A DNA stretch of 64,000 nucleotides from Candidatus Zixiibacteriota bacterium (GTDB lineage Bacteria > Zixibacteria > MSB-5A5 > GN15 > JAAZOE01): contig JBDREQ010000025.1 of assembly GCA_043819555.1 (NCBI GenBank), positions 64,001 to 128,000 of the forward strand, in the 5' to 3' direction. Both the position numbers and the translations under genes were made by a program. Below the pieces are notes generated by a model, which was not told the DNA's origin, did no database searches, and saw only the letters and a list, made by a program, of their open reading frames with translations. This document shows positions 1 to 64,000 of the stretch, in pieces (position 1 is the stretch's first letter; each line of letters opens with the position of its first letter).

Positions 1-473
1 CATTGGGATTGTGCGTTCGAGCGGTTGGGCATGGGAACAAAATCGGCATTATTCAGTTTATCAAAAGTGATTGGGAATATGGAGAGTTGAAAGGATTAAA
101 GCAATTATCACCAGCGATTGACATCCAAACGCTGGGCGCCGGATGTATCGGGATAATGGGCGATGAGAAGCCTTTGGAAGAACATAAAAAGGCGGCGAAT
201 AAGGCGTTGAATGCGGCAATCAAAGTGGTTCAGTCGGAAAAATATAATATATTGATACTGGATGAGATTAATGTGGCAATTAATCTTGGATTAATAACGA
301 CGGATCAGGTTATGGAATTTTTGAAAAATAAACCGGCACATTTGAATATCGTATTGACGGGTCGAAACGCTCCGGCTGAATTAATCGAGGCCGCCGATCT
401 GGTGACTGAAATGAAAGAGATAAAACATCCTTTTCAAAAAGGCATCCCGGCTCGCAAAGGAATTGATTTTTAA
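1..473 (+). CDS. cobO: cob(I)yrinic acid a,c-diamide adenosyltransferase (CobO/BtuR), 5'-truncated by the window edge
   Basis: IIQFIK, ILILDEINVA, VLTGR, ADLVTEM..IKHPF..GI.AR.GIDF family motifs. Confidence 0.93.
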   Translation, partial: LGLCVRAVGHGNKIGIIQFIKSDWEYGELKGLKQLSPAIDIQTLGAGCIGIMGDEKPLEEHKKAANKALNAAIKVVQSEKYNILILDEINVAINLGLITTDQVMEFLKNKPAHLNIVLTGRNAPAELIEAADLVTEMKEIKHPFQKGIPARKGIDF

Positions 474-478
474 TAATT

Positions 479-1402
479 ATGTCAAATGATGATTTCACTC
501 ATAATTCAATTAATACAGTGGCGGTTTTGGGTGGCAGCGGGTTTATCGGTTCACATTTGGTTTTGCAGTTATTACAACTTGGTTATACGCTAAACATCCT
601 ATCCAATAAAACCTTGCCTGATTTGATTTCTCCAAGAGGACGAATTAATATTATCAAGGGAAATATCGAGGATGCCGCTTCGCTTGAGAAGTGTTTGGAT
701 GGTTGCGACGCGGTTTATCATCTGGTCGGAATAATTGCGGAAACAAAAAATAAAACGTTTCATAAAACAGTGGTGATGGGAACGCGGAATGTCATCGAAG
801 CGGCTCAGAAATGCGGCGTGTCAAAAGTATTTTATCTTTCGGCGCTAGGGACGAATGAAAATTCAAATTCACTTTATTTTCAATCCAAATGGGCCGCGGA
901 AAAAATAATTAGAAATTCAGGAATTGATTTTACGATCTTTCGACCATCAATTGTCTATGGACCGGAGGATGAGTTCGTCAATAAAATTGTCAAGCTGATA
1001 AAGTATTCACCGCTTATTCCTGTAATTGGTGACGGATTGTATAAATTGCAGCCGGTGTATGTTGATGAACTTTGCGCCGTCATGGCGCTATCGAGCCAAC
1101 GCGATTTTACAACGGGCAAGACTTATGAAATCGGCGGACCACAGCAGTTGACATATCTGGAAATTCTTGATATAATCAAAAACACTCTGGGCATAAAAAA
1201 ATATAATATTCATCTGCCAATTGGGCTGGTCAGAGTCGTTGCCAGAGTGCTGGAAAAAATAATGAAACCGGCGCCGATAACGATTGATCAATTAAATATG
1301 ATGGCGGCCGGTTCGATATGTGATCAGACAATCGTTGAGAACGAGTTTGGAGCGAAGTTTTCATCAATGGAATCACAGTTACCCGGTTATTTGAGGAGAT
1401 AA
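479..1402 (+). CDS. NAD-dependent epimerase/dehydratase, NDUFA9-like atypical SDR
   Basis: GGSGFIG Rossmann motif, HLVGII, YxxSK, RPSIVYG, QPVYVD, EIGGP. Confidence 0.85.
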   Translation: MSNDDFTHNSINTVAVLGGSGFIGSHLVLQLLQLGYTLNILSNKTLPDLISPRGRINIIKGNIEDAASLEKCLDGCDAVYHLVGIIAETKNKTFHKTVVMGTRNVIEAAQKCGVSKVFYLSALGTNENSNSLYFQSKWAAEKIIRNSGIDFTIFRPSIVYGPEDEFVNKIVKLIKYSPLIPVIGDGLYKLQPVYVDELCAVMALSSQRDFTTGKTYEIGGPQQLTYLEILDIIKNTLGIKKYNIHLPIGLVRVVARVLEKIMKPAPITIDQLNMMAAGSICDQTIVENEFGAKFSSMESQLPGYLRR

Positions 1403-1405
1403 ATT

Positions 1406-2341
1406 ATGGCTGAAGAAAAAAATTATGATATCGTAATCGTCGGCGGAGGTCCCGGAGGCATAACTGCCGGACTGTATGGTTCTCGGGCTAATTTGAAAAC
1501 CGTGATGATAGAAAAATATATGCCCGGCGGCCAAATCGCCAATACCGAGGAAGTTGAAGACTATCCCGGATTCGAGCATATCTCCGGAGCTGAGCTGGCT
1601 ATGAAAATGACTGACCACGCCAAAAAATTCGGCCTTGAGGTTTTATCCGATGAAATTGTTGAAATACGTTCCGAGGGTGATTATCGCAAGGTTGCCGTTG
1701 GCGTCAGCGGCGATACCTATGTCGGCAAAGCAATGGTGGTATGCACCGGCGGTACGCCGGTACTACTCAATGTTCCCGGAGAAAAAGAGCTGACCGGTCG
1801 AGGCGTGTCTTACTGCGCCATCTGTGATGGAGCTTTTTTCAAAGAGCAGGTTATTGCGGTTGCCGGCGGGGGAGACGCCGCGGTTGAAGAGGCGATTTTT
1901 TTGACCAAGTTCGGCTCCAAAGTTATTATTATCCATCGCCGTGATAAACTGCGGGCGCAAAAAATTATTCAGGAGCGTGCCTTCAATAATCCCAAAATCG
2001 AATTTATCTGGGATTCGGTCGTGGAGAAAATTAACGGCGAGGCAAAGATCGAATCATTATCTTTAAAGAATGTAAAAACCGGTGAGATTTCGACGCTTGA
2101 TGTCGGAGCCTGTTTCGTATTTATTGGATTTAAACCAAATACAAGTATTCTCCCTGATGATATCAAGATGAATGAACAGGGTTATGTAATTACAGATTAT
2201 AAAATGGAAACTTCGGTACCGGGCATATACGTCTGCGGTGATATTCGGGTGCAGTTAGTACGCCAGATTACCAATGCTGTCGGCGATGGCACGACCGCGG
2301 CGATGGCTGCTGTTTACCGAATCGAGGAGATGGAAGGATAG
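1406..2341 (+). CDS. trxB: thioredoxin-disulfide reductase
   Basis: GGGPGG FAD motif, GVSYCAICDG redox motif, GGGDAA, HRRD, GD..RQI.NAVGDG. Confidence 0.96.
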   Translation: MAEEKNYDIVIVGGGPGGITAGLYGSRANLKTVMIEKYMPGGQIANTEEVEDYPGFEHISGAELAMKMTDHAKKFGLEVLSDEIVEIRSEGDYRKVAVGVSGDTYVGKAMVVCTGGTPVLLNVPGEKELTGRGVSYCAICDGAFFKEQVIAVAGGGDAAVEEAIFLTKFGSKVIIIHRRDKLRAQKIIQERAFNNPKIEFIWDSVVEKINGEAKIESLSLKNVKTGEISTLDVGACFVFIGFKPNTSILPDDIKMNEQGYVITDYKMETSVPGIYVCGDIRVQLVRQITNAVGDGTTAAMAAVYRIEEMEG

Positions 2342-2411
2342 ATATTCTCCGATTTATCATTACGGCTCTTGCGTTGGAATCAAACGGAACAATTTCTCAC
2401 GCCACTCAATC

Positions 2412-2499
2412 TTGTCATGCCAGACGCCAATCAGTTCTTCATACGCTGTATGGATTCCAGCTTGCGTTTTGCTACCGCCGAAACTTGCTGGAATGACAA
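2412..2499. repeat. REP-like palindromic element (GTCAT...ATGAC type)
   Basis: Ends TTGTCATGCCAG / CTGGAATGACAA are inverted with 1 mismatch; internal ATTCCAGC/GCTGGAAT; 16/17 match to the element at 47974-47990. Confidence 0.7.
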
Positions 2500-2523
2500 A
2501 TTAAGATTTCTCCAATAAGGCTA

Positions 2524-2543
2524 TTCCCCTCTTGAGAGGGGAA
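2524..2543. repeat. CCCCTCT/AGAGGGG palindrome (REP-like or bidirectional terminator)
   Basis: TTCCCCTCT-TG-AGAGGGGAA between convergent genes; 12 nt recur in reverse complement at 45869-45880. Confidence 0.6.
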
Positions 2544-2555
2544 CAAACCAAAACG

Positions 2556-4175
2556 CTATTTTAGCAATATCATCTTCTTTGTCTCGGAATAATTGCCGGA
2601 AGTGATTTGATAGAAATAGATTCCTGTCGCGGTAGGGTTGCCGTTTTGATCTTTGCCGTCCCAGCTGACCTGGTGCATTCCCGCCGTTAAATGCGTTTCC
2701 AGCAAAACGGTAATCAACTCTCCAAGTAAATTATATATCGTTATCTCTGTGTATTCAGATTGGGGAAGAGTAAACTCGATAATCGTTCCCGAATTAAATG
2801 GGTTTGGGAAATTTTGCTTAAGCTCAAAGTTTTCGGGAAGGTTCGGTAAGTCATCATCTATAGCTAACGGGTCTTGCCATCCGGCAACTATAAACATCCG
2901 ACCTTTATTCCAACTGCCATCTTCACTGTAAGCACCGACCAAAACATCATCTATCCCGTCTCCATCTACATCACCAACACGGGAAATGCTATTCCCCAGA
3001 TTCAACACCGAGCCATTTCGTCCCATCGCAGCCAGTTCCGCTTCAAAATCACTATCGGTGAAAATAACATCAACAACTGTGTCCATTTCAGGACCACAAT
3101 ACATGAATGAAATTCGATTATGGAGGTTAGTCGCATAAACCAGTATTACATCATCCCAACCATCATTGTTTATATCACCAATGTTTTCAATATAGTTTCC
3201 ACTTACCTGGCTACTCACATAAGAATAATCTAACCCATAATCAACCGTCGTATCGAATGGTGATCCCCCAAGATAAACATAATTTCGTCCGCCCTGGCGC
3301 ACCCATAAATCATCAATTCCATCACCGCTAATATCACCCATACAATCTAAATCTGATCCGAATAATTGATCGTCCATCGCTCCCATTCCTGGGGCGTAAA
3401 ATACTAAATCTGGAGATTCAGATATATCCTGTCCACCCCACACTATGCAAACTCGCCCCAACCCACCGATATTTCCATATTTCTCCCCCCATATTATATC
3501 GGGAAATGAATCGCCATTTACATCACAATCACTACATATATATACACTCATCACATATCCCAAACGGGGCGATTCGGTTCTTAAAATACCAAAATCAAAT
3601 AAGTCATCTAATTGACTACATGTTTCAAAACCGTAAATTGTATCATTCTGTGAGCTACTGCCTTCCCAAGGATACACCCAAAATTCATGTATCCCATTTT
3701 TATTATTGTCTGCACTAATAGAGAAGTTAAACATCCAGCTATCTTGTCCCGGTGTTGAATCTGAAAACAGAACCAAATAATCTTCAGTATCAAGGTTTTC
3801 TAATCCAAGACACAACTTTACCGTATCGGAATAATCAAAAACACCTATAAAGTCATTTGTACAATCGCAATCTACATCACCGACATTTACAGGGCCATGA
3901 TACAACGAAGTGTAATTAGTAAATGTAAGAGCTGGGGGATTGTCGAATGGCGCGGGGCCACCATAATACAAATACAAATATCCTGGTGTGCCAACAGTTA
4001 CCAAAAAATCTGCATATCCATCATTATTTATATCGCCCATACCCTCGCAGGCCCGACCGAGTTGATCGCCATAATTAGTTCCCTGCAACTCACCTATCAA
4101 CCTGAGTTCAACAGGCACAGCAAAAGAAGCCAACAATAATACACTAATGAATATCTGAACACAAACTTTCCGCAT
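2556..4175 (-). CDS. secreted FG-GAP/integrin-alpha-repeat protein with T9SS-like/FlgD-Ig C-terminal domain
   Basis: Signal peptide; repeated GDINNDGYADF/GDVDGDGIDD motifs; C-term QNFPNPFN...IYNLLG...GIYFYQI...KKMILLK. Confidence 0.85.
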   Translation of the reverse strand: MRKVCVQIFISVLLLASFAVPVELRLIGELQGTNYGDQLGRACEGMGDINNDGYADFLVTVGTPGYLYLYYGGPAPFDNPPALTFTNYTSLYHGPVNVGDVDCDCTNDFIGVFDYSDTVKLCLGLENLDTEDYLVLFSDSTPGQDSWMFNFSISADNNKNGIHEFWVYPWEGSSSQNDTIYGFETCSQLDDLFDFGILRTESPRLGYVMSVYICSDCDVNGDSFPDIIWGEKYGNIGGLGRVCIVWGGQDISESPDLVFYAPGMGAMDDQLFGSDLDCMGDISGDGIDDLWVRQGGRNYVYLGGSPFDTTVDYGLDYSYVSSQVSGNYIENIGDINNDGWDDVILVYATNLHNRISFMYCGPEMDTVVDVIFTDSDFEAELAAMGRNGSVLNLGNSISRVGDVDGDGIDDVLVGAYSEDGSWNKGRMFIVAGWQDPLAIDDDLPNLPENFELKQNFPNPFNSGTIIEFTLPQSEYTEITIYNLLGELITVLLETHLTAGMHQVSWDGKDQNGNPTATGIYFYQITSGNYSETKKMILLK

Positions 4176-4555
4176 AATCGGCCAATCGCTATATTATTTC
4201 CTTCACTCTCAATATACCACAAATCCCAAATCCGGCAAGAGGGATAATATTGTAAAGTATTGAGCTTTCTATAGAGTTTTTAATTTGGCTAATGATATAT
4301 TGCCGGAATTTTGTGCAGAGAATTGCGGTTTCGATAGATAAATACGCGAAATTACAATAGATGTTCAAGCTATTAGAAAACACCCGATACGGAGTTAAGG
4401 TTCTAACCAAATGCATTTGAAGAGGATATATAAAGATTGTGAATTCATATGGATTTCTGGATAGATTTATCCGGTTTATTTTACATTTGGTCTGATATTT
4501 GCATTAATCCCAATCGAGAACATTGAATATTTGACTCCTGTGACTTGCTCAAGCT

Positions 4556-4622
4556 ATGGGAGTGGTGCGCATCCACATATTCCAAATATGTTTTTGCGGC
4601 TTCCCCCCTCCACCACTCCCAT
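4556..4622. other. structured intergenic element, function unknown
   Basis: Perfect 12-bp stem ATGGGAGTGGTG/CACCACTCCCAT enclosing CGCA/TGCG and ACATAT/ATATGT stems. Confidence 0.5.
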
Positions 4623-4704
4623 TCTCATTATTTTCCCTACATAAAATGTTGATACTGCCGATAATTCAAAGGATTGCTTCTATATATTAACCGCGAGGGT
4701 AAAA

Positions 4705-6642
4705 TTGAAGGTCCCTGGAATTTTATATCGAATTTCGTTTTTGGTTCTGATTAATTCTATATTTATTTTTATCGCCGTCTCATATGTCAGCATAGAAAAT
4801 AATCAAACCAAAATTGACAAACTGGTTTCGTACCGTTTTGATTTCATCAGCGATTATTTTCGCGCGGAGTTGAATGAGGCGCGGCTTGTTCATAATCCCG
4901 ATTCCGGCATCGCCTTAATTGGCAGAACATATCTGGCGGATATATTTGAGCATTCCAGCAAATTTATGCGGGGATTGGGCGGTCTGACGCTCCTTGAGAC
5001 GAATTCCAATGATGCCAAATATAATGTATTGGCCGATTGCTATCGAGATGAATTGAATGATCTCAAAATAAACCTCTCCCAAAAAGTAGATGATGAAATT
5101 GATAAAGATAAATTAACAAAATCAGGAATTCAAATTGGTCCGCGTTATAATTCCGATATCGGGCGGATGTGTACGATTTATATTCCCTGGGAAGAGAATA
5201 ATCCAAACCTGATATTGGCGATAACTTTTATGCCGGAAGAATTTCTCGGCTCAGACTTCGAATATAATTTGACTCTGGTATTGCTGTTTTTGGCCATTAC
5301 GCTGATTAGTCTACTGACGGTCAATTTGCTTTTTAGGGACTTTATAAAGCCGCTTCGAAATTTAATCCGGGGCATGGAAAAAACCGCAAAAGGCGAAGTT
5401 TTGCACCAAATGGAAAAAGTAAGCGATCGGGAGATCGGCCGCGTAACGACAGCTTTTAATACCATGTCATCGTCACTATGGAAACAGCGCAAACGACTTA
5501 AAAGAGCATTTATTGAACTTAAACAGGCGAATAAATCACTTGAAAAATCAGAAGCGTTTTTATCGAAACTAATAACTAATTCACCGTTTGCCATTATAGC
5601 TACGGATAGCGAAAAGAGAATTAAGCTTTTTAATCAGGCCGCTCAGGAAATGTTCTGCTTTTCCAATGAAGCCGTCATTGGGCGGGAATTACTGCAGTTT
5701 TTCCCCTTTGCGCCGGAACGGGTATTTCCGGGTGATAGGCAAGAGACAGGAGTAGTCGAGCGGGAGATGATCTGCCAGAAGGATAATGGTGAGAGTTTTC
5801 CGGTGTTAGTTAACCGTGTAACGATACGGGATGAAAATTCAGAATCGGGCGGGCATCTGTTTATTATTCGTGATATTTCCGAATCCAAAAATTTCCAGGA
5901 AATGTTAATTTCAATTGACCGAATGGCCACCAGCGGCGCAATGGCCGGCGAGATTGCCCATGAGATTAATAATTATCTGGCGATTATTCTTGGTAATGTC
6001 GAGTTGTTGCCGCTGTTATTATCCAAAGGGAAAATGGATAAGGTGGAACAGAAGCTTGGAGTATTGCGGACTACAGTTACCAAAATACAGACCTTCGCGG
6101 AAGGATTGATGGGATACGGAAATGAAGAAGCCGTTTTTACCGCTGAAGATTTAAATCAGTGCATTGAAAACCTGATTGCCTTTTTGAAACCGCAGAATCG
6201 TTATGATGATATATCCTTTAATGTGGATTTGTCTCGCAATTTACCGTTGGTTGAATTTGACGGCAGTCAGATACAGCAGTTGCTTGTAAATCTGCTGAAT
6301 AATGCCGCCGATGCCTTACGGGAAATCACTGACGAAAGAATAATTTCAATTTCTACCGACATCGACAGAGACAATAGCCAGGCCAAAATAAAAATTGCCG
6401 ATAATGCGGGAGGATTACCCGAAGATATAGATGGTTATATCTTTGAAAGACGATATACCGGCAAAAGGCGCGGCCGGGGATTTGGATTGGTTATTGTCAA
6501 ACGTATTATTAATAAGCATAATGGGCATATATCATATCAATCCAAAGTCGGATCGGGTACCAGTTTTGAGATTACAATACCATTGAGCAAGCCGGTAACG
6601 ATTGAAGCGGAAGAATCGACTCGCGAACAAGTTACCACTTGA
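4705..6642 (+). CDS. membrane sensor histidine kinase (periplasmic sensor, HAMP, PAS, HisKA, HATPase)
   Basis: 2 TM segments, HAMP (KPLRNL...EIGRVTTAFN.M), PAS, AHEINNYL H-box, NLLNNA, DNAGG, GRGFGL. Confidence 0.9.
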   Translation: MKVPGILYRISFLVLINSIFIFIAVSYVSIENNQTKIDKLVSYRFDFISDYFRAELNEARLVHNPDSGIALIGRTYLADIFEHSSKFMRGLGGLTLLETNSNDAKYNVLADCYRDELNDLKINLSQKVDDEIDKDKLTKSGIQIGPRYNSDIGRMCTIYIPWEENNPNLILAITFMPEEFLGSDFEYNLTLVLLFLAITLISLLTVNLLFRDFIKPLRNLIRGMEKTAKGEVLHQMEKVSDREIGRVTTAFNTMSSSLWKQRKRLKRAFIELKQANKSLEKSEAFLSKLITNSPFAIIATDSEKRIKLFNQAAQEMFCFSNEAVIGRELLQFFPFAPERVFPGDRQETGVVEREMICQKDNGESFPVLVNRVTIRDENSESGGHLFIIRDISESKNFQEMLISIDRMATSGAMAGEIAHEINNYLAIILGNVELLPLLLSKGKMDKVEQKLGVLRTTVTKIQTFAEGLMGYGNEEAVFTAEDLNQCIENLIAFLKPQNRYDDISFNVDLSRNLPLVEFDGSQIQQLLVNLLNNAADALREITDERIISISTDIDRDNSQAKIKIADNAGGLPEDIDGYIFERRYTGKRRGRGFGLVIVKRIINKHNGHISYQSKVGSGTSFEITIPLSKPVTIEAEESTREQVTT

Positions 6643-6674
6643 CAGTCTAATAGTAATCATCATACTTTGAAGCA

Positions 6675-8720
6675 ATGAAGCCGGTAAAATTATCAGCCTT
6701 TTTGGCGCCAATTCGACTTCGCTATTTGTTTTTGGTGACGATGGCATTGGCGGTGATTTTTTTCTCATTAGCATATCTTGGGATTAAAAAAGCCCGACAA
6801 TCTCTGACTAATATTATGGTGACGGAAGGGAAAGCGTTGATTGAATCGCTGACGTTATCGTCCACCAATGCGATTCAATCCGGACTCCTTCTGGAAAGCC
6901 TTTCCGAAGAAAAACTGGTTGAAATAGCGGCCGATGCGCAAACCCAACTTACCGGGATAACGGATTCCGAGAAATTCCGTCTGTTTTGCAAAGATCGGGA
7001 TTTGCTTACTCTTGAAATACTGGATTCATCGCTGGCTGTCATCGGGTCAAATCAGTGGGCTCGCGGGCATATTCCCGATTATCCGAATAAGGTCAAAGCC
7101 GAGATTCTGGAAATACTCCGGTTTAGCGGAGGATATCGCTCTGTCCTAATTTACGGGGAGGATTCGACGGCATCAGTTTCTCAATATTTTGTGTATGAAC
7201 TGGTTCCCACCGATGAAACATCTCCATCGGGAATAATGGTTTTGACGGTTCAGGCAAATTATATTGAACAGATTCTCAGGCAGATCGGAATTGGTTATCT
7301 GATTCAGGAGATTTCCGGTCAGGCCGGAATAGAATATATATTTTTGCAGAGCCACGATGGCATAATATTCTCATCACAAGGATTACCTCCGGTATTGAGC
7401 ATAGACGATGACCCGTTTCTTGCCTCATTGATGCAGGTCGATACTGTCGGCTGGCGCATCAGCCAGTTTGAAGGTTTTGATGTTCTGGAAATTGCCCATC
7501 GCTTTGAGTCCGTTTCTTATCCCCCCGGGATATACCGCATTGGGATGAACCTTGATGAGTTTCATTCCATATCGGCCGGATACGATCGGCAGATTATCAT
7601 CACGGCTATCGTACTGTTTTTGATAACTCTTCTTATTGTCGCCGTGGTATCGATTAATCAAAATTATTTTATTCTCGACAAAACATATCGGCAGATGCAG
7701 TCTCGCACGGAGACGATTTTTGACCAACTGACCAGCGCTGTTTTAGCTTATGACATGAACGGAAGAATTATCGCTGTCAATAACGCCTTTTTTGAAATGA
7801 CCGGAATTGGGTCCAAAAATATTGATGATTCTATCGATGAAATCGTGTCCCGATTACCCTTTGCTTTGCCCCAGGAGTTTTTCTCAGGACAAGCCAGTAT
7901 ATCACAGGAACTGGAGATTAAGACGCCACAAAACCAACTTCGCACAATCCTGCTGGGAGCGACGGAACTTCCAAGTAAGGCGGGCGGAGGCGTGGTAATT
8001 CTGATACATGATATTACCCGGCGCAAGAGGCTCGAAGAAGAAAATCGGCGCCGGGAGAGGCTGGTGGAAATGGGGGATATGGCGGCCGGAGTTGCTCATG
8101 AAATAAGGAATCCTCTAAATGCCATTGGAATCGCCGCGCAGAGACTAAAAATGGAATTTAATCCGCCGGAAGATAACGACGGGTATAATACTCTGACAAA
8201 AAACATTCTTAGTGAAACGGAACGATTGAATCAAATTTTGACCCGGTTTTTGGATTTGGCCCGTTCCAAGGCCATGGAGGATACGCCTGTTGATTTGAAT
8301 GAGGCAATTGAGAGGGGAATAAACAGCGTTGATGATGAAGCCAGGCAAAACGGAATTACGATTAGTTTCCCTGCGGAAAAATCTTTTATGGTGCGCTGCC
8401 AAATTGAAAAATTACAGCAGGTTTTCATAAACCTGATTCGAAACAGCATTCAGGCCATGAAATTTGGAGGAGAGGTAATAATCGACGTTCTCGAAACCGC
8501 CAACGAGGGGGTCGTAATCACTATCTCAGACACCGGGCCGGGATTTGAAGATGAAGTTTTATCCCGGATATTTCAGCCCTATTTTACGACAAAGACGGAT
8601 GGTTCCGGGCTTGGTCTGGCTCTGGCCTATAAGACAATATCCGAATGCGGCGGAACGATTGAGGCGTCAAATCATCCCAACGGCGGAGCAGTAATTAAAA
8701 TAAATCTTCCCATGGCATAA
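6675..8720 (+). CDS. membrane sensor histidine kinase (NtrB/ZraS-like, PAS)
   Basis: 2 TM segments, PAS, AHEIRNPL, NLIRNS, DTGPG, FQPYFTTK, GSGLGL. Confidence 0.92.
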   Translation: MKPVKLSAFLAPIRLRYLFLVTMALAVIFFSLAYLGIKKARQSLTNIMVTEGKALIESLTLSSTNAIQSGLLLESLSEEKLVEIAADAQTQLTGITDSEKFRLFCKDRDLLTLEILDSSLAVIGSNQWARGHIPDYPNKVKAEILEILRFSGGYRSVLIYGEDSTASVSQYFVYELVPTDETSPSGIMVLTVQANYIEQILRQIGIGYLIQEISGQAGIEYIFLQSHDGIIFSSQGLPPVLSIDDDPFLASLMQVDTVGWRISQFEGFDVLEIAHRFESVSYPPGIYRIGMNLDEFHSISAGYDRQIIITAIVLFLITLLIVAVVSINQNYFILDKTYRQMQSRTETIFDQLTSAVLAYDMNGRIIAVNNAFFEMTGIGSKNIDDSIDEIVSRLPFALPQEFFSGQASISQELEIKTPQNQLRTILLGATELPSKAGGGVVILIHDITRRKRLEEENRRRERLVEMGDMAAGVAHEIRNPLNAIGIAAQRLKMEFNPPEDNDGYNTLTKNILSETERLNQILTRFLDLARSKAMEDTPVDLNEAIERGINSVDDEARQNGITISFPAEKSFMVRCQIEKLQQVFINLIRNSIQAMKFGGEVIIDVLETANEGVVITISDTGPGFEDEVLSRIFQPYFTTKTDGSGLGLALAYKTISECGGTIEASNHPNGGAVIKINLPMA

Positions 8721-8774
8721 ATAAATGATCTAAAAAACTCGCATCTTTTAATTTAGCCAAATCCATAAAAATAT

Positions 8775-8820
8775 TTGACAATTGGAACCGATATATGTAC
8801 ATATCGTTATGGATATATAA
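8775..8820 (+). promoter_or_regulatory. sigma70-like promoter overlapped by an imperfect inverted repeat (candidate ArsR operator)
   Basis: TTGACA at 8775; CGATAT-ATGTAC-ATATCG and ATATAT..CATA-TCGT-TATG.ATATAT symmetry. Confidence 0.5.
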
Positions 8821-8848
8821 TGAGGTGGCCTCAATTAGGGTGATTGGT

Positions 8849-9163
8849 ATGATGAATAATAAGCAATACAGTAAGTACTTCAAGGCCTTTGGCGATCCGT
8901 CCCGGCTGAAAATTCTTGGCTTTCTTTCATCGAAGGAAATGACGGTAAACGATATCGTCAAAAAGATGGATTTGTCTCAGCCAACGATCAGCCGCCATCT
9001 GGCGATATTGAGAGAAGCCGAAATAGTCGTCGATCGCCGCGATGGCCAAAAAGTGTACTACAGTATCAATAGAAACTCCATAAGTAAATGCTGCTGCAGT
9101 TTTTGCGATTGCCTGGAAATTCCGGTCGCGGCTGGTGACAGCAAAAAAAGTAAGAATAAGTAA
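8849..9163 (+). CDS. ArsR/SmtB family transcriptional regulator with Cys-rich C-terminus
   Basis: FKAFGDPSRLKIL, SQPTISRHLAILREA, RRDGQKVYY; tail KCCCSFCDC; start moved to ATG 8849. Confidence 0.92.
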   Translation: MMNNKQYSKYFKAFGDPSRLKILGFLSSKEMTVNDIVKKMDLSQPTISRHLAILREAEIVVDRRDGQKVYYSINRNSISKCCCSFCDCLEIPVAAGDSKKSKNK

Positions 9164-9231
9164 AAAAATTTTGAAACAATAATAGACACATGCGCATATA
9201 AAGATATGTAGATACGCAATAAACGAAGGAG

Positions 9232-9447
9232 GTGATTAAGGTGGAAAAAGATTGCTGCCAGGTTAAAGTAACCGAAATTGATAATGGTTATAAAATCGAA
9301 GTGACCGGGGACGATGTCAAAAGCAAGTTTGCCGATTGCTGCGGACCCAAAATGGGCATGATGAAGATAGAAACATCTGAATGTTGCCCGGATGAGTCGA
9401 AAGGAAAAGCGGGGGACTGTTGCCCCAAAGAAAATAAGAACAAATAA
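9232..9447 (+). CDS. small Cys-rich protein with 4 CC pairs, putative metal(loid)-binding
   Basis: AAGGAGG SD next to the GTG starts (9232 or 9241); DCC, DCC, ECC, DCC; directly behind the ArsR gene. Confidence 0.75.
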   Translation: MIKVEKDCCQVKVTEIDNGYKIEVTGDDVKSKFADCCGPKMGMMKIETSECCPDESKGKAGDCCPKENKNK

Positions 9448-9622
9448 AAAAGGGTGTTTTCCGCTTTGTACTTTTTATATAAATCAACTCGAACCAAGGA
9501 GGATATGATGATCCGATTTTAACATTCCGCGAACCGCTCATTGTTGCGAAGGCGCCATGATGGCGTCCCGGGTATGACATAAAACTGCCTGATATATCTT
9601 TAATAATGATTCCTTAATTATT

Positions 9623-9652
9623 AACCCGGCGGGTTTATTAACCAGCCGGGTT
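9623..9652 (+). terminator. probable intrinsic terminator of the arsR unit
   Basis: AACCCGGC...GCCGGGTT stem. Confidence 0.55.
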
Positions 9653-9741
9653 TAAAAATTGCAGTTTTTGGCGAATAAGTATCTTGAGGAAATATCCTGA
9701 ATCGTCAATCCCGCTTGACATAATATAATTCGGAGCATAAT

Positions 9742-10182
9742 TTGGCGTTCATGAAAGAAATTGCCAGATATTCAGGGTGTTTTGTCTGCGGTGAGGGTAA
9801 TCCAATTGGGCTTCAGGCTCGGTTTTACTATGATGGCCGAAAGGCTATAAGCGAAATCACGGCCGATGAGAGATACGCCGGATATAAAAATATAATTCAC
9901 GGCGGCATCCTCGCAACCATGCTCGATGAAATCATGATTAAATCTCTTTTGGCCGAGGATTTATATGTTGTTACGGCCGAGATGACAGTCAGGTTCAAAA
10001 GGCCGGTTTATATCGGTGATAAATTGAGATTTGAGGGATATAAAACCGGAACCAGGGGGCCGGTTTATCTGACTGAGGGAAAAGCGATAAACCAGAACGA
10101 CGATATTATTGCCGAAGCCTCAGGTAAGTATATTGCTCCTAAATCCGAGTTGGCTGATCGGCTTCAGGATTCGGTCGAATAA
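9742..10182 (+). CDS. PaaI family (hotdog fold) thioesterase
   Basis: CFVCG..NPIGL, HGGILATMLDEIM, TAEMTVRFKRP; TTGACA promoter at 9715. Confidence 0.9.
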   Translation: MAFMKEIARYSGCFVCGEGNPIGLQARFYYDGRKAISEITADERYAGYKNIIHGGILATMLDEIMIKSLLAEDLYVVTAEMTVRFKRPVYIGDKLRFEGYKTGTRGPVYLTEGKAINQNDDIIAEASGKYIAPKSELADRLQDSVE

Positions 10183-10191
10183 CCGACACCA

Positions 10192-12789
10192 TTACTTCAT
10201 TATCACCAGTTTACCCAGTTGCTCCCCGTTATCCGAGAGTACATGCCAAAAATATATGCCGGTTACCACCGCCTGCGTATTGCGACTGATTACATCCCAC
10301 GACTCGTATTGCGATTGCGGTCCACCCTCGGGATTATAATGCTCAATTTCTTTAATCAGATCACCATCGATTGAATAGATTCTGATCTTGCAAACTTTGG
10401 GTAGGTTCATGAAATTAATTTTCCGCGTGCGTTCTGCTGATTTGGTCCTTTGCCGGTTCTCATAACCTTGGCTGGCATAACCGCCGTCGATACGATAGGG
10501 ATTGGGAAAGACAATAACGTCGAGAGCATGTTCTTCAGCATAATCTCCCTGGGGCATGGCGAAATCATTGACCGCATTTGTCATGGGTGAGGATTCGAGG
10601 GCACCAACTTCAAGCTGCAACGAACCATAATCGAAGGTTGTCACCGAAAAGTAAAACGGTATCGACGGTTGAATATTATCAACTGTGTATTCGTATTCGT
10701 AATACCGAATGTGTCCTTCGTCAGTGGTATCGTTCGGATCGTCCTTTGAAGCCCATGGATATATTTTGTGAATGCGATTGGGATTGGATAGATCGGATGT
10801 ATTCCAATCCTGGGGCGTAAAATAGATAAATTCGCCGGTCGCATGATCGACTAAAAACTTTTCCGGATTATTATAATCGAGAGGATTAAAATTGGGGCCG
10901 TATAATTTCTTTAGCGAATCAAGAGTAAAAGGGATTTCGCTTCGTTTCCATTGGAGCGTAATCGAATCATAATAATATCGTTTGAAATCTAAAACATCAT
11001 AAGAATCCAGCAGGACAAAATCCTGAAATCGCTCGGTGGTGGACATATAAACCCGGTAACCCTCAAAGTCTTTTTTGCCCGAGAAAGGATCGGGTGTAGT
11101 TTCAGATATTTGTCCGTTCCATCGGATTGTTACTTTGCCCATTTCCGGAATTGTCCTGATAATTGGCGGCGGAGGCGGGCCAGCGGCTTTGAAATCAGGA
11201 ACTCCGTCCCCGGTATAGAAATATTTATCGCAAAGTTTAAGCATATCATCCGGAGGCGGATCAGTTTCTGTAAAATACAGGGTCGAATCGTCGCCCTGAC
11301 AACTCCAAATATAGCGCCCGGAATCGCCGTTATTATCGGTGTCTACGCCGGGATTATCATAGACCCAGTATGCCCAGCGTGAATTATCTGAAAAATCTTT
11401 GAAATTAAGGGTGTTGTAATACAGGTCAGGATAGTAAGCATCAAAATTCTCGTGAAAATCCCTGGGATTGACGTGGAAATTAACGCCTGCGACAAAGGCT
11501 ATGGTAATGGGAAGCGTATCACCGGGTTCAACATTAAAGGGACCAAAGGAAAGCAGATAGCGAGTGTCAAAACCATTGGCGATATCGGTCGCCATACTTG
11601 GTCGCGGTGGCGGTAAATATCCCCGGCCGGTATGAGAAATGGCTGTATAAAGCTGATCGTAGTCGAATTCTTCATGAGATAAAATATAGTATTTGAGAAT
11701 ATCGCCTATAGGTGTGCCCAAATGAGTTCCAAATGAACGAAACGGGTCTTCATCGGAACCTGCCTTCCGGGGTCCAAAATCCAGGGTTGGATCGCTATTG
11801 GATACCCACCAATTAAAGCTGTAATTTAAATCCGGATTGGGAGTGCGCAAAACTCTTGTCCCGGTAACGCCTCGGGCCGACTGAATATACCAGTACTGCG
11901 GCTGCATGTCGGGAGGACCGGGGTCGCCATCATTATCGGCAATCCAGGCAATATTGACGGTGTCTTTTCGGGGACCGAATCGAGGCGGCATGTCGGCTGT
12001 TCTGAGGAATCCGCATATATCATCATAAGGCCCGTTTTGTCGATTGCCCATGTGGAAAACATCGCCGTCAACATATAGCCCCATATATACTTCTCTAAGC
12101 GGAAAGACATTGATATTAGCAATTTGAAAATCAATTAAAATAAAATCATCGGCGTAACTGTAACTCCAGGCATAAGAACGTTGCACTACAGATATATTGA
12201 GCGGCATATGAGGCCTATTATCAATTTGATTCTCACCTCCCGGAGCGACCATGGTATCAGTATAGTAAGCGATTATGTCCTGCTCAGATTTTGCATCAGG
12301 ATGAAACCCCGGGCGTCCCTTGAGAACTGTTCTGAATTCAAAATTACCGGCCGGATAATAATCTGGATTAAATTCCCGTCCGGTCCAGTTTTCCCAGCCT
12401 GTGGTAGCGCAGGAAACCAGAGTATCGCGTCCTACAATCGCTCCAATCCAGAGAGCGCCTCCAAAAAGGTGATTGACATCCGAGGCTTTTGGGTATTCAC
12501 AGCTGGGAACGACTTCGCCATCATAAACCGTTGACTGATCTCCGGAAAATGCGCCCAGAATACCACTATTGAGCAAAGCCATCCTGATATAACCAATATT
12601 ATGCATGGCCAATTGATAATTGGGTTCAAAATTTGCTGCCGATTTTGTCGAGTTATTTTTATTTAAATCTGGTAATTCAAACGGCGCTCGTGCCAAAGAA
12701 TCTACTGAGAAACAGTAAGTGATAAAGAAGATGCTTATTGTGGTTCTAATTATGCTAAATAATGAATTCATTAAAACTATCCTTTTCAA
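10192..12789 (-). CDS. large secreted protein with FN3-like region and T9SS-like C-terminal domain
   Basis: N-terminal hydrophobic segment; DFEGYRVY, YFSVTTFD; C-term VFPNPY...IRIYSIDGDLIK...WD..SRN.Q.V.TGIY...GKLVIMK. Confidence 0.8.
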   Translation of the reverse strand: MKRIVLMNSLFSIIRTTISIFFITYCFSVDSLARAPFELPDLNKNNSTKSAANFEPNYQLAMHNIGYIRMALLNSGILGAFSGDQSTVYDGEVVPSCEYPKASDVNHLFGGALWIGAIVGRDTLVSCATTGWENWTGREFNPDYYPAGNFEFRTVLKGRPGFHPDAKSEQDIIAYYTDTMVAPGGENQIDNRPHMPLNISVVQRSYAWSYSYADDFILIDFQIANINVFPLREVYMGLYVDGDVFHMGNRQNGPYDDICGFLRTADMPPRFGPRKDTVNIAWIADNDGDPGPPDMQPQYWYIQSARGVTGTRVLRTPNPDLNYSFNWWVSNSDPTLDFGPRKAGSDEDPFRSFGTHLGTPIGDILKYYILSHEEFDYDQLYTAISHTGRGYLPPPRPSMATDIANGFDTRYLLSFGPFNVEPGDTLPITIAFVAGVNFHVNPRDFHENFDAYYPDLYYNTLNFKDFSDNSRWAYWVYDNPGVDTDNNGDSGRYIWSCQGDDSTLYFTETDPPPDDMLKLCDKYFYTGDGVPDFKAAGPPPPPIIRTIPEMGKVTIRWNGQISETTPDPFSGKKDFEGYRVYMSTTERFQDFVLLDSYDVLDFKRYYYDSITLQWKRSEIPFTLDSLKKLYGPNFNPLDYNNPEKFLVDHATGEFIYFTPQDWNTSDLSNPNRIHKIYPWASKDDPNDTTDEGHIRYYEYEYTVDNIQPSIPFYFSVTTFDYGSLQLEVGALESSPMTNAVNDFAMPQGDYAEEHALDVIVFPNPYRIDGGYASQGYENRQRTKSAERTRKINFMNLPKVCKIRIYSIDGDLIKEIEHYNPEGGPQSQYESWDVISRNTQAVVTGIYFWHVLSDNGEQLGKLVIMK

Positions 12790-13041
12790 ATGAAATAATA
12801 CCAGTCGATGCTACTGACGAATAATAACGCAATTTATCCATTTTTGCCAGTCGATTATGGCGGGAATTACAGTTAAAAAGTAATTGGCTGCAGGTTATGT
12901 CGGCTGACGACATAAATTTGAAATTGTCTGCATAACTTGTTAAAATCATAAAAAATGGTTCGCCGCAAGCCATTGATTTCCAAGGGGTATTTCATCTTAA
13001 CGATCCTATGAGTCGGGCATGATGTTTGCTGATTGCTTCCT

Positions 13042-13539
13042 ATGAAAGATTTTATCAAATGCTATATTTCCGGTAGGCATCAGATTAAGAATGAAAAGGA
13101 AGGGATTGTCTCATTTGCGGTACCCGATTATGGGATATTATTTCGATGCATGGCCTGCGGATCCAGAGCGGAATTGGAGATCATTGCTTTCTTAAGTTTT
13201 TTGAAATTTGCAGAACATAACCTTGATATTTTTAAGACAAGGCAATTGCTGATTTTTACCGATTTCCCGTTACTTGTATATTTAATGAATAATGGCGCCG
13301 TGGGGATGCCGGGAATGCAAGCGGTGGTTGCCGAAGCCAAAAAATATTCCAGAAAGATGGAATTTACAGTCAAATGGATAAATGAAAAAGAGAATCGGTC
13401 CGCCGATTCGGTTGTCAATATTCCTTATATGCCGTTGAAGCATCGGGTGAAGATCAGAACTTTCGCCAATCTGAATATCACCAAACCGGAGAATAATTTA
13501 ACCGGGAATTCAGAAACTTCCGGCGGAATGAATTTATAA
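13042..13539 (+). CDS. ribonuclease HI-like fold protein, first catalytic Asp absent
   Basis: AELEIIAF, LLIFTDF, VKWINEKENRSAD resemble RNase HI motifs; first motif reads YISG. Confidence 0.55.
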   Translation: MKDFIKCYISGRHQIKNEKEGIVSFAVPDYGILFRCMACGSRAELEIIAFLSFLKFAEHNLDIFKTRQLLIFTDFPLLVYLMNNGAVGMPGMQAVVAEAKKYSRKMEFTVKWINEKENRSADSVVNIPYMPLKHRVKIRTFANLNITKPENNLTGNSETSGGMNL

Positions 13540-13585
13540 TCCAAATCTCAACTATTATTCTCTTCAGGTGTATAACATAAAGGTT

Positions 13586-13607
13586 GCGCCATGTGGCGTT
13601 TTTTTTT
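13586..13607 (+). terminator. intrinsic terminator
   Basis: GCGCCA-TG-TGGCGT followed by a T-run. Confidence 0.7.
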
Positions 13608-13657
13608 ATTGTTGAACCTAATGTAATTGGCATTTTGGCATTGAGTGAGTGAAGGAA

Positions 13658-14781
13658 ATGATTCAACAGATTAAAGCATCGCGAATAATTTTATGGGCAT
13701 TGGCGTTCATCTTTCTGGGCGCCTTACCGGTATCGGCTTTGAAATTGATAAACTATATTCAATACCTCTCGATAAAAGCGGCCGCGTTATAGGCTCTCTT
13801 CGAGGAAACTACCTTATTTATACGCGCCCTAATATAAAAATGTATAATAACAGCGGCCGCGAGATTTTTTCGCGCAGCCTGAAAAATAATGTTAAACCGA
13901 AGCTTTCCCCCAATGGTGAACAATTGGGATTGATTACTTACGCGGATAATTCCCCGACCAGTATTAAGACCATCAAATTTGAATTATTTGATCGTAATGG
14001 AAAGTATCAATGGGCCATGGATATGCCTGCTCCCAATGATTTTATTCTCACAAATTCGGGGAAGATATTTGGCATAGAGGGGGCTTTGGGCATCTCTCCG
14101 GTTCGAGTGCATTTATTCAGCGAATTTGGCGACCTGGTTAATATTTTGACATTTGAAGATGATTATAAGGCTATAGAAATTACTCCCAATGGCAAAAAAT
14201 TTGTTATAGATCGCTCGTACAACGGTTACTTTGTATATGATTCAACTGGTAACTTGCTAAAGAAAATTCCCGAATGCACCAAATTTGTTTTTGACCGGGA
14301 TGATCGTTATTTTGGAGTGTTTTTTCAAAAGTATTTTCACTTGTATCAGGATGAAAACGAAATCAAAGCCATAGAAACCGAGGAATTTGAAATTAAAGAA
14401 ATGGCGATGAATGTAGAGGCTAATGTTTTGGTATTGTTATCGAAAAGCCTGATTGAAGTTTATGAATTGACATCGGGAAAACAGCTTTGGAAATATCAAT
14501 TCGCGGACAAGGATAATCGATTTACAGTATTGGATTTGAGTGATGATGGAGAATTCCTCGTTTGCGGGCTGGATAAAAGCAAAGGAATCAAAGCGCCCAA
14601 GGAAGAAAGGCATGTTGAAGGAGAAATATACCTGATTCCAACTAATGGCAAAACAATGTTCAGACAACGGGCGAATTACAAGGAATGGAACCCTGATTTC
14701 CCAAAAGGATTTTTTGGCTCAGGAAATAGAAGCGTATTTATGCTGACAAAAGAGGAATTGATTAAATATAGAATCAACTAA
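13658..14781 (+). pseudogene. secreted beta-propeller-like protein split by a 1-nt frameshift (pseudogene or sequence error)
   Basis: GAAGGA + ATG 13658 encodes signal peptide MIQQIKASRIILWALAFIFLGALPVSA; the mature body (FEIDKLY...; LSPNG, ITPNG, LSDDG repeats) is in the frame of ORF 13693. Confidence 0.7.
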
Positions 14782-14813
14782 CCTTCTCGCGGCAAGTTTT
14801 TGCATAAATTTGA

Positions 14814-14845
14814 ATGGCCGATGCCAATTTCGGCCATTTTTTTTT
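14814..14845 (+). terminator. intrinsic terminator
   Basis: ATGGCCGA-N8-TCGGCCAT followed by a T-run. Confidence 0.75.
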
Positions 14846-14965
14846 GCTTCAGATTCAAAATAATCTTAACCCGTCGTCTTTTGTCTGTAAGTCATTGGTA
14901 GGCGGGGATAAAAATCTATTTAAGCTAATGACCTTTTCCGTTTTTTTGAGTTAATTTACGGCATT

Positions 14966-15814
14966 GTGTTTGCTCAAATGGATTCAAATAGAAGTTTAAA
15001 ACAGGATTCAGGCATGATTGACACTTTGAAAATTATTCCAATTGAGCAAATTGTACCGTTCGAAAATTATTCCGACGAACATGCTAACCGGCAAATAAAT
15101 GAGTTGAAATTACTGGGCACTCTCAGAAATCCACTTCTGGTGTATCCAATTAAGGATAGATTTCTCCTCCTTGATGATTCCTGTACAATAAAAGCACTAA
15201 ATACGTTGAACATCGATCATGTGCCGGTTCAAATCGCGAGTAAGGATAAAGTGTCGATTTACCCCTGGCAAAAAGTGGTCGAAGGATGGCATTATCCAGA
15301 TTTAGTTAAATTTTGTGAGAAATTTCCGCGACAGATTAAGATACTGATGGAGGCATCAGGTAAATTGCGTCGGGATGAGGCTGAGTTTCGATTTAGAGAC
15401 CGACAAGTCGTAAGATTGAGATTTGTTTCAGACTCATTCTGGGTTCGAGCCGATATTTATTGCAAACTTTATAAGGATATAGCCTGGAGCCGAAAAAGCT
15501 ATCGGGCAAGTCTGGAGTATAATCATCATTTGCAATTTACAGAACATCCCAAGGCGTCGGCGGTAATATTTCCTATTTGTTTTAACATGGATGAATTATC
15601 CGAATTCGCTCAAAAAGGAGCATTGCTTCCCAGAGGTATAGTTCGGGGCGATCTGCCGGGAAGAATCTTAGGCATTGATTATTCGCTGGCAATACTGAAA
15701 GAAAAGGTCGGAGTGGAAGATAAAGAGTTATTTTTGAGGGAATTGATAGAGATGAGGATGAAGGCCGATCGAACGACTTATTATTTTGGAAAGGTATTTG
15801 TCTTTAACAGCTAA
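14966..15814 (+). CDS. ParB/Srx-domain protein, SbnI/SerK-like, degenerate motifs
   Basis: IPIEQIVPFE...LRNPLLV...FLLLDD...VPVQ; C-term LLPRGIVR...PGRIL...R.TYY.GKVFVF; exact start uncertain. Confidence 0.55.
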   Translation: MFAQMDSNRSLKQDSGMIDTLKIIPIEQIVPFENYSDEHANRQINELKLLGTLRNPLLVYPIKDRFLLLDDSCTIKALNTLNIDHVPVQIASKDKVSIYPWQKVVEGWHYPDLVKFCEKFPRQIKILMEASGKLRRDEAEFRFRDRQVVRLRFVSDSFWVRADIYCKLYKDIAWSRKSYRASLEYNHHLQFTEHPKASAVIFPICFNMDELSEFAQKGALLPRGIVRGDLPGRILGIDYSLAILKEKVGVEDKELFLRELIEMRMKADRTTYYFGKVFVFNS

Positions 15815-15832
15815 TAATAAATCTTGTTTTAG

Positions 15833-15867
15833 AAACCCGGCTATGATAGTATTAGTCGGGTTTTTTT
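15833..15867 (+). terminator. terminator hairpin overlapping a sigma70-like promoter for the next genes
   Basis: AAACCCGGCTA/TAGTCGGGTTT plus T-run; TTGTTT(15824)-17-TAGTAT(15847) with TG extension. Confidence 0.55.
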
Positions 15868-16056
15868 ATGCTGACTATCGATTCAAGGACATGTCATGAA
15901 TGCGCCGGATGTATTTCGCTATGTCCGGATTTTGCCCTGTATTTAGATATTGATGGATTACAAGTCAGACAGGATGATTGTTCTTTATGCGAAATTTGCA
16001 TTGAGTTTTGTCCGGTCGGTTCATTAAAGGTTCAATCTCAAAATCTGCAAACCTGA
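15868..16056 (+). CDS. 2[4Fe-4S] ferredoxin
   Basis: CHECAGCISLCP and CSLCEICIEFCP. Confidence 0.9.
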   Translation: MLTIDSRTCHECAGCISLCPDFALYLDIDGLQVRQDDCSLCEICIEFCPVGSLKVQSQNLQT

Positions 16057-16066
16057 GGGGGCCGAT

Positions 16067-17242
16067 TTGAAAAAAAGGCATCAGCTTCTGATTGTCGGCG
16101 CCGGTCCCGCCGGAGCCTATGCCGCGTGCAAAGCCGCCGAAGCCGGTTTGGATGTACTGCTGGTTGACAGAAAAAAGGATATAGGTAAGCCTGTTTGCTG
16201 TGCCGAAGCGACTTCAATGGAAGGGTTGTCGTCTTTTGTTGAACCGCTTCCAGAATTCATATCAACAGAAATTAGTTCTCTGAAATTGACGGTTTCAACA
16301 GGAAAAAAACTACAGTGTGATTTCGGTAAAACTGTTGGATATGTATTGGATCGGCCCGCCTTTGAGAAATTCCTGATAAATCGAGCCATTGAACAAGGTG
16401 TGGAGTTTGTCGCAGGAGCCTATGTTTGGGATATTTCAATAAATGGAAGAGCGCTTGCGTCAATTCGAACTGAAACCGAAGGTTTTCAAACTGAGTCGTA
16501 TTATATAATCGGTGCCGACGGCGTCGAATCTCAAATCGGCAGAATGGCCGGATTGGAAACGGGTTTGGATCTGGAGCATTGTGAATCAGCATTGCAATAT
16601 TACGTTTCGAATATCGATATTGATCCTCATTGCCTGCTTTTTTTTGTAGGGGACAGTTATTCGCCGAACGGCTATTTATGGGTTTTCCCGAAATCTGAAA
16701 ACTCGGCTAATATTGGAGTCGGATTAAATCCATATGAATCTGACAGTAAATTTCTCAGAGAAAATTTGGATAGATTTATCAGAGAGAATTTTCCCCGAGG
16801 CAGGATAGAGTCTGAATCATGCGGGATGGTACCGAAATTTAAAAATTTCGATATACTGGGCCGGGAGAATATTCTCCTTGCCGGAGATGCCGCCCGAATT
16901 ATAGATTCGGTTACGGGAGCAGGTATTGCTCGGGCTTTGCATACCGGTCAGCTTGCTGCTCAAACCATTGCCGAGGCAGTCAATAATAATTTGACACTTG
17001 ACAATATGCAGGGGCGATATCGATCACAAGTTGAGACGGCTATGGGTCGAGATATGAATATCTTTTCCCGCGCCTATCCAGTATTTAGAAAATTTGATAA
17101 TCGTGACTGGGATGCATTGCTTGAATTTCTTGAGGAGTATTTAAAAAACAAGAAGGCCGAATCAATTGACCCGGCCGCGATGATTAAGAGCGTATTGACA
17201 ACCGCGCCACGGCTTTTGCGCCTGGCGCGCCATGTGTTTTAG
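16067..17242 (+). CDS. geranylgeranyl reductase, digeranylgeranylglycerophospholipid reductase-like
   Basis: GAGPAG, PVCCAE, LDRPAFE, GADG, PNGYLWVFPK (PxxYxWxFP), GDAA. Confidence 0.88.
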   Translation: MKKRHQLLIVGAGPAGAYAACKAAEAGLDVLLVDRKKDIGKPVCCAEATSMEGLSSFVEPLPEFISTEISSLKLTVSTGKKLQCDFGKTVGYVLDRPAFEKFLINRAIEQGVEFVAGAYVWDISINGRALASIRTETEGFQTESYYIIGADGVESQIGRMAGLETGLDLEHCESALQYYVSNIDIDPHCLLFFVGDSYSPNGYLWVFPKSENSANIGVGLNPYESDSKFLRENLDRFIRENFPRGRIESESCGMVPKFKNFDILGRENILLAGDAARIIDSVTGAGIARALHTGQLAAQTIAEAVNNNLTLDNMQGRYRSQVETAMGRDMNIFSRAYPVFRKFDNRDWDALLEFLEEYLKNKKAESIDPAAMIKSVLTTAPRLLRLARHVF

Positions 17243-17243
17243 A

Positions 17244-17501
17244 TTATTCTGATTTTAAGCGTGCCATGGCTTTTGTCATACGTGATTTTAAGCGGGCCGC
17301 TTTTCTTTTGTGAATGACCCCTTTACTCCAGACTTTATCAATACTGGCATATGCCTTTTTTAGATCGACCTCTTCGCCGGTCGCAAGACTGGCCCTGGTG
17401 TCCTTTATAGTCTTTTTCAGCAGCGTCCGGATAGCATTATTCCGAACCTTATCATTTGCCGATTGGCGCAGCCGCTTGACGCATGATTTGTGATGTGGCA
17501 A
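17244..17501 (-). CDS. rpsT: 30S ribosomal protein S20
   Basis: KS..KRLRQ...RN...RT..K, IDK...KGVIHKRKAARLKSR; SD AAGGAG, TTG start; minus-strand TTGACA at 17565-17560. Confidence 0.95.
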   Translation of the reverse strand: MPHHKSCVKRLRQSANDKVRNNAIRTLLKKTIKDTRASLATGEEVDLKKAYASIDKVWSKGVIHKRKAARLKSRMTKAMARLKSE

Positions 17502-17573
17502 AAAAATCTCCTTTCAATTTGCTCAATAAAGCCTCATAATATACATTGTATCGGAGTTCTGTCAAGAGACTAT

Positions 17574-19148
17574 ATGACAAAAAAAACGGGATTTACAATT
17601 TCATTTTCAAGGGTGGCTTCGGGGACTTTTTTATCCCGTTTGCTTGGTTTGGTCCGAGAACAGGTGTTTGCCCATCTTTTTGGCACCTCATTAGCGGCCG
17701 ACGCCTTCTTTGCGGCCTATCGAATCCCCAATCTGTTGCGTGATTTGTTTGCGGAAGGGGCTCTTTCTTCGGCCTTTGTTCCGGTATTTAAACAGGAATT
17801 TCAGGAAAAAGGAAAAGAACCGGCTTTTGAGCTGGCCCAAATCAGTTTTTCAGTATTAACGTTAGTGGTTTCGGTGGTATGTATTGTCGGGGCAATATTG
17901 TCGCCTTATCTGGTCAAAATAATTGCTCCTGGCTTTTCGGATATTCCCGGAAAAGCAGAATTAACGGGGCAGTTGACCGCTTATATGTTTCCCTTCCTAT
18001 TATTGGTAGCATTAGCGGCGTTGGCTATGTCAATTCTAAATTGCCTCGAAAAATTTGGAATACCTGCTCTGGCTCCGGCGATGTTTAATATCGGTGTTAT
18101 CACAGCCGCTTTAATAATCTGTCCATATCTTGAACGGCCGATTTTTGGTATGGCTGCCGGAGTCTTACTCGGTGGTTTGGGGCAATTTTTAATTCAGGTT
18201 CCGAGTTTGTATAAATCCGGTTTTCGATTTCGGTTTAATCCCCAATTCAATCATGACGGTTTAAAACGCATCGCCAGATTAATGGGTCCGATGATTGGGG
18301 GATTGGCCGCCGGGCGAATAAATATTTTCGTCAATACGCTTCTGGCTTCGCTATTAGCAGCTGGTTCGGTATCTTATTTGACGTATGCTTACCGGATAAT
18401 GCACTTGCCGCTTGGAATCATAGCGGTGGCGCTGGGTACCGTCGCCCTGCCCAAAGCGTCGGCATTAGCAGCGATGAATGATGAAGAGGGTTTGGTCAAA
18501 GTCTTCTATCGAGCAGTACATTTATGTTTTTTCCTGGTCTTTCCAGTCGCCGCTTTTTTCATAGTCGCCGGGGATGAAGTCATCGGTCTTTTATTTGAGC
18601 ATGGGCGATTCGTGCAAAATGATACCTATAATACTTATCGAGCCTTGATCTGGTTTAGCGTCGGGCTAATTGGTTTTGCCGGGGTCAGAGTTACCGCGCC
18701 AATATACTATGCCCTCAAAGACGCCGTTAATCCGATGAAATTTTCTATTTATGCCGTCCTTATAAATCTGGGTGCGAATTTTATTTTTGTCAGATTTTGG
18801 GATTTCGCGGGCCTGGCGGCGGCGACGGCTCTGGGGGGAATCGTTAATTTTGGATTACTTGTATTTTATCTTCCCAGTAAAATTAAGGGAGTAAGAATCG
18901 CCGCAGTTTCTGTTATGTTTATAAAATCAATTGTGGCGGCCGGTTTGACCGGATTTATTCTGTTATACATAAAAGGAATTAGTTGGTTTACCTCCCTTGA
19001 AAATACTTTTTTCGACCGCATTGAGAAAATTCTGATTTTAATTGCTGTCGCCGGACTTTGTTATTTGCTTTTTTCAGTTGTATTCAGGAATATTCCCCAA
19101 ATAAAAGAAAAACCAGCTTTCGATAAAAAAGAAAATGACAGCATTTAG
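17574..19148 (+). CDS. murJ: lipid II flippase MurJ
   Basis: SRLLGLVRE, ADAFFAAYRIPNLLRDLFAEGALSSAFVP, many TM segments; start moved to ATG 17574. Confidence 0.95.
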   Translation: MTKKTGFTISFSRVASGTFLSRLLGLVREQVFAHLFGTSLAADAFFAAYRIPNLLRDLFAEGALSSAFVPVFKQEFQEKGKEPAFELAQISFSVLTLVVSVVCIVGAILSPYLVKIIAPGFSDIPGKAELTGQLTAYMFPFLLLVALAALAMSILNCLEKFGIPALAPAMFNIGVITAALIICPYLERPIFGMAAGVLLGGLGQFLIQVPSLYKSGFRFRFNPQFNHDGLKRIARLMGPMIGGLAAGRINIFVNTLLASLLAAGSVSYLTYAYRIMHLPLGIIAVALGTVALPKASALAAMNDEEGLVKVFYRAVHLCFFLVFPVAAFFIVAGDEVIGLLFEHGRFVQNDTYNTYRALIWFSVGLIGFAGVRVTAPIYYALKDAVNPMKFSIYAVLINLGANFIFVRFWDFAGLAAATALGGIVNFGLLVFYLPSKIKGVRIAAVSVMFIKSIVAAGLTGFILLYIKGISWFTSLENTFFDRIEKILILIAVAGLCYLLFSVVFRNIPQIKEKPAFDKKENDSI

Positions 19149-21372
19149 TTTTCGATTTCCCGCCATAATTGCCCTTACCGGAATCGTTGCCGGGACAATA
19201 CTGGGCAGGTATGCGGCATTAAATATGCCAGTGGTGACAGTCATTTTCATTGCCGCCTTGTTGCTTTTAATAATGACCTATTTTCGATTAGATACCCGTT
19301 ATTTTTCCGCTTCGTTGATTTTGTTTTTGTTGATCGGCTCTTATTTAATGGCGTCCCAGAAATATCAATATTTCGCCGCTGATGATGTCGGGCAATATGC
19401 GTCATCTTCAAGCTCTTTGAGATGTTTTGGCAAGATAGAAAAGTGGCCGGTTTTGAAGCAGCATAAGACTATTCTTACTTGCCGGGTCGACTCAATCATA
19501 GTTCAAGATTCAGTCCGGCCGGCATCCGGATCCATCCTGATAAACGTCCAAAGAGAAACGACTGAATTCATGCTGGGCGATGAAATCTCTTTTTCGGGAA
19601 GGTTATACATTCCGTCGGGAGGAAATTATCCGGGCCAATTTGATTATCGTGAATATTTGGAGAATAAGGGCATCAGGGCAGTTGTTTATATGTCAAATCC
19701 GGCTTTAATATTAAAGTTTGAAAAAGAAAGCAATATCTGGGGGAAGATAATATCATCACTCAGAAAATGGACGCTGGATTGTTTTCAATCTAACCTGACT
19801 GAAATACCCTATGCCCTGGCTTCGGGATTTTTAATAGGAGAGACCCGTGATATCCCGGAGGACATTTATCAGGCCTTTCGACGGACAGGGACTTTACATT
19901 TATTGGCCGTATCAGGCTCGAATGTCGCCCTGGTTTTAATTGTTTTTTCAGTATTTCTCAAGATATTCTCATTTAAAAAAATTACCAGGCTGTTAATACT
20001 TATATTGGTCATTGTCGTATTTTCACATCTATCCCACAATCAGCCATCCGTCATTCGCGCTTCGGTCATGGCTATCCTGATCATTCTTGCCAGGTTTTTG
20101 TACCGCCGGGCCAATCTCAACAATATTATCGCCGCCGCCGCATGTTTACTGATATTGTATGATCCTGCCAATTTATTTGATATCGGATTTCAATTGTCAT
20201 TTGCCGTTACATGGGGATTGATTTCCTTTCTGCCAAAGATAAATTCACTCCTGACCGGTAAGTCAATTCCTTCAGTTTATCGTTATTTATTATTGATAGC
20301 TTTGGGTTCGTTTATCGCGTCATTGGTATCGGCTCCGATAACTTTGTATTATTTCGGGGAAATGTCGCTGGTCACGGTGTTTTCCAATTTAGTGATTGTG
20401 CCGATGGTATCAGCCGCAGTCATCGGGATAATGATTCTTCTGGCGGTAAATTTAATTTTTCCACCGCTGACGCTTATCCCCGGCGTTTTTCTCGATCGCT
20501 TGCTAAGCCTTATCAATGATCTGGTTATCTGGTTTGGAAGTTGGGAGTTTTCATCAATAAGAACTGCTGAGGTCAGGGGCGAGTATTCTATCTTTGCGTT
20601 GGTGATTTTGACGATGTTATTTTTTGCAATTACTTCAAAAGCATTCCGCCGTTTATTGGTGTTTTCAATCCTGCTTGGGGGAATATGCTTTTTTGGTGAA
20701 GGACTTCTGGCGCGGGGAAAACCGATATCATCAATTGAAATTTATAATTGGGGAGCGGCCCAGAGTATTATTATCAATTCCTCAAATGCGGTGGCCATAT
20801 ATCATCAAAGCCGAGTGTCTCGATATGATGATTTTGGCTCTAATCTGATACCTTATTTAATCGATCGTGAGGAGTCGTTACCGGAAATATATATATTATT
20901 TGAACCCAAACATAGGACAATGCAAAGAATGGCGGAAGGAGCAGAATTCGGCCCTGAAATTGATTTATACCCGGTAAATGATTTCGATTTTTCCAATCCA
21001 TCAATCTGGACTAATACTGAAAAAAAACGGGTATTTGAAAACGAGACTTATAATGAGATTCAAATAGGCCACAATGTTGTCATCATTAATATACTCGATT
21101 CAATTGAAATAATAATTGCTAATTCACCGGTAGATTTTAACCGATTGCCCGAAAATATAATTGAACAGTGTAATTGGTATATAATTTTTGTAAATAGTGA
21201 CAAAAATCTGGCGGAATTAGCAGCTGTGAATGATATGGAAAAGGCAATAATTCTTCTTGAAAAACATAAAAATATTTACAAGATATTGCAGGATAATAAT
21301 TTTGATGAATTATATCCCGGACTGAATGACAAAATCACTTTACCGGGTTCAAATATTACGCTAATCCCCTGA
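19135..21372 (+). CDS. comEC: ComEC/Rec2 DNA uptake channel
   Basis: DUF4131 OB domain (NYPGQFDY), GTLHLLAVSGSNV, PSVIRA, GFQLSF; the C-terminal domain lacks a clear HxHxDH. Confidence 0.92.
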   Translation: MTAFSFRFPAIIALTGIVAGTILGRYAALNMPVVTVIFIAALLLLIMTYFRLDTRYFSASLILFLLIGSYLMASQKYQYFAADDVGQYASSSSSLRCFGKIEKWPVLKQHKTILTCRVDSIIVQDSVRPASGSILINVQRETTEFMLGDEISFSGRLYIPSGGNYPGQFDYREYLENKGIRAVVYMSNPALILKFEKESNIWGKIISSLRKWTLDCFQSNLTEIPYALASGFLIGETRDIPEDIYQAFRRTGTLHLLAVSGSNVALVLIVFSVFLKIFSFKKITRLLILILVIVVFSHLSHNQPSVIRASVMAILIILARFLYRRANLNNIIAAAACLLILYDPANLFDIGFQLSFAVTWGLISFLPKINSLLTGKSIPSVYRYLLLIALGSFIASLVSAPITLYYFGEMSLVTVFSNLVIVPMVSAAVIGIMILLAVNLIFPPLTLIPGVFLDRLLSLINDLVIWFGSWEFSSIRTAEVRGEYSIFALVILTMLFFAITSKAFRRLLVFSILLGGICFFGEGLLARGKPISSIEIYNWGAAQSIIINSSNAVAIYHQSRVSRYDDFGSNLIPYLIDREESLPEIYILFEPKHRTMQRMAEGAEFGPEIDLYPVNDFDFSNPSIWTNTEKKRVFENETYNEIQIGHNVVIINILDSIEIIIANSPVDFNRLPENIIEQCNWYIIFVNSDKNLAELAAVNDMEKAIILLEKHKNIYKILQDNNFDELYPGLNDKITLPGSNITLIP

Positions 21373-21518
21373 AGTATCGGCCAAACCCAATATTTTGTGC
21401 TAATCTGTTAAAGATATCGGTAAAGATATATGACTTAAGTCCCGATAAAAAGGAAAGAAATATTGGTTTACGGGCATTTTAAATTAATGCAGTCTAACAT
21501 ATTAATAGTTAAGGTGAT

Positions 21519-22730
21519 ATGGGACTATCAGGAAACCTAAAAACAGTATCGTTTTCCGATGTACTGCAATTGTTGTCAACAGGGAAGAAAACAGGCGTAC
21601 TTACAGTAGCAATGGGTGCGCGCAAAAAAGAAATCGCATTCTCTGGAGGCAATATTATAAGCGCCATCTCAGTGAACGCGAATGAGGATCTACTGGGAAA
21701 TTTGCTTTTAAAGCGTGGAAGAATCAATAAGAAAGATCTGGAGCGAGCAATTTCATTGCATAAATCTTCCGGCCGTGCTTTGGGAGCTACTCTTATTGAT
21801 ATGCAATTGTTTGACAAAGACGAAGTTTCCGAATGTTTGCGGATGCAAATCGAAGAAATTGTCTATAATCTTTTCAGCTGGGTCGATGGCGAATTTTCAT
21901 TCGCGGAAGGTGAATCTCCAAAGAACGCAACATTCCTGGTTAATTTGTCAACTATGAATATCATCATGGAAGGTACGCGGCGGATTGACGAATGGCTCGA
22001 AATACAAAAAGTTCTTCCGCCCAATGATATTTTATTGCGCGTCCGCTTGACTCCTAAAGTCAAAACAGAGGAAATAACGCTATCTCTTGATGAATTTAAA
22101 ATATTAACATTGATAAATGGAGAAAGAACCCTTCCGGAAATAATAGAGGTTTCTCCGGTGGGTGAATTTCCTACCTGCCGGGCATTGTATCGTCTCATTT
22201 TGGGTTCCCTGGTAGAAGGCGCCGGAAAAACCGCCAATGATAATATCGGACCGGATGAAGATGAAGAAGAAATAATCCTTGGCATTATTTTCAAACTATA
22301 CAACACCTGTTTTCTGAGGACGCGCAAAGTAATCGAGGAAGTCGTCGGGACGACTAATCCGGGGTATAGCAGGTTCATATCAAGTTTCAGGCAAGGGTTA
22401 TTGGTATTTTTCCCGGGATGTGATATGAGTACCGAGTCGGGACCGTCGCTTGAGAAATTTCTTCAGGAAGTTAAAAAAATTCCGGAAAAAGTCAGAATGC
22501 ATAGACTTCTCTCCATGTTAGAAGATATGTTGCACGAACAGCTTGAATATATATTTATGAATTTTGGATATGGAGCCTTTCGCACTGCGGTGGGAAAAGT
22601 CAAAAAAGAGATTTCCGAACCGCTGGCCATACGCCGTGAATTAGTAAAGAAATTCCGTCTTGATGATAATTTCTATTATTCCATCAAAAAGGCGGAGAGA
22701 ACTATAAAGATGATATCGGGTGACTCATGA
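21519..22730 (+). CDS. DUF4388 (PatA-N-like) domain protein with MshEN-like segment
   Basis: LSGNL...SFSDVLQLL...KTGVL, LFSWVDGEFSF, IMEGTRRIDEW; LLGNLLLKRG...ALGATL. Confidence 0.85.
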   Translation: MGLSGNLKTVSFSDVLQLLSTGKKTGVLTVAMGARKKEIAFSGGNIISAISVNANEDLLGNLLLKRGRINKKDLERAISLHKSSGRALGATLIDMQLFDKDEVSECLRMQIEEIVYNLFSWVDGEFSFAEGESPKNATFLVNLSTMNIIMEGTRRIDEWLEIQKVLPPNDILLRVRLTPKVKTEEITLSLDEFKILTLINGERTLPEIIEVSPVGEFPTCRALYRLILGSLVEGAGKTANDNIGPDEDEEEIILGIIFKLYNTCFLRTRKVIEEVVGTTNPGYSRFISSFRQGLLVFFPGCDMSTESGPSLEKFLQEVKKIPEKVRMHRLLSMLEDMLHEQLEYIFMNFGYGAFRTAVGKVKKEISEPLAIRRELVKKFRLDDNFYYSIKKAERTIKMISGDS

Positions 22731-23095
22731 AGAATAAACTTGGATTGATAGGGATATTTGTGTTTACGCTAATAATGGTCGAATCGGCTTATGCCGCCGA
22801 TTTTAAGGTTCTTGGAAATGTTCCAGCCATAATCAATCTAGTGATATTGATAGGCGCCTTAGCTTGCTTATCGGTAGCGATAAAACTATTTGGGTTAGTT
22901 AAGGGCGGAGCTCTGGCCAAAGGCTGTCAAATGTGGATAATCTCGTTTATAACGCTGACAGCCGGTCAGGTTTTAATCCTCGCTCAGGAACTCAAGTTGT
23001 TCATTTTGACTTTCGATATAGCCGGGATATTGTATGTCGGAACAGTGATACTATGGCTCATCGGTCTCATGCATGCCCGCCGCGTTTTGGGTTAA
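22727..23095 (+). CDS. small integral membrane protein, hypothetical
   Basis: Signal/TM plus 3 TM segments; ATGA overlap with the upstream gene. Confidence 0.75.
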   Translation: MKNKLGLIGIFVFTLIMVESAYAADFKVLGNVPAIINLVILIGALACLSVAIKLFGLVKGGALAKGCQMWIISFITLTAGQVLILAQELKLFILTFDIAGILYVGTVILWLIGLMHARRVLG

Positions 23096-23187
23096 GGTAA
23101 TTTTGTTTGACTCGAATGAAGCCATAGGCTATTATCGATTGGATATGCGCAAAACAGAGATACTAAAACTTTGGATGGATCATAATA

Positions 23188-24093
23188 ATGATTGATCGGT
23201 CAAGTATTGATGAACGGATCGCCAAATGCAGCAAAATACTGGATGAAAATCCTGGCTCGCAGATTTTTGCTGCTTTGGCTGAAGCTCTCCGCAAAAAGGG
23301 CGACCTTGATAAGGCCTTTCGCGTTTGCCAGAATGGTTTGAAAATCCACCCCGACTATGGTTCGGGCCACCTGGTGATGGCGAAAATCAACATGGATAAG
23401 GGGATGTATGATTGGGCCGAAATCGAAGCGATGAGAGCGGTCGAACTTGATGGCGAAACTCGAACAAATGAATTGCTTCTTTCTGAAATATATATTTATA
23501 AGAACGAGTTTAATAAAGCCTGCCGCCTCCTGGAAAAACTTCATGAGAGTGATCCGGGAAATGAGCAAATAAAAAAATTGCTCGAAATTGCCAGAAAAAT
23601 ACCCCTTGAACAGCATAATCAGCCAAACTCAGATTATAGTGCGCCGACTCCGCTGGTTGTCAATGCGGGCGTTTCACCGGCATCTCGGGAACGCGAACAT
23701 TCGGCTCCGGTGCAGACCATGACTCAGGAAGCCCCTCCGGTTAAATCTGATTTGAATTATAGGCAAATGTTAAGAACCCTGGTTATTACACCCGGGATTG
23801 AAGGGATATTATTAATAAATAATGACGGACTTGTGATTGAGTCCATTTGGAATGTATCGGGCGATACTGATTTGGTCGGAGCGCTGGCGGTTGAAACGGC
23901 GCGGTTTACGACTATTCAAATGCGAGAAGTAGGGTTTGGGCATTTGCAGTCGATGATGTTAGAAACACCCAAGTCATTATACTATATGGTCGGTATAAAA
24001 GGCAGGTTGCTAACAATGATATGCACTGAATCAATAAATCTCGGATCTCTTAAAATGAAATTGAGCGCTTTGCTTCCCAGACTGATGCCGTAA
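23188..24093 (+). CDS. TPR + Roadblock/LC7 fusion protein
   Basis: N-term TPRs (FAALAEALRKKG...GLKIHPDY); Pro-rich linker; C-term PGIEGILLINNDGLVI...INLGSLK. Confidence 0.8.
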   Translation: MIDRSSIDERIAKCSKILDENPGSQIFAALAEALRKKGDLDKAFRVCQNGLKIHPDYGSGHLVMAKINMDKGMYDWAEIEAMRAVELDGETRTNELLLSEIYIYKNEFNKACRLLEKLHESDPGNEQIKKLLEIARKIPLEQHNQPNSDYSAPTPLVVNAGVSPASREREHSAPVQTMTQEAPPVKSDLNYRQMLRTLVITPGIEGILLINNDGLVIESIWNVSGDTDLVGALAVETARFTTIQMREVGFGHLQSMMLETPKSLYYMVGIKGRLLTMICTESINLGSLKMKLSALLPRLMP

Positions 24094-24108
24094 CCAAAAG
24101 GATATAAT

Positions 24109-25080
24109 ATGGAGAAGAATATAAAAAATTTAATTCTGCTCGCATCGTTGATATTGGTTGTGATACCGATGGTAATTTTTCCCAATAAACTGGGATTGCC
24201 GTTATTGTCGGCATCGGTCTTATATTTGTTTTATGAAATGGCGTTCTACGGGATAGTACTTCATTTTTTCCGCAGGAATGTATCATTAATGACCATTTTG
24301 ATTGGCGCATCTTTAACAATGGTATTTCGCATTGGTTTGGGAGCCGCATTTGGCCTGGCCATTATAATTATGTACAGACTCGATAGCTCGGTTGCTTTTT
24401 CTCTTGGAATAGGCAAATATTTGCCGGCTATAATACTTCATGTGGTGGCAGCTCCTTATGTTTTGCGCCCGGCGTATTTGTATCTGGCATCAAGTTTAAC
24501 CCCGGAAAAAATGCCAAAGAAATTTGTCTTTGAACCCCATATAGAAGCAAAGGAAGTAATCTCCCCCGAAGTAAACGAATCTATTATGAAATTGCAGAAG
24601 AAGAATTTTAATGAAATAGATGCTGAAAAGCAGGCCTTTGAAGTTACATCGATTCCACATGGGGACGGCGATAATCAGCTGGAGCGGGCAGTACAATATA
24701 TTGGAGAATCAGCCGCGGTTAAAATGTCGCTTCTTATAGATGAAGAAGGTCTTACGCTCGCCAGATTTAGTCGTTGCGAAGAGGACATAGAATTGTGGGC
24801 TCCAGCCGCGATTGTCATTGAAAAAGAAAATCGAAGATTATTGAATCGTTTCAGTCCGATTGGAGAACCCAGTAAGCTGGATATAACGGCTCATGATAAG
24901 CGCATTATTTTGCGTCGGATAGAGAGATTGACTTTAATGATTATGGCAGAAGAGAATATTGACGAGACCATTCATATTAGAATGGCGCAGGCTGCGGATA
25001 TGATAAAAAAATATATCAATGCACGATACAGCCCGGCAATGTTTGCCAGGGTGGAGGAACAATATGTATCAAATTCTTGA
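24109..25080 (+). CDS. membrane protein (about 4 TM) + Roadblock/LC7-like domain
   Basis: Hydrophobic N-terminal 125 aa; C-term AVKMSLLIDEEGLTLA...LWAPAA... Confidence 0.7.
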   Translation: MEKNIKNLILLASLILVVIPMVIFPNKLGLPLLSASVLYLFYEMAFYGIVLHFFRRNVSLMTILIGASLTMVFRIGLGAAFGLAIIIMYRLDSSVAFSLGIGKYLPAIILHVVAAPYVLRPAYLYLASSLTPEKMPKKFVFEPHIEAKEVISPEVNESIMKLQKKNFNEIDAEKQAFEVTSIPHGDGDNQLERAVQYIGESAAVKMSLLIDEEGLTLARFSRCEEDIELWAPAAIVIEKENRRLLNRFSPIGEPSKLDITAHDKRIILRRIERLTLMIMAEENIDETIHIRMAQAADMIKKYINARYSPAMFARVEEQYVSNS

Positions 25081-25414
25081 GGGATTAAACAAGACGAGCG
25101 GAATAATCGGAAGTATGGTAGTTGGGAGCGATGGAATTGTGATCGCGGCCGATCTCAATACGCAGATTGAAGAAGACGCGATTGGCGCCCTGGCTGCATC
25201 GATTATTTCCAATGTACAGAAATCGCTCGATCGTCTTCAATCACCGCCACTGAAACAGGTTACGGTGGAAGCTGACAATGCCAAATTATTTTTCAGTGAG
25301 GTAGAAATGGGTGTTTTGGTAGTTATTACCGAACCGGAAGTTAATATTGGTTTAGTTCGGCTTGAAATCAAAAACGCGACAAGTAAATTAAACAATCAGG
25401 AAGCAGTTTGTTAA
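25064..25414 (+). CDS. Roadblock/LC7 domain protein (MglB/MglC-like)
   Basis: GIIGSMVVGSDGIVIAADL, IGALAA, VNIGLVRLEIK; SD GGAGG before ATG 25064; overlaps the upstream gene. Confidence 0.9.
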   Translation: MYQILEGLNKTSGIIGSMVVGSDGIVIAADLNTQIEEDAIGALAASIISNVQKSLDRLQSPPLKQVTVEADNAKLFFSEVEMGVLVVITEPEVNIGLVRLEIKNATSKLNNQEAVC

Positions 25415-25424
25415 GAGATAATAC

Positions 25425-26585
25425 ATGGTATCAATAAATTACGCATCGAAAGAGGTTAGTTGCAAAATCGTTTATTACGGCCCCGGGTTATCGGGTAAAA
25501 CGACCAATTTGCAATATGTCCATGCGAAGGTACCTTCCAATACGAAGGGTAAATTGATTTCGCTGGCTACAGACGCCGATCGGACCCTGTATTTCGATTT
25601 TCTGCCGATAAATATTGGGAAAATTAATGGTTTTGACGCCAAATTTCAGCTCTATACAGTTCCCGGACAGGTTTATTACAACGCCACGCGGAAACTTGTT
25701 TTACGGGGAGCAGATGGTGTTGTCTTTGTGGCCGATTCGCAACCGGATAAACGGGACGAAAATATTGAATCGCTTAATAATCTCAAGGAAAATCTGGCAG
25801 AGTATGATTTTAAGATCGAGGAGATGCCGTTTGTCATTCAATATAATAAGCAGGACCTGCCGGGAGTTTTTAGCGCCGAAGAGCTTCATGCCTTTCTTAA
25901 TACAGGCAATTGGCCGGAGTTTTGTGCTTCGGCGACAGAGGGCTTTGGCGTATTTGATACATTAAAGTGTATCTTGAAACTTGTTCTGGATAAGGCAAAA
26001 TCGGCAGGAAATGTTACAAAGCCCGCCCAATCTGCCTCAATTCAGACTGCACCTCGAGCTACTTTTCAAACGTCTCCTACTCCAATTCATCAGCCAGAAG
26101 TACCTCAGGTGTCACAACCAGCACCGTTTGCTCAACCAAGACCGGCACCGACTTCTATGGTCCCGGATCAGCCGGTACAGACGATACCACGGCCGGTCAC
26201 TCCGGCAGCATCCATGATTCAAGATACGAAACGCCCCTCAGAACAGGTTGCGCGGCCAAATTTGGAGTCGGATGAGCCTGTTGAACGACCAGCTGTATTT
26301 CAGCGCGAGCCGGTTGAGCAAAATAATGAAAAAGCCCCGTCATACGAAGCGAATTACCGGCCTTTTCCTGGTAATACCGCTGATGATGAAAAACGCATGC
26401 AATTTTCTCATCAAAAACAAAGCGTCAATTCACATATAACTAAAGCCGAAACTTACAATCCGAGCATCGGGGATGAAGATAAGAATCATTCTTCACATCC
26501 TCAAATGGCGCCATCGCTGCGCGCTGAATCGACCGAAAAGCCCAAAAAGCGGTCATTCTTTAAGCGCTTGTTTGGATTAAAATAA
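25425..26585 (+). CDS. mglA: MglA-family Ras-like GTPase with long C-terminal extension
   Basis: KIVYYGPGLSGKTTNL, DRTLYFDF, LYTVPGQ, NKQD, ASA; ~190 extra low-complexity residues. Confidence 0.95.
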   Translation: MVSINYASKEVSCKIVYYGPGLSGKTTNLQYVHAKVPSNTKGKLISLATDADRTLYFDFLPINIGKINGFDAKFQLYTVPGQVYYNATRKLVLRGADGVVFVADSQPDKRDENIESLNNLKENLAEYDFKIEEMPFVIQYNKQDLPGVFSAEELHAFLNTGNWPEFCASATEGFGVFDTLKCILKLVLDKAKSAGNVTKPAQSASIQTAPRATFQTSPTPIHQPEVPQVSQPAPFAQPRPAPTSMVPDQPVQTIPRPVTPAASMIQDTKRPSEQVARPNLESDEPVERPAVFQREPVEQNNEKAPSYEANYRPFPGNTADDEKRMQFSHQKQSVNSHITKAETYNPSIGDEDKNHSSHPQMAPSLRAESTEKPKKRSFFKRLFGLK

Positions 26586-26601
26586 AGGGGAGGAAATTCC
26601 C

Positions 26602-27090
26602 GTGAGTGATGATAGTCTGATATTATATGAGGAAGAGATCGAGCGGATTGATTCTTTATTGACCAAGTTATTAAAAGGAGCGGAAGCGAAATGCGCCCTA
26701 TTGGTTGATAAGGATGGCCATCTCATCACGCGCCAGGGTTTTACGCACTCCCTGGATACAACCGCGCTGGCGGCACTTCTGGCCGGCTCGTTCGCTTCAA
26801 CCAAAGAGATTGCCCGATTGGTTGGTGAATCAGAGTTCTCGGTCCTGTTTCATCAGGGCAAAAAAGACCATATCCACATGTCTATCGTGGGAGAACGTTC
26901 GATAATGGTTGTGATTTTTGATGATCGCACCACGATAGGAATGGTGCGCCTGTACGCCAAGGAAGCATCGGAAGAATTAGCCAAAGTGTTTGCGCAAATA
27001 ATGGATCGTCCTCAAGAGGATCATCCGGAAATGTCAGCCGATTTTGCAGCTTCGGCGGGCGATAAACTGGATGATATATTTAAGGATTGA
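26602..27090 (+). CDS. mglB: MglB GTPase-activating protein (Roadblock)
   Basis: LYEEE, LVDKDG.LI, DTTALAAL.AG, LVGE.EF..LFHQG, VVIFDDRTT.GMVRL, C-term LDDIF; colinear with Myxococcus MglB as recalled. Confidence 0.93.
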   Translation: MSDDSLILYEEEIERIDSLLTKLLKGAEAKCALLVDKDGHLITRQGFTHSLDTTALAALLAGSFASTKEIARLVGESEFSVLFHQGKKDHIHMSIVGERSIMVVIFDDRTTIGMVRLYAKEASEELAKVFAQIMDRPQEDHPEMSADFAASAGDKLDDIFKD

Positions 27091-27247
27091 CCCCGAGCAA
27101 AGAATTGATCGCGGCCGCCGCGGAAGGAAAGGCGCGGCATTGATATTTTATTTTAGAGCTTCGCCCCCTGGTTCCGCCCGCGTTCCGCGGATATAACACT
27201 GGGCACATCATACGGGAAAGTACTTATGCCATTATGGAGAGACATTA

Positions 27248-28945
27248 ATGTCCGCTGAATTAGGAACCATGCTGGTAAAGGCCGGCAAAATTTCCGAAGA
27301 TCAATTGGAAAAAGCGCTGGCCATGAAGGAGCAGAATAATGAATATTTTGGCGAAGCCCTCGTCAAAGTAGGAGCCATTGGCAGCGAAGAAGAGCTCTCC
27401 CATTTTATCAGCAAGCAACTGAATATGGGATCTTTGCGTCTTGCCGACGTAGAGTTAAATCCGGAAGTTGTCGCCCTGATTCCCAATGATATTGCCCGCA
27501 AATTTAATGTCATAGCCGTTTCAAAACTCAAGAAAATTCTTATTGTCGCGATTGCAGACCCTAATAATGTTTATGTTCTTGACGCTATAAAATTCATTAC
27601 CGGCTGTAATGTACAGCCGGTAATTTCTCCAGAAAACGCCATCACCAAGGCGATTGAAAAATATTATCGTTCAGATAGTGGGGTTAGCGCCATCCTCAAA
27701 GGTCTTGAAGACGAGGATGAACTTGAGGTTGTTTCTGTTTCCGACGAAGAGCTCAGCGAAATGGACTTGCAGTCGGCGGTTCAGGACAAACCATTGGTTC
27801 GCCTGGTCGATTCGATTATCAAAGAAGCCGTTCGCACCGGGGCCTCTGATATTCATATCGAAATGTACGAACGACGGATTCGCGTGCGCTATCGAGTCGA
27901 TGGCAACCTTAAAGAGATGGATCCTTTGCCGTTCAAATATCGGGCAGCAATTATATCTCGCATAAAAATCATGGCGGATCTGGATATTTCCGAACGGCGT
28001 TTACCTCAGGATGGGCGCATAAAAATTAAGCTCGACAATCGTACTGTTGACCTTCGTGTTTCCGTTTTGCCGACTATTTTTGGTGAGAAAGTGGTTATGC
28101 GAATTTTGGATTCGAATGCTTTAATGGTTGATATGACCAAACTCGGTTTTGCAAAGAACTCGCTGAAGCGATTCGATAACGCCATTCATTTGCCATATGG
28201 AATAATTCTGGTGACCGGGCCAACCGGTTCAGGTAAAACGACTACTCTTTATTCGGCTCTGAAGCAGATTAATACCGAGGGTATAAACATAATGACTGCC
28301 GAAGATCCGGTTGAGTTTAACTTTGACGGGATCAACCAGATCGCTGTCAAGTCGGACATCGGTTTGACATTTGCCAAAGCATTGAGGTCTTTTTTGCGGC
28401 AGGACCCCGACGTGATAATGGTCGGTGAGATTCGAGATAGTGAAACAGCGGAAATAGCCATCCGAGCGGCATTAACCGGGCACTTAGTTTTCTCGACTCT
28501 GCATACCAATGACGCTCCCTCATCGATAAACCGGCTAATTGATATGGGTATTCCCAACTACCTGGTATCTTCAGCAACGCGGTTGATTATGGCTCAGCGT
28601 ATGACGAGGAAAATTTGTATCAATTGCAAGAGGGGTTATACTCTCACCGATGAAGATATACAAAACCTTGACGTTCCCGAACACCTTATCACAACCCGGG
28701 ATATTTTTGAATCTCCCGGCTGCAATGATTGTAACGGAACCGGCCAATCGGGCCGTACCGGTATATATGAAGTTATGCCGGTTTCAGAGGTGATTGAAGA
28801 CTTGATTTTAAGAAGAGCAACTGATATTGAAATTCGCAATAAGGCAGTTGAAGAGGGGATGCTGACATTGCGCATGGCCGCCGTTGATAAGCTAATGAGC
28901 GGCTTAATCAGTCTCAAAGAAGTCTTTGCCGTAACTGGTACTTAG
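27248..28945 (+). CDS. pilB: type IV pilus extension ATPase PilB
   Basis: MshEN-like N-terminus, ASDIHIE, RLPQDG, GPTGSGKTTT, EDPVE, LRQDPD, STLHTN, Zn CxxC pairs. Confidence 0.95.
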   Translation: MSAELGTMLVKAGKISEDQLEKALAMKEQNNEYFGEALVKVGAIGSEEELSHFISKQLNMGSLRLADVELNPEVVALIPNDIARKFNVIAVSKLKKILIVAIADPNNVYVLDAIKFITGCNVQPVISPENAITKAIEKYYRSDSGVSAILKGLEDEDELEVVSVSDEELSEMDLQSAVQDKPLVRLVDSIIKEAVRTGASDIHIEMYERRIRVRYRVDGNLKEMDPLPFKYRAAIISRIKIMADLDISERRLPQDGRIKIKLDNRTVDLRVSVLPTIFGEKVVMRILDSNALMVDMTKLGFAKNSLKRFDNAIHLPYGIILVTGPTGSGKTTTLYSALKQINTEGINIMTAEDPVEFNFDGINQIAVKSDIGLTFAKALRSFLRQDPDVIMVGEIRDSETAEIAIRAALTGHLVFSTLHTNDAPSSINRLIDMGIPNYLVSSATRLIMAQRMTRKICINCKRGYTLTDEDIQNLDVPEHLITTRDIFESPGCNDCNGTGQSGRTGIYEVMPVSEVIEDLILRRATDIEIRNKAVEEGMLTLRMAAVDKLMSGLISLKEVFAVTGT

Positions 28946-29081
28946 AACGCGAAATTTCTTCCAAACACCAACAAGTAATAATTGGAAATGGGGAATAGCC
29001 AATAAATTTGCCATATTGGCTCATTTGTTCAACTTGTTTAATCGCAATAACTTATTATTGGCGTTTTAAGTCGGTGTCACT

Positions 29082-29108
29082 TAAGATTTTCAATACATTT
29101 ACCGATAC
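29082..29108 (+). promoter_or_regulatory. sigma28 (FliA/SigD)-like promoter upstream of pilT
   Basis: TAAG-N15-ACCGATAC versus consensus TAAA-N15-GCCGATAA. Confidence 0.45.
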
Positions 29109-29172
29109 AATTAATGATACGATAGAGGCGCAATTCCGCTGAATATATAGTCGCTTTACTTTAGGAGATAAC

Positions 29173-30249
29173 ATGGTAACGTTGAGGGATCTTCTCCAGG
29201 AAATGGTCAAGATGGGGGCCTCCGATTTACATCTTACGGTTGGTATTCCACCCATGGTAAGAGTGGATGGAAATTTAGTACGAATGGAGCACGAGGTTTT
29301 AACCGCTGAAATGACATTGAAGCTGGCTTACAGCATCATGAATGAAAAACAGCGGAAGAAATTTGAAGAAAACAATGAACTGGACTTGTCGTTTGGCCTT
29401 GAGAATTTGAGCCGATTTCGCTGTAATGTATTTCGTCAGCGCGGTAATATTGCCGTCGCATTGCGGCAAATTCCCTTTAAGATAAAAACTTTTGAAGAAC
29501 TGGGATTGCCGAAAGTTGTTTCCGATATGGCCAATTTACCACGTGGCCTGGTTCTTGTTACCGGTCCGACCGGTTCAGGAAAATCGACTACTCTGGCCGC
29601 AATGATTGATAAAATCAATCGCGAGCGGCATGAGCATATTTTAACTGTTGAAGATCCGATTGAGTATTTACACCGACACAATAATTGTCTGGTAAATCAA
29701 AGAGAAGTTTTCAGCGATACGCCGTCATTTGGTTCGGCTCTAAAATACGCGTTGCGTGAGGATCCTGATGTAGTCCTGGTCGGTGAGATGAGAGATTTGG
29801 AAACAATTGAAGCGGCATTAAATATTTCAGAAACCGGCCACCTTGCCTTCGCGACGCTGCATACTAACTCGGCCGCCGAATCGATTAACCGCATCATCGA
29901 TGTATTTCCGACCAATCAGCAGGAGCAGATACGAGTTACCTTATCTTTCACATTGCAGTCGGTTATCGCCCAGCAATTAGTTCCGCGCATGGGCGGCGGA
30001 CGAGTATTGGCGATGGAAGTGATGGTTTGTACACCCGCCATTCGCGCGATAATTAGGGATGATAAGATACATCAAATATATAGTATGATTCAGTCAGGAC
30101 AGAAATACGGGATGCGAACGATGAATATGTCTCTGGGCGAATTATACCGTACTGGAAAAATAACCCTGAATGACGCGACAGGGCGCAGTTCCAATCCGCA
30201 GGAATTGACAGAGCTATTATCGAAACAGCCATCGCCCGCATTTGCATAA
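29173..30249 (+). CDS. pilT: type IV pilus retraction ATPase PilT
   Basis: ASDLHL, GPTGSGKSTT, EDPIE, LREDPD, ETGHL..TLHT, AIRAIIR (AIRNLIRE-type motif). Confidence 0.96.
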   Translation: MVTLRDLLQEMVKMGASDLHLTVGIPPMVRVDGNLVRMEHEVLTAEMTLKLAYSIMNEKQRKKFEENNELDLSFGLENLSRFRCNVFRQRGNIAVALRQIPFKIKTFEELGLPKVVSDMANLPRGLVLVTGPTGSGKSTTLAAMIDKINRERHEHILTVEDPIEYLHRHNNCLVNQREVFSDTPSFGSALKYALREDPDVVLVGEMRDLETIEAALNISETGHLAFATLHTNSAAESINRIIDVFPTNQQEQIRVTLSFTLQSVIAQQLVPRMGGGRVLAMEVMVCTPAIRAIIRDDKIHQIYSMIQSGQKYGMRTMNMSLGELYRTGKITLNDATGRSSNPQELTELLSKQPSPAFA

Positions 30250-30261
30250 GGAGTAAATGGT

Positions 30262-31458
30262 ATGCCGGAATTTGAATATAAAGGTAAGACCCTGGCCGGG
30301 GTTCAAGTCAGCGGTACGTTAAAGGCCAAAAATCAGCAGGATATGGAAAGAATTCTCAGGCAGAATAGGATCCTGGTTTCCAATATTCGCAAAAAACCGA
30401 CTGATATCGCGATTAAATTCGGTACCGGAATAAAAAAGCAGTCCATTTCCCGCTTCACTCGACAATTTGCGACCATGATCGGCGCTGGTCTGCCAATGAT
30501 ACAATGCCTGGAGATTTTGGCTTCTCAGGTTGAATCGGTTGAGCTGCGCAAAGTTCTATACAAAGTCAAGGAATCAGTCCAGGGTGGTACGACTTTGGCC
30601 GACGCGTTGGCCCGCCATCCTAAAGTTTTTGACCAGCTTTATACTAACATGGTTGAGGCCGGCGAGATGGGTGGCGCTCTTGACGTAATTCTTGTTCGGT
30701 TGGCGGTTTATCGTGAAAAAGCCGACGCCCTGGTGCGCAAGGTTCGCGGGGCGATGATGTATCCGATTGTAATCAGCGTCGTGGCTACCGGCGTTACAAT
30801 TGCCATGTTAACTTTCGTAGTGCCTGTGTTTGCCAAAATGTTTGAAGGCCTTGGATCGGAATTGCCCGGACCTACTCTGGTCATTTTGGGAATATCGAAT
30901 TTTCTGGGATCAAAATTCATGTATATCATAGGCGCCATAATCGGTCTAATTGTTAGCTATAGGCTTTACGTCAAAACGCCCAAAGGCCGTTATAATGCCG
31001 ATAAGTTTTTTCTGGCGTTTCCGGTTTTGGGAACGCTTCTCAAGAAATCCGCGATTTCAAGGTTCGCACGTACCCTGGGAACCTTGCTCTCATCGGGTGT
31101 TTCGATTCTGGAAGCCCTTGATATTACCGCTAAAACGGCCGGTAACAGGGTTATTCATGATGCTATCAAAAAATCAGTGATATCCATTGCCGAAGGTGAT
31201 ACAATTACCGCCCCGTTGAAGGAAACCGGTGTTTTCCCTCCGATGGTAACGCAGATGATCTCGGTCGGTGAAAAAACCGGCGGATTGGATGAGATGCTCA
31301 ATAAGATAGCAGATTTTTATGATGAAGAAGTTGATGCCGCGGTAACGGCCCTGACATCGATTATTGAACCGGTGGTTATTGTATTTATGGGTGTGATAAT
31401 TGGTGGTATTTTGATTGCGATGTATTTACCTATGTTTGATATAATAGGAAAAATCTAA
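30262..31458 (+). CDS. pilC: type IV pilus platform protein PilC (GspF family)
   Basis: FTRQFATMIGAG, AGEMGG.LD, AMMYP, VGEKTG.LD.ML.KIADFY, MYLPMF. Confidence 0.96.
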   Translation: MPEFEYKGKTLAGVQVSGTLKAKNQQDMERILRQNRILVSNIRKKPTDIAIKFGTGIKKQSISRFTRQFATMIGAGLPMIQCLEILASQVESVELRKVLYKVKESVQGGTTLADALARHPKVFDQLYTNMVEAGEMGGALDVILVRLAVYREKADALVRKVRGAMMYPIVISVVATGVTIAMLTFVVPVFAKMFEGLGSELPGPTLVILGISNFLGSKFMYIIGAIIGLIVSYRLYVKTPKGRYNADKFFLAFPVLGTLLKKSAISRFARTLGTLLSSGVSILEALDITAKTAGNRVIHDAIKKSVISIAEGDTITAPLKETGVFPPMVTQMISVGEKTGGLDEMLNKIADFYDEEVDAAVTALTSIIEPVVIVFMGVIIGGILIAMYLPMFDIIGKI

Positions 31459-31466
31459 GCGGGTTA

Positions 31467-31495
31467 GGCGGGCCGGCCGGCCCGCCTTTTTTTTG
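31467..31495 (+). terminator. strong intrinsic terminator abutting the pilS start
   Basis: AGGCGGGCCG-GC-CGGCCCGCCT followed by a T-run. Confidence 0.8.
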
Positions 31496-31496
31496 C

Positions 31497-33218
31497 ATGA
31501 GGTTGTCACAGGCATATCCGGGAATAAATGCAGGCTGGTTTGCGCCTCTTCGGCTGATGAATTTTTGCCTTATATTTTGGGGGATTGTCGGCTGGCTCGG
31601 GCTTCCCACGTATACACAAACTTCATTCTATTTATATTGCATTGCCACTCTGGCAGCTTTAATTTCGCTGGTATTTTTGCGCCGCACCGATTTTCGATTA
31701 CTATTTCGAGTATTGATTGCGCTGACTTTTGTCACTGAAATAGTCAATGAGGCTGGCATAGTTTATTCGACAGGGAGTCTTTATTCGCCGTTTTCGATCC
31801 TATTTTTACTGACAATTGTTTCATCGGCCATAGTTTATCGGCTGGCAGGAACACTGTTAATTGCCACCTGCGCCAGTTTTGCTTATGCGTTTGTGGCCTG
31901 GATAAATACAAATCTTCCAGTTCAGGAAAACCTGTTCTCACAGCCATTAGGTGGGAGTTTTCTAAACGCCGATGATGCCCATTTTTATTCGACCTTTTTA
32001 CACATCCTGATTTTCTATCTGATAGCCTTTATTGCCGGGTATCTCGCGGAAAAACTGCAATCCAAGAATATCGAACTCGATTCGGCCTCGGCGGCTCTTA
32101 AAAAAGCCAAACTGGAAACCGGAGATATTCTCTGGCATTTGAACTGCGGATTGGTAACGATTGATCAGAGCGGTGATATCGTGTACTTTAACCGAACCGC
32201 TGAATCAATATTGGGATTGAATGAGGCGGAAGTTTCGGGCAAACCTTGTTTTGATATTTTCGTCAATCAATTGAAACCTATGGCCGAAAATCTGATGGGG
32301 GTTCTGAATTCCGAACAACGATTATCGCGTTCTGAATTTGTTATAAAAAGAGGCGATGGAACGGAGATACCAATTGGATTGTCAACATCGACTCTTTATG
32401 ATGAACAATTTGATACTCGCGGAGTGATTGCCATTTTTCAGGATTTGACGGAAGCGAAAATGTTCGAACGAAGAATCGGGCAGGCGGATAAAATGGCCGC
32501 TATTGGCGAGTTATCGGCATGCATAGCGCATGAGATTAGAAATCCTTTGGCCTCGATTTCAGGTTCAGTAGAGGTTCTCAGAGATTCTATGTATCTTGAG
32601 GGCGATAATGAAAAATTGTTATCGCTAATTATCAAGGAATCAGCCCGGCTGAACAAAATCCTGTCTGATTTTCTTCTGTACGCCCGTATAAATCGCCTGG
32701 AAATGCGAAAGGTAGAAATTCTCGGACTTATATCGGAAGTGATTGAAGTAGCCCGTCGGCATCCATCGTACAATAAAAATATACTTATTCAGCCCATAGC
32801 AAATGAAAATGTTATTTATATTTCAGGGGATGAAGATTATTTAAAGCAGATGCTTATTAATCTTTTGGTAAATGCGTTTGAGGCTATAGGTGATCGCGAT
32901 GGGAGCGTTCAGATTGAATCGGATGCCGGATTGAATGACGGCGAAGTAAAATTGACTATAAGAGATACCGGACCAGGCATTCCCTTTGAGCAACTCGGGA
33001 AAGTTTTTATGCCATTTCATTCAACAAAAAAATCCGGCTCAGGCCTTGGATTATCAATCGTCTCGCGCCTGTCAGACGCAATGGAGGGCCGGGTAGAGGT
33101 TTCATCCGAGCCAGGATTGGGCACAGAGTTTTGCTTATATCTGAAAAAGTTCAATCAAGCGTATCCAAAATTGGAAATGAATAATCAAGTACAGTCATCA
33201 ATTCCACAATTGCCGTAA
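31497..33218 (+). CDS. pilS: PilS-like pilin-sensing histidine kinase
   Basis: About 6 TM (TGSLYSPFSILF), PAS, AHEIRNPLASISG, HATPase; follows pilC. Confidence 0.85.
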   Translation: MRLSQAYPGINAGWFAPLRLMNFCLIFWGIVGWLGLPTYTQTSFYLYCIATLAALISLVFLRRTDFRLLFRVLIALTFVTEIVNEAGIVYSTGSLYSPFSILFLLTIVSSAIVYRLAGTLLIATCASFAYAFVAWINTNLPVQENLFSQPLGGSFLNADDAHFYSTFLHILIFYLIAFIAGYLAEKLQSKNIELDSASAALKKAKLETGDILWHLNCGLVTIDQSGDIVYFNRTAESILGLNEAEVSGKPCFDIFVNQLKPMAENLMGVLNSEQRLSRSEFVIKRGDGTEIPIGLSTSTLYDEQFDTRGVIAIFQDLTEAKMFERRIGQADKMAAIGELSACIAHEIRNPLASISGSVEVLRDSMYLEGDNEKLLSLIIKESARLNKILSDFLLYARINRLEMRKVEILGLISEVIEVARRHPSYNKNILIQPIANENVIYISGDEDYLKQMLINLLVNAFEAIGDRDGSVQIESDAGLNDGEVKLTIRDTGPGIPFEQLGKVFMPFHSTKKSGSGLGLSIVSRLSDAMEGRVEVSSEPGLGTEFCLYLKKFNQAYPKLEMNNQVQSSIPQLP

Positions 33219-33327
33219 GTTCGTCTGAGGCATTCCCAAAAAATGAAAATAAATCTCGAGGAACTTTTGCTTGATTTTTGAGTGTAATATCTTAATTTGA
33301 ACCCTAAATTCAACAGAGGTGACCTTT

Positions 33328-35100
33328 ATGAAAAAAGCAGCGCTAATTTTGGCTTTATGTGTAACAGCCTTAATTATTGTTGGGTGTCAAGGCGGCAAAA
33401 AAGCTGACATATTAAGTGAGAAATTTCCGGTCGACGAATTGCGCCCTTTAGTATTTGCGGAAAGTGATTTTCTTACCATTGATATTGATATGTTGGCTCA
33501 GAAATTCAATGATGATCAGGTGCCCATATCGAAAACAAAAATCGATTCTATTACGGCTTTAGAAACTGTTTATAATATGTACCTGGATTCACTCCTGGCC
33601 GTTGATGCCGCTAATTTTGATTTATCAACAACGCCATTACTGGAAAAACAGTACAAAACAATGTACGATGATTTTCTGGTGCGTTTTTTATATGATTATC
33701 ATATCGTCGCGAATGTCGTCGTTGATGATTCGCTGGTTTATGAAACATACGAGTTGATGAAAGATAAATTTATCAGTCCTGAGAAATACCGCGCCCGCCA
33801 TATCGTTATATCGGGATATAATCTCAAAACGGGTGAGGATTCACTGAAATATAAGGGTAAATCGAATGCCGAACTGGATGCCATTGCAAGGGATTTAGTT
33901 TCAGAATTGAGGCAAAGAGCTCTTAACGGCGAGGGATTTGATACCCTGGCGATAATGTATTCGTATGATGACAGGAGTTCCAAGAGTGGAGGCGATCTTG
34001 GATATTTTGAACTATCCAAAATGGTCGCGCCATTTGATTCCGCGGTTCAGAATACTCCGGTAGATTCAATATCGGGCTTAATAAAAACGAAATATGGATG
34101 GCATGTAATAAAGGTGGAGGATCATTCGGAAGAACATTACACGCCAATCGATTCATTGTATGATGGAATATTAAAATATTTAAAACAACAGCAAGCCGGC
34201 ATTAACGGGCAGGCGTTTTTGGATACTCTTAAAGCCAACGCGAATATTTATTTCGATACGGCCGCAATCGCTCTGGACGACACGCTGCATGAAATGACCG
34301 ACGCTTTAGCCATTGTTAATACGGATGGATCGGCTAATCGCGTTGATACATTGACATACAAGGAATACCGCGCCCAAATAGGTCTCTATCTGAAAAGAAA
34401 TGGTCTGGCATATCCCCCAAGTGTCCCTGAAAAGATTGAAGCCATTCGTGAATTTGCCCTGAAATACGAGATTATTCGTTATGCAATTGAAAATGGTTAC
34501 GCCGATCATCCTGAATTCCGAGAATGGTCGGATGGGACGATACTTAAATACGGGGTGGCTACTCTTAAAAAAGATTTATTGGAGGACGGATACGAACCGA
34601 CTGAGGAGGAACTTTTAGCCTATTATAACGATAATATTGAGAAATACCGGGCCGAAAAACCGTTAAAAGTACAGCATATCATTTTTGCTGATTCAAGTTT
34701 GGCTATCCATGTTCGCGATGTTGCCAATTCTGGCGCAGATTTTATGGAACTGGTCGATCAATACTATCCGGGTGACCCGGAAATCAAACAGGCCGCGGCT
34801 AATCTCGGATATATCGGTGAAAAAGATATGCCCGGCGCTTTCTGGAGGCGGGCTTTATCAACGAAGGTCGGCGAAGTGTCGCGTCCGGTAAAAACAGAAT
34901 ATGGATATCATATTATTAAGGTTTTGGAAAAATCTCCGGACAAGGAATTTGCGGCGGTAAAATCGGGAATTAGAAAAACGATGCAGGATAATTATAAGCA
35001 TGATAAAATCTGGGAATTTGTCGAACGCCGGCTGGGCGGTGCGCCGAAAATTTACTGGGATAGACTTGGTGATTTGTATCGCAAACCGATAGAGCCATAA
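33328..35100 (+). CDS. lipoprotein peptidyl-prolyl isomerase with two parvulin (PpiC) domains
   Basis: Lipobox LIIVGC; ARHIVI, GGDLGYF, TKYGWHVIKV, TEYGYHIIKV. Confidence 0.88.
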   Translation: MKKAALILALCVTALIIVGCQGGKKADILSEKFPVDELRPLVFAESDFLTIDIDMLAQKFNDDQVPISKTKIDSITALETVYNMYLDSLLAVDAANFDLSTTPLLEKQYKTMYDDFLVRFLYDYHIVANVVVDDSLVYETYELMKDKFISPEKYRARHIVISGYNLKTGEDSLKYKGKSNAELDAIARDLVSELRQRALNGEGFDTLAIMYSYDDRSSKSGGDLGYFELSKMVAPFDSAVQNTPVDSISGLIKTKYGWHVIKVEDHSEEHYTPIDSLYDGILKYLKQQQAGINGQAFLDTLKANANIYFDTAAIALDDTLHEMTDALAIVNTDGSANRVDTLTYKEYRAQIGLYLKRNGLAYPPSVPEKIEAIREFALKYEIIRYAIENGYADHPEFREWSDGTILKYGVATLKKDLLEDGYEPTEEELLAYYNDNIEKYRAEKPLKVQHIIFADSSLAIHVRDVANSGADFMELVDQYYPGDPEIKQAAANLGYIGEKDMPGAFWRRALSTKVGEVSRPVKTEYGYHIIKVLEKSPDKEFAAVKSGIRKTMQDNYKHDKIWEFVERRLGGAPKIYWDRLGDLYRKPIEP

Positions 35101-35127
35101 TGCTGTTGAGTTATTGCATTAACATAT

Positions 35128-35760
35128 ATGTATGAGGCAGAGGAAATTTCGCTGGGAGCGGAATTTATCCGCAAGGGTATCCATCTTTTTGCGCTCGTAA
35201 TTCCCGTTGGTTATGCTTTGGTTACTTTTCAGACTGCAGTCTTCTGGGTGAGTCTGTCCGCGGCAGTCGCGATATTTATTGATATCTCGAGATTCAGAGA
35301 TTGGAAAGTCTGGAAATACCTGTCAATAGTATTAATGCCGATTATTCGCGATCACGAGGTCAAGGGAGGCTTTACCGGTGCCAGCTATATTTTAACGACG
35401 GCATTAATCTGTATTATTTTTTTCCCCAAGCCGATCGCCATTGCGGCCCTTGTTTTTATAATAATCGGCGATACCGCCGCCGCTCTGGTCGGGCGCAAGT
35501 ATGGAAAACATAAACTTTGCAGGAAGAAATCGATTGAAGGTTCGCTAGCCTGCCTGGCATCACTGGCGGTGGTTTCATTCTTAATACCGGGATTACCGAC
35601 ACCAATTGGCCTTGTCGGGGCTTTAACCGCAACTTTAGCCGAAGCATTTTGCGGCAGACTGGATGATAATTTGTTTGTTCCGATAAGTTCCGGTTTGGTA
35701 ATGCTTGGAATTATGTATTTACTGGATTATCCTGAAGCGTTTTTTTTCTCGGCCTTTTGA
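35128..35760 (+). CDS. SEC59/DGK1/VTE5 family CTP-dependent polyprenol/diacylglycerol kinase
   Basis: RKGIHL, GDTAAALVGRKYG, KKSIEGS, DDNL.VP. Confidence 0.85.
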   Translation: MYEAEEISLGAEFIRKGIHLFALVIPVGYALVTFQTAVFWVSLSAAVAIFIDISRFRDWKVWKYLSIVLMPIIRDHEVKGGFTGASYILTTALICIIFFPKPIAIAALVFIIIGDTAAALVGRKYGKHKLCRKKSIEGSLACLASLAVVSFLIPGLPTPIGLVGALTATLAEAFCGRLDDNLFVPISSGLVMLGIMYLLDYPEAFFFSAF

Positions 35761-35803
35761 TTATATTGTTTATTTCTGCGAAGATTGATGAAGGATAAGG
35801 GAG

Positions 35804-36859
35804 ATGCTCATGGCTCAAAATGATTTTATTGATTTAAGATCTGATACCGTTACCAGGCCAAGCGCGGAAATGCGGAAGATGATGGCTCAGGCGGTCGTCG
35901 GCGATGATGTTCTGGGAGATGACCCAACCGTCAAGGAGCTTGAGCATAAAGTAATGCGGTTATTGAATAAAGAAGCGGCCGTTTATGTTCCGTCGGGGAC
36001 AATGTCCAATCAAATCGCGCTTTATACCGCCAGCAACCGGGGCGATGAAATCTTATGTGAAGCGGGATGCCATATCGTTAATTATGAAGTCGGCGCACCG
36101 GCCGCGATTTCCGGACTTCTGGTTCATTTATTGCCCGGTGAGCGGGGCATCTTGTCGGCGGAAACGATTGAGCAAAATATTAGACCGATAAATATTCACT
36201 GCCCTCGAACAAAAATAATCGCGCTGGAAAATACTCATAACCGCGCTGGCGGGACAATATACCCCAGAGAAACAATCGCAGAGATTGAACAGGTTGCCCG
36301 AAAGAATAATCTCTGGATGCATCTTGACGGCGCCCGGCTCTGGAATGCTCATGTCGCGACCGGGGTTCCGCTGGCGGATTATGCTTCCCACTTTGATTCC
36401 GTATCGGTGTGCCTGTCAAAAGGTCTTGGGGCTCCGATTGGATCGGTGCTTTCGGGATCGGCGGAATTTATCGAACGGGCAAGGCGAACACGGAAAATGT
36501 TCGGCGGCGGGATGAGGCAGGTCGGGATTATTGCCGCGGCCGGGATTTATGCCCTTGAAAATAATATTTCCCGTTTGGCCAATGATCATATAAACGCCAA
36601 AACTCTCGCGACAGGTATGTCGCAAATCACTGGTCTGACGATTGATATGGAAACGGTGCAGACAAATATCGTTATCGTTGATATTAATCCGAATAAATAT
36701 ACGGCTGAGACATTTATTGAGGCGCTCAAAAAAGAAGGGGTTTTATGCGTACCCTTCGGACCGGCCCGCGTCCGATTTGTCACTCATCTTGACGTCAATG
36801 AAGAAGATTGCAAAAAGGCGGTTACGGCCGTTGCCGGGGTTATGTCCGCTGCCCGATAA
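35804..36859 (+). CDS. ltaE: low-specificity L-threonine aldolase
   Basis: DLRSDTVT, GDDV, SGTMSN, ENTHN, HLDGARL, CLSKGLGAP, GGGMRQ. Confidence 0.95.
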   Translation: MLMAQNDFIDLRSDTVTRPSAEMRKMMAQAVVGDDVLGDDPTVKELEHKVMRLLNKEAAVYVPSGTMSNQIALYTASNRGDEILCEAGCHIVNYEVGAPAAISGLLVHLLPGERGILSAETIEQNIRPINIHCPRTKIIALENTHNRAGGTIYPRETIAEIEQVARKNNLWMHLDGARLWNAHVATGVPLADYASHFDSVSVCLSKGLGAPIGSVLSGSAEFIERARRTRKMFGGGMRQVGIIAAAGIYALENNISRLANDHINAKTLATGMSQITGLTIDMETVQTNIVIVDINPNKYTAETFIEALKKEGVLCVPFGPARVRFVTHLDVNEEDCKKAVTAVAGVMSAAR

Positions 36860-37060
36860 TTTCGAAAAAAAGCCCGAATCCAGATGGATCCGGGCCGGAA
36901 GAAGTCATGAAAAAGGATGGTGTTGTATGCGCAACAATCCTTAGTCAAACCCTCATGTGGAGGGCATTATTTTTTACGACTGAACCTTTAGGATGTTCCA
37001 AAACGAGGAGATGATTTCCGATTTAATTAGACAATTTTTTCAAATGTGAGGGAAAGGGGA

Positions 37061-37834
37061 ATGGTTAAAATTGAGTTCACAATTCTGGGGTCATCGGCAG
37101 GGATGCCGCAGGCCAATCGTGTCAATTCGGGATATATTCTGGATGTTAATGGCGCGCTTTATTTATTTGATTGCGGGGGAGGGGTGTCGTCGGCGTTTCG
37201 GCGAGCGGGGTTTGATCCTCCTGATGTAAAATCAATAGTAATTTCTCATACTCATCCTGACCATATCTCCGATCTACCGCTTTTTATTCAGATGCAATAT
37301 CTGGCTGATAGGAAAGAACCTCTTGATATTTATATTCCGTCCGAAATTCTTCAGCCGATTCAGGATTTTTTTCACGCCCTCTATCTATTTCCTGAAAAAC
37401 TGCCCTTTGAAATTAATTTTCAACCGGTGAATAAGGGTGAGAATATTAATCATGAAAGTATTTCAATTCATCCAATTCTCAATACTCATCTCATTGGACA
37501 TACTGATTTGATAAATGATTTTGGATTAAAAAATAAAATGCAGTGTTTTTCGTATCTGATACACGCCGGCGATAAATCGATTGTTTATTCGGCTGATTTG
37601 GGCTCGGAAAAAGATCTTGGCACTTATCTGACCGATGTTGATTTACTTGTTTTCGAATCGACCCATATTGAGATTGCGAGTTTAATTGATATGGTTATGG
37701 ACTATAACGTCGGCAAAACTGTTTTGACTCACCTCGCCGAAGATTTTGATACCAATAGCGCAGTTGCACAGGCTGAAAAAGCCGGATATAAAAATCTCCT
37801 CATCGCCGAGGATGGGATGAGGGTGGAGGTTTAA
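37061..37834 (+). CDS. ribonuclease Z-like MBL-fold hydrolase
   Basis: LGSSAG.P, FDCGGG, SHTHPDH, YSAD, ESTH, LTH. Confidence 0.85.
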   Translation: MVKIEFTILGSSAGMPQANRVNSGYILDVNGALYLFDCGGGVSSAFRRAGFDPPDVKSIVISHTHPDHISDLPLFIQMQYLADRKEPLDIYIPSEILQPIQDFFHALYLFPEKLPFEINFQPVNKGENINHESISIHPILNTHLIGHTDLINDFGLKNKMQCFSYLIHAGDKSIVYSADLGSEKDLGTYLTDVDLLVFESTHIEIASLIDMVMDYNVGKTVLTHLAEDFDTNSAVAQAEKAGYKNLLIAEDGMRVEV

Positions 37835-38334
37835 GATTCAATAAGACTATATTTAGCCATTAGCTTGTCTACGTACTCCTGAATTTTATTAAAAGCTCCT
37901 TTAATATCTTTCTCGTACTCAATATTAGGAGATTTGATGTTCTTAGATGTTCGATTAATTAGGCCGAGAAACGTATCCTGCAGAGCTTTTGGCATATAAA
38001 TTGAGTTTTCATCGTGGAAATTTCTAATTTCTTCGACAGTACTTTTCATATCTTGTGTTTTGTGCGTATCGCCATTTACAATTATATTGAGTTTTCGTAG
38101 CTTTTCATAAACCCCCTGCAAAGCATTTAGTTGTTTTTCGAGGATTATTTTGCCAACTTCCATTTGCCTTTGTTTTTCATTATCAAAAAGCTGTTTTTTC
38201 AGTATCTCATAATTATTCTGCCAGTCAATTTTATGACGTTTATTAGTAGCTCTAACAGTTAAATATGCGACAATAGCACTTAGAATTGGCGCGAATGCCA
38301 AAGGCGCCCATTTTTCTGCTATTGACAAATCCAT
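37831..38334 (-). CDS. hypothetical protein (N-terminal TM, helical), AT-rich
   Basis: 167-aa ORF with SD; its stop overlaps that of the convergent gene (TTAA). Confidence 0.7.
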   Translation of the reverse strand: MDLSIAEKWAPLAFAPILSAIVAYLTVRATNKRHKIDWQNNYEILKKQLFDNEKQRQMEVGKIILEKQLNALQGVYEKLRKLNIIVNGDTHKTQDMKSTVEEIRNFHDENSIYMPKALQDTFLGLINRTSKNIKSPNIEYEKDIKGAFNKIQEYVDKLMAKYSLIES

Positions 38335-38346
38335 AAGATTCCCCTT

Positions 38347-38568
38347 TCAATATTTCCAGATATAATAAATTATCACGAAAAGCCAGAATATGGTCGCGAC
38401 GTAAATACCGAGCATAAAATTACCTCGGTAAAGTGGTTTCTTTATCATCGCTTTGGGAGTTTTTAGATCAGCGTGGCAATGCGGACAGCGAACGGCGCTG
38501 CTGTTAATAAATTCCTTGCAGAACGGGCAAGTTTTGGTATTGCGGGCATTGTCGGAGTCAAATCCCAT
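38347..38568 (-). CDS. zinc-ribbon membrane microprotein
   Basis: CPFC...CPHC plus C-terminal TM. Confidence 0.8.
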   Translation of the reverse strand: MGFDSDNARNTKTCPFCKEFINSSAVRCPHCHADLKTPKAMIKKPLYRGNFMLGIYVATIFWLFVIIYYIWKY

Positions 38569-38600
38569 ATGTTATCTCCATGCAGAAATAATCTTAATGA

Positions 38601-38924
38601 TTATTCCTTTTGCTCGTCATCGCCTGAGCCCGAAGCGGCAAATCCGATATTTGACGGCTGTTCTTTTCCGTGCATTTTGATATCGCCAAACTGATTCTCA
38701 AATTTTTTGATATTATCCTGCAACGCCCCGAGGAGCATTTTGGCGTGCGAAGGGGTCATAATAATTCGAGAATATACTTTGCCTTTGCGAGTTCCCGGCA
38801 TAATGCGGGCAAAATCGAGAATAATTTCCGATGGCGAATGTGAGATAAGCGCCAGGTTAGCGTAAATTCCTTCAGCTTCCTTATCGCCCAGTTCAATATT
38901 GATTTGCGGTTTTTGCGGTTTCAT
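38601..38924 (-). CDS. DUF3467 family protein
   Basis: EGIYANLA.ISHS.SE.ILDF, SRIIMTP.HAK; start moved to ATG 38924. Confidence 0.88.
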   Translation of the reverse strand: MKPQKPQINIELGDKEAEGIYANLALISHSPSEIILDFARIMPGTRKGKVYSRIIMTPSHAKMLLGALQDNIKKFENQFGDIKMHGKEQPSNIGFAASGSGDDEQKE

Positions 38925-39042
38925 AAGATCTCCTGTTCCCAAGCGGTCATCATGTGAATTTCGAAAAAAGCCAAGCGCCAATTCGCTTGCGGTTTTAATA
39001 AAAGCTAATATATTATCAGGTTAAGTCAACCAAAATCAAGAA

Positions 39043-40041
39043 TTGAACTATATGACGATTGATAAGATAAAAGCCAGATCGATAATAGATAATATTGGCG
39101 GGAATGAAATCGCCGTAATTGGCGATGTTATGCTTGATGAATATATGTGGGGCGAAGTGGAGCGGATATCTCCAGAGGCTCCGGTACCGGTTGTCCAAAT
39201 CAATCGCGAATCATCGGCGCCCGGAGGAGCGGCCAACGTCGCGGCCAATATCGTCGGATTGGAAGATAAACCGCTTTTGATCGGAGTTGTCGGCAATGAT
39301 AATTTTTCGGCGATTCTCGATTGGCTTCTCCGCGAACAGGGTATTGATACAGCCGGAATGATTATTGATCCTCAACGGCCGACGACGATAAAAACCCGGA
39401 TTATCGCCCACAATCAGCAGGTCGTCAGGGCTGATAAAGAGGTTCGTTCGGATATTTCGGAAGAAGTCGAATCCGGGGTAATGACGCTTCTTGATACGCG
39501 AAAAAATGGATTGAATGGGATTATCATTTCTGATTATGGCAAAGGCATGATTACCAAATCACTTTTGAAAAAGCTGATAGATTTCAGCCTAAAAGAAAAT
39601 ATTTTTATTGCCGTTGATCCCAAGGATGGGAATTTCCCGCTTTATAAAAAAGTATCATTGATCACTCCCAATCACCATGAGGCAGGACGGGCTTTTGGAC
39701 TTGAAATAACCGATGATAAATCTTTGAGGACCGTGGGCAGAGGTTTGATGAAAAAACTCGATCCCTTATCGATTTTGATTACGCTGGGCCCAAAGGGGAT
39801 GGCTCTATTTCAACGCGACAGTGACATGCGGTTAATTCCTACTGTAGCCAAAAAAGTATTTGATGTTACCGGAGCCGGAGATACGGTCATTGCCTCTTTT
39901 GTTTCGGCTGTTGCCGCGGGAGCTTCATTGGAGGAAGCGACTGTTATTTCCAATCAGGCGGCGGGTGTTGTTGTCGGAGAGGTTGGGACGGCTTTTATAA
40001 CCAGGAGCAAACTGACCGAGGCTTTGACAGAGAATTGGTGA
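39043..40041 (+). CDS. rfaE1: D-glycero-beta-D-manno-heptose-7-phosphate kinase (RfaE domain I)
   Basis: GDVMLDEY.WG.V.RISPEAPVPVV, GGAANVA, SDYGKG, DVTGAGDTV. Confidence 0.94.
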   Translation: MNYMTIDKIKARSIIDNIGGNEIAVIGDVMLDEYMWGEVERISPEAPVPVVQINRESSAPGGAANVAANIVGLEDKPLLIGVVGNDNFSAILDWLLREQGIDTAGMIIDPQRPTTIKTRIIAHNQQVVRADKEVRSDISEEVESGVMTLLDTRKNGLNGIIISDYGKGMITKSLLKKLIDFSLKENIFIAVDPKDGNFPLYKKVSLITPNHHEAGRAFGLEITDDKSLRTVGRGLMKKLDPLSILITLGPKGMALFQRDSDMRLIPTVAKKVFDVTGAGDTVIASFVSAVAAGASLEEATVISNQAAGVVVGEVGTAFITRSKLTEALTENW

Positions 40042-40047
40042 TCATTT

Positions 40048-40539
40048 ATGAAAAACGTCATATCCAAAATAACCGCGAGAAAAGATATTGAGAAAAAATG
40101 TGCGCAAATGAGAAAACGCGGGAGAAAATTAGTATTCACTAACGGCGTTTTTGATATTTTGCATTTCGGTCATGTTCAATATCTACAAAAAGCAAAAACT
40201 CTTGGTGATGTTTTAATAATTGGTTTAAATACCGATAGTTCGATCAGAAAATTCAAGGGTCCCAACCGACCGTTAAATCGACAATCGGATCGAGCCGGAG
40301 TGTTATCTGCACTGGAATGCGTGGATTTTATAGTTTGTTTTTCCGAGCCGACGCCGCTGAATCTAATCAAGCTTATTAAACCTGATATTCTCGTTAAGGG
40401 AGCAGACTATAAAATAGATGATATCGTTGGGGCTAATTTTGTAAAATCATATAATGGTGCCGTAAAACGCATCAGGCTTTTATCCGGCCGTTCCACGACC
40501 GGACTTATTGGAAAATTGAAAAAGAAAATCGTTAGTTAA
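40048..40539 (+). CDS. rfaE2: heptose-1-phosphate adenylyltransferase (RfaE domain II)
   Basis: VFTNGVFDILHFGH, GLNTDSS, KGPNRP, VKGADY, STT. Confidence 0.94.
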   Translation: MKNVISKITARKDIEKKCAQMRKRGRKLVFTNGVFDILHFGHVQYLQKAKTLGDVLIIGLNTDSSIRKFKGPNRPLNRQSDRAGVLSALECVDFIVCFSEPTPLNLIKLIKPDILVKGADYKIDDIVGANFVKSYNGAVKRIRLLSGRSTTGLIGKLKKKIVS

Positions 40540-40654
40540 TTCCTGATTGATGTCTTGTGAAAATTCTTTTTATTTGAATCAAACGCTAAAGTCTTATATA
40601 ATTCACCTGCAAATCGTAATTCAGTATTTTAGGGCAGCAAAAGAGGATTGAATT

Positions 40655-42562
40655 ATGAAACGGATATATAATGCGGCGATAGTATTTATTCTAATGTTCC
40701 CGGGCTTATTGATTACCGGATGTGACACCGAAAAACCGCCTGTTGAAATTCCATTGGAGATTATTTTCGCGCCCGGAGAAATAATCGATCCTCAATTATC
40801 TCCCGCCGGGGATAAGGTCGCATATCTGGGGCTGACCGGCAATTCGTACAATGTATTTATTCAGGATATAGCTACTTCAGAGGTTACACAGGTTACCGAA
40901 GAAACCGCCCTGGGGATAAATAACTATGCCTGGTCAGGAGATGGTTCAAAAATACTCTATTTGAGAGATCCTGATGGAAAGGGCAGGCAGAAACTATATG
41001 ATTATGACTTGTCAACGAAAGAAGTCCGTGAACTAACGCCAATAGATGGCGTTGATGTTCAGATATTAAAAATAAGCCCGGATTACCCCAACTCGGTTTT
41101 AATTAGTTTCGGGAGTTTCAATGACAATTTGCCGCACGTTTATAAGGTCGATTTAATAACTGGGAATTTTGATCTCATCGCCGAAAACTCAGGTACCATT
41201 TTAGGATGGTTGATTGACCATAAAATGAATGTTCGGGGATGTCTTGACGCGAGTCAGGATGGTCAGTATTATTTCAAAGTCACCGATACGGCCTCGAGCC
41301 ATTGGCGCGAGATTATGACCTGGAATTCTGAGGATATGCTAACCAGCAGTCCAGTTGGTTTTACGGCCGATGGCAAATATGCTTTTGTCCTTAATTCACA
41401 GGGGAGTAATACCAGTCGGCTCCAAAAAATCGATATAGCGTCAGGTGTTGTGGAGACAATTGCCGAAGACAATATTTTCAATGTGTCCGGAGCGATTATT
41501 CATCCCCGGACAGGAGAAATTCAGGGAGTTGTTTTTGAAAAGGAACGCGAAGAGACATTGATAATTGATGAAGCGATTCGTGATGATATTAAAGCCATCA
41601 GGAACATACATCATGGTGATTTCTTTATTAGCAGCCGGGATAGGAAAGATGAAAATTGGCTGATTGGATTTAAAACCGATGATGGTCCGGTACCATTTTA
41701 CATTTATAATACGGAAACTTATAAGGCGACTCAATTATTCACTCATAATTCAGAGATGGAAAAATATGTTTTCTCCGCAAAGGAACCGATTTCATTTACC
41801 TCACGCGATGGAATGACCATTTACGGCTATATAACATTTCCCAGTGGTGCGGATAAAAAGAACCTGCCAATGGTCGTCCTTGTTCATGAAGGGCCATGGC
41901 AAAGGGATAAGTGGGGATATGATCCTGAAGCGCAATGGCTGGCCAATCGCGGTTATGCCTGCCTGCAAATAAATTATCGAGGCTCGACCGGATTTGGGAA
42001 GAGATTCTATAATGCCGGAAATAAGCAATGGGGCATGGCTATGGCTGATGACCTAATTGACGGTGTGTCCTGGGCAATTGATAAGGGGTACGCCGATTCC
42101 AAGCGTGTCGCCATATGGGGATGGCGATACGGCGGGCATGCGTCATTAATGGCTGCCATACGATATCCCGACGTTTTTGCCTGCGCCGTAGATGTTTGCG
42201 GATATCTGGATTTAAAAACTCTTGTTGAGGCAATTCCGCCTTCGTATAGTAGCCAGGTTTTGATGTTTCACAATCGGGTCGGCAATCTGACTCATGAACT
42301 TGATATACTTCAAAAGGCTTCCCCGGCCAATTATGTCGATAGTATGAACACGCCGTTATTGATTGTCCAGGGAGGGCGTGACAGGCTGGTTTCCAGGAAA
42401 GCGGCCGATGCGTTTGTGAAATCTTTGGAGAATAGAGGCATTGATAATCAGTATTTGCTGTTTGACAATGAAGGCCATGGGCTTTCAGTTTCAACCAATC
42501 GCCTACTTTTTTATCAGACTGCCGAAGAATTTCTAAATAAGCACCTTGGCTCAGGTATATAA
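40655..42562 (+). CDS. S9C family peptidase homolog (lipoprotein), nucleophile Ser replaced by Arg
   Basis: Lipobox LITGC; propeller domain; NYRGSTGFG; GWRYGG; QGGRD; EGHG. Confidence 0.9.
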   Translation: MKRIYNAAIVFILMFPGLLITGCDTEKPPVEIPLEIIFAPGEIIDPQLSPAGDKVAYLGLTGNSYNVFIQDIATSEVTQVTEETALGINNYAWSGDGSKILYLRDPDGKGRQKLYDYDLSTKEVRELTPIDGVDVQILKISPDYPNSVLISFGSFNDNLPHVYKVDLITGNFDLIAENSGTILGWLIDHKMNVRGCLDASQDGQYYFKVTDTASSHWREIMTWNSEDMLTSSPVGFTADGKYAFVLNSQGSNTSRLQKIDIASGVVETIAEDNIFNVSGAIIHPRTGEIQGVVFEKEREETLIIDEAIRDDIKAIRNIHHGDFFISSRDRKDENWLIGFKTDDGPVPFYIYNTETYKATQLFTHNSEMEKYVFSAKEPISFTSRDGMTIYGYITFPSGADKKNLPMVVLVHEGPWQRDKWGYDPEAQWLANRGYACLQINYRGSTGFGKRFYNAGNKQWGMAMADDLIDGVSWAIDKGYADSKRVAIWGWRYGGHASLMAAIRYPDVFACAVDVCGYLDLKTLVEAIPPSYSSQVLMFHNRVGNLTHELDILQKASPANYVDSMNTPLLIVQGGRDRLVSRKAADAFVKSLENRGIDNQYLLFDNEGHGLSVSTNRLLFYQTAEEFLNKHLGSGI

Positions 42563-42607
42563 AAATTGGCAGTTGTTTTAATGACGCCGGGGGTTGAATA
42601 GGAGAAT

Positions 42608-43486
42608 ATGGGATCGTTCGAAAAAATAAAAAACTGCTCGTGTTCCATTTGGGATACAATAAAATATTATTCAAAAGGTCTTTATAACCGTGCCGGCGAG
42701 CATCATATCTTTCTACTGGCCAGCGGACTTTCATTTTCGATTTTTATATGCATCATACCGCTGGTACTTATTGTTTTCGCTGTCCTGGGATCTTTGTTCG
42801 AACAGCCTTCCATCGTAAAAGAGATCAATGGTTTTATCGATCGGGTCATTCCCTATGAAGATTATGCCAAAGATGTCAAGCTGTTTGTTTTTGCGCGGCT
42901 TGAGGAGTTTAAGATCTATCGCGGTGTTGCGGGTCTAATAGGTTCGGTTGGTTTATTATTCGCGTCTTCCGGACTGTTCAGTAGTATGCGAACAGTTCTA
43001 AATATGATATTCAGGGCCCGAAAATCTCAATCGGTCTTGATTGGCAAATTGCATGACCTGGGATTGGTTCTTCTTGTCCTGATTTTCTTTTTATTATCCA
43101 TTATGATTATTCCGGCCTTTGGGATCGCCAAGAGATTCGCGTATAAGATTGAATTTCTCAGCGGTTTTCGCACTGATTTTATTGAGGGTGTTGGTCTATT
43201 GGCGGTGTCATTCATAATCATTACCGGAGTGTTTTATCTGATCTATTTTCTGGTGCCTAATTTTAAATTATCAAATCGGATTCTTTGTGTCGGAGCTCTG
43301 TCTTCGGCGCTTTTATGGCATATTGTTGAACGATTATTCGGCTACTATATTTCACATTTTGTTACCCTTAAACGAATTTATGGGACATACGCCTTTTTGA
43401 TAGTAGTGGCATTCTGGATATTTTACACTTCTCTGGTATTCATACTTGGGGCCGAAATAGGACAATTATACCGGGAAAGGAAATAA
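42608..43486 (+). CDS. YihY/BrkB family membrane protein
   Basis: LASGLSF...P, IY.LVPN, IYGT.A, W.FY.S..FILGAE. Confidence 0.9.
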   Translation: MGSFEKIKNCSCSIWDTIKYYSKGLYNRAGEHHIFLLASGLSFSIFICIIPLVLIVFAVLGSLFEQPSIVKEINGFIDRVIPYEDYAKDVKLFVFARLEEFKIYRGVAGLIGSVGLLFASSGLFSSMRTVLNMIFRARKSQSVLIGKLHDLGLVLLVLIFFLLSIMIIPAFGIAKRFAYKIEFLSGFRTDFIEGVGLLAVSFIIITGVFYLIYFLVPNFKLSNRILCVGALSSALLWHIVERLFGYYISHFVTLKRIYGTYAFLIVVAFWIFYTSLVFILGAEIGQLYRERK

Positions 43487-43656
43487 CTTCTTTAGAAAGA
43501 CCGAAAATCGTTCGATATCTTCAAATTTCCTTATAAAACTTTTTCTTTGTTGAGTCCAAATAGTTGCGACCATGTATAAAAAAACTGGAGCATATAGCCA
43601 TCAATTTGATTATTATTGGGGATAAAAATGCGAGGCAATTTTAAGCAGGAGTCAAA

Positions 43657-44604
43657 ATGGCCAAAAATTTCGCCATAATTGGAGTCGGCGGGTATGTCGC
43701 TCCCCGGCATCTGAAAGCAATAAAAGATACCGGCAATAATCTTATCGCCGCCGTCGATCCGAGCGATTCGGTCGGTATTCTTGATAGATATTTTGATAAC
43801 GTCAGTTTTTTCGTGGAGTTTGAACGCTTCGACCGTCATCTGGAAAAATTGCGCCGGGCGGGACAGGAGAGGCGTGTCAATTATGTCAGTATCTGTTCAC
43901 CCAATTATCTCCATGACGCCCATGTCCGCTTCGCCTTGAGAGTTAACGCCGACGCCATTTGCGAAAAGCCGCTGGTTTTGAATCCCTGGAATATAGACGC
44001 ACTTGCCGAACTTGAACAGGAAAGCGGCCGCCGGGTTTACACTGTATTGCAATTGCGCCTGCATCCATCGCTAATAAAGCTGCGGGAAAAGCTCGTTAAA
44101 AAAGGCGATAAAATCCATGACGTCGAACTGACCTATATTACTTCGCGGGGCCGTTGGTACGACGTTTCGTGGAAAGGCCAGATTGAACGTTCCGGAGGAA
44201 TCGCGACCAACATCGGAATTCATTTTTTTGATCTTTTGATTTGGCTTTTTGGCGAGGTCAAACACAATGAAGTTCATATCTCCGAAAAAACAAAATCAGC
44301 CGGATATCTGGAACTTGAACGGGCCCGTGTAAAATGGATGCTATCGATTGACCGTTCCGATTTGCCTCCCAATGCCGTAAAAAACGAACCGCCGACATAT
44401 CGTTCGATTACGATTGACGGTGGTGAAGTTGAGTTCTCAGACGGATTCACCGATTTGCATACGGCTGTGTATCAGGATATTCTTGACGGTGGAGGATTTG
44501 GGCTTGATGCTGTACGCCCATCAATAAAAATAGCCCATGATATCCGGGAAGCAAAAGTTATCGGCCGCAATGAAAATACGCATCCCTTATTAAAGTTTGA
44601 GTAA
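43657..44604 (+). CDS. wbpB: WbpB/WlbA-like UDP-GlcNAcA 3-dehydrogenase (Gfo/Idh/MocA)
   Basis: GYVAPRHL.AI, DSVGILD, CSPNYLHDAH, CEKPLVLNP, YITSRG.WY..SWKG, TNIGIHFFD, GFTDLH. Confidence 0.88.
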   Translation: MAKNFAIIGVGGYVAPRHLKAIKDTGNNLIAAVDPSDSVGILDRYFDNVSFFVEFERFDRHLEKLRRAGQERRVNYVSICSPNYLHDAHVRFALRVNADAICEKPLVLNPWNIDALAELEQESGRRVYTVLQLRLHPSLIKLREKLVKKGDKIHDVELTYITSRGRWYDVSWKGQIERSGGIATNIGIHFFDLLIWLFGEVKHNEVHISEKTKSAGYLELERARVKWMLSIDRSDLPPNAVKNEPPTYRSITIDGGEVEFSDGFTDLHTAVYQDILDGGGFGLDAVRPSIKIAHDIREAKVIGRNENTHPLLKFE

Positions 44605-44611
44605 TTGAAAA

Positions 44612-45310
44612 ATGAAACCATCTGCCTGGCAAATAATTTTTATTCTCATAGTTATTCTGGGAGCGATTATAAATGCTGATGACGGCCCAAAAAATCGCCG
44701 GGTGACGATAAATTTGGGAAGTGTTGAAGTTTCACGGGAAGATTCTGTCATTGTAGTGCCTGTATATTTTTCCAATCCTTATGATACCGTTTCGGGAATT
44801 GAGCTTCATGTACGCATTGAAGAAAACCGGCATGTTGTTTTTGCGATAGATGATATAGGGGAGGACGGTTTAGTCAAAGCGATTGATACGACCGGAACAC
44901 TGATATCCGGTTGGGAATGGGTTGGAGTCAATTCAGGCGAGGAAAATCATTATGATTTTATGCTGGCGGCTTTGGCCGACTGGCCCGATGGAACGGTGAC
45001 ACCGCCTTTGTATCCTCAAGAGGGAGGAGTGCTTGTTAAACTGGTTTTCCGCCAGGACGATCTATTTCCATTTACGATGGATACACATATAAAAACGACC
45101 ATTGAAACCGAACGAACCGGCGTGTCTGATTATCTGGGTAATACCATCGGGATCGTAACGACGATTGAACGGCAATGCGAACAGTTTGTTGGTGATTCCT
45201 GCCTCTCGTGGAAACAGGTCCGCGTCGGCAAACTTGATTCTACGGTTGTTAAGTTTAATCATGGGGGGATAAGTGTGGTTGATAGTGTTGGGAATGGGGG
45301 CGAGAGATAA
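44612..45310 (+). CDS. secreted cohesin-like domain protein
   Basis: Signal peptide; V.VPVYFSN..DTVSGIEL, DTTGTLISGWE, GGVLVKLVF, V.FNHGGISV beta-sandwich pattern. Confidence 0.55.
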   Translation: MKPSAWQIIFILIVILGAIINADDGPKNRRVTINLGSVEVSREDSVIVVPVYFSNPYDTVSGIELHVRIEENRHVVFAIDDIGEDGLVKAIDTTGTLISGWEWVGVNSGEENHYDFMLAALADWPDGTVTPPLYPQEGGVLVKLVFRQDDLFPFTMDTHIKTTIETERTGVSDYLGNTIGIVTTIERQCEQFVGDSCLSWKQVRVGKLDSTVVKFNHGGISVVDSVGNGGER

Positions 45311-45379
45311 ATTTTGATGGCCCACAGCTTGCTGTGAGAAGTATAAGAATATTGAAAATAAAGGGATAGGCGGGTACTT

Positions 45380-45802
45380 TTGTTGCCCACTGGGTTTAAA
45401 TCAGATATGAATGTAGATAATTCTCCTGGAAGTAAGCATGCGGAAGTGCGCTTATATAATCCGATGGTAATTCTTACTTATTATGTATTGGGGGGACTCC
45501 CTTTGGGATCTCTATTATATGGCATTAATTTATCAAGACGTGGCAATCGTGTAATGGGTAATATCCTTACGATTCTTTTTGGTTTAACCTATATTCTGAT
45601 TCTAATTCTCATTGCAAAAAGGATTAACGTAATTACATTGCGATTATTATCCATATTTATTGGAATTAATGTGATGAAGATTGAATGGAATCCCTATAAA
45701 GAGGCGATTGATAAAGGAGCAATACCTGCAAAATGGTGGCATCCTTTGTTGGTGGCATTTGCGATTTTTATCTCAATAATATATAGTTACAGTTTTTGTT
45801 GA
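45380..45802 (+). CDS. small AT-rich membrane protein, hypothetical
   Basis: About 4 hydrophobic segments; start probably ATG 45407. Confidence 0.7.
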   Translation: MLPTGFKSDMNVDNSPGSKHAEVRLYNPMVILTYYVLGGLPLGSLLYGINLSRRGNRVMGNILTILFGLTYILILILIAKRINVITLRLLSIFIGINVMKIEWNPYKEAIDKGAIPAKWWHPLLVAFAIFISIIYSYSFC

Positions 45803-45961
45803 GTGACATGGTGGCCCACAGCCTGCTCTGCGGAAAAGAAAACCAGCACACCCCACCGCTTCGCGGCACCCCTCTCAAGACAGGCGATAGCCTGGTTGGG
45901 GAATAAGCGTATGCTTTATTTCGGCTGTCGCGCGGTGTACCATACTTTGTTCAACCATTTG

Positions 45962-46054
45962 GTAGGGATGGAGCCCAACGGGCTCCAGCCAAAAATAATA
46001 TTTAATCAACACGCAATACGGGATAGGCAGGAGCCTTTCAGGCTCATGCCCTAC
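45962..46054. repeat. GTAG-type REP doublet (REPIN-like)
   Basis: GTAGGG.TGGAGCCC-AAC-GGGCTCCA ... GAGCCT-TTC-AGGCTC..GCCCTAC. Confidence 0.7.
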
Positions 46055-46078
46055 AATACTTAATCAATCATGGAATTG

Positions 46079-46161
46079 GTAGGTCGGGTTCTGAGGCCGG
46101 GAGGCCGAAAAATCCGACAAACAGAAATGTCGGGTTTATCACTTCGTTCGGAACCCGACCT
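46079..46161. repeat. second GTAG-type REP doublet
   Basis: AGGTCGGGTTC (46081) / GAACCCGACCT (46151) perfect 11-bp inverted repeat; inner CCGACA/TGTCGG. Confidence 0.7.
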
Positions 46162-46218
46162 TGTATTCAACGATTTTAATTTATGGGGAGATAGTAATTC
46201 CCTCGCTTCTAAATTCCC

Positions 46219-46246
46219 TTGACTTAACGGCGATAAAAAGTATTAT
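46219..46246 (+). promoter_or_regulatory. sigma70-like promoter of tRNA-His-hisS
   Basis: TTGACT-16-TATTAT. Confidence 0.65.
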
Positions 46247-46261
46247 ATATGCCTTGTAAAT

Positions 46262-46335
46262 GCTGGGGTAGCTCAGACGGTCAGAGCGCCTGACTGTGGA
46301 TCAGGAGGCCGGCGGTTCGATCCCGCCCCCCAGTA
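46262..46335 (+). tRNA. tRNA-His(GUG); no encoded G-1, G1:U72, A73, CCA not encoded
   Basis: Full cloverleaf: GCTGGGG/CCCCAGT, GCTC/GAGC, CCTGA-CTGTGGA-TCAGG, GGCGG-TTCGATC-CCGCC. Confidence 0.96.
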
Positions 46336-46358
46336 TTTTTTGTTTTTATCAGAACATA

Positions 46359-47810
46359 ATGAGTAAAAAAAAGAACAAGCCAAAAAAGATTAAACCGGAA
46401 GTCCTAAAGGGTTTCAAAGACTATCCGCCGTCCGAAGAGATTGCGCGGCAAAAGCTTGTAGCGGTTTTTCGGGAAGTGTTTGAGTCGTTTGGATTCTCTC
46501 CGCTTCAAACCCCGGCTCTTGAGCGAGTCGAAGTTCTGAAAGGTTCGGATTACGGACAGGATAACCTGGAGACGATTTTCAGCTTTGTTGGCCCGGAAAA
46601 AACCGATATGGCTCTGCGTTTTGAACTGACCGCTTCGCTGGCGCGGTATGTCGCCGGATATCCGGAATTACCGCTTCCGTTTCGCAGATATCAGATCGGC
46701 CCGGTCTGGCGCGTCGATAAACCCGGTCCGGGAAGGTTTCGAGAATTCACTCAGTTCGATATCGATTCGGTAGGAACGTCGAGCATGCTGGCCGATGCCG
46801 AGATTATGGCGGCGATCTGCAAATCATTCGAGAAACTTGGCCTGACAAATTACAAAGTCAAATACTCCAATCGAAAAATACTGAATGGCCTCGCGCAGTA
46901 TGCCAAAATCCAGCCGGAAACGGCCCCTGATGTTTTTCGAGTGATCGACAAGTTAGATAAGCAGGGAATGGACGCGGTAAAGCTCGAACTTGGTCCAGGG
47001 CGAACAGATATTTCGGGCGATAAGATTCCGGGATTGAATTTACCCGGTGAACAGATTGAGATTCTTGAAAAGTTTCTATTACTGCAATCTTCAGAAGAAA
47101 ATAGTATTGAAGCCGCCGGAAAATTATTGTCTGGGATTGCCGATGCCGAAGAGGGCATTGATGAGCTAAAACTTATTGCATCCTATCTCAAAAATCTCGG
47201 TGTTCCAGAAGAGAAGGCTCAAATTGATTTGACCATTGTGCGGGGACTCGGATATTATACCGGGCCGGTGTTTGAGACGGTGCTTGAAGATATTCCCGAG
47301 ATCGGATCGGTGTTTGCCGGAGGGCGTTATGACGGTTTAGTCGAGCGGTTTCTTGGAAAGAAAATTCCGGCAACGGGGGCGTCGGCGGGAATTGACCGAC
47401 TACTGGCGGCGCTGATGCTAAAAGGAGTTATCAAAACCGAGCCGACGATATCTCAGGTTCTCGTTACCGCGATGGACAAGGATCGGATGCCTGATTATCT
47501 CAATATACTAAATGAAATTAGAGACGCCGGTATCAAGGCCGAGATTTTTCTTGGCGAAACGCAGAATTTCACCAAGCAGATTAAATACGCTGACCGGGTT
47601 GGCATTCCAATCGCGGTCATTCTTGGTTCGGATGAATTCGAAAATAACCAGGTGACGGTTAAAAATCTCGTTGCGGGGAGAGTCCAGGCTGAAGAAGTCG
47701 CCGATCGCGAGGAGTGGCTCAAGGCTGAAGATATTCAGGCGACAATTCCCCGAGGGGAATTGATAGATTATCTGAAGAAGCTTCTTAAAGAAATTAATCA
47801 GACAAATTGA
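46359..47810 (+). CDS. hisS: histidine--tRNA ligase, alphaproteobacterial-like type
   Basis: KGFKD, LRFELTASLAR, WRVDKPGPGRFREF.QFD.D, IVRGLGYYTG, GGRYD, GIDR; true start ATG 46359. Confidence 0.96.
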   Translation: MSKKKNKPKKIKPEVLKGFKDYPPSEEIARQKLVAVFREVFESFGFSPLQTPALERVEVLKGSDYGQDNLETIFSFVGPEKTDMALRFELTASLARYVAGYPELPLPFRRYQIGPVWRVDKPGPGRFREFTQFDIDSVGTSSMLADAEIMAAICKSFEKLGLTNYKVKYSNRKILNGLAQYAKIQPETAPDVFRVIDKLDKQGMDAVKLELGPGRTDISGDKIPGLNLPGEQIEILEKFLLLQSSEENSIEAAGKLLSGIADAEEGIDELKLIASYLKNLGVPEEKAQIDLTIVRGLGYYTGPVFETVLEDIPEIGSVFAGGRYDGLVERFLGKKIPATGASAGIDRLLAALMLKGVIKTEPTISQVLVTAMDKDRMPDYLNILNEIRDAGIKAEIFLGETQNFTKQIKYADRVGIPIAVILGSDEFENNQVTVKNLVAGRVQAEEVADREEWLKAEDIQATIPRGELIDYLKKLLKEINQTN

Positions 47811-47814
47811 TTTG

Positions 47815-48006
47815 GTGTCAGGTCACAATTTCGCTTCGCGAAATCAGGACCCGACACAACCACTTCAATAGTTATCGTTGTCATTCTCGAGAGCGAAGTC
47901 CTGTCAGGGACGAAGCGAATCGGGAATCCATGCAGACCTATTAAAAATTAATACCGTTGTCATTTCTATGAAAGCTGTATGGATGCCAGCGTCCGCCGGC
48001 ATGACA
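47815..48006. repeat. cluster of three REP-like palindromes
   Basis: GTGTCAGGTC/GACCCGACAC with inner ATTTCGC/GCGAAAT; TGTCATTCTCGA...TCGGGAATCC; ATGCCAGC/GCCGGCATGACA. Confidence 0.7.
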
Positions 48007-48103
48007 TTAATGATTTATTAAAACAATTCTGGTTACTTGACCTGAATCAATTCCTGAAATGGATTTGTTTTTTAATTTGCCTCTAAGATTATAAGGTGAT
48101 TTA

Positions 48104-49225
48104 ATGGAAGCAGTGAAACAAGAAGCGACAATTATAGAAAACGGCATTAAACGTAAAAGTTTTTCGACTCGTAAATTCCGGTTTTGGGCGCAGGTTTTTT
48201 CTCTCGCAATAAGTATCTGGATGGGCGTGGAGTTTTATCTTTTCGTTCGATATCTGGAAGCCGGTAAAATTATGGGGATGGCTCCGACTCGCCCGCCGGG
48301 TGTGGAAGGATATTTGCCGATTTCAGGTCTGATATCTCTTCGGGACTGGTTTATCACCGGAGTCTTAAACAATATCCATCCGGCCTCGTTGATAATATTA
48401 CTCGCCATTATCTTAATTTCATTTGTCTTTAAGAAGAGTTTTTGTAGCTGGGTCTGTCCGGTCGGGTTTATATCGGAAATGATTGGCAATATCGGCGATT
48501 TTCTTGTGAACCAAAAGTATTTGCCTTTCAAGTTTTTGAAAAGTAAAAATGGAGAGAATGAAGAAAGCCCAATCCGATTAAAGCTGCACCCTTTTCTTGA
48601 TTATCCTTTACACTCGTTGAAATATCTGCTTCTGGCATTTTTTGTTTATGCCGTATTCTTCCAGATGTCAGCGGTCGATATTCGTCAGTTTGTTGAGTCA
48701 CCTTACAATAAAGTCGCTGACATTAAAATGATGAAGTTTTTCATCGACATTGACGCTTTTGGACTGTGGACAATAATAATTCTATTCGGTCTTTCGATTT
48801 TTCTGCGCGGATTCTGGTGCCGGTATCTCTGTCCGTACGGAGCCTTGGTTGGCCTGTTTTCATTGGCTGGTCCGGCTAGAATAAGACGCGAAGAAAATAT
48901 TTGCATTTCCTGCGGGAAATGTGCTCAGACGTGTCCGTCGTTTATAAAAGTAGATACGGTCAAACAGGTAGTATCAGATGAATGTTCAGGCTGCCTTGAC
49001 TGCGTTGATATCTGCCCGGCCAAAGGATCGTTGACTCTCGGCTTGACGGGATTGAAGAAAAGGATTTCGAAACGGGTCTGGGCGATTGGCCTGATAATTA
49101 TTTTTTGGGGGCTTTTGGCTGGGTTTAAGATGTTTGGGCCGTGGCAAAACTTGATTTCCACAGAAGAATATATGTATCATACAAAAAGGATGGAGAGCGG
49201 AGAATATGATCATCCGGGCAGGTGA
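48104..49225 (+). CDS. membrane 4Fe-4S protein, NapH/MauN/RdxA family
   Basis: FCSWVCPVG, WCRYLCPYG, two CxxCxxCxxxCP motifs, TM segments. Confidence 0.9.
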   Translation: MEAVKQEATIIENGIKRKSFSTRKFRFWAQVFSLAISIWMGVEFYLFVRYLEAGKIMGMAPTRPPGVEGYLPISGLISLRDWFITGVLNNIHPASLIILLAIILISFVFKKSFCSWVCPVGFISEMIGNIGDFLVNQKYLPFKFLKSKNGENEESPIRLKLHPFLDYPLHSLKYLLLAFFVYAVFFQMSAVDIRQFVESPYNKVADIKMMKFFIDIDAFGLWTIIILFGLSIFLRGFWCRYLCPYGALVGLFSLAGPARIRREENICISCGKCAQTCPSFIKVDTVKQVVSDECSGCLDCVDICPAKGSLTLGLTGLKKRISKRVWAIGLIIIFWGLLAGFKMFGPWQNLISTEEYMYHTKRMESGEYDHPGR

Positions 49226-49968
49226 ATATGACTGATTTCGCGGATATTGCGCCTTTCTATGATAAAATGACAGGTTACGCCAATCGATTGATCGGTGATT
49301 TCGGAACCATCAAACATCTCGTCAAGAAATTTAGTATTAAAAACGCGCTTGATGCCGGCTGCGGAAGCGGGGTACACAGTATAATTCTCTCTAAAATCGG
49401 AGTCGATACGATCGGTTTAGATTCCTCCAAACAGATGCTCGATATTGCCAGAGCCAACGCTTTGAAAGAAGGCGTTAAAATCCAATTTGAAAAGGGTTTT
49501 TTTGAATCAATGCCGAATGAATGGACCGGCAAATTTGATTCCGTGTTCTGTCTGGCTAATTCTCTGGTTGGGGCTGAAACTGACAAACGATTATCTCAGG
49601 CAATGAAATCATTTAACAGGGTATTGCGTCCCGGGGGCAAGATTATAATTCAATTGGTAAATATTTTGAAATACCGAAAAGAAAATAACCGGATTATCAA
49701 AGTGTCGTCTGTTGAAAACCTGACCTTTGTTCGGTTTTTTGATTTTGAAAAAGGATCGACTCGCCTTAATGTCCTTATAATTGAAAATGATACGGGGCAG
49801 ATTAAACATAAACTTATTTCGCAGCCGATTCTTCCGATAAGCGCTGAATTAATCCGTGATTCCGCCAAAATTGGCGGTTTTTTATTTTATGAGTTTTTCT
49901 CTGATTTATCCCTGACCGCTCCGTTTTCGGATGACTCCGACAATATGATCGTCGTTTTGACAAAATAG
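49222..49968 (+). CDS. class I SAM-dependent methyltransferase
   Basis: LDAGCGSG, FDSVFCLANSL, LRPGG. Confidence 0.9.
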   Translation: MNMTDFADIAPFYDKMTGYANRLIGDFGTIKHLVKKFSIKNALDAGCGSGVHSIILSKIGVDTIGLDSSKQMLDIARANALKEGVKIQFEKGFFESMPNEWTGKFDSVFCLANSLVGAETDKRLSQAMKSFNRVLRPGGKIIIQLVNILKYRKENNRIIKVSSVENLTFVRFFDFEKGSTRLNVLIIENDTGQIKHKLISQPILPISAELIRDSAKIGGFLFYEFFSDLSLTAPFSDDSDNMIVVLTK

Positions 49969-50080
49969 CTATATTTGGGCTCTATATTTTTCTTCAATTT
50001 AATCCGATAAAATTAATGATAATCTTGGACAAAGGTGTAACCACGCACGTCTGAAATTGAATGGCTGAAGGACTTTTGTT

Positions 50081-50800
50081 ATGATAGGTTTGATGGGCAG
50101 TCTTGAGGAAGAAATTGAACTCTTTTGCAGACACGCCAAAATTGAAAAAAAGTACAAATATGCCGGAATTGATTTCTATCGCGGAATGATAGATGATGAG
50201 CCGGCAGTTATAGTTCAATGTGGGATTGGGAAAGTGAATGCAGCTTTTTCAACTCAGATTTTACTAAAACGATTCGATATTGACAGAGTCGTATTGACCG
50301 GAGTGGCCGGTCCCCTGGTACCATATCTGCAACAGGGCGATATCGTAGCCGCCAATTATCTGATACAACATGATTCTGATCCGGCCGCTTTTGAGCTGCG
50401 CCAGGGTGAACGCACTTCGGCGGGACGGATGCTTGAAGCCGATCCAAGTATGCTAAGGAGAATGAATGAAGCCTATAATTCTACATATGGATGCCAAACC
50501 AATCGGCCCCAGATGGTCGTTGGCACCATAATTTCCGGACATATATTTATATCAGATAGAAAAACCATCGCTTTTCTTCATCGAGAATTCGGGGCTGTCG
50601 CGGCGGATTTGGAGGGAGCCGCGGTCGCTCATGTTTGCCAATTAAACTCTGTTCCTTTTATAGTGATTCGCACGATATCAGATGAGTCGTCCGGCAACGC
50701 CAATGGGCAGTTCAAAACGTTTCTTGATATGGCTCCGATCAATGTATTTGCCATGATAAGGAATTTCCTCGGGTCGGAAAAATTACAAGTTGTCGGCTGA
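50081..50800 (+). CDS. mtnN: 5'-methylthioadenosine/S-adenosylhomocysteine nucleosidase
   Basis: EEEI, GIGKVNAA, TGVAG, QHD, LEGAAVAHVC, IRTISD. Confidence 0.88.
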   Translation: MIGLMGSLEEEIELFCRHAKIEKKYKYAGIDFYRGMIDDEPAVIVQCGIGKVNAAFSTQILLKRFDIDRVVLTGVAGPLVPYLQQGDIVAANYLIQHDSDPAAFELRQGERTSAGRMLEADPSMLRRMNEAYNSTYGCQTNRPQMVVGTIISGHIFISDRKTIAFLHREFGAVAADLEGAAVAHVCQLNSVPFIVIRTISDESSGNANGQFKTFLDMAPINVFAMIRNFLGSEKLQVVG

Positions 50801-50947
50801 GAAAAATACTCTCTTTAAATTAATTTCAAAAATAATGAATCAGGCGGAAACAATCATGGGCAATTCCATGTTGACACAATTGAAACCAAAACTATATTAA
50901 GGTGTCATATCACAATGAACCGGCACATGCAGCCCTTGGGAGTTAAA

Positions 50948-53527
50948 ATGTTTAAGAAATTGTTTCTTGCCACCCTCACCACAGCAACATTAATTTTTTT
51001 CTCCGCCCATATATTTGCAGTAGCGCCTTCGCCTGAAATTCTTCAAAAGCTTAAAGATGAAGGCGAGTACGAACAGTTTTTGAATACCATTGCTTCAGCC
51101 CACGCCAAGGGTGTTGATGCCCCAACTGTAAACAGTAACGGCAAGTTGCGTTCCCCTCTGGCATCATTGTCAACAGTCAGGGCCTTAGTCATTCTGATTG
51201 ATTTTGACGATAAACCTTACACCGCCGGTTATACTGCCGGTACGCCGCAGGATTTTGATGAACTATTATTTTCAGAGGGAATTATACCGACCGGTTCCAT
51301 GCGGGAATACTATATTGAAAATTCCTACGGTGAAATATTTATGGAAGGCGACATTGCCGGGTGGTACCGAGCACCCCAATTTTCGGACTATTATGTAAAT
51401 TACTGCGACGGTTCTCATGGTTTTGGTGATTATCCCAATAATGCCCAAAAACTGGTAGAGGACGCCATAAATCTTGCCGACCCCGATATTGATTTCTCTC
51501 TTTACGATAATGATGGCGATGGCTGGGTTGATGCCCTGTTTATCGTTCATTCCGGAACCGGTTATGAAAATACCGGTAATCATTGCGAGATACATTCCCA
51601 CAAATGGGGAATCGGTACGGTTATGAAGGATGGAGTGAGGATTAGTACTTATTCAATGGAGCCGGAAGAAAGCCCCGGCAGCGGCGGCCTTATTCCCATC
51701 GGTGTTTATTGCCATGAACTGGGTCATGTTTTCGGACTACCCGATTTATATGATTATGATTATTCCACATCCGGTGTTGGCCGATGGTGCGTCATGGCCA
51801 CCGGAAGCTATAATGGCGGTTCCCGGACTCCGGCTCAATTTAGCGCCTGGTGTAAGGAACAGCTGGGTTGGGTAAATCCAGTAATTGTAAACGACAACTT
51901 GACCAATGTGGAAATACCAATGACGGTCTGGAATCCGGTATCATATAGACTCTGGGCGGGTGGAGCGATTGGTCCTGAATATTTTCTCGTAGAGAATAGG
52001 CAAAAACAAGGATATGACGCGGCTCTGCCGGGAGGCGGTATTTTAATCTGGCATATTGATGAAACGGTTAATACCGGCAATGATAATGAATGGCATAAAT
52101 TGGTGGCGTTAGAGCAAGCCGATGGGGATTTTGATCTTGAGAATGATAATAATTCCGGAGATATTTATGACCCGTACCCCAGTCCCGCCGGTGTAACTGA
52201 TTTCGGGGTGGGAACAGTCCCCAATTCCAATGATTATGATGATCAGGAAACACAGGTTGGAGTATGGGACATTTCTGCGTCTGATTCAATAATGACGGCC
52301 AATTTTGATATCATGTGGAATCGACCCAATCTCTTATTTCTCCAGACTAATTTTACCGATGGCGGTTACGGAGATGGAGATGGCGTTATTGAGCCGGGGG
52401 AAACAATATTACTTTTTGTCGAGGTGGAAAATATCTGGGCTGATGCGGAAGGAGTTGATCTGACGTTTTCTGTCAATGATCCGGCGATAATAATCAATGC
52501 TTCGTCCGTGACTCTTGGCGATATCCCTCACGGGGCGACAGCTGGAAATACCGGATTTCCGATATCATTCACCGTTCCGGAAAATTACAAACCGCGCATT
52601 GATACTTTCTTTTTTGAGTTTACCGGGAATACCGGCGCATATAGTCAAATTACGCCGATGCAGAAGAATGTCGGCTCCGACGGGGTATTGATTATCGATG
52701 ATGATAATGGCGATGATTATGAAAAGTATTACATCGATCATTTGACAGCAGAATTGCTTCCTTATGTAAACCTTGATAAAACAACTTCTCCGGTAACCGG
52801 AGCAATTCTGGCCAAACATAATACCGTAGTATGGTTTACCGGCGCATATCAGGCGAACCCTCTATCAGTCAATGATATTTCGGCTTTGAAATATTTTATG
52901 GATAACGGCGGAAATCTTTTCCTTACCGGGCAGGGAATAGCGGCTCAGTTGGCGATCCTTGATAATAACTTTCTGACCAATTATCTTCGGGTCGAATATG
53001 TATCAACTTCAATGATTCCACCGGTTATACCTAATACGGGCGGCCAGGTTCTGAATGAGCTGGATACTTTGAACATTCATGGATTTATGGGCGCCAGCAA
53101 TCAATCCAGCCCGGATCATCTTAATGCCGTCAATAGCGGCGTGGTTGAGGCCAATTATGTAATTACCGAGCTGGCAGCAGCTGTTTCATATTCCGGTGAC
53201 TATAAATCAGTGTTTTTCGGTTTCGGATTAGAAGGTATCGGCGAGGACGATACTCGATTTGCCAAACGCTCAGATGTGCTCATGAAAGTTTTGGAATTCC
53301 TGGGCGAAATTAATAATTATGTCCCTGGAGATGCCAATGCAGACGGTTCTGCCAATGTTGGCGATGCTGTTTATATAATTAATCACGCATTTAAAAGCGG
53401 CCCTGCCCCGGTGCCGCCTGAGGCCGGTGATGCGAATGGAGATTGCGGCGTTAATGTCGGCGATGCCGTTTATTTGATAAACTTTGTCTTTAAGGATGGC
53501 CCGGTTCCTTTACCCGGGTGTAATTAA
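50948..53527 (+). CDS. secreted M6 (immune inhibitor A-like) metalloprotease with C-terminal dockerin
   Basis: Signal peptide; CHELGHVFGLPDLY; EYFLVENR; duplicated GDAN.D...NVGDAVY.IN..FK.GP.P. Confidence 0.92.
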   Translation: MFKKLFLATLTTATLIFFSAHIFAVAPSPEILQKLKDEGEYEQFLNTIASAHAKGVDAPTVNSNGKLRSPLASLSTVRALVILIDFDDKPYTAGYTAGTPQDFDELLFSEGIIPTGSMREYYIENSYGEIFMEGDIAGWYRAPQFSDYYVNYCDGSHGFGDYPNNAQKLVEDAINLADPDIDFSLYDNDGDGWVDALFIVHSGTGYENTGNHCEIHSHKWGIGTVMKDGVRISTYSMEPEESPGSGGLIPIGVYCHELGHVFGLPDLYDYDYSTSGVGRWCVMATGSYNGGSRTPAQFSAWCKEQLGWVNPVIVNDNLTNVEIPMTVWNPVSYRLWAGGAIGPEYFLVENRQKQGYDAALPGGGILIWHIDETVNTGNDNEWHKLVALEQADGDFDLENDNNSGDIYDPYPSPAGVTDFGVGTVPNSNDYDDQETQVGVWDISASDSIMTANFDIMWNRPNLLFLQTNFTDGGYGDGDGVIEPGETILLFVEVENIWADAEGVDLTFSVNDPAIIINASSVTLGDIPHGATAGNTGFPISFTVPENYKPRIDTFFFEFTGNTGAYSQITPMQKNVGSDGVLIIDDDNGDDYEKYYIDHLTAELLPYVNLDKTTSPVTGAILAKHNTVVWFTGAYQANPLSVNDISALKYFMDNGGNLFLTGQGIAAQLAILDNNFLTNYLRVEYVSTSMIPPVIPNTGGQVLNELDTLNIHGFMGASNQSSPDHLNAVNSGVVEANYVITELAAAVSYSGDYKSVFFGFGLEGIGEDDTRFAKRSDVLMKVLEFLGEINNYVPGDANADGSANVGDAVYIINHAFKSGPAPVPPEAGDANGDCGVNVGDAVYLINFVFKDGPVPLPGCN

Positions 53528-53532
53528 ACTCC

Positions 53533-53560
53533 AAAAGGCGGGCAATTGGTCCGCCTTTTT
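53533..53560. terminator. bidirectional intrinsic terminator
   Basis: AAAAGGCGG-N9-CCGCCTTTTT. Confidence 0.8.
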
Positions 53561-53667
53561 ATTATCCGCATAACTCAATTCTCTTTTGTTCTTGAAAACG
53601 ATAGCTGTATTTGTTATAATCGCTTACGCTTTAGTTTCGTAGCATATTATAAATTGGGGAGATTATT

Positions 53668-54618
53668 ATGGCTTTCAATAAAGTTGATAAAATATGGATG
53701 AATGGGAAATTGGTCGATTGGGATGATGCCAGGATTCATGTCCTGTCACATGTAGTCCATTATGGTTCATCAGTATTTGAGGGAGAACGAGTTTATAAGA
53801 CATCCAAAGGTCCGGCTTGTTTTCGCATGTACGAGCACACCGACCGATTGTTTAATTCCGCCAAAATTTATCGCATGGAAATTCCATTCACTAAAGATGA
53901 GATTAATCAAGCCCGCCTTGATCTTATTAGAGTCAATAAACTTGACGCCTGTTATGTTCGGCCACTGGTTTATCGCGGGTACGAAAACCTGGGTGTGGAT
54001 CCGGGTACATGCCCGATTGATGTCGCTATCGCGGTATGGCCCTGGGGTAAGTATCTTGGGGAAGATGCCCTCGAAAAAGGCGTTTCTGTATGCGTCTCAT
54101 CATGGACGCGGCCAGCCGGGAATACTTTTCCGATGATGGCCAAATCAGGCGCCAATTACGCCAATTCACAGCTAATCAAGATGGAGGCGACTCGGCGCGG
54201 ATACGCCGAGGGAGTAGCGCTCGATGTCAATGGCATGGTCTCCGAAGGTTCGGCGCAAAATATATTTATCTTCTGGCGTAATGTTCTGTACACGCCATCC
54301 TTCTGCAATTCGATATTACCGGGAATAACTCGAGATACCGTTATCACAATGGCAAAAGATATGGGAGTAAAAGTTGTCGAGACGCCGATTCCGAGAGAAA
54401 TGCTATATATGGCCGATGAGGTTTTCTTTACCGGTTCTGCCGTTGAAGTCACTCCGATTTCCAAAATAGATGATATTGAAATCGGTTCCGGGCGCGCCGG
54501 GGAATTGACCCTTGCTCTGCAAAAAAAGTACTTTGATATCGTTGAGGGTCGAATCGAAGATAAACATAACTGGCTGACCTTTGTCAATCAGCCGGAATCA
54601 GTAAAACATCAGGTGTAA
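53668..54618 (+). CDS. ilvE: branched-chain amino acid aminotransferase
   Basis: HYGSSVFEG, YVRP, AKSGANY, EGSAQN, LPGITR, ADEVF.TGSA.EVTP. Confidence 0.95.
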   Translation: MAFNKVDKIWMNGKLVDWDDARIHVLSHVVHYGSSVFEGERVYKTSKGPACFRMYEHTDRLFNSAKIYRMEIPFTKDEINQARLDLIRVNKLDACYVRPLVYRGYENLGVDPGTCPIDVAIAVWPWGKYLGEDALEKGVSVCVSSWTRPAGNTFPMMAKSGANYANSQLIKMEATRRGYAEGVALDVNGMVSEGSAQNIFIFWRNVLYTPSFCNSILPGITRDTVITMAKDMGVKVVETPIPREMLYMADEVFFTGSAVEVTPISKIDDIEIGSGRAGELTLALQKKYFDIVEGRIEDKHNWLTFVNQPESVKHQV

Positions 54619-54620
54619 CT

Positions 54621-55079
54621 ATGAAGATAGCGATTGGTTCAGACCATGCAGGCTTTGAGTTAAAGGAAAAGGTTAAAGAAATACTTGAAGAATGGAACCA
54701 TGATATAATTGACTTTGGCACTGACTCGACAGATTCGGTTGACTATTCCGACTATGCCATAAAAGTCGCCCAGGCGGTTGCGGCAGGTGATGTTGAGCGC
54801 GGCATAGCGATTTGCTGGACGGGAAATGGAATGACAATCGCGGCTAACAAAGTTGAAGGAATACGCGCTACATTGGGGCTGAATCCCGATATGGCCATGT
54901 TATCGCGAGCGCATAATAATTCCAACGTATTGACACTTGCCTCAAAGTACTTATTAGAAGGTGAATTACGAGAGATACTTAAAGTATGGCTTGAAACTGA
55001 ATTTGAGGCCGGTCGACATACCAGACGTTTGTCGAAAATTCCAAATTCAGGCATGACGGAAAGCAAGACGGAGAAATAA
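54621..55079 (+). CDS. rpiB: ribose-5-phosphate isomerase B
   Basis: GSDHAG, DY, ICWTGNGM..AANK, R.HNN.N, GRH.RR. Confidence 0.95.
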   Translation: MKIAIGSDHAGFELKEKVKEILEEWNHDIIDFGTDSTDSVDYSDYAIKVAQAVAAGDVERGIAICWTGNGMTIAANKVEGIRATLGLNPDMAMLSRAHNNSNVLTLASKYLLEGELREILKVWLETEFEAGRHTRRLSKIPNSGMTESKTEK

Positions 55080-56345
55080 ATGATGTCTCATATAAAAAAT
55101 ACTGATCCAGAGCTTTATGATGCGCTTACGTCGGAAGCCAAAAGGCAAGCTTTTAAACTCGAACTGATCGCCAGCGAAAATTTCGTTTCCGAGGCAGTCC
55201 TTGAAGCCGCCGGCGGAATAATGACCAACAAATATGCAGAAGGTTATCCGGGAAAAAGATATTACGGCGGATGTGAGCACGTCGATGTCGCTGAAAACCT
55301 GGCCCGCGATCGGGCGAAGGAATTATTTGGGGCCGAACATGTCAACGTTCAGCCTCATTCGGGTTCTCAGGCGAATATGGCCGTTTATTTTTCTGTTTTA
55401 AATCCTGGCGATACAGTGATGGGGCTCGATCTTTCTCACGGCGGCCATTTAACCCATGGCCATCCCATTAATTTTACAGGCCGATTATACAATATCGTTT
55501 CCTATCAGGTTGATCCCCTGACAGAAGTAATTGATTATGATGCCTTGAAAAAGCAGGTTGTCGAGGTCAGACCCAAATTGATTGTTGCGGGAGCTTCGGC
55601 CTATCCTCGCGCTCTCGATTTTGAGAAATTCCGGGAAGCAGCTGATTCGGTCGGTGCTTACCTGATGGTTGATATCGCTCATATCGCCGGTTTGATTGTT
55701 GCCGGTTTGCATCCATCGCCGGTTCCGTTTGCGGATTTTGTAACGACTACGACTCATAAGACGCTGCGCGGACCGCGGGGAGGGATGATCCTGTGCAAAG
55801 AAAAATACGCGGAAGAATTGGATAAAACTGTTATGCCGGGCATTCAGGGCGGACCTTTGATGCATATTATTGCCGCCAAAGCAGTCGCTTTCAAGGAAGC
55901 CATGACTGATGAATTCAAAATTTATCAAAAACAGATCGTTGCCAACGCCGCTGTGTTGGCTCAATCTTTGATGGATAAGGGTATCAAACTGGTCTCTGGC
56001 GGAACAGATACGCATTTAATGCTGATGTCGTTTATCGGTCAGAATCAGGACGACGGCAAAAAAATTACCGGTAAAATGGTCGAGCGGGCTTTGGATCAAG
56101 CCAATATTACCGCCAATAAAAATACGGTGCCGTTTGATCCTGCCAAGCCGTTTGTGACTTCGGGAGTCCGGTTGGGAACTCCGGCGATAACAACGCGGGG
56201 TATGAAAGAGCCCGAGATGGAACAGATTGCCGGATTTATTGCCCGGGTTGTGGATAATCTTGGAGATAAAGAAATATATGCTGCTGTTGCCGAAGATGTC
56301 GTGCAATTATGCTCGAAATATCCGCTATATGTTGAAAGACAATAA
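55080..56345 (+). CDS. glyA: serine hydroxymethyltransferase
   Basis: [42 protein letters not shown]. Confidence 0.97.
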
Positions 56346-56404
56346 TAACAGACTGGAGTTTACTGCGTATCAATAGGTAGTTTGATAAAAAGGAGAATTA
56401 TAAA

Positions 56405-56710
56405 ATGATCGCGCAGTTTACTATATTCCCGGTCGGAGCCAAAGAATCTTTATCAAAAGATGTTGCGAAAATACTTGACATTATCGATAAATCTGGCCTT
56501 ACTTACCGCTTCGCCTCAATGTCAACTATGGTCGAGGGAAACTGGGATGAGGTGATGGCTCTAATTAAGAAATGCCGTAACAGCATGAGGAGAGCACATA
56601 ATCGGATTTATCTCTCGATAACGATTGATGACCGCAAGGGTGCTCGCAAAAGGCTGAATGGAAAAGTTGAAAGTGTTGAGTACATCTTAAATAGAAAGCT
56701 GCAGAAATGA
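56405..56710 (+). CDS. MTH1187/YkoF family thiamine-binding protein
   Basis: IFPVG...SLS, SGL.Y....MST.VEG.WDE, IDDR, KVESV. Confidence 0.88.
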   Translation: MIAQFTIFPVGAKESLSKDVAKILDIIDKSGLTYRFASMSTMVEGNWDEVMALIKKCRNSMRRAHNRIYLSITIDDRKGARKRLNGKVESVEYILNRKLQK

Positions 56711-57177
56711 GCGAATACCGCATTAGTTATATCACCGTACCGGTGGAAGTCGCCGAGCAGATTGCTCAAACTCTGGTTAAGGAAGAGCTGGCGGCCTGTG
56801 TTAACATTATCGATCAAATGCTGTCAATTTATCGCTGGGAAGGCCAGGTTGAAAAGGCGCATGAATCTTTGCTGATCGTTAAATTCATGTCTGAAAAAAC
56901 CGACGAGCTAATCCAGCGCGTTCGTGAAATTCATCCATACGAGGTTCCTGAATTTATTGCTTTTGACATCACCGCCGGAAATCCTGATTATCTCGATTGG
57001 CTGTCCGGAAAAGAAATCAATATTGATGATCTTGAAATTGACGATGAGGATCTTGATCTTGATGAAGATGAGGACGAAGAAGTAGAGGACGACGAGGATT
57101 CGGGCGACGAAGAAGAGGGCGAGAAAGCTACTGAGGTTATTGAAGAAGAGGAAGGCGAGAAAAAAGAAGACGAATAA
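56707..57177 (+). CDS. cutA: CutA divalent-cation tolerance protein with acidic tail
   Basis: LAACVN, SIYRWEG, HPYEVPE, GNPDYL.W followed by ~55 D/E-rich residues. Confidence 0.9.
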   Translation: MSEYRISYITVPVEVAEQIAQTLVKEELAACVNIIDQMLSIYRWEGQVEKAHESLLIVKFMSEKTDELIQRVREIHPYEVPEFIAFDITAGNPDYLDWLSGKEINIDDLEIDDEDLDLDEDEDEEVEDDEDSGDEEEGEKATEVIEEEEGEKKEDE

Positions 57178-57461
57178 CCGGGTTTTCGCGTGGTCGCCGG
57201 CAGTTTTCTTATTTACCTAACATGTTGAAAAGTTAATCAATAATCTTCCTGCATTTAATGCCGGATAGAATATTCTCGGCAGCGCCTTGCCGGGCTATAT
57301 TACTGTTAGAAATAATTCGATACACACCTCTATAAGTGCCAAACCAAACAGTATGTTAAAACGTCCGCGGTCGTTTGATTTTGAAATTATGGTTGCGTAA
57401 TCCATTTTTATCATATACAATTCGATTCGCGCATAATATTAAGTAAGGCAGCAAAAACTAT

Positions 57462-57911
57462 ATGAAGTGTCCCTTCTGCAGTCATGAAGAAAACAAGGTT
57501 GTCGATTCTCGGCCGGTGCAGGACGGCCGCGCTGTCAGGCGCCGCCGGGAATGCCTGCAATGCGCGGAACGGTTTACAACTTACGAATATATCGAAGCGG
57601 TGACATTGACGGTCGTCAAATCCGATGATACGCGCGAGGCGTTCGACCGCAATAAAATAATTCATGGCATCAAACTGGCCTGCAACAAACGGCCGATAGG
57701 CTCCGAGAAAATCGAGGCGATGGTTTCCGAAATAGAAACATCTTTGCAGGAGTTGTCCCGAAACGAAGTCACCTCAAAATATATCGGCGAGATAATAATG
57801 GATAAACTCAAAGAAGTGGATGAAATCGCTTATGTTCGTTTCGCGTCGGTTTACCGCAAATTCGCCGATACCACCGAATTCCTCGAAGAAATTAAGAAGC
57901 TTCTAAAGTAA
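57462..57911 (+). CDS. nrdR: transcriptional repressor NrdR
   Basis: CPFC, VVDSR, RRRRECxxC, RFTTYE, ATP-cone, AYVRFASVY. Confidence 0.97.
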   Translation: MKCPFCSHEENKVVDSRPVQDGRAVRRRRECLQCAERFTTYEYIEAVTLTVVKSDDTREAFDRNKIIHGIKLACNKRPIGSEKIEAMVSEIETSLQELSRNEVTSKYIGEIIMDKLKEVDEIAYVRFASVYRKFADTTEFLEEIKKLLK

Positions 57912-58235
57912 AAACTCTGTGCAAGCCTGTAAATGGGTTTGTTTCCTCAGATTAACGTTTTGGGTCATATCAAATCAGTGGTGATTACGAATCACTTTTG
58001 AAATGCCATATCGAATTTAATTGTAATTTGCATTATTGGCCTTACCATTTTTAGTTACTCTCACATTAATTGGTAAGTCCATAATTAACGTCCATCTTGA
58101 AGGAAAAATGTGATTGCGATTATTGAATAAATGGTCTATTATTAAATGCATTTGATGAAAACGCTGGAGTGGCGAGTGATATATCTTTTTCCACCTCTAT
58201 AGCCGGGGAGTATCGTAAACTATGAGAATAATGCA

Positions 58236-58882
58236 ATGCCGAAAAATCAAATAACTCGGATAATTGGAATTGATCCTTATAATTGTTCGTTCAATGATCT
58301 TCATAAGATAATATCGAAACTGCATGATGGCAAAAGGGCAAAGCTTTTCCGTTTTTGCCAAAGATGTTTAATTGAGTCAGACATAGGAATAAATGAAGAG
58401 AAGCATGTAGTCATGGTGAGATTTTTAATGGCATTGTTGCCAGAATCCCTTGACGAAATATTAAATCTTTTGCAGAGCATGTATGATCGGACAACATATG
58501 AAATTCACTTTACAGTGTTTTGCTATCTTGACAGAGTATTGGATATATGTAAATCAAAACGAGTGTTGAATAAGATTCTCGTTACAATCTCAGAATACTT
58601 CCTAATTATCGAGACAAATACAGCATCAGCGGCATGGATGGCTGGTGATTTATTGGGTGACCATTGGCTAACAAATGAAACGTTTAAAATTTTACTAAAT
58701 TCCGCTAAACGGGCCAGGTTTGTTCCGGGTAGAATGGGAGCCTTGCATGGATTACAAATGAGATTAGAAAATTCATCATTAAATCATAAACAAATCATAA
58801 GTTATATAATGCACTAAAACTAATTTCCAAATCAGACAGAAGCGCATCGGTGCGACTATTCGCAAAAAACTTGTTGAGTTGA
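58236..58882 (+). CDS. AT-rich helical hypothetical protein; ORF stops at 58817, probable frameshifted tail to 58882
   Basis: 193-aa ORF; the alternative frame continues YNALKLISKSDRSASVRLFAKNLLS*. Confidence 0.55.
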
Positions 58883-58934
58883 TTTCATATTTGATTGGCT
58901 GAAGCACCCTGGGCTTCAGCCCTGTAAAATTATC

Positions 58935-59669
58935 TCAATTGGCATCAATCAGACTTCCGGAGCCGGTTACGGTCAGGTTAATTGAAGGCTGGCCTTTGTA
59001 ATAAATTGTTCCGACGCCGCTGAGTACTCCATTTAAATAATCATCGGCATAGAGTTCAATGTTTCCCACTCCGCTCAGATTAATAACAGTGGTATCGGTA
59101 ATGAAATCAAAGGCGATAACATTTCCCGCTCCGGGGTGGTTACAGGCATGATTGGTCGCCGAGCCGCTTAAAATAATATTTCCAGCTCCAGCTAACAATG
59201 AACTAAGTGTGGTAACGTAGGCGTTTAATATAATATTGCCTGCACCCGGCAAATCTATAATCAGTTCATCTTCCTGAATGGTTCCGGTGTTTGTGATATT
59301 TCCCGCGCCGGTCAATACCAACTCTTCGACGCCGGTCATAACCAGATTAACATTCAGGTCCATATTTGAAAAAGTCGTGTTGGGCGCCGAGCCAATTATC
59401 AGCACTCCATTTACCACGGTGGTGGTTATATATTGATGGATATTATCATCCACCGATATTGAAACTGAATGTTGCGCGCCCATCGTGATGTTAACGTCGC
59501 CGGCTGACCTGAAATTAACCGATTGAAAATTGGGCAGTGTTCTTTCGATTGTGGTTATATTGCCGGAGCCGGTAATTTTTACTGAGCTAGTCGGATTATC
59601 ATCAACTGAACATGATACAAACAACGTCAGCGATAATAAGCACAATATAAAAGATGGAATAGGTTTCAT
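58935..59669 (-). CDS. DUF2807 (GIN head domain) lipoprotein
   Basis: Lipobox LFVSC; ITGSGN, repeated GAGNI/SGVGNI beta-helix units; SD GGAGG. Confidence 0.88.
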   Translation of the reverse strand: MKPIPSFILCLLSLTLFVSCSVDDNPTSSVKITGSGNITTIERTLPNFQSVNFRSAGDVNITMGAQHSVSISVDDNIHQYITTTVVNGVLIIGSAPNTTFSNMDLNVNLVMTGVEELVLTGAGNITNTGTIQEDELIIDLPGAGNIILNAYVTTLSSLLAGAGNIILSGSATNHACNHPGAGNVIAFDFITDTTVINLSGVGNIELYADDYLNGVLSGVGTIYYKGQPSINLTVTGSGSLIDAN

Positions 59670-59822
59670 TTTTTGGCCTCCCTTTTTTAAAGATATCTTT
59701 GAATACTCCATTTCACGATAATTGTTTCAATTTAATGCGACGGATTTAATTATGCGAACTCAAAGTTAAGAGTTAATTGCTTTATTGACTTTTGGAGAAT
59801 AATCGGCTTTTATTAGCCCATT

Positions 59823-60548
59823 ATGATTGAAAAACCTCCAGAGAAGGAAATGTCGTTTCTCGACCATCTTGAGGAACTGCGCCGCAGAATCCTCCGCTCA
59901 ATCGCGGCGATATTTATCGGTGCAATTGCGGCTTATTTCGTTTCAGAATGGTTAGTCAATATTGTCTCGGCTCCACTGGCTGATGTGGGTGTCTATTTTA
60001 AGGCTCCGGCTGAGGCGTTTTTGACGCATATAAAAATATCTTTGTTTGCCGGAATAATAATCTCGTCACCGATTATCCTGTATCAAATCTGGATGTTTGT
60101 CGGACCGGGGCTTCTAAAAAGCGAAGTCATAATCGTAATACCGATTGTGGCATCATCGACGGTTTTTTTCCTTCTGGGCGGGTCTTTCTGCTTTTTTTAC
60201 GTCCTTCCGCTGGCGGTCAAGTTCTTGCTCGAATTTGGCACTGATAATATGAGACCGATGATTATGATTGGTGATTACATATCATTTGCCGGCGCTTTGG
60301 TTTTGGCCTTTGGAATTGTATTTGAGCTTCCGGTGGCGTCGTTTATTTTGGGGCGGATCGGAATTATAGATCATAAGATGCTGGGCAAGGGGAGACGCTA
60401 CGCCGTAGTTGGAATATTTATATTGGCAGCGGTAATAACTCCTCCCGATATGATTAGCCAGCTCCTATTGGGTATCCCTCTTTATTTGTTATATGAAGTA
60501 TCAATTATCGTTGTATGGATGACCGGGCGGGATCGGAATCGCGAATAA
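59823..60548 (+). CDS. tatC: twin-arginine translocase subunit TatC
   Basis: SFLDHLEELRRR, P.EAF, FVGPGL, FELP, ITPPD, LYE. Confidence 0.96.
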   Translation: MIEKPPEKEMSFLDHLEELRRRILRSIAAIFIGAIAAYFVSEWLVNIVSAPLADVGVYFKAPAEAFLTHIKISLFAGIIISSPIILYQIWMFVGPGLLKSEVIIVIPIVASSTVFFLLGGSFCFFYVLPLAVKFLLEFGTDNMRPMIMIGDYISFAGALVLAFGIVFELPVASFILGRIGIIDHKMLGKGRRYAVVGIFILAAVITPPDMISQLLLGIPLYLLYEVSIIVVWMTGRDRNRE

Positions 60549-60562
60549 TTGGCTCTGGTTGC

Positions 60563-60591
60563 TTGACAGAATTCGTATCGATTGTTAGATT
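60563..60591 (+). promoter_or_regulatory. sigma70 promoter for tRNA-Gly and downstream genes
   Basis: TTGACA-17-TAGATT with TG extension. Confidence 0.75.
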
Positions 60592-60682
60592 CTTTTCAAG
60601 ATTTTTCGTACATAATGCCAGATAACCGGGGCGTGTAATGAAACCTGTTCGCGTATTCCCGACTGGCCGATAAGAGAACCAA

Positions 60683-60754
60683 GCGGGTGTAATTCAGTGG
60701 TAGAATGTCAGCTTCCCAAGCTGGACGTCGTGGGTTCGAGCCCCATCACCCGCT
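60683..60754 (+). tRNA. tRNA-Gly(CCC), CCA not encoded
   Basis: GCGGGTG/CACCCGC, ATTC/GAAT, TCAGC-TTCCCAA-GCTGG, GTGGG-TTCGAGC-CCCAT, U73. Confidence 0.96.
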
Positions 60755-60767
60755 TTTTTTTAATGTT

Positions 60768-62060
60768 ATGAAAGTAGTTGCGATAACAAAGTCTTCGCCA
60801 TTTTATGGTGAAATCAGGCCGGGAGCCGAATTGGTTTCTGTCAACGGGCATCCTATATCCGACGAGATCGATTTTCATTTTTACAATACCGAAGATGTTT
60901 TGCGTCTCGATTTTCTTATCGATGGGGAAAAAAAGAATATTGAAATCGAGGAGGCCTATGACTGTGGCGATCTGGGGTTGGAATTTGAAGGGACGAAAAT
61001 AAAAATCTGCAATAATAATTGTATTTTTTGCTTCGTTCATCAGCAGCCCAAAGGGATGCGCCGGAGTTTGTATATCAAAGATGATGATTACCGGTTTTCG
61101 TTTACTCATGGCAATTATATTTCTCTGTCGGGAATAACCGATGCCGATTTTGATCGAATCATTGAGCAGCGTTTGTCGCCTTTATATATTTCCGTTCATG
61201 CCACCGACGATAGACTGAGACGGTGCATATTTCAAAATGAAAAATTGCCCCGGATTATTCCGGCCATAGAGAAACTTGTCAGGAATGGAATTACGGTTCA
61301 TACCCAAACGGTTATTTGTCCCGGAATTAATGACGGCGAGCACCTCAAACAAACTATTGATAATCTGGCCGGATTTTATCCCGGAGTGGCCTCGCTGGCG
61401 GTGGTGCCGGTGGGGCTGACGAAATATAGAAAGCGCCTGCATGATTTGCGGACTTATTCTGAAAAAGAGGCTGATCAAATTATTAGAATTATTAATAAGG
61501 CGCAAAAACGATTTCAGAAAACAATCAAGACCCGATTCGTTTATGCCGCTGATGAATTTTATTTATTGGCTGGAATGGATTTCCCAACTCTGCTAAGTTA
61601 TGAAGACATGCACCAGTTTGAAAACGGCGTTGGGATGGCTCGTCAATTTATCACCGATTTCAATCGGAGAAGGAGATGGTTGCCAGGGGGCATTTCAAAA
61701 AAATTGCGAATAGGAATTATCACCGGCCGGTCGGCTGAGCCGTTTATGAAATCGGTTGTTATATCTGCTCTGGATAAAATTAAAAACTTAAAATCATCGT
61801 TGTATGTTGTCGATAATGATTTTTGGGGAGATACGGTTACGGTAACGGGATTATTGACGGGGAATGATATTCTGAAACGACTTAAAAATCAAAAACCGGA
61901 TATACTCCTTTTGCCGCCGAATTGTCTTAATGCGGATGAGCTGTTTCTTGACAATTTGAGCCTTGAGGAGTTTACTAAAGAAATTGGATGTCCGGTTTTG
62001 AACGGTTCATACGACCTTGTAAATCTTATCCATCGGGCTATTGAGATGAGGAATATTTAA
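60768..62060 (+). CDS. DUF512 family PDZ/radical-SAM-like Fe-S protein
   Basis: PDZ-like N-terminus, CNNNCIFCF, SLY.KDDDYR.SF, SPLYISVH, VVPVGLT, QFENGVG; start ATG 60768. Confidence 0.92.
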   Translation: MKVVAITKSSPFYGEIRPGAELVSVNGHPISDEIDFHFYNTEDVLRLDFLIDGEKKNIEIEEAYDCGDLGLEFEGTKIKICNNNCIFCFVHQQPKGMRRSLYIKDDDYRFSFTHGNYISLSGITDADFDRIIEQRLSPLYISVHATDDRLRRCIFQNEKLPRIIPAIEKLVRNGITVHTQTVICPGINDGEHLKQTIDNLAGFYPGVASLAVVPVGLTKYRKRLHDLRTYSEKEADQIIRIINKAQKRFQKTIKTRFVYAADEFYLLAGMDFPTLLSYEDMHQFENGVGMARQFITDFNRRRRWLPGGISKKLRIGIITGRSAEPFMKSVVISALDKIKNLKSSLYVVDNDFWGDTVTVTGLLTGNDILKRLKNQKPDILLLPPNCLNADELFLDNLSLEEFTKEIGCPVLNGSYDLVNLIHRAIEMRNI

Positions 62061-63376
62061 TGCCATTGCCTATTGTCGCCATAGTGGGCCGCCCCAACGT
62101 TGGAAAATCATCAATGTTCAACCGTATGATAAAAAAACGACTGGCTGTGGTTGACAGCGTTTCAGGTGTGACCCGCGACAGGAATTTCGCGCCATGCGAT
62201 TGGAACGGCCGGGATTTCTATCTGGTTGACACGGGCGGAATGGTTCCCGGAACTGATGATCAAATGGAGCAGTTGATCCTGGAACAGGCTCAGATTGGTC
62301 TTGATGAGGCCGACATTATTATTTTTATGGTCGATTGCCAAACCGGAATTACCGATCTGGATTCACTAATCGCGCGGCAACTATTAAGGGCGGATAAATC
62401 GATAATAATATCACCCAATAAGGCAGATAATGAGCAACTCGAAATGAACGCCGGCGAGTTTTATAGCCTTGGCTTTAAGCGGTTGTTTTGCGTATCAGCG
62501 GCAAACGGTCGCGGGGTCGGCGATCTTCTGGATGAGATTATCCGACTTCTGCCAGAAACCGAAGCTGAAAAACAGAAAGACAACCGCATCCGTGTTGCCG
62601 TGGTAGGGCGGCCAAATGTCGGAAAATCGTCTTTTGTCAATTGCCTTCTGGGCGAAGAGCGGCATATAGTTTCAGAGCACCCAGGAACGACTCGTGATTC
62701 GATAGATTCAGTGATATCCCTGAATGACAAGTCATATGTTCTGGTGGATACGGCCGGATTGCGGAAAAAAAGTCGGATTAAAGAAAATATCGAATTTTAT
62801 ACGACTCTTCGAACTTTTCGCGCCGTGCAGCGTTGTGATGTCGCTTTGATTCTTCTTGATGCCAATGAAGGATTAAATGTTCAGGAACTGAAAATCATTG
62901 ATGAGGTCGCTGAAGCCGGACGGGGAATGGTTTTGGCAGTCAATAAATGGGATATATTTGAAAAAGATGAAAAATCGGCGATGTTTTATTCCCGGCAGCT
63001 GGCAGAGGCGATGCCAACTTTTAATTATATCCCGTCGATATTTACATCCGCAAAAACCGGCCAGCGGGTCGCGAAAACTCTGAGCTTAATTGATCGCGTG
63101 TATCATGAATATACCAAGCGCATTGAAACATCGGCGCTGAACAAATTTCTTGAAGGCGCCGTCAAGAGGCAGCCGCCGCCAGCTACTAAAGGCAAGTGGA
63201 TAAAATTTTATTACATTTCCCAGCCAAACACGGCGCCTCCGCTTTTTGTCGTCGCCACGAATTATCCTCAATATATTCAGGATCCATATCGTCGCTATCT
63301 GATAAATCGTTTGCGCGAGCAATTTGGTTTTGAGGGTATTCCTTTAAGAATTAAATTCAAGGGTCGTTCCGAATAA
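62060..63376 (+). CDS. der: ribosome biogenesis GTPase Der (EngA)
   Basis: Two GRPNVGKSS domains, GVTRD/GTTRD, DTGG/DTAG, NKxD, KH-like C-terminus. Confidence 0.97.
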   Translation: MPLPIVAIVGRPNVGKSSMFNRMIKKRLAVVDSVSGVTRDRNFAPCDWNGRDFYLVDTGGMVPGTDDQMEQLILEQAQIGLDEADIIIFMVDCQTGITDLDSLIARQLLRADKSIIISPNKADNEQLEMNAGEFYSLGFKRLFCVSAANGRGVGDLLDEIIRLLPETEAEKQKDNRIRVAVVGRPNVGKSSFVNCLLGEERHIVSEHPGTTRDSIDSVISLNDKSYVLVDTAGLRKKSRIKENIEFYTTLRTFRAVQRCDVALILLDANEGLNVQELKIIDEVAEAGRGMVLAVNKWDIFEKDEKSAMFYSRQLAEAMPTFNYIPSIFTSAKTGQRVAKTLSLIDRVYHEYTKRIETSALNKFLEGAVKRQPPPATKGKWIKFYYISQPNTAPPLFVVATNYPQYIQDPYRRYLINRLREQFGFEGIPLRIKFKGRSE

Positions 63377-63497
63377 TATCTGGCCTTTTACCTCGGGTAT
63401 GATATATAACCTTACCCCTTATTTGTTTTTAATTAATAAAATACATCTCCGGCCGATATATCGATAAATAGAATAAAAATACCTATTGGAAGATAAT

Positions 63498-64000
63498 TTG
63501 GAGTATCTGGACACTAAATACGATCTCGAGGAAAAGATCCATGAACTCGAGAACAAATTGGAAGCAAAGAATCAGGAAGTTCATGATTTAGCCAATATTG
63601 CCGCCGTCATTACTTCGATTCTTGACCAGGAATCAGTTCTTACCGTCGCAATGGAAATCGCTATCCGTCAGGTTGCCGGTGAAGTCGGCGCGGTAGTAAT
63701 GCTTGAAAATGATCAAATAACTGTCAAGGTTGCCTGGGGTTTGGACGCCGGTGTAATTGAAGGTCAGAAGTACAAAGATGATAAAGATATTGTCCGTTAT
63801 TGTCTCAATCAAAACCAGGCGTTCTATGATAATGATTGCCAAAAAGGTTTTACCAGTGATTTCCCCGCCAACAATTTTATAATTTCGCCTCTTGGTTCCA
63901 AGGCTGTATCAGGAGTAATGATAATATTTAATAAGGAGGCAGGCGGGGAATTTAGTGATCGTGATCTTGAAGCAATGGAAATGATATGTCAGTTCACATC
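63498..64000 (+). CDS. coiled-coil + GAF domain signalling protein, 3'-truncated (absent from the ORF track)
   Basis: Open frame from TTG: LEYLDTKYDLEEKIHELE...ITSILDQESVL...FIISPL...GVMIIFNK..GGEFSDRDLEAM. Confidence 0.8.
   Translation, partial: MEYLDTKYDLEEKIHELENKLEAKNQEVHDLANIAAVITSILDQESVLTVAMEIAIRQVAGEVGAVVMLENDQITVKVAWGLDAGVIEGQKYKDDKDIVRYCLNQNQAFYDNDCQKGFTSDFPANNFIISPLGSKAVSGVMIIFNKEAGGEFSDRDLEAMEMICQFT

Follow-up and report, generated by a model that had tools for sequence, protein, structure and literature searches.

A conserved MglA, MglB and multi-Roadblock gene block joined to the type IV pilus motor genes of Zixibacteria

The window analysed here is a 64,000-nucleotide stretch of contig JBDREQ010000025.1 from an uncultured member of the Zixibacteria. 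Seven genes, designated g1 to g7 and all lying on the + strand, form a tight block at 21519-27090 between comEC and pilB-pilT-pilC-pilS, with intergenic spacings of -17 to +92 nt; open reading frame calls and family matches thus bear out the co-oriented, packed arrangement described in an earlier note on this DNA. The seven genes probably constitute one operon, placed ahead of the pilus motor genes. The upstream comEC is a context gene outside the tight block. The features are as follows.

19135-21372, + strand: comEC, competence channel (Pfam Competence 183 bits, DUF4131 88 bits)
21519-22730, + strand: g1, PATAN/DUF4388 protein, 403 aa (DUF4388 113 bits)
22727-23095, + strand: g2, small membrane protein, 122 aa (hydropathy, ~4 hydrophobic segments)
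23188-24093, + strand: g3, TPR-Roadblock fusion, 301 aa (TPR_2 38.4 bits, Robl_LC7 25.4 bits)
24109-25080, + strand: g4, polytopic-membrane Roadblock protein (AF2 model and Foldseek)
25064-25414, + strand: g5, free Roadblock, 116 aa (Robl_LC7 43.6 bits)
25425-26585, + strand: g6, MglA, 386 aa (Arf 33 bits)
25425-26012, + strand: g6 part 1, MglA G domain, aa 1-196 (phmmer against 6h17)
26013-26543, + strand: g6 part 2, low-complexity MglA tail, aa 197-373 (continuous ORF)
26544-26585, + strand: g6 part 3, MglA C-terminal end KKRSFFKRLFGLK and stop codon (polybasic-hydrophobic, conserved)
26602-27090, + strand: g7, MglB, 162 aa, Roadblock GAP with C-terminal helix (Robl_LC7 50.9 bits)
27248-28945, + strand: pilB, type IVa pilus extension ATPase (TIGR02538 687.7 bits, cut-off 675.65)
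29173-30249, + strand: pilT, retraction ATPase (TIGR01420 507 bits, cut-off 319)
30262-31458, + strand: pilC, inner-membrane platform (T2SSF 219.7 bits, in two stretches; NF052606 501 bits, under the cut-off of 700)
31466-31487, + strand: terminator-like hairpin in the pilC/pilS interval, from a consensus scan only (9-bp stem with 8 G-C pairs, then T7)
31497-33218, + strand: pilS-like sensor histidine kinase (6TM_PilS, PAS, HisKA, HATPase)

No response-regulator gene adjoins pilS in the window, and no pilR is adjacent; pilMNOPQ sit on a different contig of the genome. The profile searches that the earlier note had proposed matched DUF4388, TPR and Robl_LC7 among g1, g3, g5 and g7 and gave no HMM match for g4. 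Its claim of four Roadblock domains nevertheless holds, for g3, g5 and g7 by Robl_LC7 (cut-off 23 bits) and for g4, which has no match in Pfam or NCBIfam, by structural model and fold search. The g4 product comprises membrane helices (aa 5-130), a disordered linker (aa 134-187) and a C-terminal domain (aa 190-306) modelled by AF2 with the Roadblock topology a-b-b-a-b-b-b-a at pLDDT 77-90; Foldseek matched it to Myxococcus xanthus MglB (6hjm; E 2.5e-8, TM-score on target 0.85), followed by Ragulator p14/MP1 and Asgard Roadblocks, and hhalign related it to g5 (E 9.4e-5). One Roadblock is accordingly carried on a polytopic membrane anchor, as had been proposed, and another, in g3, on TPR repeats (TPR aa ~10-135, a linker, Roadblock aa ~190-295), whose core is invariant in the alignment. 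The anchor is missing from the g4 proteins of two Zixibacteria families. The g4 and g5 reading frames overlap by 17 nt; an upstream ATG at 25019, given as the start in the earlier note, was rejected, as the alignment places the start at 25064. Over 34 genomes g5 has a mean column identity of 70%. Its best solved relative is the Asgard Roadblock 7yh1 (E 2.8e-12), and comparison with solved Roadblocks detected no specific likeness to MglC (7ct3, E 0.83).

The GTPase and its presumed GAP are more familiar. The G domain of g6 is a canonical, group-1-type MglA on the strength of its alignment with M. xanthus MglA 6h17 (phmmer E 4.5e-76 over aa 3-196), which covers the P-loop, DRTLYFDFLP, TVPGQ and NKQD, and g7 is by the same kind of comparison a canonical MglB (E 1.5e-40 over aa 5-161 with M. 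xanthus MglB 6izw; 99 bits against NF052242, under its cut-off of 200). At 386 aa, g6 is about twice as long as the solved MglA chains (195-203 aa), owing to a tail of roughly 180 aa, rich in P/Q/A/S/E and variable in sequence and length, that the earlier note had missed together with its anchor-like end. GTPase and tail form a single continuous ORF in the window and at 35/35 loci from other genomes, with total lengths of 299-480 aa. A comparable polybasic-hydrophobic end is present in all 36 sequences, and the last 20 aa carry a net charge of at least +3 in 35 of them. The conserved end KKRSFFKRLFGLK is a candidate amphipathic membrane anchor, perhaps resembling that of MinD; its hydrophobic moment does not exceed the values of the other segments of the tail.

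The block opens with g1, whose AF2 model (pLDDT 81) consists of a PATAN core with a helical GSPII/MshEN-like insertion (aa ~56-116), a winged-helix-like domain (aa ~170-238; VIA matches Z 5-7.6) and a helical bundle (aa ~249-400), with no receiver domain. The model matches the MshE N-domain (5htl_B; VIA Z 6.7, rmsd 2.4, 59 aa), and the g1 sequence scores 40.3 bits against the NCBIfam c-di-GMP_motif (cut-off 38). The published c-di-GMP motif fails at key positions of the insertion, so c-di-GMP was set aside as an unsupported input to g1. The start of g2, which has no family match in Pfam or NCBIfam, overlaps the g1 stop by 4 nt. A PATAN domain on its own is sufficient, in Synechocystis, for membrane localisation and for binding to the N-terminus of PilB1 and to the N-terminal domain of PilC (10.1101/2021.06.11.447907), and PATAN genes are noted as occasional neighbours of MglA genes (PMC4316618). 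Both PATAN binding to PilB/PilC and PATAN-MglA/MglB gene linkage are therefore already published (10.1101/2021.06.11.447907, PMC4316618).

The neighbourhood is conserved well beyond the source genome. Gene order is retained in 35/35 loci fetched from other Zixibacteria genomes, covering 18 of the 20 families told apart in our survey, which argues that the arrangement does not reflect chance; a g4 profile was detected in 277/285 genomes of the phylum. Both g1 and g3 occur at every locus, and the g1-g3 gap always holds an ORF that encodes 86-160 aa, including 2-4 hydrophobic segments. The g4/g5 overlap recurs at 8-26 nt in 31/33 loci. Immediately 3' of mglB lies pilB (35/35 loci; gap 5-204 nt in 33/35), followed by pilT (34/35), pilC (34/35) and a pilS-like kinase (33/35), so that the physical joining of the module to pilB-pilT-pilC, another point of the earlier note, is upheld. 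The locus holds the sole MglA of the genome and all three of its Pfam-detectable Roadblock domains. No paper in the literature library searched names both 'Zixibacteria' and 'MglA', in keeping with the earlier note's description of the complex as undescribed. In one groundwater RNA library, five contigs match the locus at >=99%, two of them spanning the g1/g2 and mglA/mglB junctions, which is a weak hint of expression, as the contigs carry no strand, level or single-transcript information and may include DNA carry-over.

How the Roadblock domains pair was approached by complex modelling. Modelled with g5, the Roadblock domain of g4 scored 0.79 (best control 0.04), passing a mark that 116/157 solved complexes and 2/215 mismatched pairs reach, although the pass may draw on memory of solved Roadblock dimers and the model does not discriminate between g4:g5 and the alternatives g3:g5, g3:g4 and homodimers. 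Contacts coincided to at least 97% among the three runs, partner pLDDT was 85 or higher, and the modelled partners meet on the helix-2/strand-3 face usual for Roadblock dimers. From the overlap of the two genes and the passing heterodimer model we infer a pairing between membrane-borne g4 and the free Roadblock g5. The hetero-Roadblock complex of the earlier note is thereby supported as to the capacity of g4 and g5 to pair, but not as to the choice of this pair over the others.

A related module is found in a second phylum. Two Armatimonadota loci, L056 and L057, encode a TPR-Roadblock, a 2-TM Roadblock-like protein, a Roadblock, MglA, MglB and PATAN, and at L057 the module is followed by pilM-pilN-pilO and a secretin gene. 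The g5 profile matches their Roadblock at E 2e-37 to 2e-39; in trees g5 groups with that Roadblock, and the MglB proteins of the two phyla fall into a single clade (96/84 and 100/99). Besides the g5-like Roadblock, MglB, PATAN and adjoining pilus genes, the likeness to Zixibacteria extends to an MglA that is 59% identical. Unlike the Zixibacteria proteins, this MglA is 199 aa long without a tail and the PATAN protein has neither the helical insertion nor the C-terminal bundle of g1; the neighbours are pilM-pilN-pilO-secretin rather than pilB-pilT-pilC, and a membrane protein of 1053 aa is added. The cluster is patchy in this phylum, with the TPR-Roadblock found in 10/201 genomes searched. Among nine further loci fetched, eight carry a TPR-Roadblock/Roadblock/MglB triad with no MglA within ~9 kb; the ninth, L070, has a TPR gene without a detected Roadblock part. 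At the eight triad loci, which lack a membrane Roadblock, translational coupling links the free Roadblock with the TPR-Roadblock instead, favouring g3:g5 as the putative ancestral pair.

The polarity module of M. xanthus comprises MglA, MglB, MglC, RomR/RomX and RomY, and its TPR effector SgmX acts on PilB. The Zixibacteria block shares with it the MglA G domain, an MglB aligned over its full length, an accessory Roadblock paralogue, a TPR protein and, by inference here, the pilus motor as output. It differs in that mglA precedes mglB and the genes lie in one block joined to pilB-pilT-pilC. The extra Roadblock domains number three rather than one (one membrane-embedded, one TPR-fused), MglA is extended by a long tail whose end looks like an anchor, the block also includes a PATAN protein and a small membrane protein, and g5 is not specifically MglC-like. 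The cyanobacterial PatA-type (PATAN-REC) proteins PixE, PixG and LsiR share with g1 the PATAN/DUF4388 domain with helical insertion; g1 instead of a receiver has the winged-helix-like domain and helical bundle, and its input is likely the GTPase/Roadblock module rather than a chemosensory kinase. Ragulator-Rag (LAMTOR) likewise sets several Roadblock domains beside a small GTPase with membrane attachment, and p14/MP1 chains are among the best g4 fold matches. This resemblance is an analogy of layout only: the GTPase here is of the MglA type without a Roadblock domain of its own, and the anchor is a polytopic helix bundle, not lipidated LAMTOR1. Actinobacterial conservons (CvnA-CvnB-CvnC-CvnD) also combine an MglA-family GTPase, a Roadblock protein and a membrane component in an operon, whereas a Pfam scan of g1-g7 found no CvnA-type kinase or CvnC (DUF742), and the GTPase is of the Myxococcus type.

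Taken together, the block probably represents a complete MglA/MglB polarity and activation switch, membrane-tethered and equipped with accessory Roadblock scaffolds, most likely controlling the adjacent pilus motor. MglA would cycle between GTP and GDP, the MglB dimer acting as its GAP in the manner known from Myxococcus and Thermus. Its C-terminal end would tether MglA to the inner membrane via the flexible tail, an arrangement that would resemble the linker and membrane anchor of eukaryotic Ras/Rho. The g4:g5 pair and g3 may together build a platform on the membrane and through it position or modulate MglB/MglA, as do MglC, a Roadblock paralogue with MglB and RomR as binding partners (PMC4719450), and RomY in Myxococcus. 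Output to the motor might pass through the g1 PATAN domain and perhaps the g3 TPR domain, a possible counterpart of SgmX, through which, together with polar PilB, MglA-GTP acts on pili (PMC7519303). The switch would then decide where and when PilB or PilT engage PilC. The membrane-anchored hetero-Roadblock scaffold of the earlier note, as a whole, is partly supported, through the anchor, the folds, the conservation and the g4:g5 model.

Other readings bear on the pilus served and on the partners of the Roadblocks. PilT-driven retraction serves twitching and DNA uptake alike, and comEC lies upstream here and in 32/35 related loci; MglA and the Roadblocks might thus gate a competence pilus feeding DNA to ComEC rather than govern surface motility or polarity. 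We think this unlikely: comEC is 146 nt from g1 here and up to ~1 kb away at other loci, no comEC match was found at L056/L057 (only L057 genes were scanned against Pfam), and MglA of every studied species is tied to polarity and pilus placement (PMC7519303, PMC4316618). Competence and polarity roles are, moreover, compatible with each other. Somewhat more plausible, if still doubtful, is that the extra Roadblocks do not contact MglA and act as MglC-like adaptors for MglB or other partners, or as a separate membrane sensor, the functional unit being the TPR-Roadblock/Roadblock/MglB triad with g4 as a lineage-specific add-on. The eight Armatimonadota triads without nearby MglA point in this direction, as does Myxococcus MglC, described as binding MglB and RomR, not MglA (PMC4719450). 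Set against this, the Zixibacteria genes adjoin MglA at 35/35 loci and g5 is without specific MglC likeness; in any case this proposal refines the polarity-switch reading rather than replacing it.

Pilus adjacency could, finally, be inherited synteny without function, the module steering gliding, division-site choice, secretion or another polar process. The comEC ... ppiC order is frozen throughout the order, indicating that synteny is conservative in this lineage, the mglB-pilB gap is 157 nt here, and Myxococcus MglA also controls gliding (PMC4316618). We nonetheless regard this as very improbable, since the pil linkage is phylum-wide whereas the linkage to ppiC downstream does not extend beyond the order, the mglB-pilB gap narrows to 5-20 nt in six loci from several families, and a link between PATAN and the pilus motor is demonstrated experimentally (10.1101/2021.06.11.447907). 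The related Armatimonadota module, for its part, adjoins other pilus genes (pilMNOPQ), and this linkage in a second phylum lends independent support to control of the pilus motor.

Seven plus-strand genes, designated here g1 to g7, lie between comEC and pilB and encode, in order, a PATAN/DUF4388 protein, a small membrane protein, a TPR-Roadblock protein, a membrane Roadblock protein, a free Roadblock protein, MglA and MglB. Intergenic spacing within this block ranges from -17 to +92 nt, with mglB located 16 nt 3' of mglA, and the block is embedded among the following features.

19135-21372, + strand: comEC, the upstream neighbour of the g1-g7 block
27248-28945, + strand: pilB (TIGR02538, 687.7 bits, cut-off 675.65)
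Downstream of pilB, + strand: pilT (TIGR01420, 507 bits, cut-off 319)
After pilT, + strand: pilC (two T2SSF domains by Pfam)
31466-31487: terminator-like hairpin between pilC and pilS
After pilC, + strand: pilS, for a PilS-type kinase (6TM_PilS, PAS, HisKA, HATPase)

The type IVa pilus motor set of PilB, PilT and PilC is complete, PilC being recognized by its T2SSF domains and not by the NCBIfam PilC models, for which the pilC product remains below the cut-off (501 bits vs 700). The gene for PilM resides on a contig separate from the window, and the remainder of the window outside the module and the pil genes is of a housekeeping nature.

The module is real and strongly conserved. When the window's proteins were mapped on 35 loci fetched from other Zixibacteria genomes representing 18 of the 20 families, g1, g3, g5, mglA, mglB and pilB were found in the same order in every one, bearing out the conservation that an earlier note, which described an MglA plus four-Roadblock module wired to type IV pilus motor genes, had named as a point to be checked. 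The remaining members are nearly as constant: pilT and pilC are each present in 34 of the 35 loci, pilS in 33 and an upstream comEC in 32, and g4 is detected by tblastn in 33. In the two loci lacking a tblastn match, which belong to two families, a g4-type Roadblock of 136-169 aa is present and the membrane part is absent. The g1-g3 gap holds a g2-like ORF with 2-4 hydrophobic segments in 35/35 loci, the reading frames of g4 and g5 share 8-26 nt in 31 of 33, and the gap between mglB and pilB measures 5-204 nt in 33 of 35. Across the phylum, 277 of 285 genomes (195 of the 198 of high quality) contain a match to a g4 profile, and the genomes without one include all three of one family. Many rows of this profile carry a '1 TGA' flag, which does not signify recoding; rather, the profile extends beyond the stop codon of g4, which was confirmed in two loci (L017 and L021). 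The window's own genome (3.35 Mb, 97% complete) encodes a single MglA and three PATAN proteins, and its Pfam-detectable Roadblock domains are confined to g3, g5 and g7. The two further PATAN/DUF4388 proteins of this genome lie at C3:136990-137463 and C20:55293-55604, in open frames of 283 and 733 aa.

The G domain of g6 is that of a group 1 MglA (Myxococcus/Thermus type), as residues 3-196 align residue by residue with M. xanthus MglA (6h17/5ymx; E 4.5e-76), with a P-loop, an intrinsic arginine finger in a DRTLYFDFLP segment, a TVPGQ switch II and an NKQD motif all in register. The protein is not a single-domain MglA of ~195-200 aa: solved MglA chains have 195-203 aa, g6 has 386 aa, and the MglAs of the 35 relatives range from 299 to 480 aa. 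Beyond the G domain extends a tail rich in P, Q, A, S and E that terminates in KKRSFFKRLFGLK. The sequence of this tail varies freely among the 35 related loci, with an uninterrupted reading frame and a terminus that is basic and hydrophobic throughout; the basic-aromatic end is conserved in 36 of 36 sequences, the window's included, and the last 20 residues carry a net charge of +3 or more in 35 of these. We presume that this end is comparable to the C-terminal amphipathic membrane-targeting helices of the MinD/FtsA type, and by that analogy it can be read as a candidate membrane-binding helix. Its hydrophobic moment (0.22-0.93) is not above that of the rest of the charged tail and is therefore not discriminating, and no MinD scores above cut-off in the window's genome. 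A search for long MglA proteins outside the phylum returned, among the 120 matches listed of 8000 scored, few organism names, all of them Zixibacteria or 'bacterium'. Literature queries for MglA with an amphipathic helix, a C-terminal extension or membrane targeting brought up nothing relevant among the matches listed, which were available in part. About 20 residues before the basic end lies a P-x-M-A-P-S-L-K/R motif (window 26450-26585, and at the same place in loci L014-L033), conserved in the four families of the window's order although the tail around it varies freely; this motif may serve as a docking peptide.

The g7 product has the features of MglB, the predicted GAP of MglA: a Roadblock domain (Robl_LC7, 50.9 bits by Pfam) followed by a C-terminal helix, full-length likeness to M. 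xanthus MglB (E 1.5e-40 over aa 5-161) and a gene adjoining mglA. The NCBIfam model for Thermus-type MglB gives g7 99 bits, below its cut-off of 200. Pfam also identifies Robl_LC7 domains in g3 (25.4 bits), where TPR repeats accompany the domain, and in g5 (43.6 bits), both against a cut-off of 23. For g4, there was no family match in Pfam or NCBIfam. In an alignment of 20 homologues, the hydrophobic N-terminal part and a C-terminal domain of ~135 aa are conserved and the linker between them varies, and JGI annotates g4 homologues as 'Roadblock/LC7/MglB family'. Since profile comparison by hhalign was of no use against MglB (probability 2%) and only moderate against g5 (E 9.4e-5, probability 59%), the fold of g4 was decided by an AlphaFold2 model and Foldseek. 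In the model, aa 5-130 are helical, aa 134-187 are disordered and aa 190-306 fold into an a-b-b-a-b-b-b-a domain (pLDDT 77-90), and this C-terminal domain matches M. xanthus MglB (6hjm; E 2.5e-8, TM 0.85 on target) as well as Ragulator p14/MP1 and Asgard Roadblocks, with 155 matches at E 0.001 or better. The protein that the earlier note had called a TM-Roadblock thus has a Roadblock/LC7 fold, one invisible to profiles, and therefore the four Roadblock domains proposed for the locus are all present, those of g3, g5 and g7 by Pfam and that of g4 by fold.

Structure prediction of a Roadblock heterodimer, also suggested in that note, was carried out for the g4 Roadblock domain with g5, using a 34-row alignment for each. 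The complex scored 0.79 (runs 0.80, 0.78 and 0.79) against 0.04 for the best control. Among solved complexes, 116 of 157 attain the mark set for this score, as do 2 of 215 mismatched pairs; the result may derive from solved Roadblock dimers already known to the prediction model and does not discriminate between paralogues. The modelled interface comprises 86 contacts, with partner pLDDT of at least 85 and between-run agreement of at least 97%, and involves helix 2 and strand 3 from each chain, as is usual for Roadblock dimers. The model supports a pairing of the g4 Roadblock domain with g5 and is compatible with g3:g5 or homodimers as well. A comparison of the predicted g4-domain:g5 pair with the Ragulator, as a membrane Roadblock scaffold, is one of how the two would work and not of homology.

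The g2 product (122 aa, with about four hydrophobic segments) has no family in Pfam or NCBIfam. The g1 product is a PATAN/DUF4388 protein (PF14332, 113.1 bits vs a cut-off of 25), and its model (pLDDT 81) has four parts, namely a PATAN core, a helical insertion, a winged-helix-like domain (aa 170-238) and a helical bundle (aa 249-400) without specific structural match. Foldseek returned no PDB match at E 0.001 or better for the whole g1 model, and no solved relative was found for the PATAN core or the C-terminal bundle; domain-level VIA matches have Z of 5-8, which the tool itself rates as middling. Among these parts, the insertion (aa ~56-116) can be superimposed on the N-domain by which MshE binds c-di-GMP (5htl_B; Z 6.7, rmsd 2.4, 30% identity over 59 residues) and also on the GSPII domains of PilF.

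Several known architectures were weighed for the block and its parts. A c-di-GMP receptor of the MshEN type is suggested for g1 by the fold of the insertion and by the NCBIfam domain NF053729 (40.3 bits vs a cut-off of 38). In comparison with the published c-di-GMP motif (PMC5013675), position 1 is Leu in the first half and Ala in the second, a Gln replaces the turn Gly of the second half, and a His stands in place of the first half's last Gln. Because both motif arginines, one turn glycine and one glutamine are replaced, we claim no c-di-GMP binding for g1, and judged by these residues the receptor assignment is rejected for now despite fold and HMM match; the motif arginines are also absent from the N-terminus of PilB. 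Nor is g1 a PatA-type response regulator (PATAN-REC), as it has no Response_reg match and carries the winged-helix-like domain and bundle instead. The g5 product could be equated with MglC, the orphan MglB paralogue of Myxococcus, yet it displays no specific likeness to it: its profile, compared with the PDB, gave E 0.83 for MglC (7ct3), about 0.02 for MglB and 2.8e-12 for an Asgard Roadblock (7yh1). A conservon (CvnA-D) does not fit either, as neither a CvnA-type kinase nor CvnC (DUF742) is found among the Pfam matches of g1-g7. The module is a variant of the known MglA/MglB polarity system, of which the parts and their linkage are observed and the mechanism is proposed. The linkage of MglA/MglB genes with PATAN genes is in print (PMC4316618, which cites Makarova et al. 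2006), and supplementary table S2 of that paper, which lists MglA gene neighbourhoods, may already hold related contexts. A literature search found no publication combining Zixibacteria and MglA.

A related set of genes occurs beyond the phylum. Searched against a library of 1.84 billion representatives, the g5 profile matched 2263 sequence clusters with E up to 0.001, 329 of them with E up to 1e-10. One of the matched clusters is named Armatimonadota, and the matches also include numerous proteins of 800-1190 aa in which the Roadblock similarity is C-terminal. The scan for wider spread used that single Armatimonadota protein as query and led to six loci, two from Armatimonadota (L056, L057), one uncultured, two labelled Calditrichota (L059, L060) and one from Zixibacteria, the latter four with the full Zixibacteria-type block. 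In L059 and L060, both from MAG records, g1 is 58% and g5 67-72% identical to the window's, and either the Calditrichota label of these records or the phylum boundary needs a look. Both L056 and L057 match the TPR-Roadblock, g5-like Roadblock, MglA, MglB and PATAN proteins, and in L057 the genes run in one direction as follows.

TPR-Roadblock protein, 300 aa
Membrane protein, 1053 aa (4041-7202), with 4-5 N-terminal hydrophobic helices and no Pfam match
Protein of 237 aa, with a pair of hydrophobic helices and an end resembling a Roadblock (g4 profile, E 4e-7)
g5-like Roadblock protein (E 2e-39)
MglA, 199 aa, without the tail
MglB
PATAN protein, 230 aa, lacking the insertion; its gene is followed by pilM, pilN, pilO and a gene for a secretin

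A TPR-Roadblock protein at E 1e-15 or better is encoded in 10 of the 201 Armatimonadota genomes searched. The triad of TPR-Roadblock, Roadblock and MglB occurs together in eight of the nine other Armatimonadota loci fetched, the first two genes often overlapping, and no MglA is found within ~9 kb in these eight; the ninth (L070) has a TPR gene without a detected Roadblock part. In a tree of 84 Roadblock domains, built from the window, 12 of the 35 Zixibacteria loci (the other 23 being excluded), both free g4 forms and 10 loci of Armatimonadota, the MglBs of Zixibacteria and Armatimonadota form one clade (100/99), g5 clusters with the L056/L057 Roadblock (96/84) and g4 forms a clade of its own (97/99); deeper forks among the four Roadblock classes are not settled by this tree.

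In Myxococcus, the route from MglA to the pilus motor is only partly understood, and its parts are encoded at dispersed chromosomal sites. Judging from locus tags, sgmX (MXAN_5766) and mglC (MXAN_5770) are four tags apart, and because these tags lie close, the g3 TPR-Roadblock fusion may, by analogy, join two partners of the SgmX and MglC kind, which we offer as a lead only. [quoted passage not shown] In the mechanism proposed here, MglA would cycle on the membrane, with an MglB dimer as GAP; g4:g5 (or g3:g5) together with g2 would form a membrane platform that places or tunes MglB/MglA, comparable to MglC and RomY; and the g1 PATAN domain would hand the state on to the motor in the manner of the Synechocystis domain, as may the g3 TPR domain in the manner of SgmX.

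It is possible, if rather unlikely as a whole, that Zixibacteria possess a self-contained, membrane-bound G-protein machine at the pilus base. In such a machine, a flexible linker and terminal anchor, equivalent in bacteria to the hypervariable region of Ras/Rho, would tether MglA, which would operate on a platform resembling Ragulator and made up of MglB and three accessory Roadblock domains; a receiver-less PATAN adaptor and a TPR arm would pass the state of MglA directly to PilB/PilC; and the triad found also in Armatimonadota would represent an ancient and widely distributed core of small-GTPase regulation in bacteria. If so, Myxococcus, which encodes SgmX, MglC and MglB apart, would retain the triad core only in dispersed form. 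Every candidate part, that is, the GTPase, its predicted GAP, the accessory Roadblocks, TPR arm, PATAN adaptor and membrane anchors, is encoded in one conserved block beside PilB, PilT and PilC, which gives a short, testable parts list for reconstitution, and the natural fusions (TPR-Roadblock, membrane-Roadblock and MglA-anchor) predict which proteins act together. The MglA tail suggests that membrane tethering of small GTPases through a flexible tail arose in bacteria too. That the triad recurs in another phylum is a hint of a regulatory core that is conserved but not displayed by the model organisms.

Expression of the module is faintly hinted at by one groundwater RNA library, in which five short contigs match it at 99% identity or better in g1, at the g1/g2 junction, in g4, at the mglA/mglB junction and in mglB; this match comes from one run with a small word share (0.09), in which uncovered parts are uninformative and neither strand nor transcript is visible. 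A promoter scan of the window gave sites no more frequent than in shuffles (26 vs 30.2). Elsewhere in the window, ORFs of 865, 168, 362, 282 and 210 aa (10192-12789, - strand; 13033-15814, + strand; 35128-35760, + strand) have no Pfam match at E 1e-5 or 0.01, and an FG-GAP repeat protein (2556-4175, - strand) carries a Por_Secre_tail, the type IX secretion sorting domain, and a FlgD-Ig-like domain. Finally, a gene for a double PpiC-type rotamase follows pilS (33319-35100) and is present in 20 of 20 loci of the window's order and in 0 of 15 from other families.

Follow-up and report, generated by a model that had tools for sequence, protein, structure and literature searches.

In the canonical bacterial system (E. 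coli, Thermus thermophilus), tRNAHis carries an encoded G-1:C73 pair that is kept by RNase P, and histidyl-tRNA synthetase (HisRS) is ~420 aa long. A tRNAHis/HisRS pair in which the tRNA lacks G-1 was reportedly described by Ardell & Andersson in 2006 and by Wang in 2007 for the RRCH clade of alphaproteobacteria. This RRCH-clade pair is represented by Caulobacter crescentus and Sinorhizobium meliloti (Yuan 2011, PMC3064791; Amrine 2014, PMC3937112). Reviews to 2023 regard bacterial G-1 loss as peculiar to a single alphaproteobacterial clade (PMC9976931), and the loss has been used as a one-off shared character for placing SAR11 (PMC3937112). In the literature that we searched, from which subscription journals were largely missing, no report of a G-1-less tRNAHis outside the alphaproteobacteria was found.

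We analysed a stretch of 64,000 nucleotides (the window) from a genome that belongs to the Zixibacteria, so that the host is non-alphaproteobacterial, as the preliminary description of this DNA had proposed. The window contains a G-1-less tRNAHis gene followed by hisS (Table 1). We consider it very likely that the two form a complete, self-contained histidine identity system that would operate independently of G-1, and this assessment includes the mechanism and the evolution proposed below.

Table 1. Features of the tRNAHis-hisS locus in the window.
Feature	Coordinates	Strand	Basis and remarks
Sigma-70-like promoter, TTGACT-16-TATTAT, 15 nt upstream of tRNA position 1	46219..46246	+	Consensus scan; function inferred
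tRNAHis (GTG), G-1-less type	46262..46335	+	Sequence and ARAGORN; positions 1-73
T-rich spacer, A73 to hisS start, 23 nt	46336..46358	+	Too short for a separate promoter
hisS, long Gln-less (G-1-independent, inferred) HisRS type, 483 aa	46359..47810	+	TIGR00442, Pfam, tree
Residues 78-81 (GPEK), site of the canonical Gly-Gly G-1 pocket	46590..46601	+	Alignment
Motif-2 loop WRVDKPGPGRFREF, residues 117-130	46707..46748	+	Alignment; Gly123 at the canonical Gln position
LELGPGRTDISGD insertion in the insertion domain, residues 209-221	46983..47021	+	Alignment
~20-residue insertion ADREEWLKAEDIQATIPRGE, anticodon-binding domain, residues 448-467	47700..47759	+	Alignment

The base at -1 of the tRNAHis gene is T (46261), and no G-1 is encoded. 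The first pair is G1 (46262):U72 (T at 46334), and the discriminator is A73 (46335) instead of C73, in base-for-base agreement with the preliminary description. The acceptor stem is paired at 7/7 positions, and A73 is followed by TTT, showing that CCA is not encoded. The T at -1 would be able to pair with A73. The D-loop, AGACGGTCA, is 9 nt long and has C as its extra base 20a, where most relatives have T. G-1-less alphaproteobacterial tRNAHis likewise has a 9-nt D-loop, with U20a as the extra base (PMC3064791). Since the D-loop of canonical Zixibacteria tRNAHis is also 9 nt long, this length is non-discriminating here. The same acceptor end, G1:U72 with A73, was found in four tRNAArg, tRNALys(CUU) and one tRNAMet of the same genome and thus does not by itself mark tRNAHis. 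Histidine identity would therefore have to rest largely on the anticodon, an argument by analogy with Caulobacter only.

The hisS gene starts with ATG at 46359, 23 nt past A73, and its stop codon ends at 47810. The encoded protein scored 374.6 bits against TIGR00442 (cut-off 286.75) and contains the Pfam domains tRNA-synt_His and HGTP_anticodon. Four marks are common to this enzyme and those of two Alphaproteobacteria-labelled MAGs (L089 and L090) and are missing from canonical and Gln-keeping enzymes: the motif-2 Gln replaced by Gly, a replaced Gly-Gly pocket, a GR(T/K)D..SG insertion and an insertion in the anticodon-binding domain. Gly123 sits in KPGPGRF, and both alphaproteobacterial MAG enzymes have KPGPGR(F/Y); the E. 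coli loop is FRHERPQKGRYRQF. A contrast between motif-2 Gly in the alphaproteobacterial clade and Gln elsewhere has been noted (PMC3937112). In canonical HisRS, a Gly-Gly dipeptide forms the G-1 pocket, which is blocked by two Asp in C. crescentus (PMC4357726). By reading of the alignment columns, the window enzyme has Glu-Lys of GPEK at this position, where E. coli has NG and canonical Zixibacteria and Patescibacteria have GG. At this site, acidic or bulky residues stand in each of the aligned Gln-less rows shown, with DTDE and DNDE in the two alphaproteobacterial MAGs.

The remaining two marks are insertions. The GR(T/K)D..SG insertion is shared by the Gln-less rows shown, those of both alphaproteobacterial MAGs among them (LLT(S/T)GRKD-ESG), and is missing from the aligned Gln-keeping long forms and canonical enzymes. 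The anticodon-domain insertion, also present in the Gln-less rows shown and in the alphaproteobacterial MAGs, is missing from the aligned sequences of E. coli, canonical Zixibacteria and the Gln-keeping long forms; an insertion in this domain has been named the likely anticodon reader (PMC3064791). The hisS start 23 nt past the tRNA, the motif-2 loop and the first insertion had all been recognised in the preliminary description and were found in the sequence. An extended C-terminus had also been described; a short tail is present, and most of the extension is in fact the internal ~20-residue insertion at residues 448-467.

A HisRS tree was built with IQ-TREE from 84 rows and 483 columns and rooted on a long branch, with long-branch joins flagged. 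The 70 Gln-less rows formed one clade (99/97), and its branch occurred in 99% of bootstrap trees. The window HisRS was placed in a 26-row Zixibacteria-only clade (100/100) and the alphaproteobacterial enzymes in a 7-row subclade (100/100), both within the Gln-less clade; the alphaproteobacterial reference consisted of the two Alphaproteobacteria-labelled MAG enzymes. The window enzyme thus groups with alphaproteobacteria-labelled enzymes and not with canonical ones, as expected of the alphaproteobacterial-type HisRS first proposed. The suggestion that the locus sheds light on where the alphaproteobacterial system came from holds in so far as these two enzymes nest inside a much wider bacterial clade. 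An AU test rejected a single Zixibacteria clade of Gln-less-type enzymes.

Enzyme type and tRNA type were compared in 56 distinct enzyme/tRNA pairs, 47 Gln-less and 9 Gln-keeping. The tRNA had A73 in all 47 Gln-less pairs (47/47), a group delimited only once the loops had been inspected, and G1:U72 in 44/47, the exceptions being C:G (L061), G:C (L082) and U.U (L110). Base -1 in these pairs was T in 35, C in 8, G in 3 and A in 1. All nine Gln-keeping pairs had G at -1, G1:C72 and C73. Since the enzyme tree has the Gln lost in a single event, the 47 pairs do not count as independent tests. Canonical tRNAHis controls were taken from Zixibacteria. The covariance model R1, built from G-1-less tRNAs, ranks canonical tRNAHis no higher than other tRNAs, and in a search of five Gln-keeping control genomes it returned one tRNAHis among 15 loci.

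The spacing of the two genes and the conservation of the promoter suggest that tRNAHis and hisS are probably co-transcribed. A search of sequencing runs for this stretch listed two DNA runs, sharing 0.14 of its words, and no RNA run. By itself, the promoter consensus scan was not above chance (4 sites vs 3.5 expected). The element CTTGACT..GCGATA..TA(A/T)TATAT is kept in 13/13 genomes of family f1, where DNA further upstream is unalignable. Synteny across relatives was consistent, with the tRNA located ≤170 nt upstream of hisS in 12/12 other genomes of the window's family, and the arrangement is thus no chance feature of one contig. Across the 37 loci with a same-strand upstream tRNA, 17 had a tRNA-to-hisS spacing of 21-35 nt. 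It is unlikely, though conceivable, that the genes are linked but separately expressed, the T-tract stopping most transcripts and a hisS promoter overlapping the tRNA gene. This would fit the T-rich tract after A73, which is kept across the family, and family f3 of the same order, in which tRNAHis and hisS lie tens of kilobases apart and hisS can thus be expressed without the tRNA. However, a scan of 46247-46358 found no promoter-like site, no terminator-like hairpin was found 3' of the tRNA, and the spacer is only 23 nt long, with a spacing of 21-35 nt that recurs in distant lineages.

In the proposed mechanism, the conserved promoter at 46219-46246 would transcribe tRNAHis and then, by read-through, hisS. 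RNase P would cut the precursor at the normal +1 position to give a mature tRNA that begins at G1 with no added nucleotide, the 3' trailer would be removed, and the CCA-adding enzyme would supply CCA. The genome has a type-A RNase P RNA (273.7 bits) and encodes a PF01743 nucleotidyltransferase, and, of the 42 tRNA genes parsed, 29 do not encode CCA. HisRS would no longer have the Gln and the Gly-Gly pocket by which G-1 and the strand opposite it are held, and would have acquired the anticodon-domain insertion. By homology, it may recognise its tRNA by U72, A73 and the GUG anticodon, in the manner measured for C. crescentus HisRS. Adding G-1 gives no benefit with the C. crescentus enzyme, and the losses were 91- to 1000-fold for anticodon mutants, 91-fold for U72C and 3-fold for A73C (PMC3064791).

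Two other readings of the 5' end were weighed. A cut by RNase P one base early, which would keep U-1:A73 in an 8-bp acceptor stem with U-1 replacing G-1, is very improbable. It would agree with the T at -1, able to pair with A73, in the window and in 35/47 tRNA genes paired with Gln-less enzymes, but T at -1 is ordinary in this genome (22/42 tRNAs, and 19/25 of those with A73) and thus not specific to tRNAHis. Furthermore, position -1 is C, G or A in 12/47 of the tRNA genes, and the alignment suggests that the -1 pocket of the enzyme is filled. The chance is smaller still that G-1 is added post-transcriptionally, through a Thg1-like enzyme or one not yet known, and that HisRS still needs it. 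Eukaryotic genes, too, have A73 and encode no G-1 (PMC3245924), and the genome, a 79-contig draft, is 97.1% complete and not 100%. Nevertheless, a search for Thg1 (PF04446) gave 0 matches in this 97%-complete genome, the positive control Methanosarcina being matched, and the window HisRS is without the Gly-Gly pocket and the motif-2 Gln. In addition, the characterised relative in the same clade gains no charging from G-1 (PMC3064791).

The mature tRNA beginning at G1 remains the preferred reading. The genome has a single copy of tRNAHis among its 45 tRNA/tmRNA genes and one hisS over the cut-off; the search for another tRNAHis, a second hisS or Thg1, as first suggested for this locus, yielded none in the 97%-complete genome. 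Among the best 120 HisRS homologues listed, every lineage-named match was to Zixibacteria, the FCB group or candidate division GN15. These homologues, together with Zixibacteria-wide surveys of the tRNA and the enzyme, rule out an alphaproteobacterial or chimeric contig. There is next to no chance that the pair arose from misassembly or misbinning, or is inserted foreign DNA, while the real canonical pair went unassembled: tRNA genes are often missed in drafts of 79 contigs, but the linked pair recurs in the 12 other family genomes with its promoter conserved, the HisRS tree follows families f1, f3 and f4, and hisS is flanked by ordinary chromosomal genes, with no mobile-element genes and no second hisS found.

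We also investigated how widely the system occurs. The long HisRS type (E ≤ 1e-40) was detected in 161/251 surveyed genomes of the phylum, among them 131/139 genomes of the window's order, and in 0/69 genomes of families f5, f11-f14, f16, f17 and f19 at the same threshold. Families were classed by enzyme type because a BLAST survey of the tRNA cannot separate absence from divergence; in the four f5/f7 genomes examined, both tRNA and enzyme were canonical. The pair was found in at least 8 phylum-level groups, and members of the Gln-less clade include Zixibacteria, Ignavibacteriota/Bacteroidota, Planctomycetota, Acidobacteriota, Krumholzibacteriota, Marinimicrobia and others. The altered system first noted as a linked cassette in a non-alphaproteobacterial genome is indeed present, but it is not special to this genome, being fixed in the whole order. 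To judge from these comparisons of sequence, the linked pair in the window lineage is inherited vertically from the ancestor of its order and was not recently acquired.

In other lineages, the linked pair appears to have been transferred laterally as one unit, taking the place of the canonical pair. In genus g82, one species (G068, 100% complete) carries the linked cassette alone, and the canonical pair is the only one in its congeners G061 and G064. The G068 cassette lies on a 514-kb contig whose flanks match the congeners at 66-78% nucleotide identity with the order partly kept. Its tRNAHis is 59-61% identical to those of the congeners vs 88% to that of another cassette-bearing Zixibacteria genome. 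This replacement within a genus and the AU test support the earlier suggestion of a transferable unit. A further and quite doubtful possibility is that tRNAHis, which on the precursor precedes the hisS start codon by ~25 nt, serves as an operator in a feedback loop built on the enzyme's true substrate, such that HisRS binding, or excision by RNase P and the 3' processing nuclease, sets hisS translation and the pair is a self-regulating, self-sufficient module able to enter genomes and displace the canonical G-1 system. If true, this would explain the spread over many phyla and the one-species replacement in g82, with the alphaproteobacterial system originating as one such capture.

Taken together, these results point to Gln-less HisRS as one clade that extends across many phyla, with the alphaproteobacteria-labelled enzymes nested inside. 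They also point to a tRNA and an enzyme that often travel linked, as a unit able to oust the canonical pair inside a genus. Where the alphaproteobacterial system came from thereby becomes a question that phylogeny can test, and G-1 loss is weakened as a vertical marker. Many natural candidate orthogonal HisRS/tRNA pairs are also on offer; such use has already been demonstrated with the Caulobacter pair (PMC3064791).

Compared with the canonical system, the window pair shares the TIGR00442/PF13393 family, the anticodon and the overall domain order. Canonical tRNAHis has G-1, G1:C72 and C73, whereas the window tRNA has T at -1, G1:U72 and A73; the canonical enzyme has the ERPQKGR loop, the Gly-Gly pocket (Asn-Gly in E. 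coli) and neither insertion, whereas the window enzyme has Gly123 and GPEK. The two types are separated by the longest branch of the tree, and canonical matches to the window HisRS in the PDB scored ~120 bits, whereas the two best long bacterial forms scored 248 and 240 bits. G-1-independent HisRS is also described for Trypanosoma brucei and Acanthamoeba castellanii, two protists in which tRNAHis is without G-1, Thg1 is absent and HisRS does not need G-1 (PMC4338351, PMC3561963). These enzymes are eukaryotic and of independent origin, and the likeness is taken from their published descriptions.

The nearest relatives outside the Gln-less clade are the long Gln-keeping HisRS of the Patescibacteria rows and of one Zixibacteria genome of family f10 (G074), and the nearest solved chains of this type are PDB 3net and 6nhi. 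They share the long insertion domain and the REF loop ending with the window enzyme, but they keep the loop Gln, as well as the Gly-Gly dipeptide in Patescibacteria, and lack the GR.D..SG and anticodon-domain insertions. Where the tRNA of long Gln-keeping types was examined (UBA1406 and G074), it was canonical, with G-1:C73.

The RRCH alphaproteobacterial pair is alike in its tRNA, with G at -1 missing, G1:U72, A73 and a 9-nt D-loop, and in its enzyme, with the motif-2 Gly, the replaced Gly-Gly pocket and the inserts in the insertion and anticodon domains. Position 20a is C in the window tRNAHis and U in the alphaproteobacterial type, CCA is encoded in tRNAHis of both alphaproteobacterial MAGs and not in that of the window, and the enzymes of the alphaproteobacterial/Marinimicrobia subclade have one more insert, located after the YYTG motif and missing from the window enzyme. 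The two MAGs have no tRNAHis within 1.5 kb on either side of hisS and carry it on other contigs. In contrast, the window pair belongs to a Zixibacteria host, and its two genes are adjacent and probably co-transcribed.

The tRNA-His gene of the window has T at position -1 (46261), G1 paired with T72 (46334) in an acceptor stem in which 7/7 pairs form, and A as discriminator (46335). Because TTT comes next, CCA is not encoded. The T at -1, G1:U72, A73 and the 23-nt gap from A73 to the hisS ATG had been reported in the preliminary description and agreed when re-read from the sequence; its motif-2 loop, WRVDKPGPGRFREF, and insertion motif, LELGPGRTDISGD, were confirmed at HisRS residues 117-130 and 209-221. 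The hisS product scored 374.6 bits against TIGR00442 (cut-off 286.75) and contains the HisRS core and anticodon-binding domains. Among named sequences, its closest relatives carry the labels Candidatus Zixiibacteriota, candidate division Zixibacteria or FCB group.

Features in and around the histidine pair (window coordinates)
Feature	Position	Strand	Basis or remark
tRNA-His (anticodon GTG), positions 1-73	46262-46335	+	sequence, ARAGORN
hisS, 483 aa	ATG 46359, stop codon ends 47810	+	TIGR00442, Pfam
Promoter-like site	46219-46246	+	scan; kept in 13/13 genomes of the window's family
tRNA-Gly	60682-60755		

Searches for other tRNA-His genes and a second hisS, which the preliminary description had suggested, were made in the 3.35-Mb draft genome (79 contigs, 97.1% complete, 0.37% contaminated, 43.6% G+C). 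ARAGORN found one tRNA-His among 45 tRNA/tmRNA genes, and one hisS exceeded the TIGR00442 cut-off, with three weaker matches far below it. Thg1 (PF04446) gave no match in this genome, while the control recovered Thg1 in Methanosarcina. The genome encodes an RNase P RNA of type A (273.7 bits) and a nucleotidyltransferase of family PF01743. A tRNA-Sec (TCA) gene lies on the same contig upstream of the window (G000:C25:38574-38668, G000 being the window's own genome), and the organism therefore probably uses selenocysteine.

The two genes of the window are likely co-transcribed, judging from their spacing and the conserved promoter-like site, since the space between them is too small for a second promoter and holds no terminator-like hairpin before hisS. 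Upstream of the promoter-like site the DNA is not conserved among the 13 genomes of the family (f1). The T-rich tract after A73 is conserved and might stop part of the transcripts. The flanks are ordinary genes, among them a 4Fe-4S membrane protein and a methyltransferase, with no mobile-element genes among those flanking the cassette. In f1, tRNA-His lies <=170 nt upstream of hisS in 12/12 other genomes. Among 42 distinct loci with both genes, the tRNA is upstream on the same strand in 37, and in 17 of these the first ATG comes 21-35 nt after N73, including loci from Thermoanaerobaculia, Krumholzibacteriota, a Marinimicrobia-like genome and G068, a genome of genus g82 in family f7. In two of the remaining five the tRNA is 0.5-1.1 kb upstream, in another two the genes are divergent, and in the last the tRNA is downstream. 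In f3, another family of the window's order, the two genes are far apart, showing that linkage can be lost.

The acceptor end alone cannot define histidine identity, because four tRNA-Arg, tRNA-Lys(CUU) and one tRNA-Met of the same genome also combine G1:U72 with A73. By analogy with Caulobacter (PMC3064791), much of the identity would have to be carried by the anticodon and read by the modified anticodon-binding domain. The T before tRNA-His reads as an ordinary RNase P context, since T at -1 is widespread among the genome's tRNA genes (22/42, and 19/25 of those with A73). The -1 base is Watson-Crick complementary to the discriminator in 32/42 parsed tRNA genes (T:A 19, C:G 9, A:T 4), a potential genome-wide eighth acceptor pair in precursors.

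Each enzyme loop was paired with a tRNA-His gene found in its own locus or by a search of its genome, leaving 56 distinct pairs after removal of duplicates. In the nine pairs whose enzyme keeps the motif-2 loop Gln, G at -1, G1:C72 and C73 were each found in 9/9. The 47 pairs with a Gln-less enzyme had A73 in 47/47, with G (28), D (17), A (1) or E (1) as the loop residue and T (35), C (8), G (3) or A (1) at -1. Their 1:72 pair was G:U in 44; the exceptions, each with A73 and a Gln-less partner, were C1:G72 in a Thermoanaerobaculia MAG (L061), G1:C72 in a Planctomycetota MAG (L082) and U1.U72 in a Planctomycetaceae MAG (L110). This covariation is clade-wide consistency and not 47 independent tests, because the loss of Gln is a single event on the enzyme tree. 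Record labels assign the Gln-less pairs to Zixibacteria, Bacteroidetes/Bacteroidota, Ignavibacteriota, Planctomycetota, Acidobacteriota (Thermoanaerobaculia, Bryobacterales), Krumholzibacteriota, Marinimicrobia, Alphaproteobacteria and unnamed bacteria, a spread that depends on MAG labels and their possible errors. The label 'uncultured Ignavibacteriales' covers several contigs that are identical to contigs of genomes from the window's family, and some labels used here are therefore unreliable; for example, loci L043 and L006 are the same contig range (~6222-10655), in a public record and in G009:C72.

The HisRS tree (IQ-TREE, LG+C20+F+G4 by PMSF, 84 rows x 483 columns) omits duplicates, pieces <390 aa, the long-insert variants L034, L037, L040, L042 and L044, several more Patescibacteria and 'Gammaproteobacteria'-labelled rows, and L173 and L175. 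The canonical enzymes, one from E. coli and five from Zixibacteria, separated from a long HisRS family of 78 rows with support of 100/100. Gln-keeping forms are basal in the long family, and a single branch (99/97; in 99% of bootstrap trees) sets the 70 Gln-less rows apart from the rest. The phylogeny, proposed earlier as a check, placed two MAGs labelled Alphaproteobacteria (L089, L090) inside the Gln-less clade with the window enzyme, in a 7-row subclade (100/100) that also contains Marinimicrobia, an unnamed bacterium and one MAG labelled Zixibacteria. The window enzyme belongs to a 26-row clade (100/100) whose members are all from its order. Here the sampled f1 rows group, as do the f3 rows and 6/9 f4 rows, and the single f2 row is basal, a branching as expected under vertical descent. 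The other three f4 rows are placed elsewhere, and a third group (100/99) joins G068 with three f4 genomes. An AU test rejected a single group of all 31 Zixibacteria rows (log-likelihood 122.6 lower, p-AU 0.0002). These groups were named after the tree had been seen, and its root is on a long branch, with the attendant warning of long-branch joining.

Across a sample of 251 Zixibacteria genomes, the long HisRS type (called at E <= 1e-40) was present in 161. It was found in f1 (12/12), f2 (4/4), f3 (88/95), f4 (27/28), f6 (3/3, weak matches), f7 (1/14), f8 (5/5), f9 (9/9), f10 (3/3), f15 (3/3) and f18 (5/5), and was absent from f5 (0/21), f11 (0/8), f12 (0/4), f13 (0/5), f14 (0/13), f16 (0/15), f17 (0/2) and f19 (0/1). 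Eight genomes of the window's order, 78-95% complete, gave no match. BLAST with tRNA-His matched 162/251 genomes in broadly the pattern of the enzyme, with no match in f6 and f10 and weak partial ones in f14, f16 and f17. The tRNA-His fetched from f8, f9, f15 and f18 is of the G-1-less type. Four genomes of f5 and f7 (G051, G053, G054, G057) have tRNA-His with G at -1, G1:C72 and C73, and enzymes of ~425 aa with the Gln loop (453-479 bits). Given these mixed types across families, Zixibacteria hold both histidine systems, sorted by lineage. In G074 (f10), a Gln-keeping long HisRS occurs together with canonical tRNA-His (G at -1, C73), possibly a picture of the state before dependence on G-1 was lost; its loci L180 and L185 have the loop DRPQKGRYREF, with 463 aa from the inferred start in a 475-aa open frame.

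The preliminary description had proposed that the pair is a transferable unit, and a replacement within genus g82 supports this. G068 (100% complete) has a single hisS, which is Gln-less (371 bits, loop FDKPDPGRF), and one strong tRNA-His match, which has T at -1, G1:U72 and A73 and ends 25 nt ahead of the hisS start; G068 alone carries the long type among the 14 sampled f7 genomes. In its congeners G061 and G064 the only hisS is canonical (466 and 470 bits, respectively), and tRNA-His carries G at -1 and C73. The G068 tRNA-His is 59-61% identical to those of its congeners and 88% to that of G137 (f9). Mis-binning is unlikely, because the contig that carries the cassette is 514 kb long, and the DNA flanking the pair shares 66-78% nucleotide identity with the congeners, with collinear blocks. 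G068 is thus the clearest sign that tRNA and enzyme move, and displace the canonical pair, as a unit. The congener-collinear block begins ~8.3 kb from the cassette. Two short sequences just upstream of the cassette (~2509-2750 and ~4997-5180 of locus L190, G068:C4:313650-328650) recur in dozens of copies across the genome.

In the full-text literature searched, which leaves subscription journals mostly outside, the bacterial G-1-less system is described for alphaproteobacteria only, as in a 2012 (PMC3245924) and a 2023 review (PMC9976931). Primary papers describe alphaproteobacterial tRNA-His without G-1, with A73, G1:U72 and a 9-nt D-loop, and a C. crescentus HisRS that gains nothing from G-1 and needs the anticodon and U72 (PMC3064791); Gly replacing Gln in motif 2 as the derived character of the enzyme (PMC3937112); and a G-1 pocket formed in the Thermus complex by a Gly72'-Gly73' dipeptide, where the C. 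crescentus enzyme has two Asp (PMC4357726). In an alignment of 27 HisRS, the window enzyme has Gly123 where the canonical Gln stands, GPEK (residues 78-81) at the Gly-Gly site, a GR(T/K)D..SG insertion and a ~20-residue insertion in the anticodon-binding domain. The insertion domain is very variable in length in this family (483 aa in the window, 510-590 aa in relatives), with 30-110 extra residues in L031, L034, L037, L039, L040 and L044 at one spot, window residues ~250-260 (~47105-47140). For specialists, the interest lies in one clade spanning many phyla, a linked mobile cassette and alphaproteobacterial enzymes nested inside. The window pair is a non-alphaproteobacterial example of the known G-1-less system: L089 and L090 share all four enzyme marks, whereas E. 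coli, canonical Zixibacteria and long Gln-keeping HisRS have none. The tRNA-His genes in the genomes of L089 and L090 have the same T at -1, G1:U72 and A73 but, unlike that of the window, an encoded CCA.
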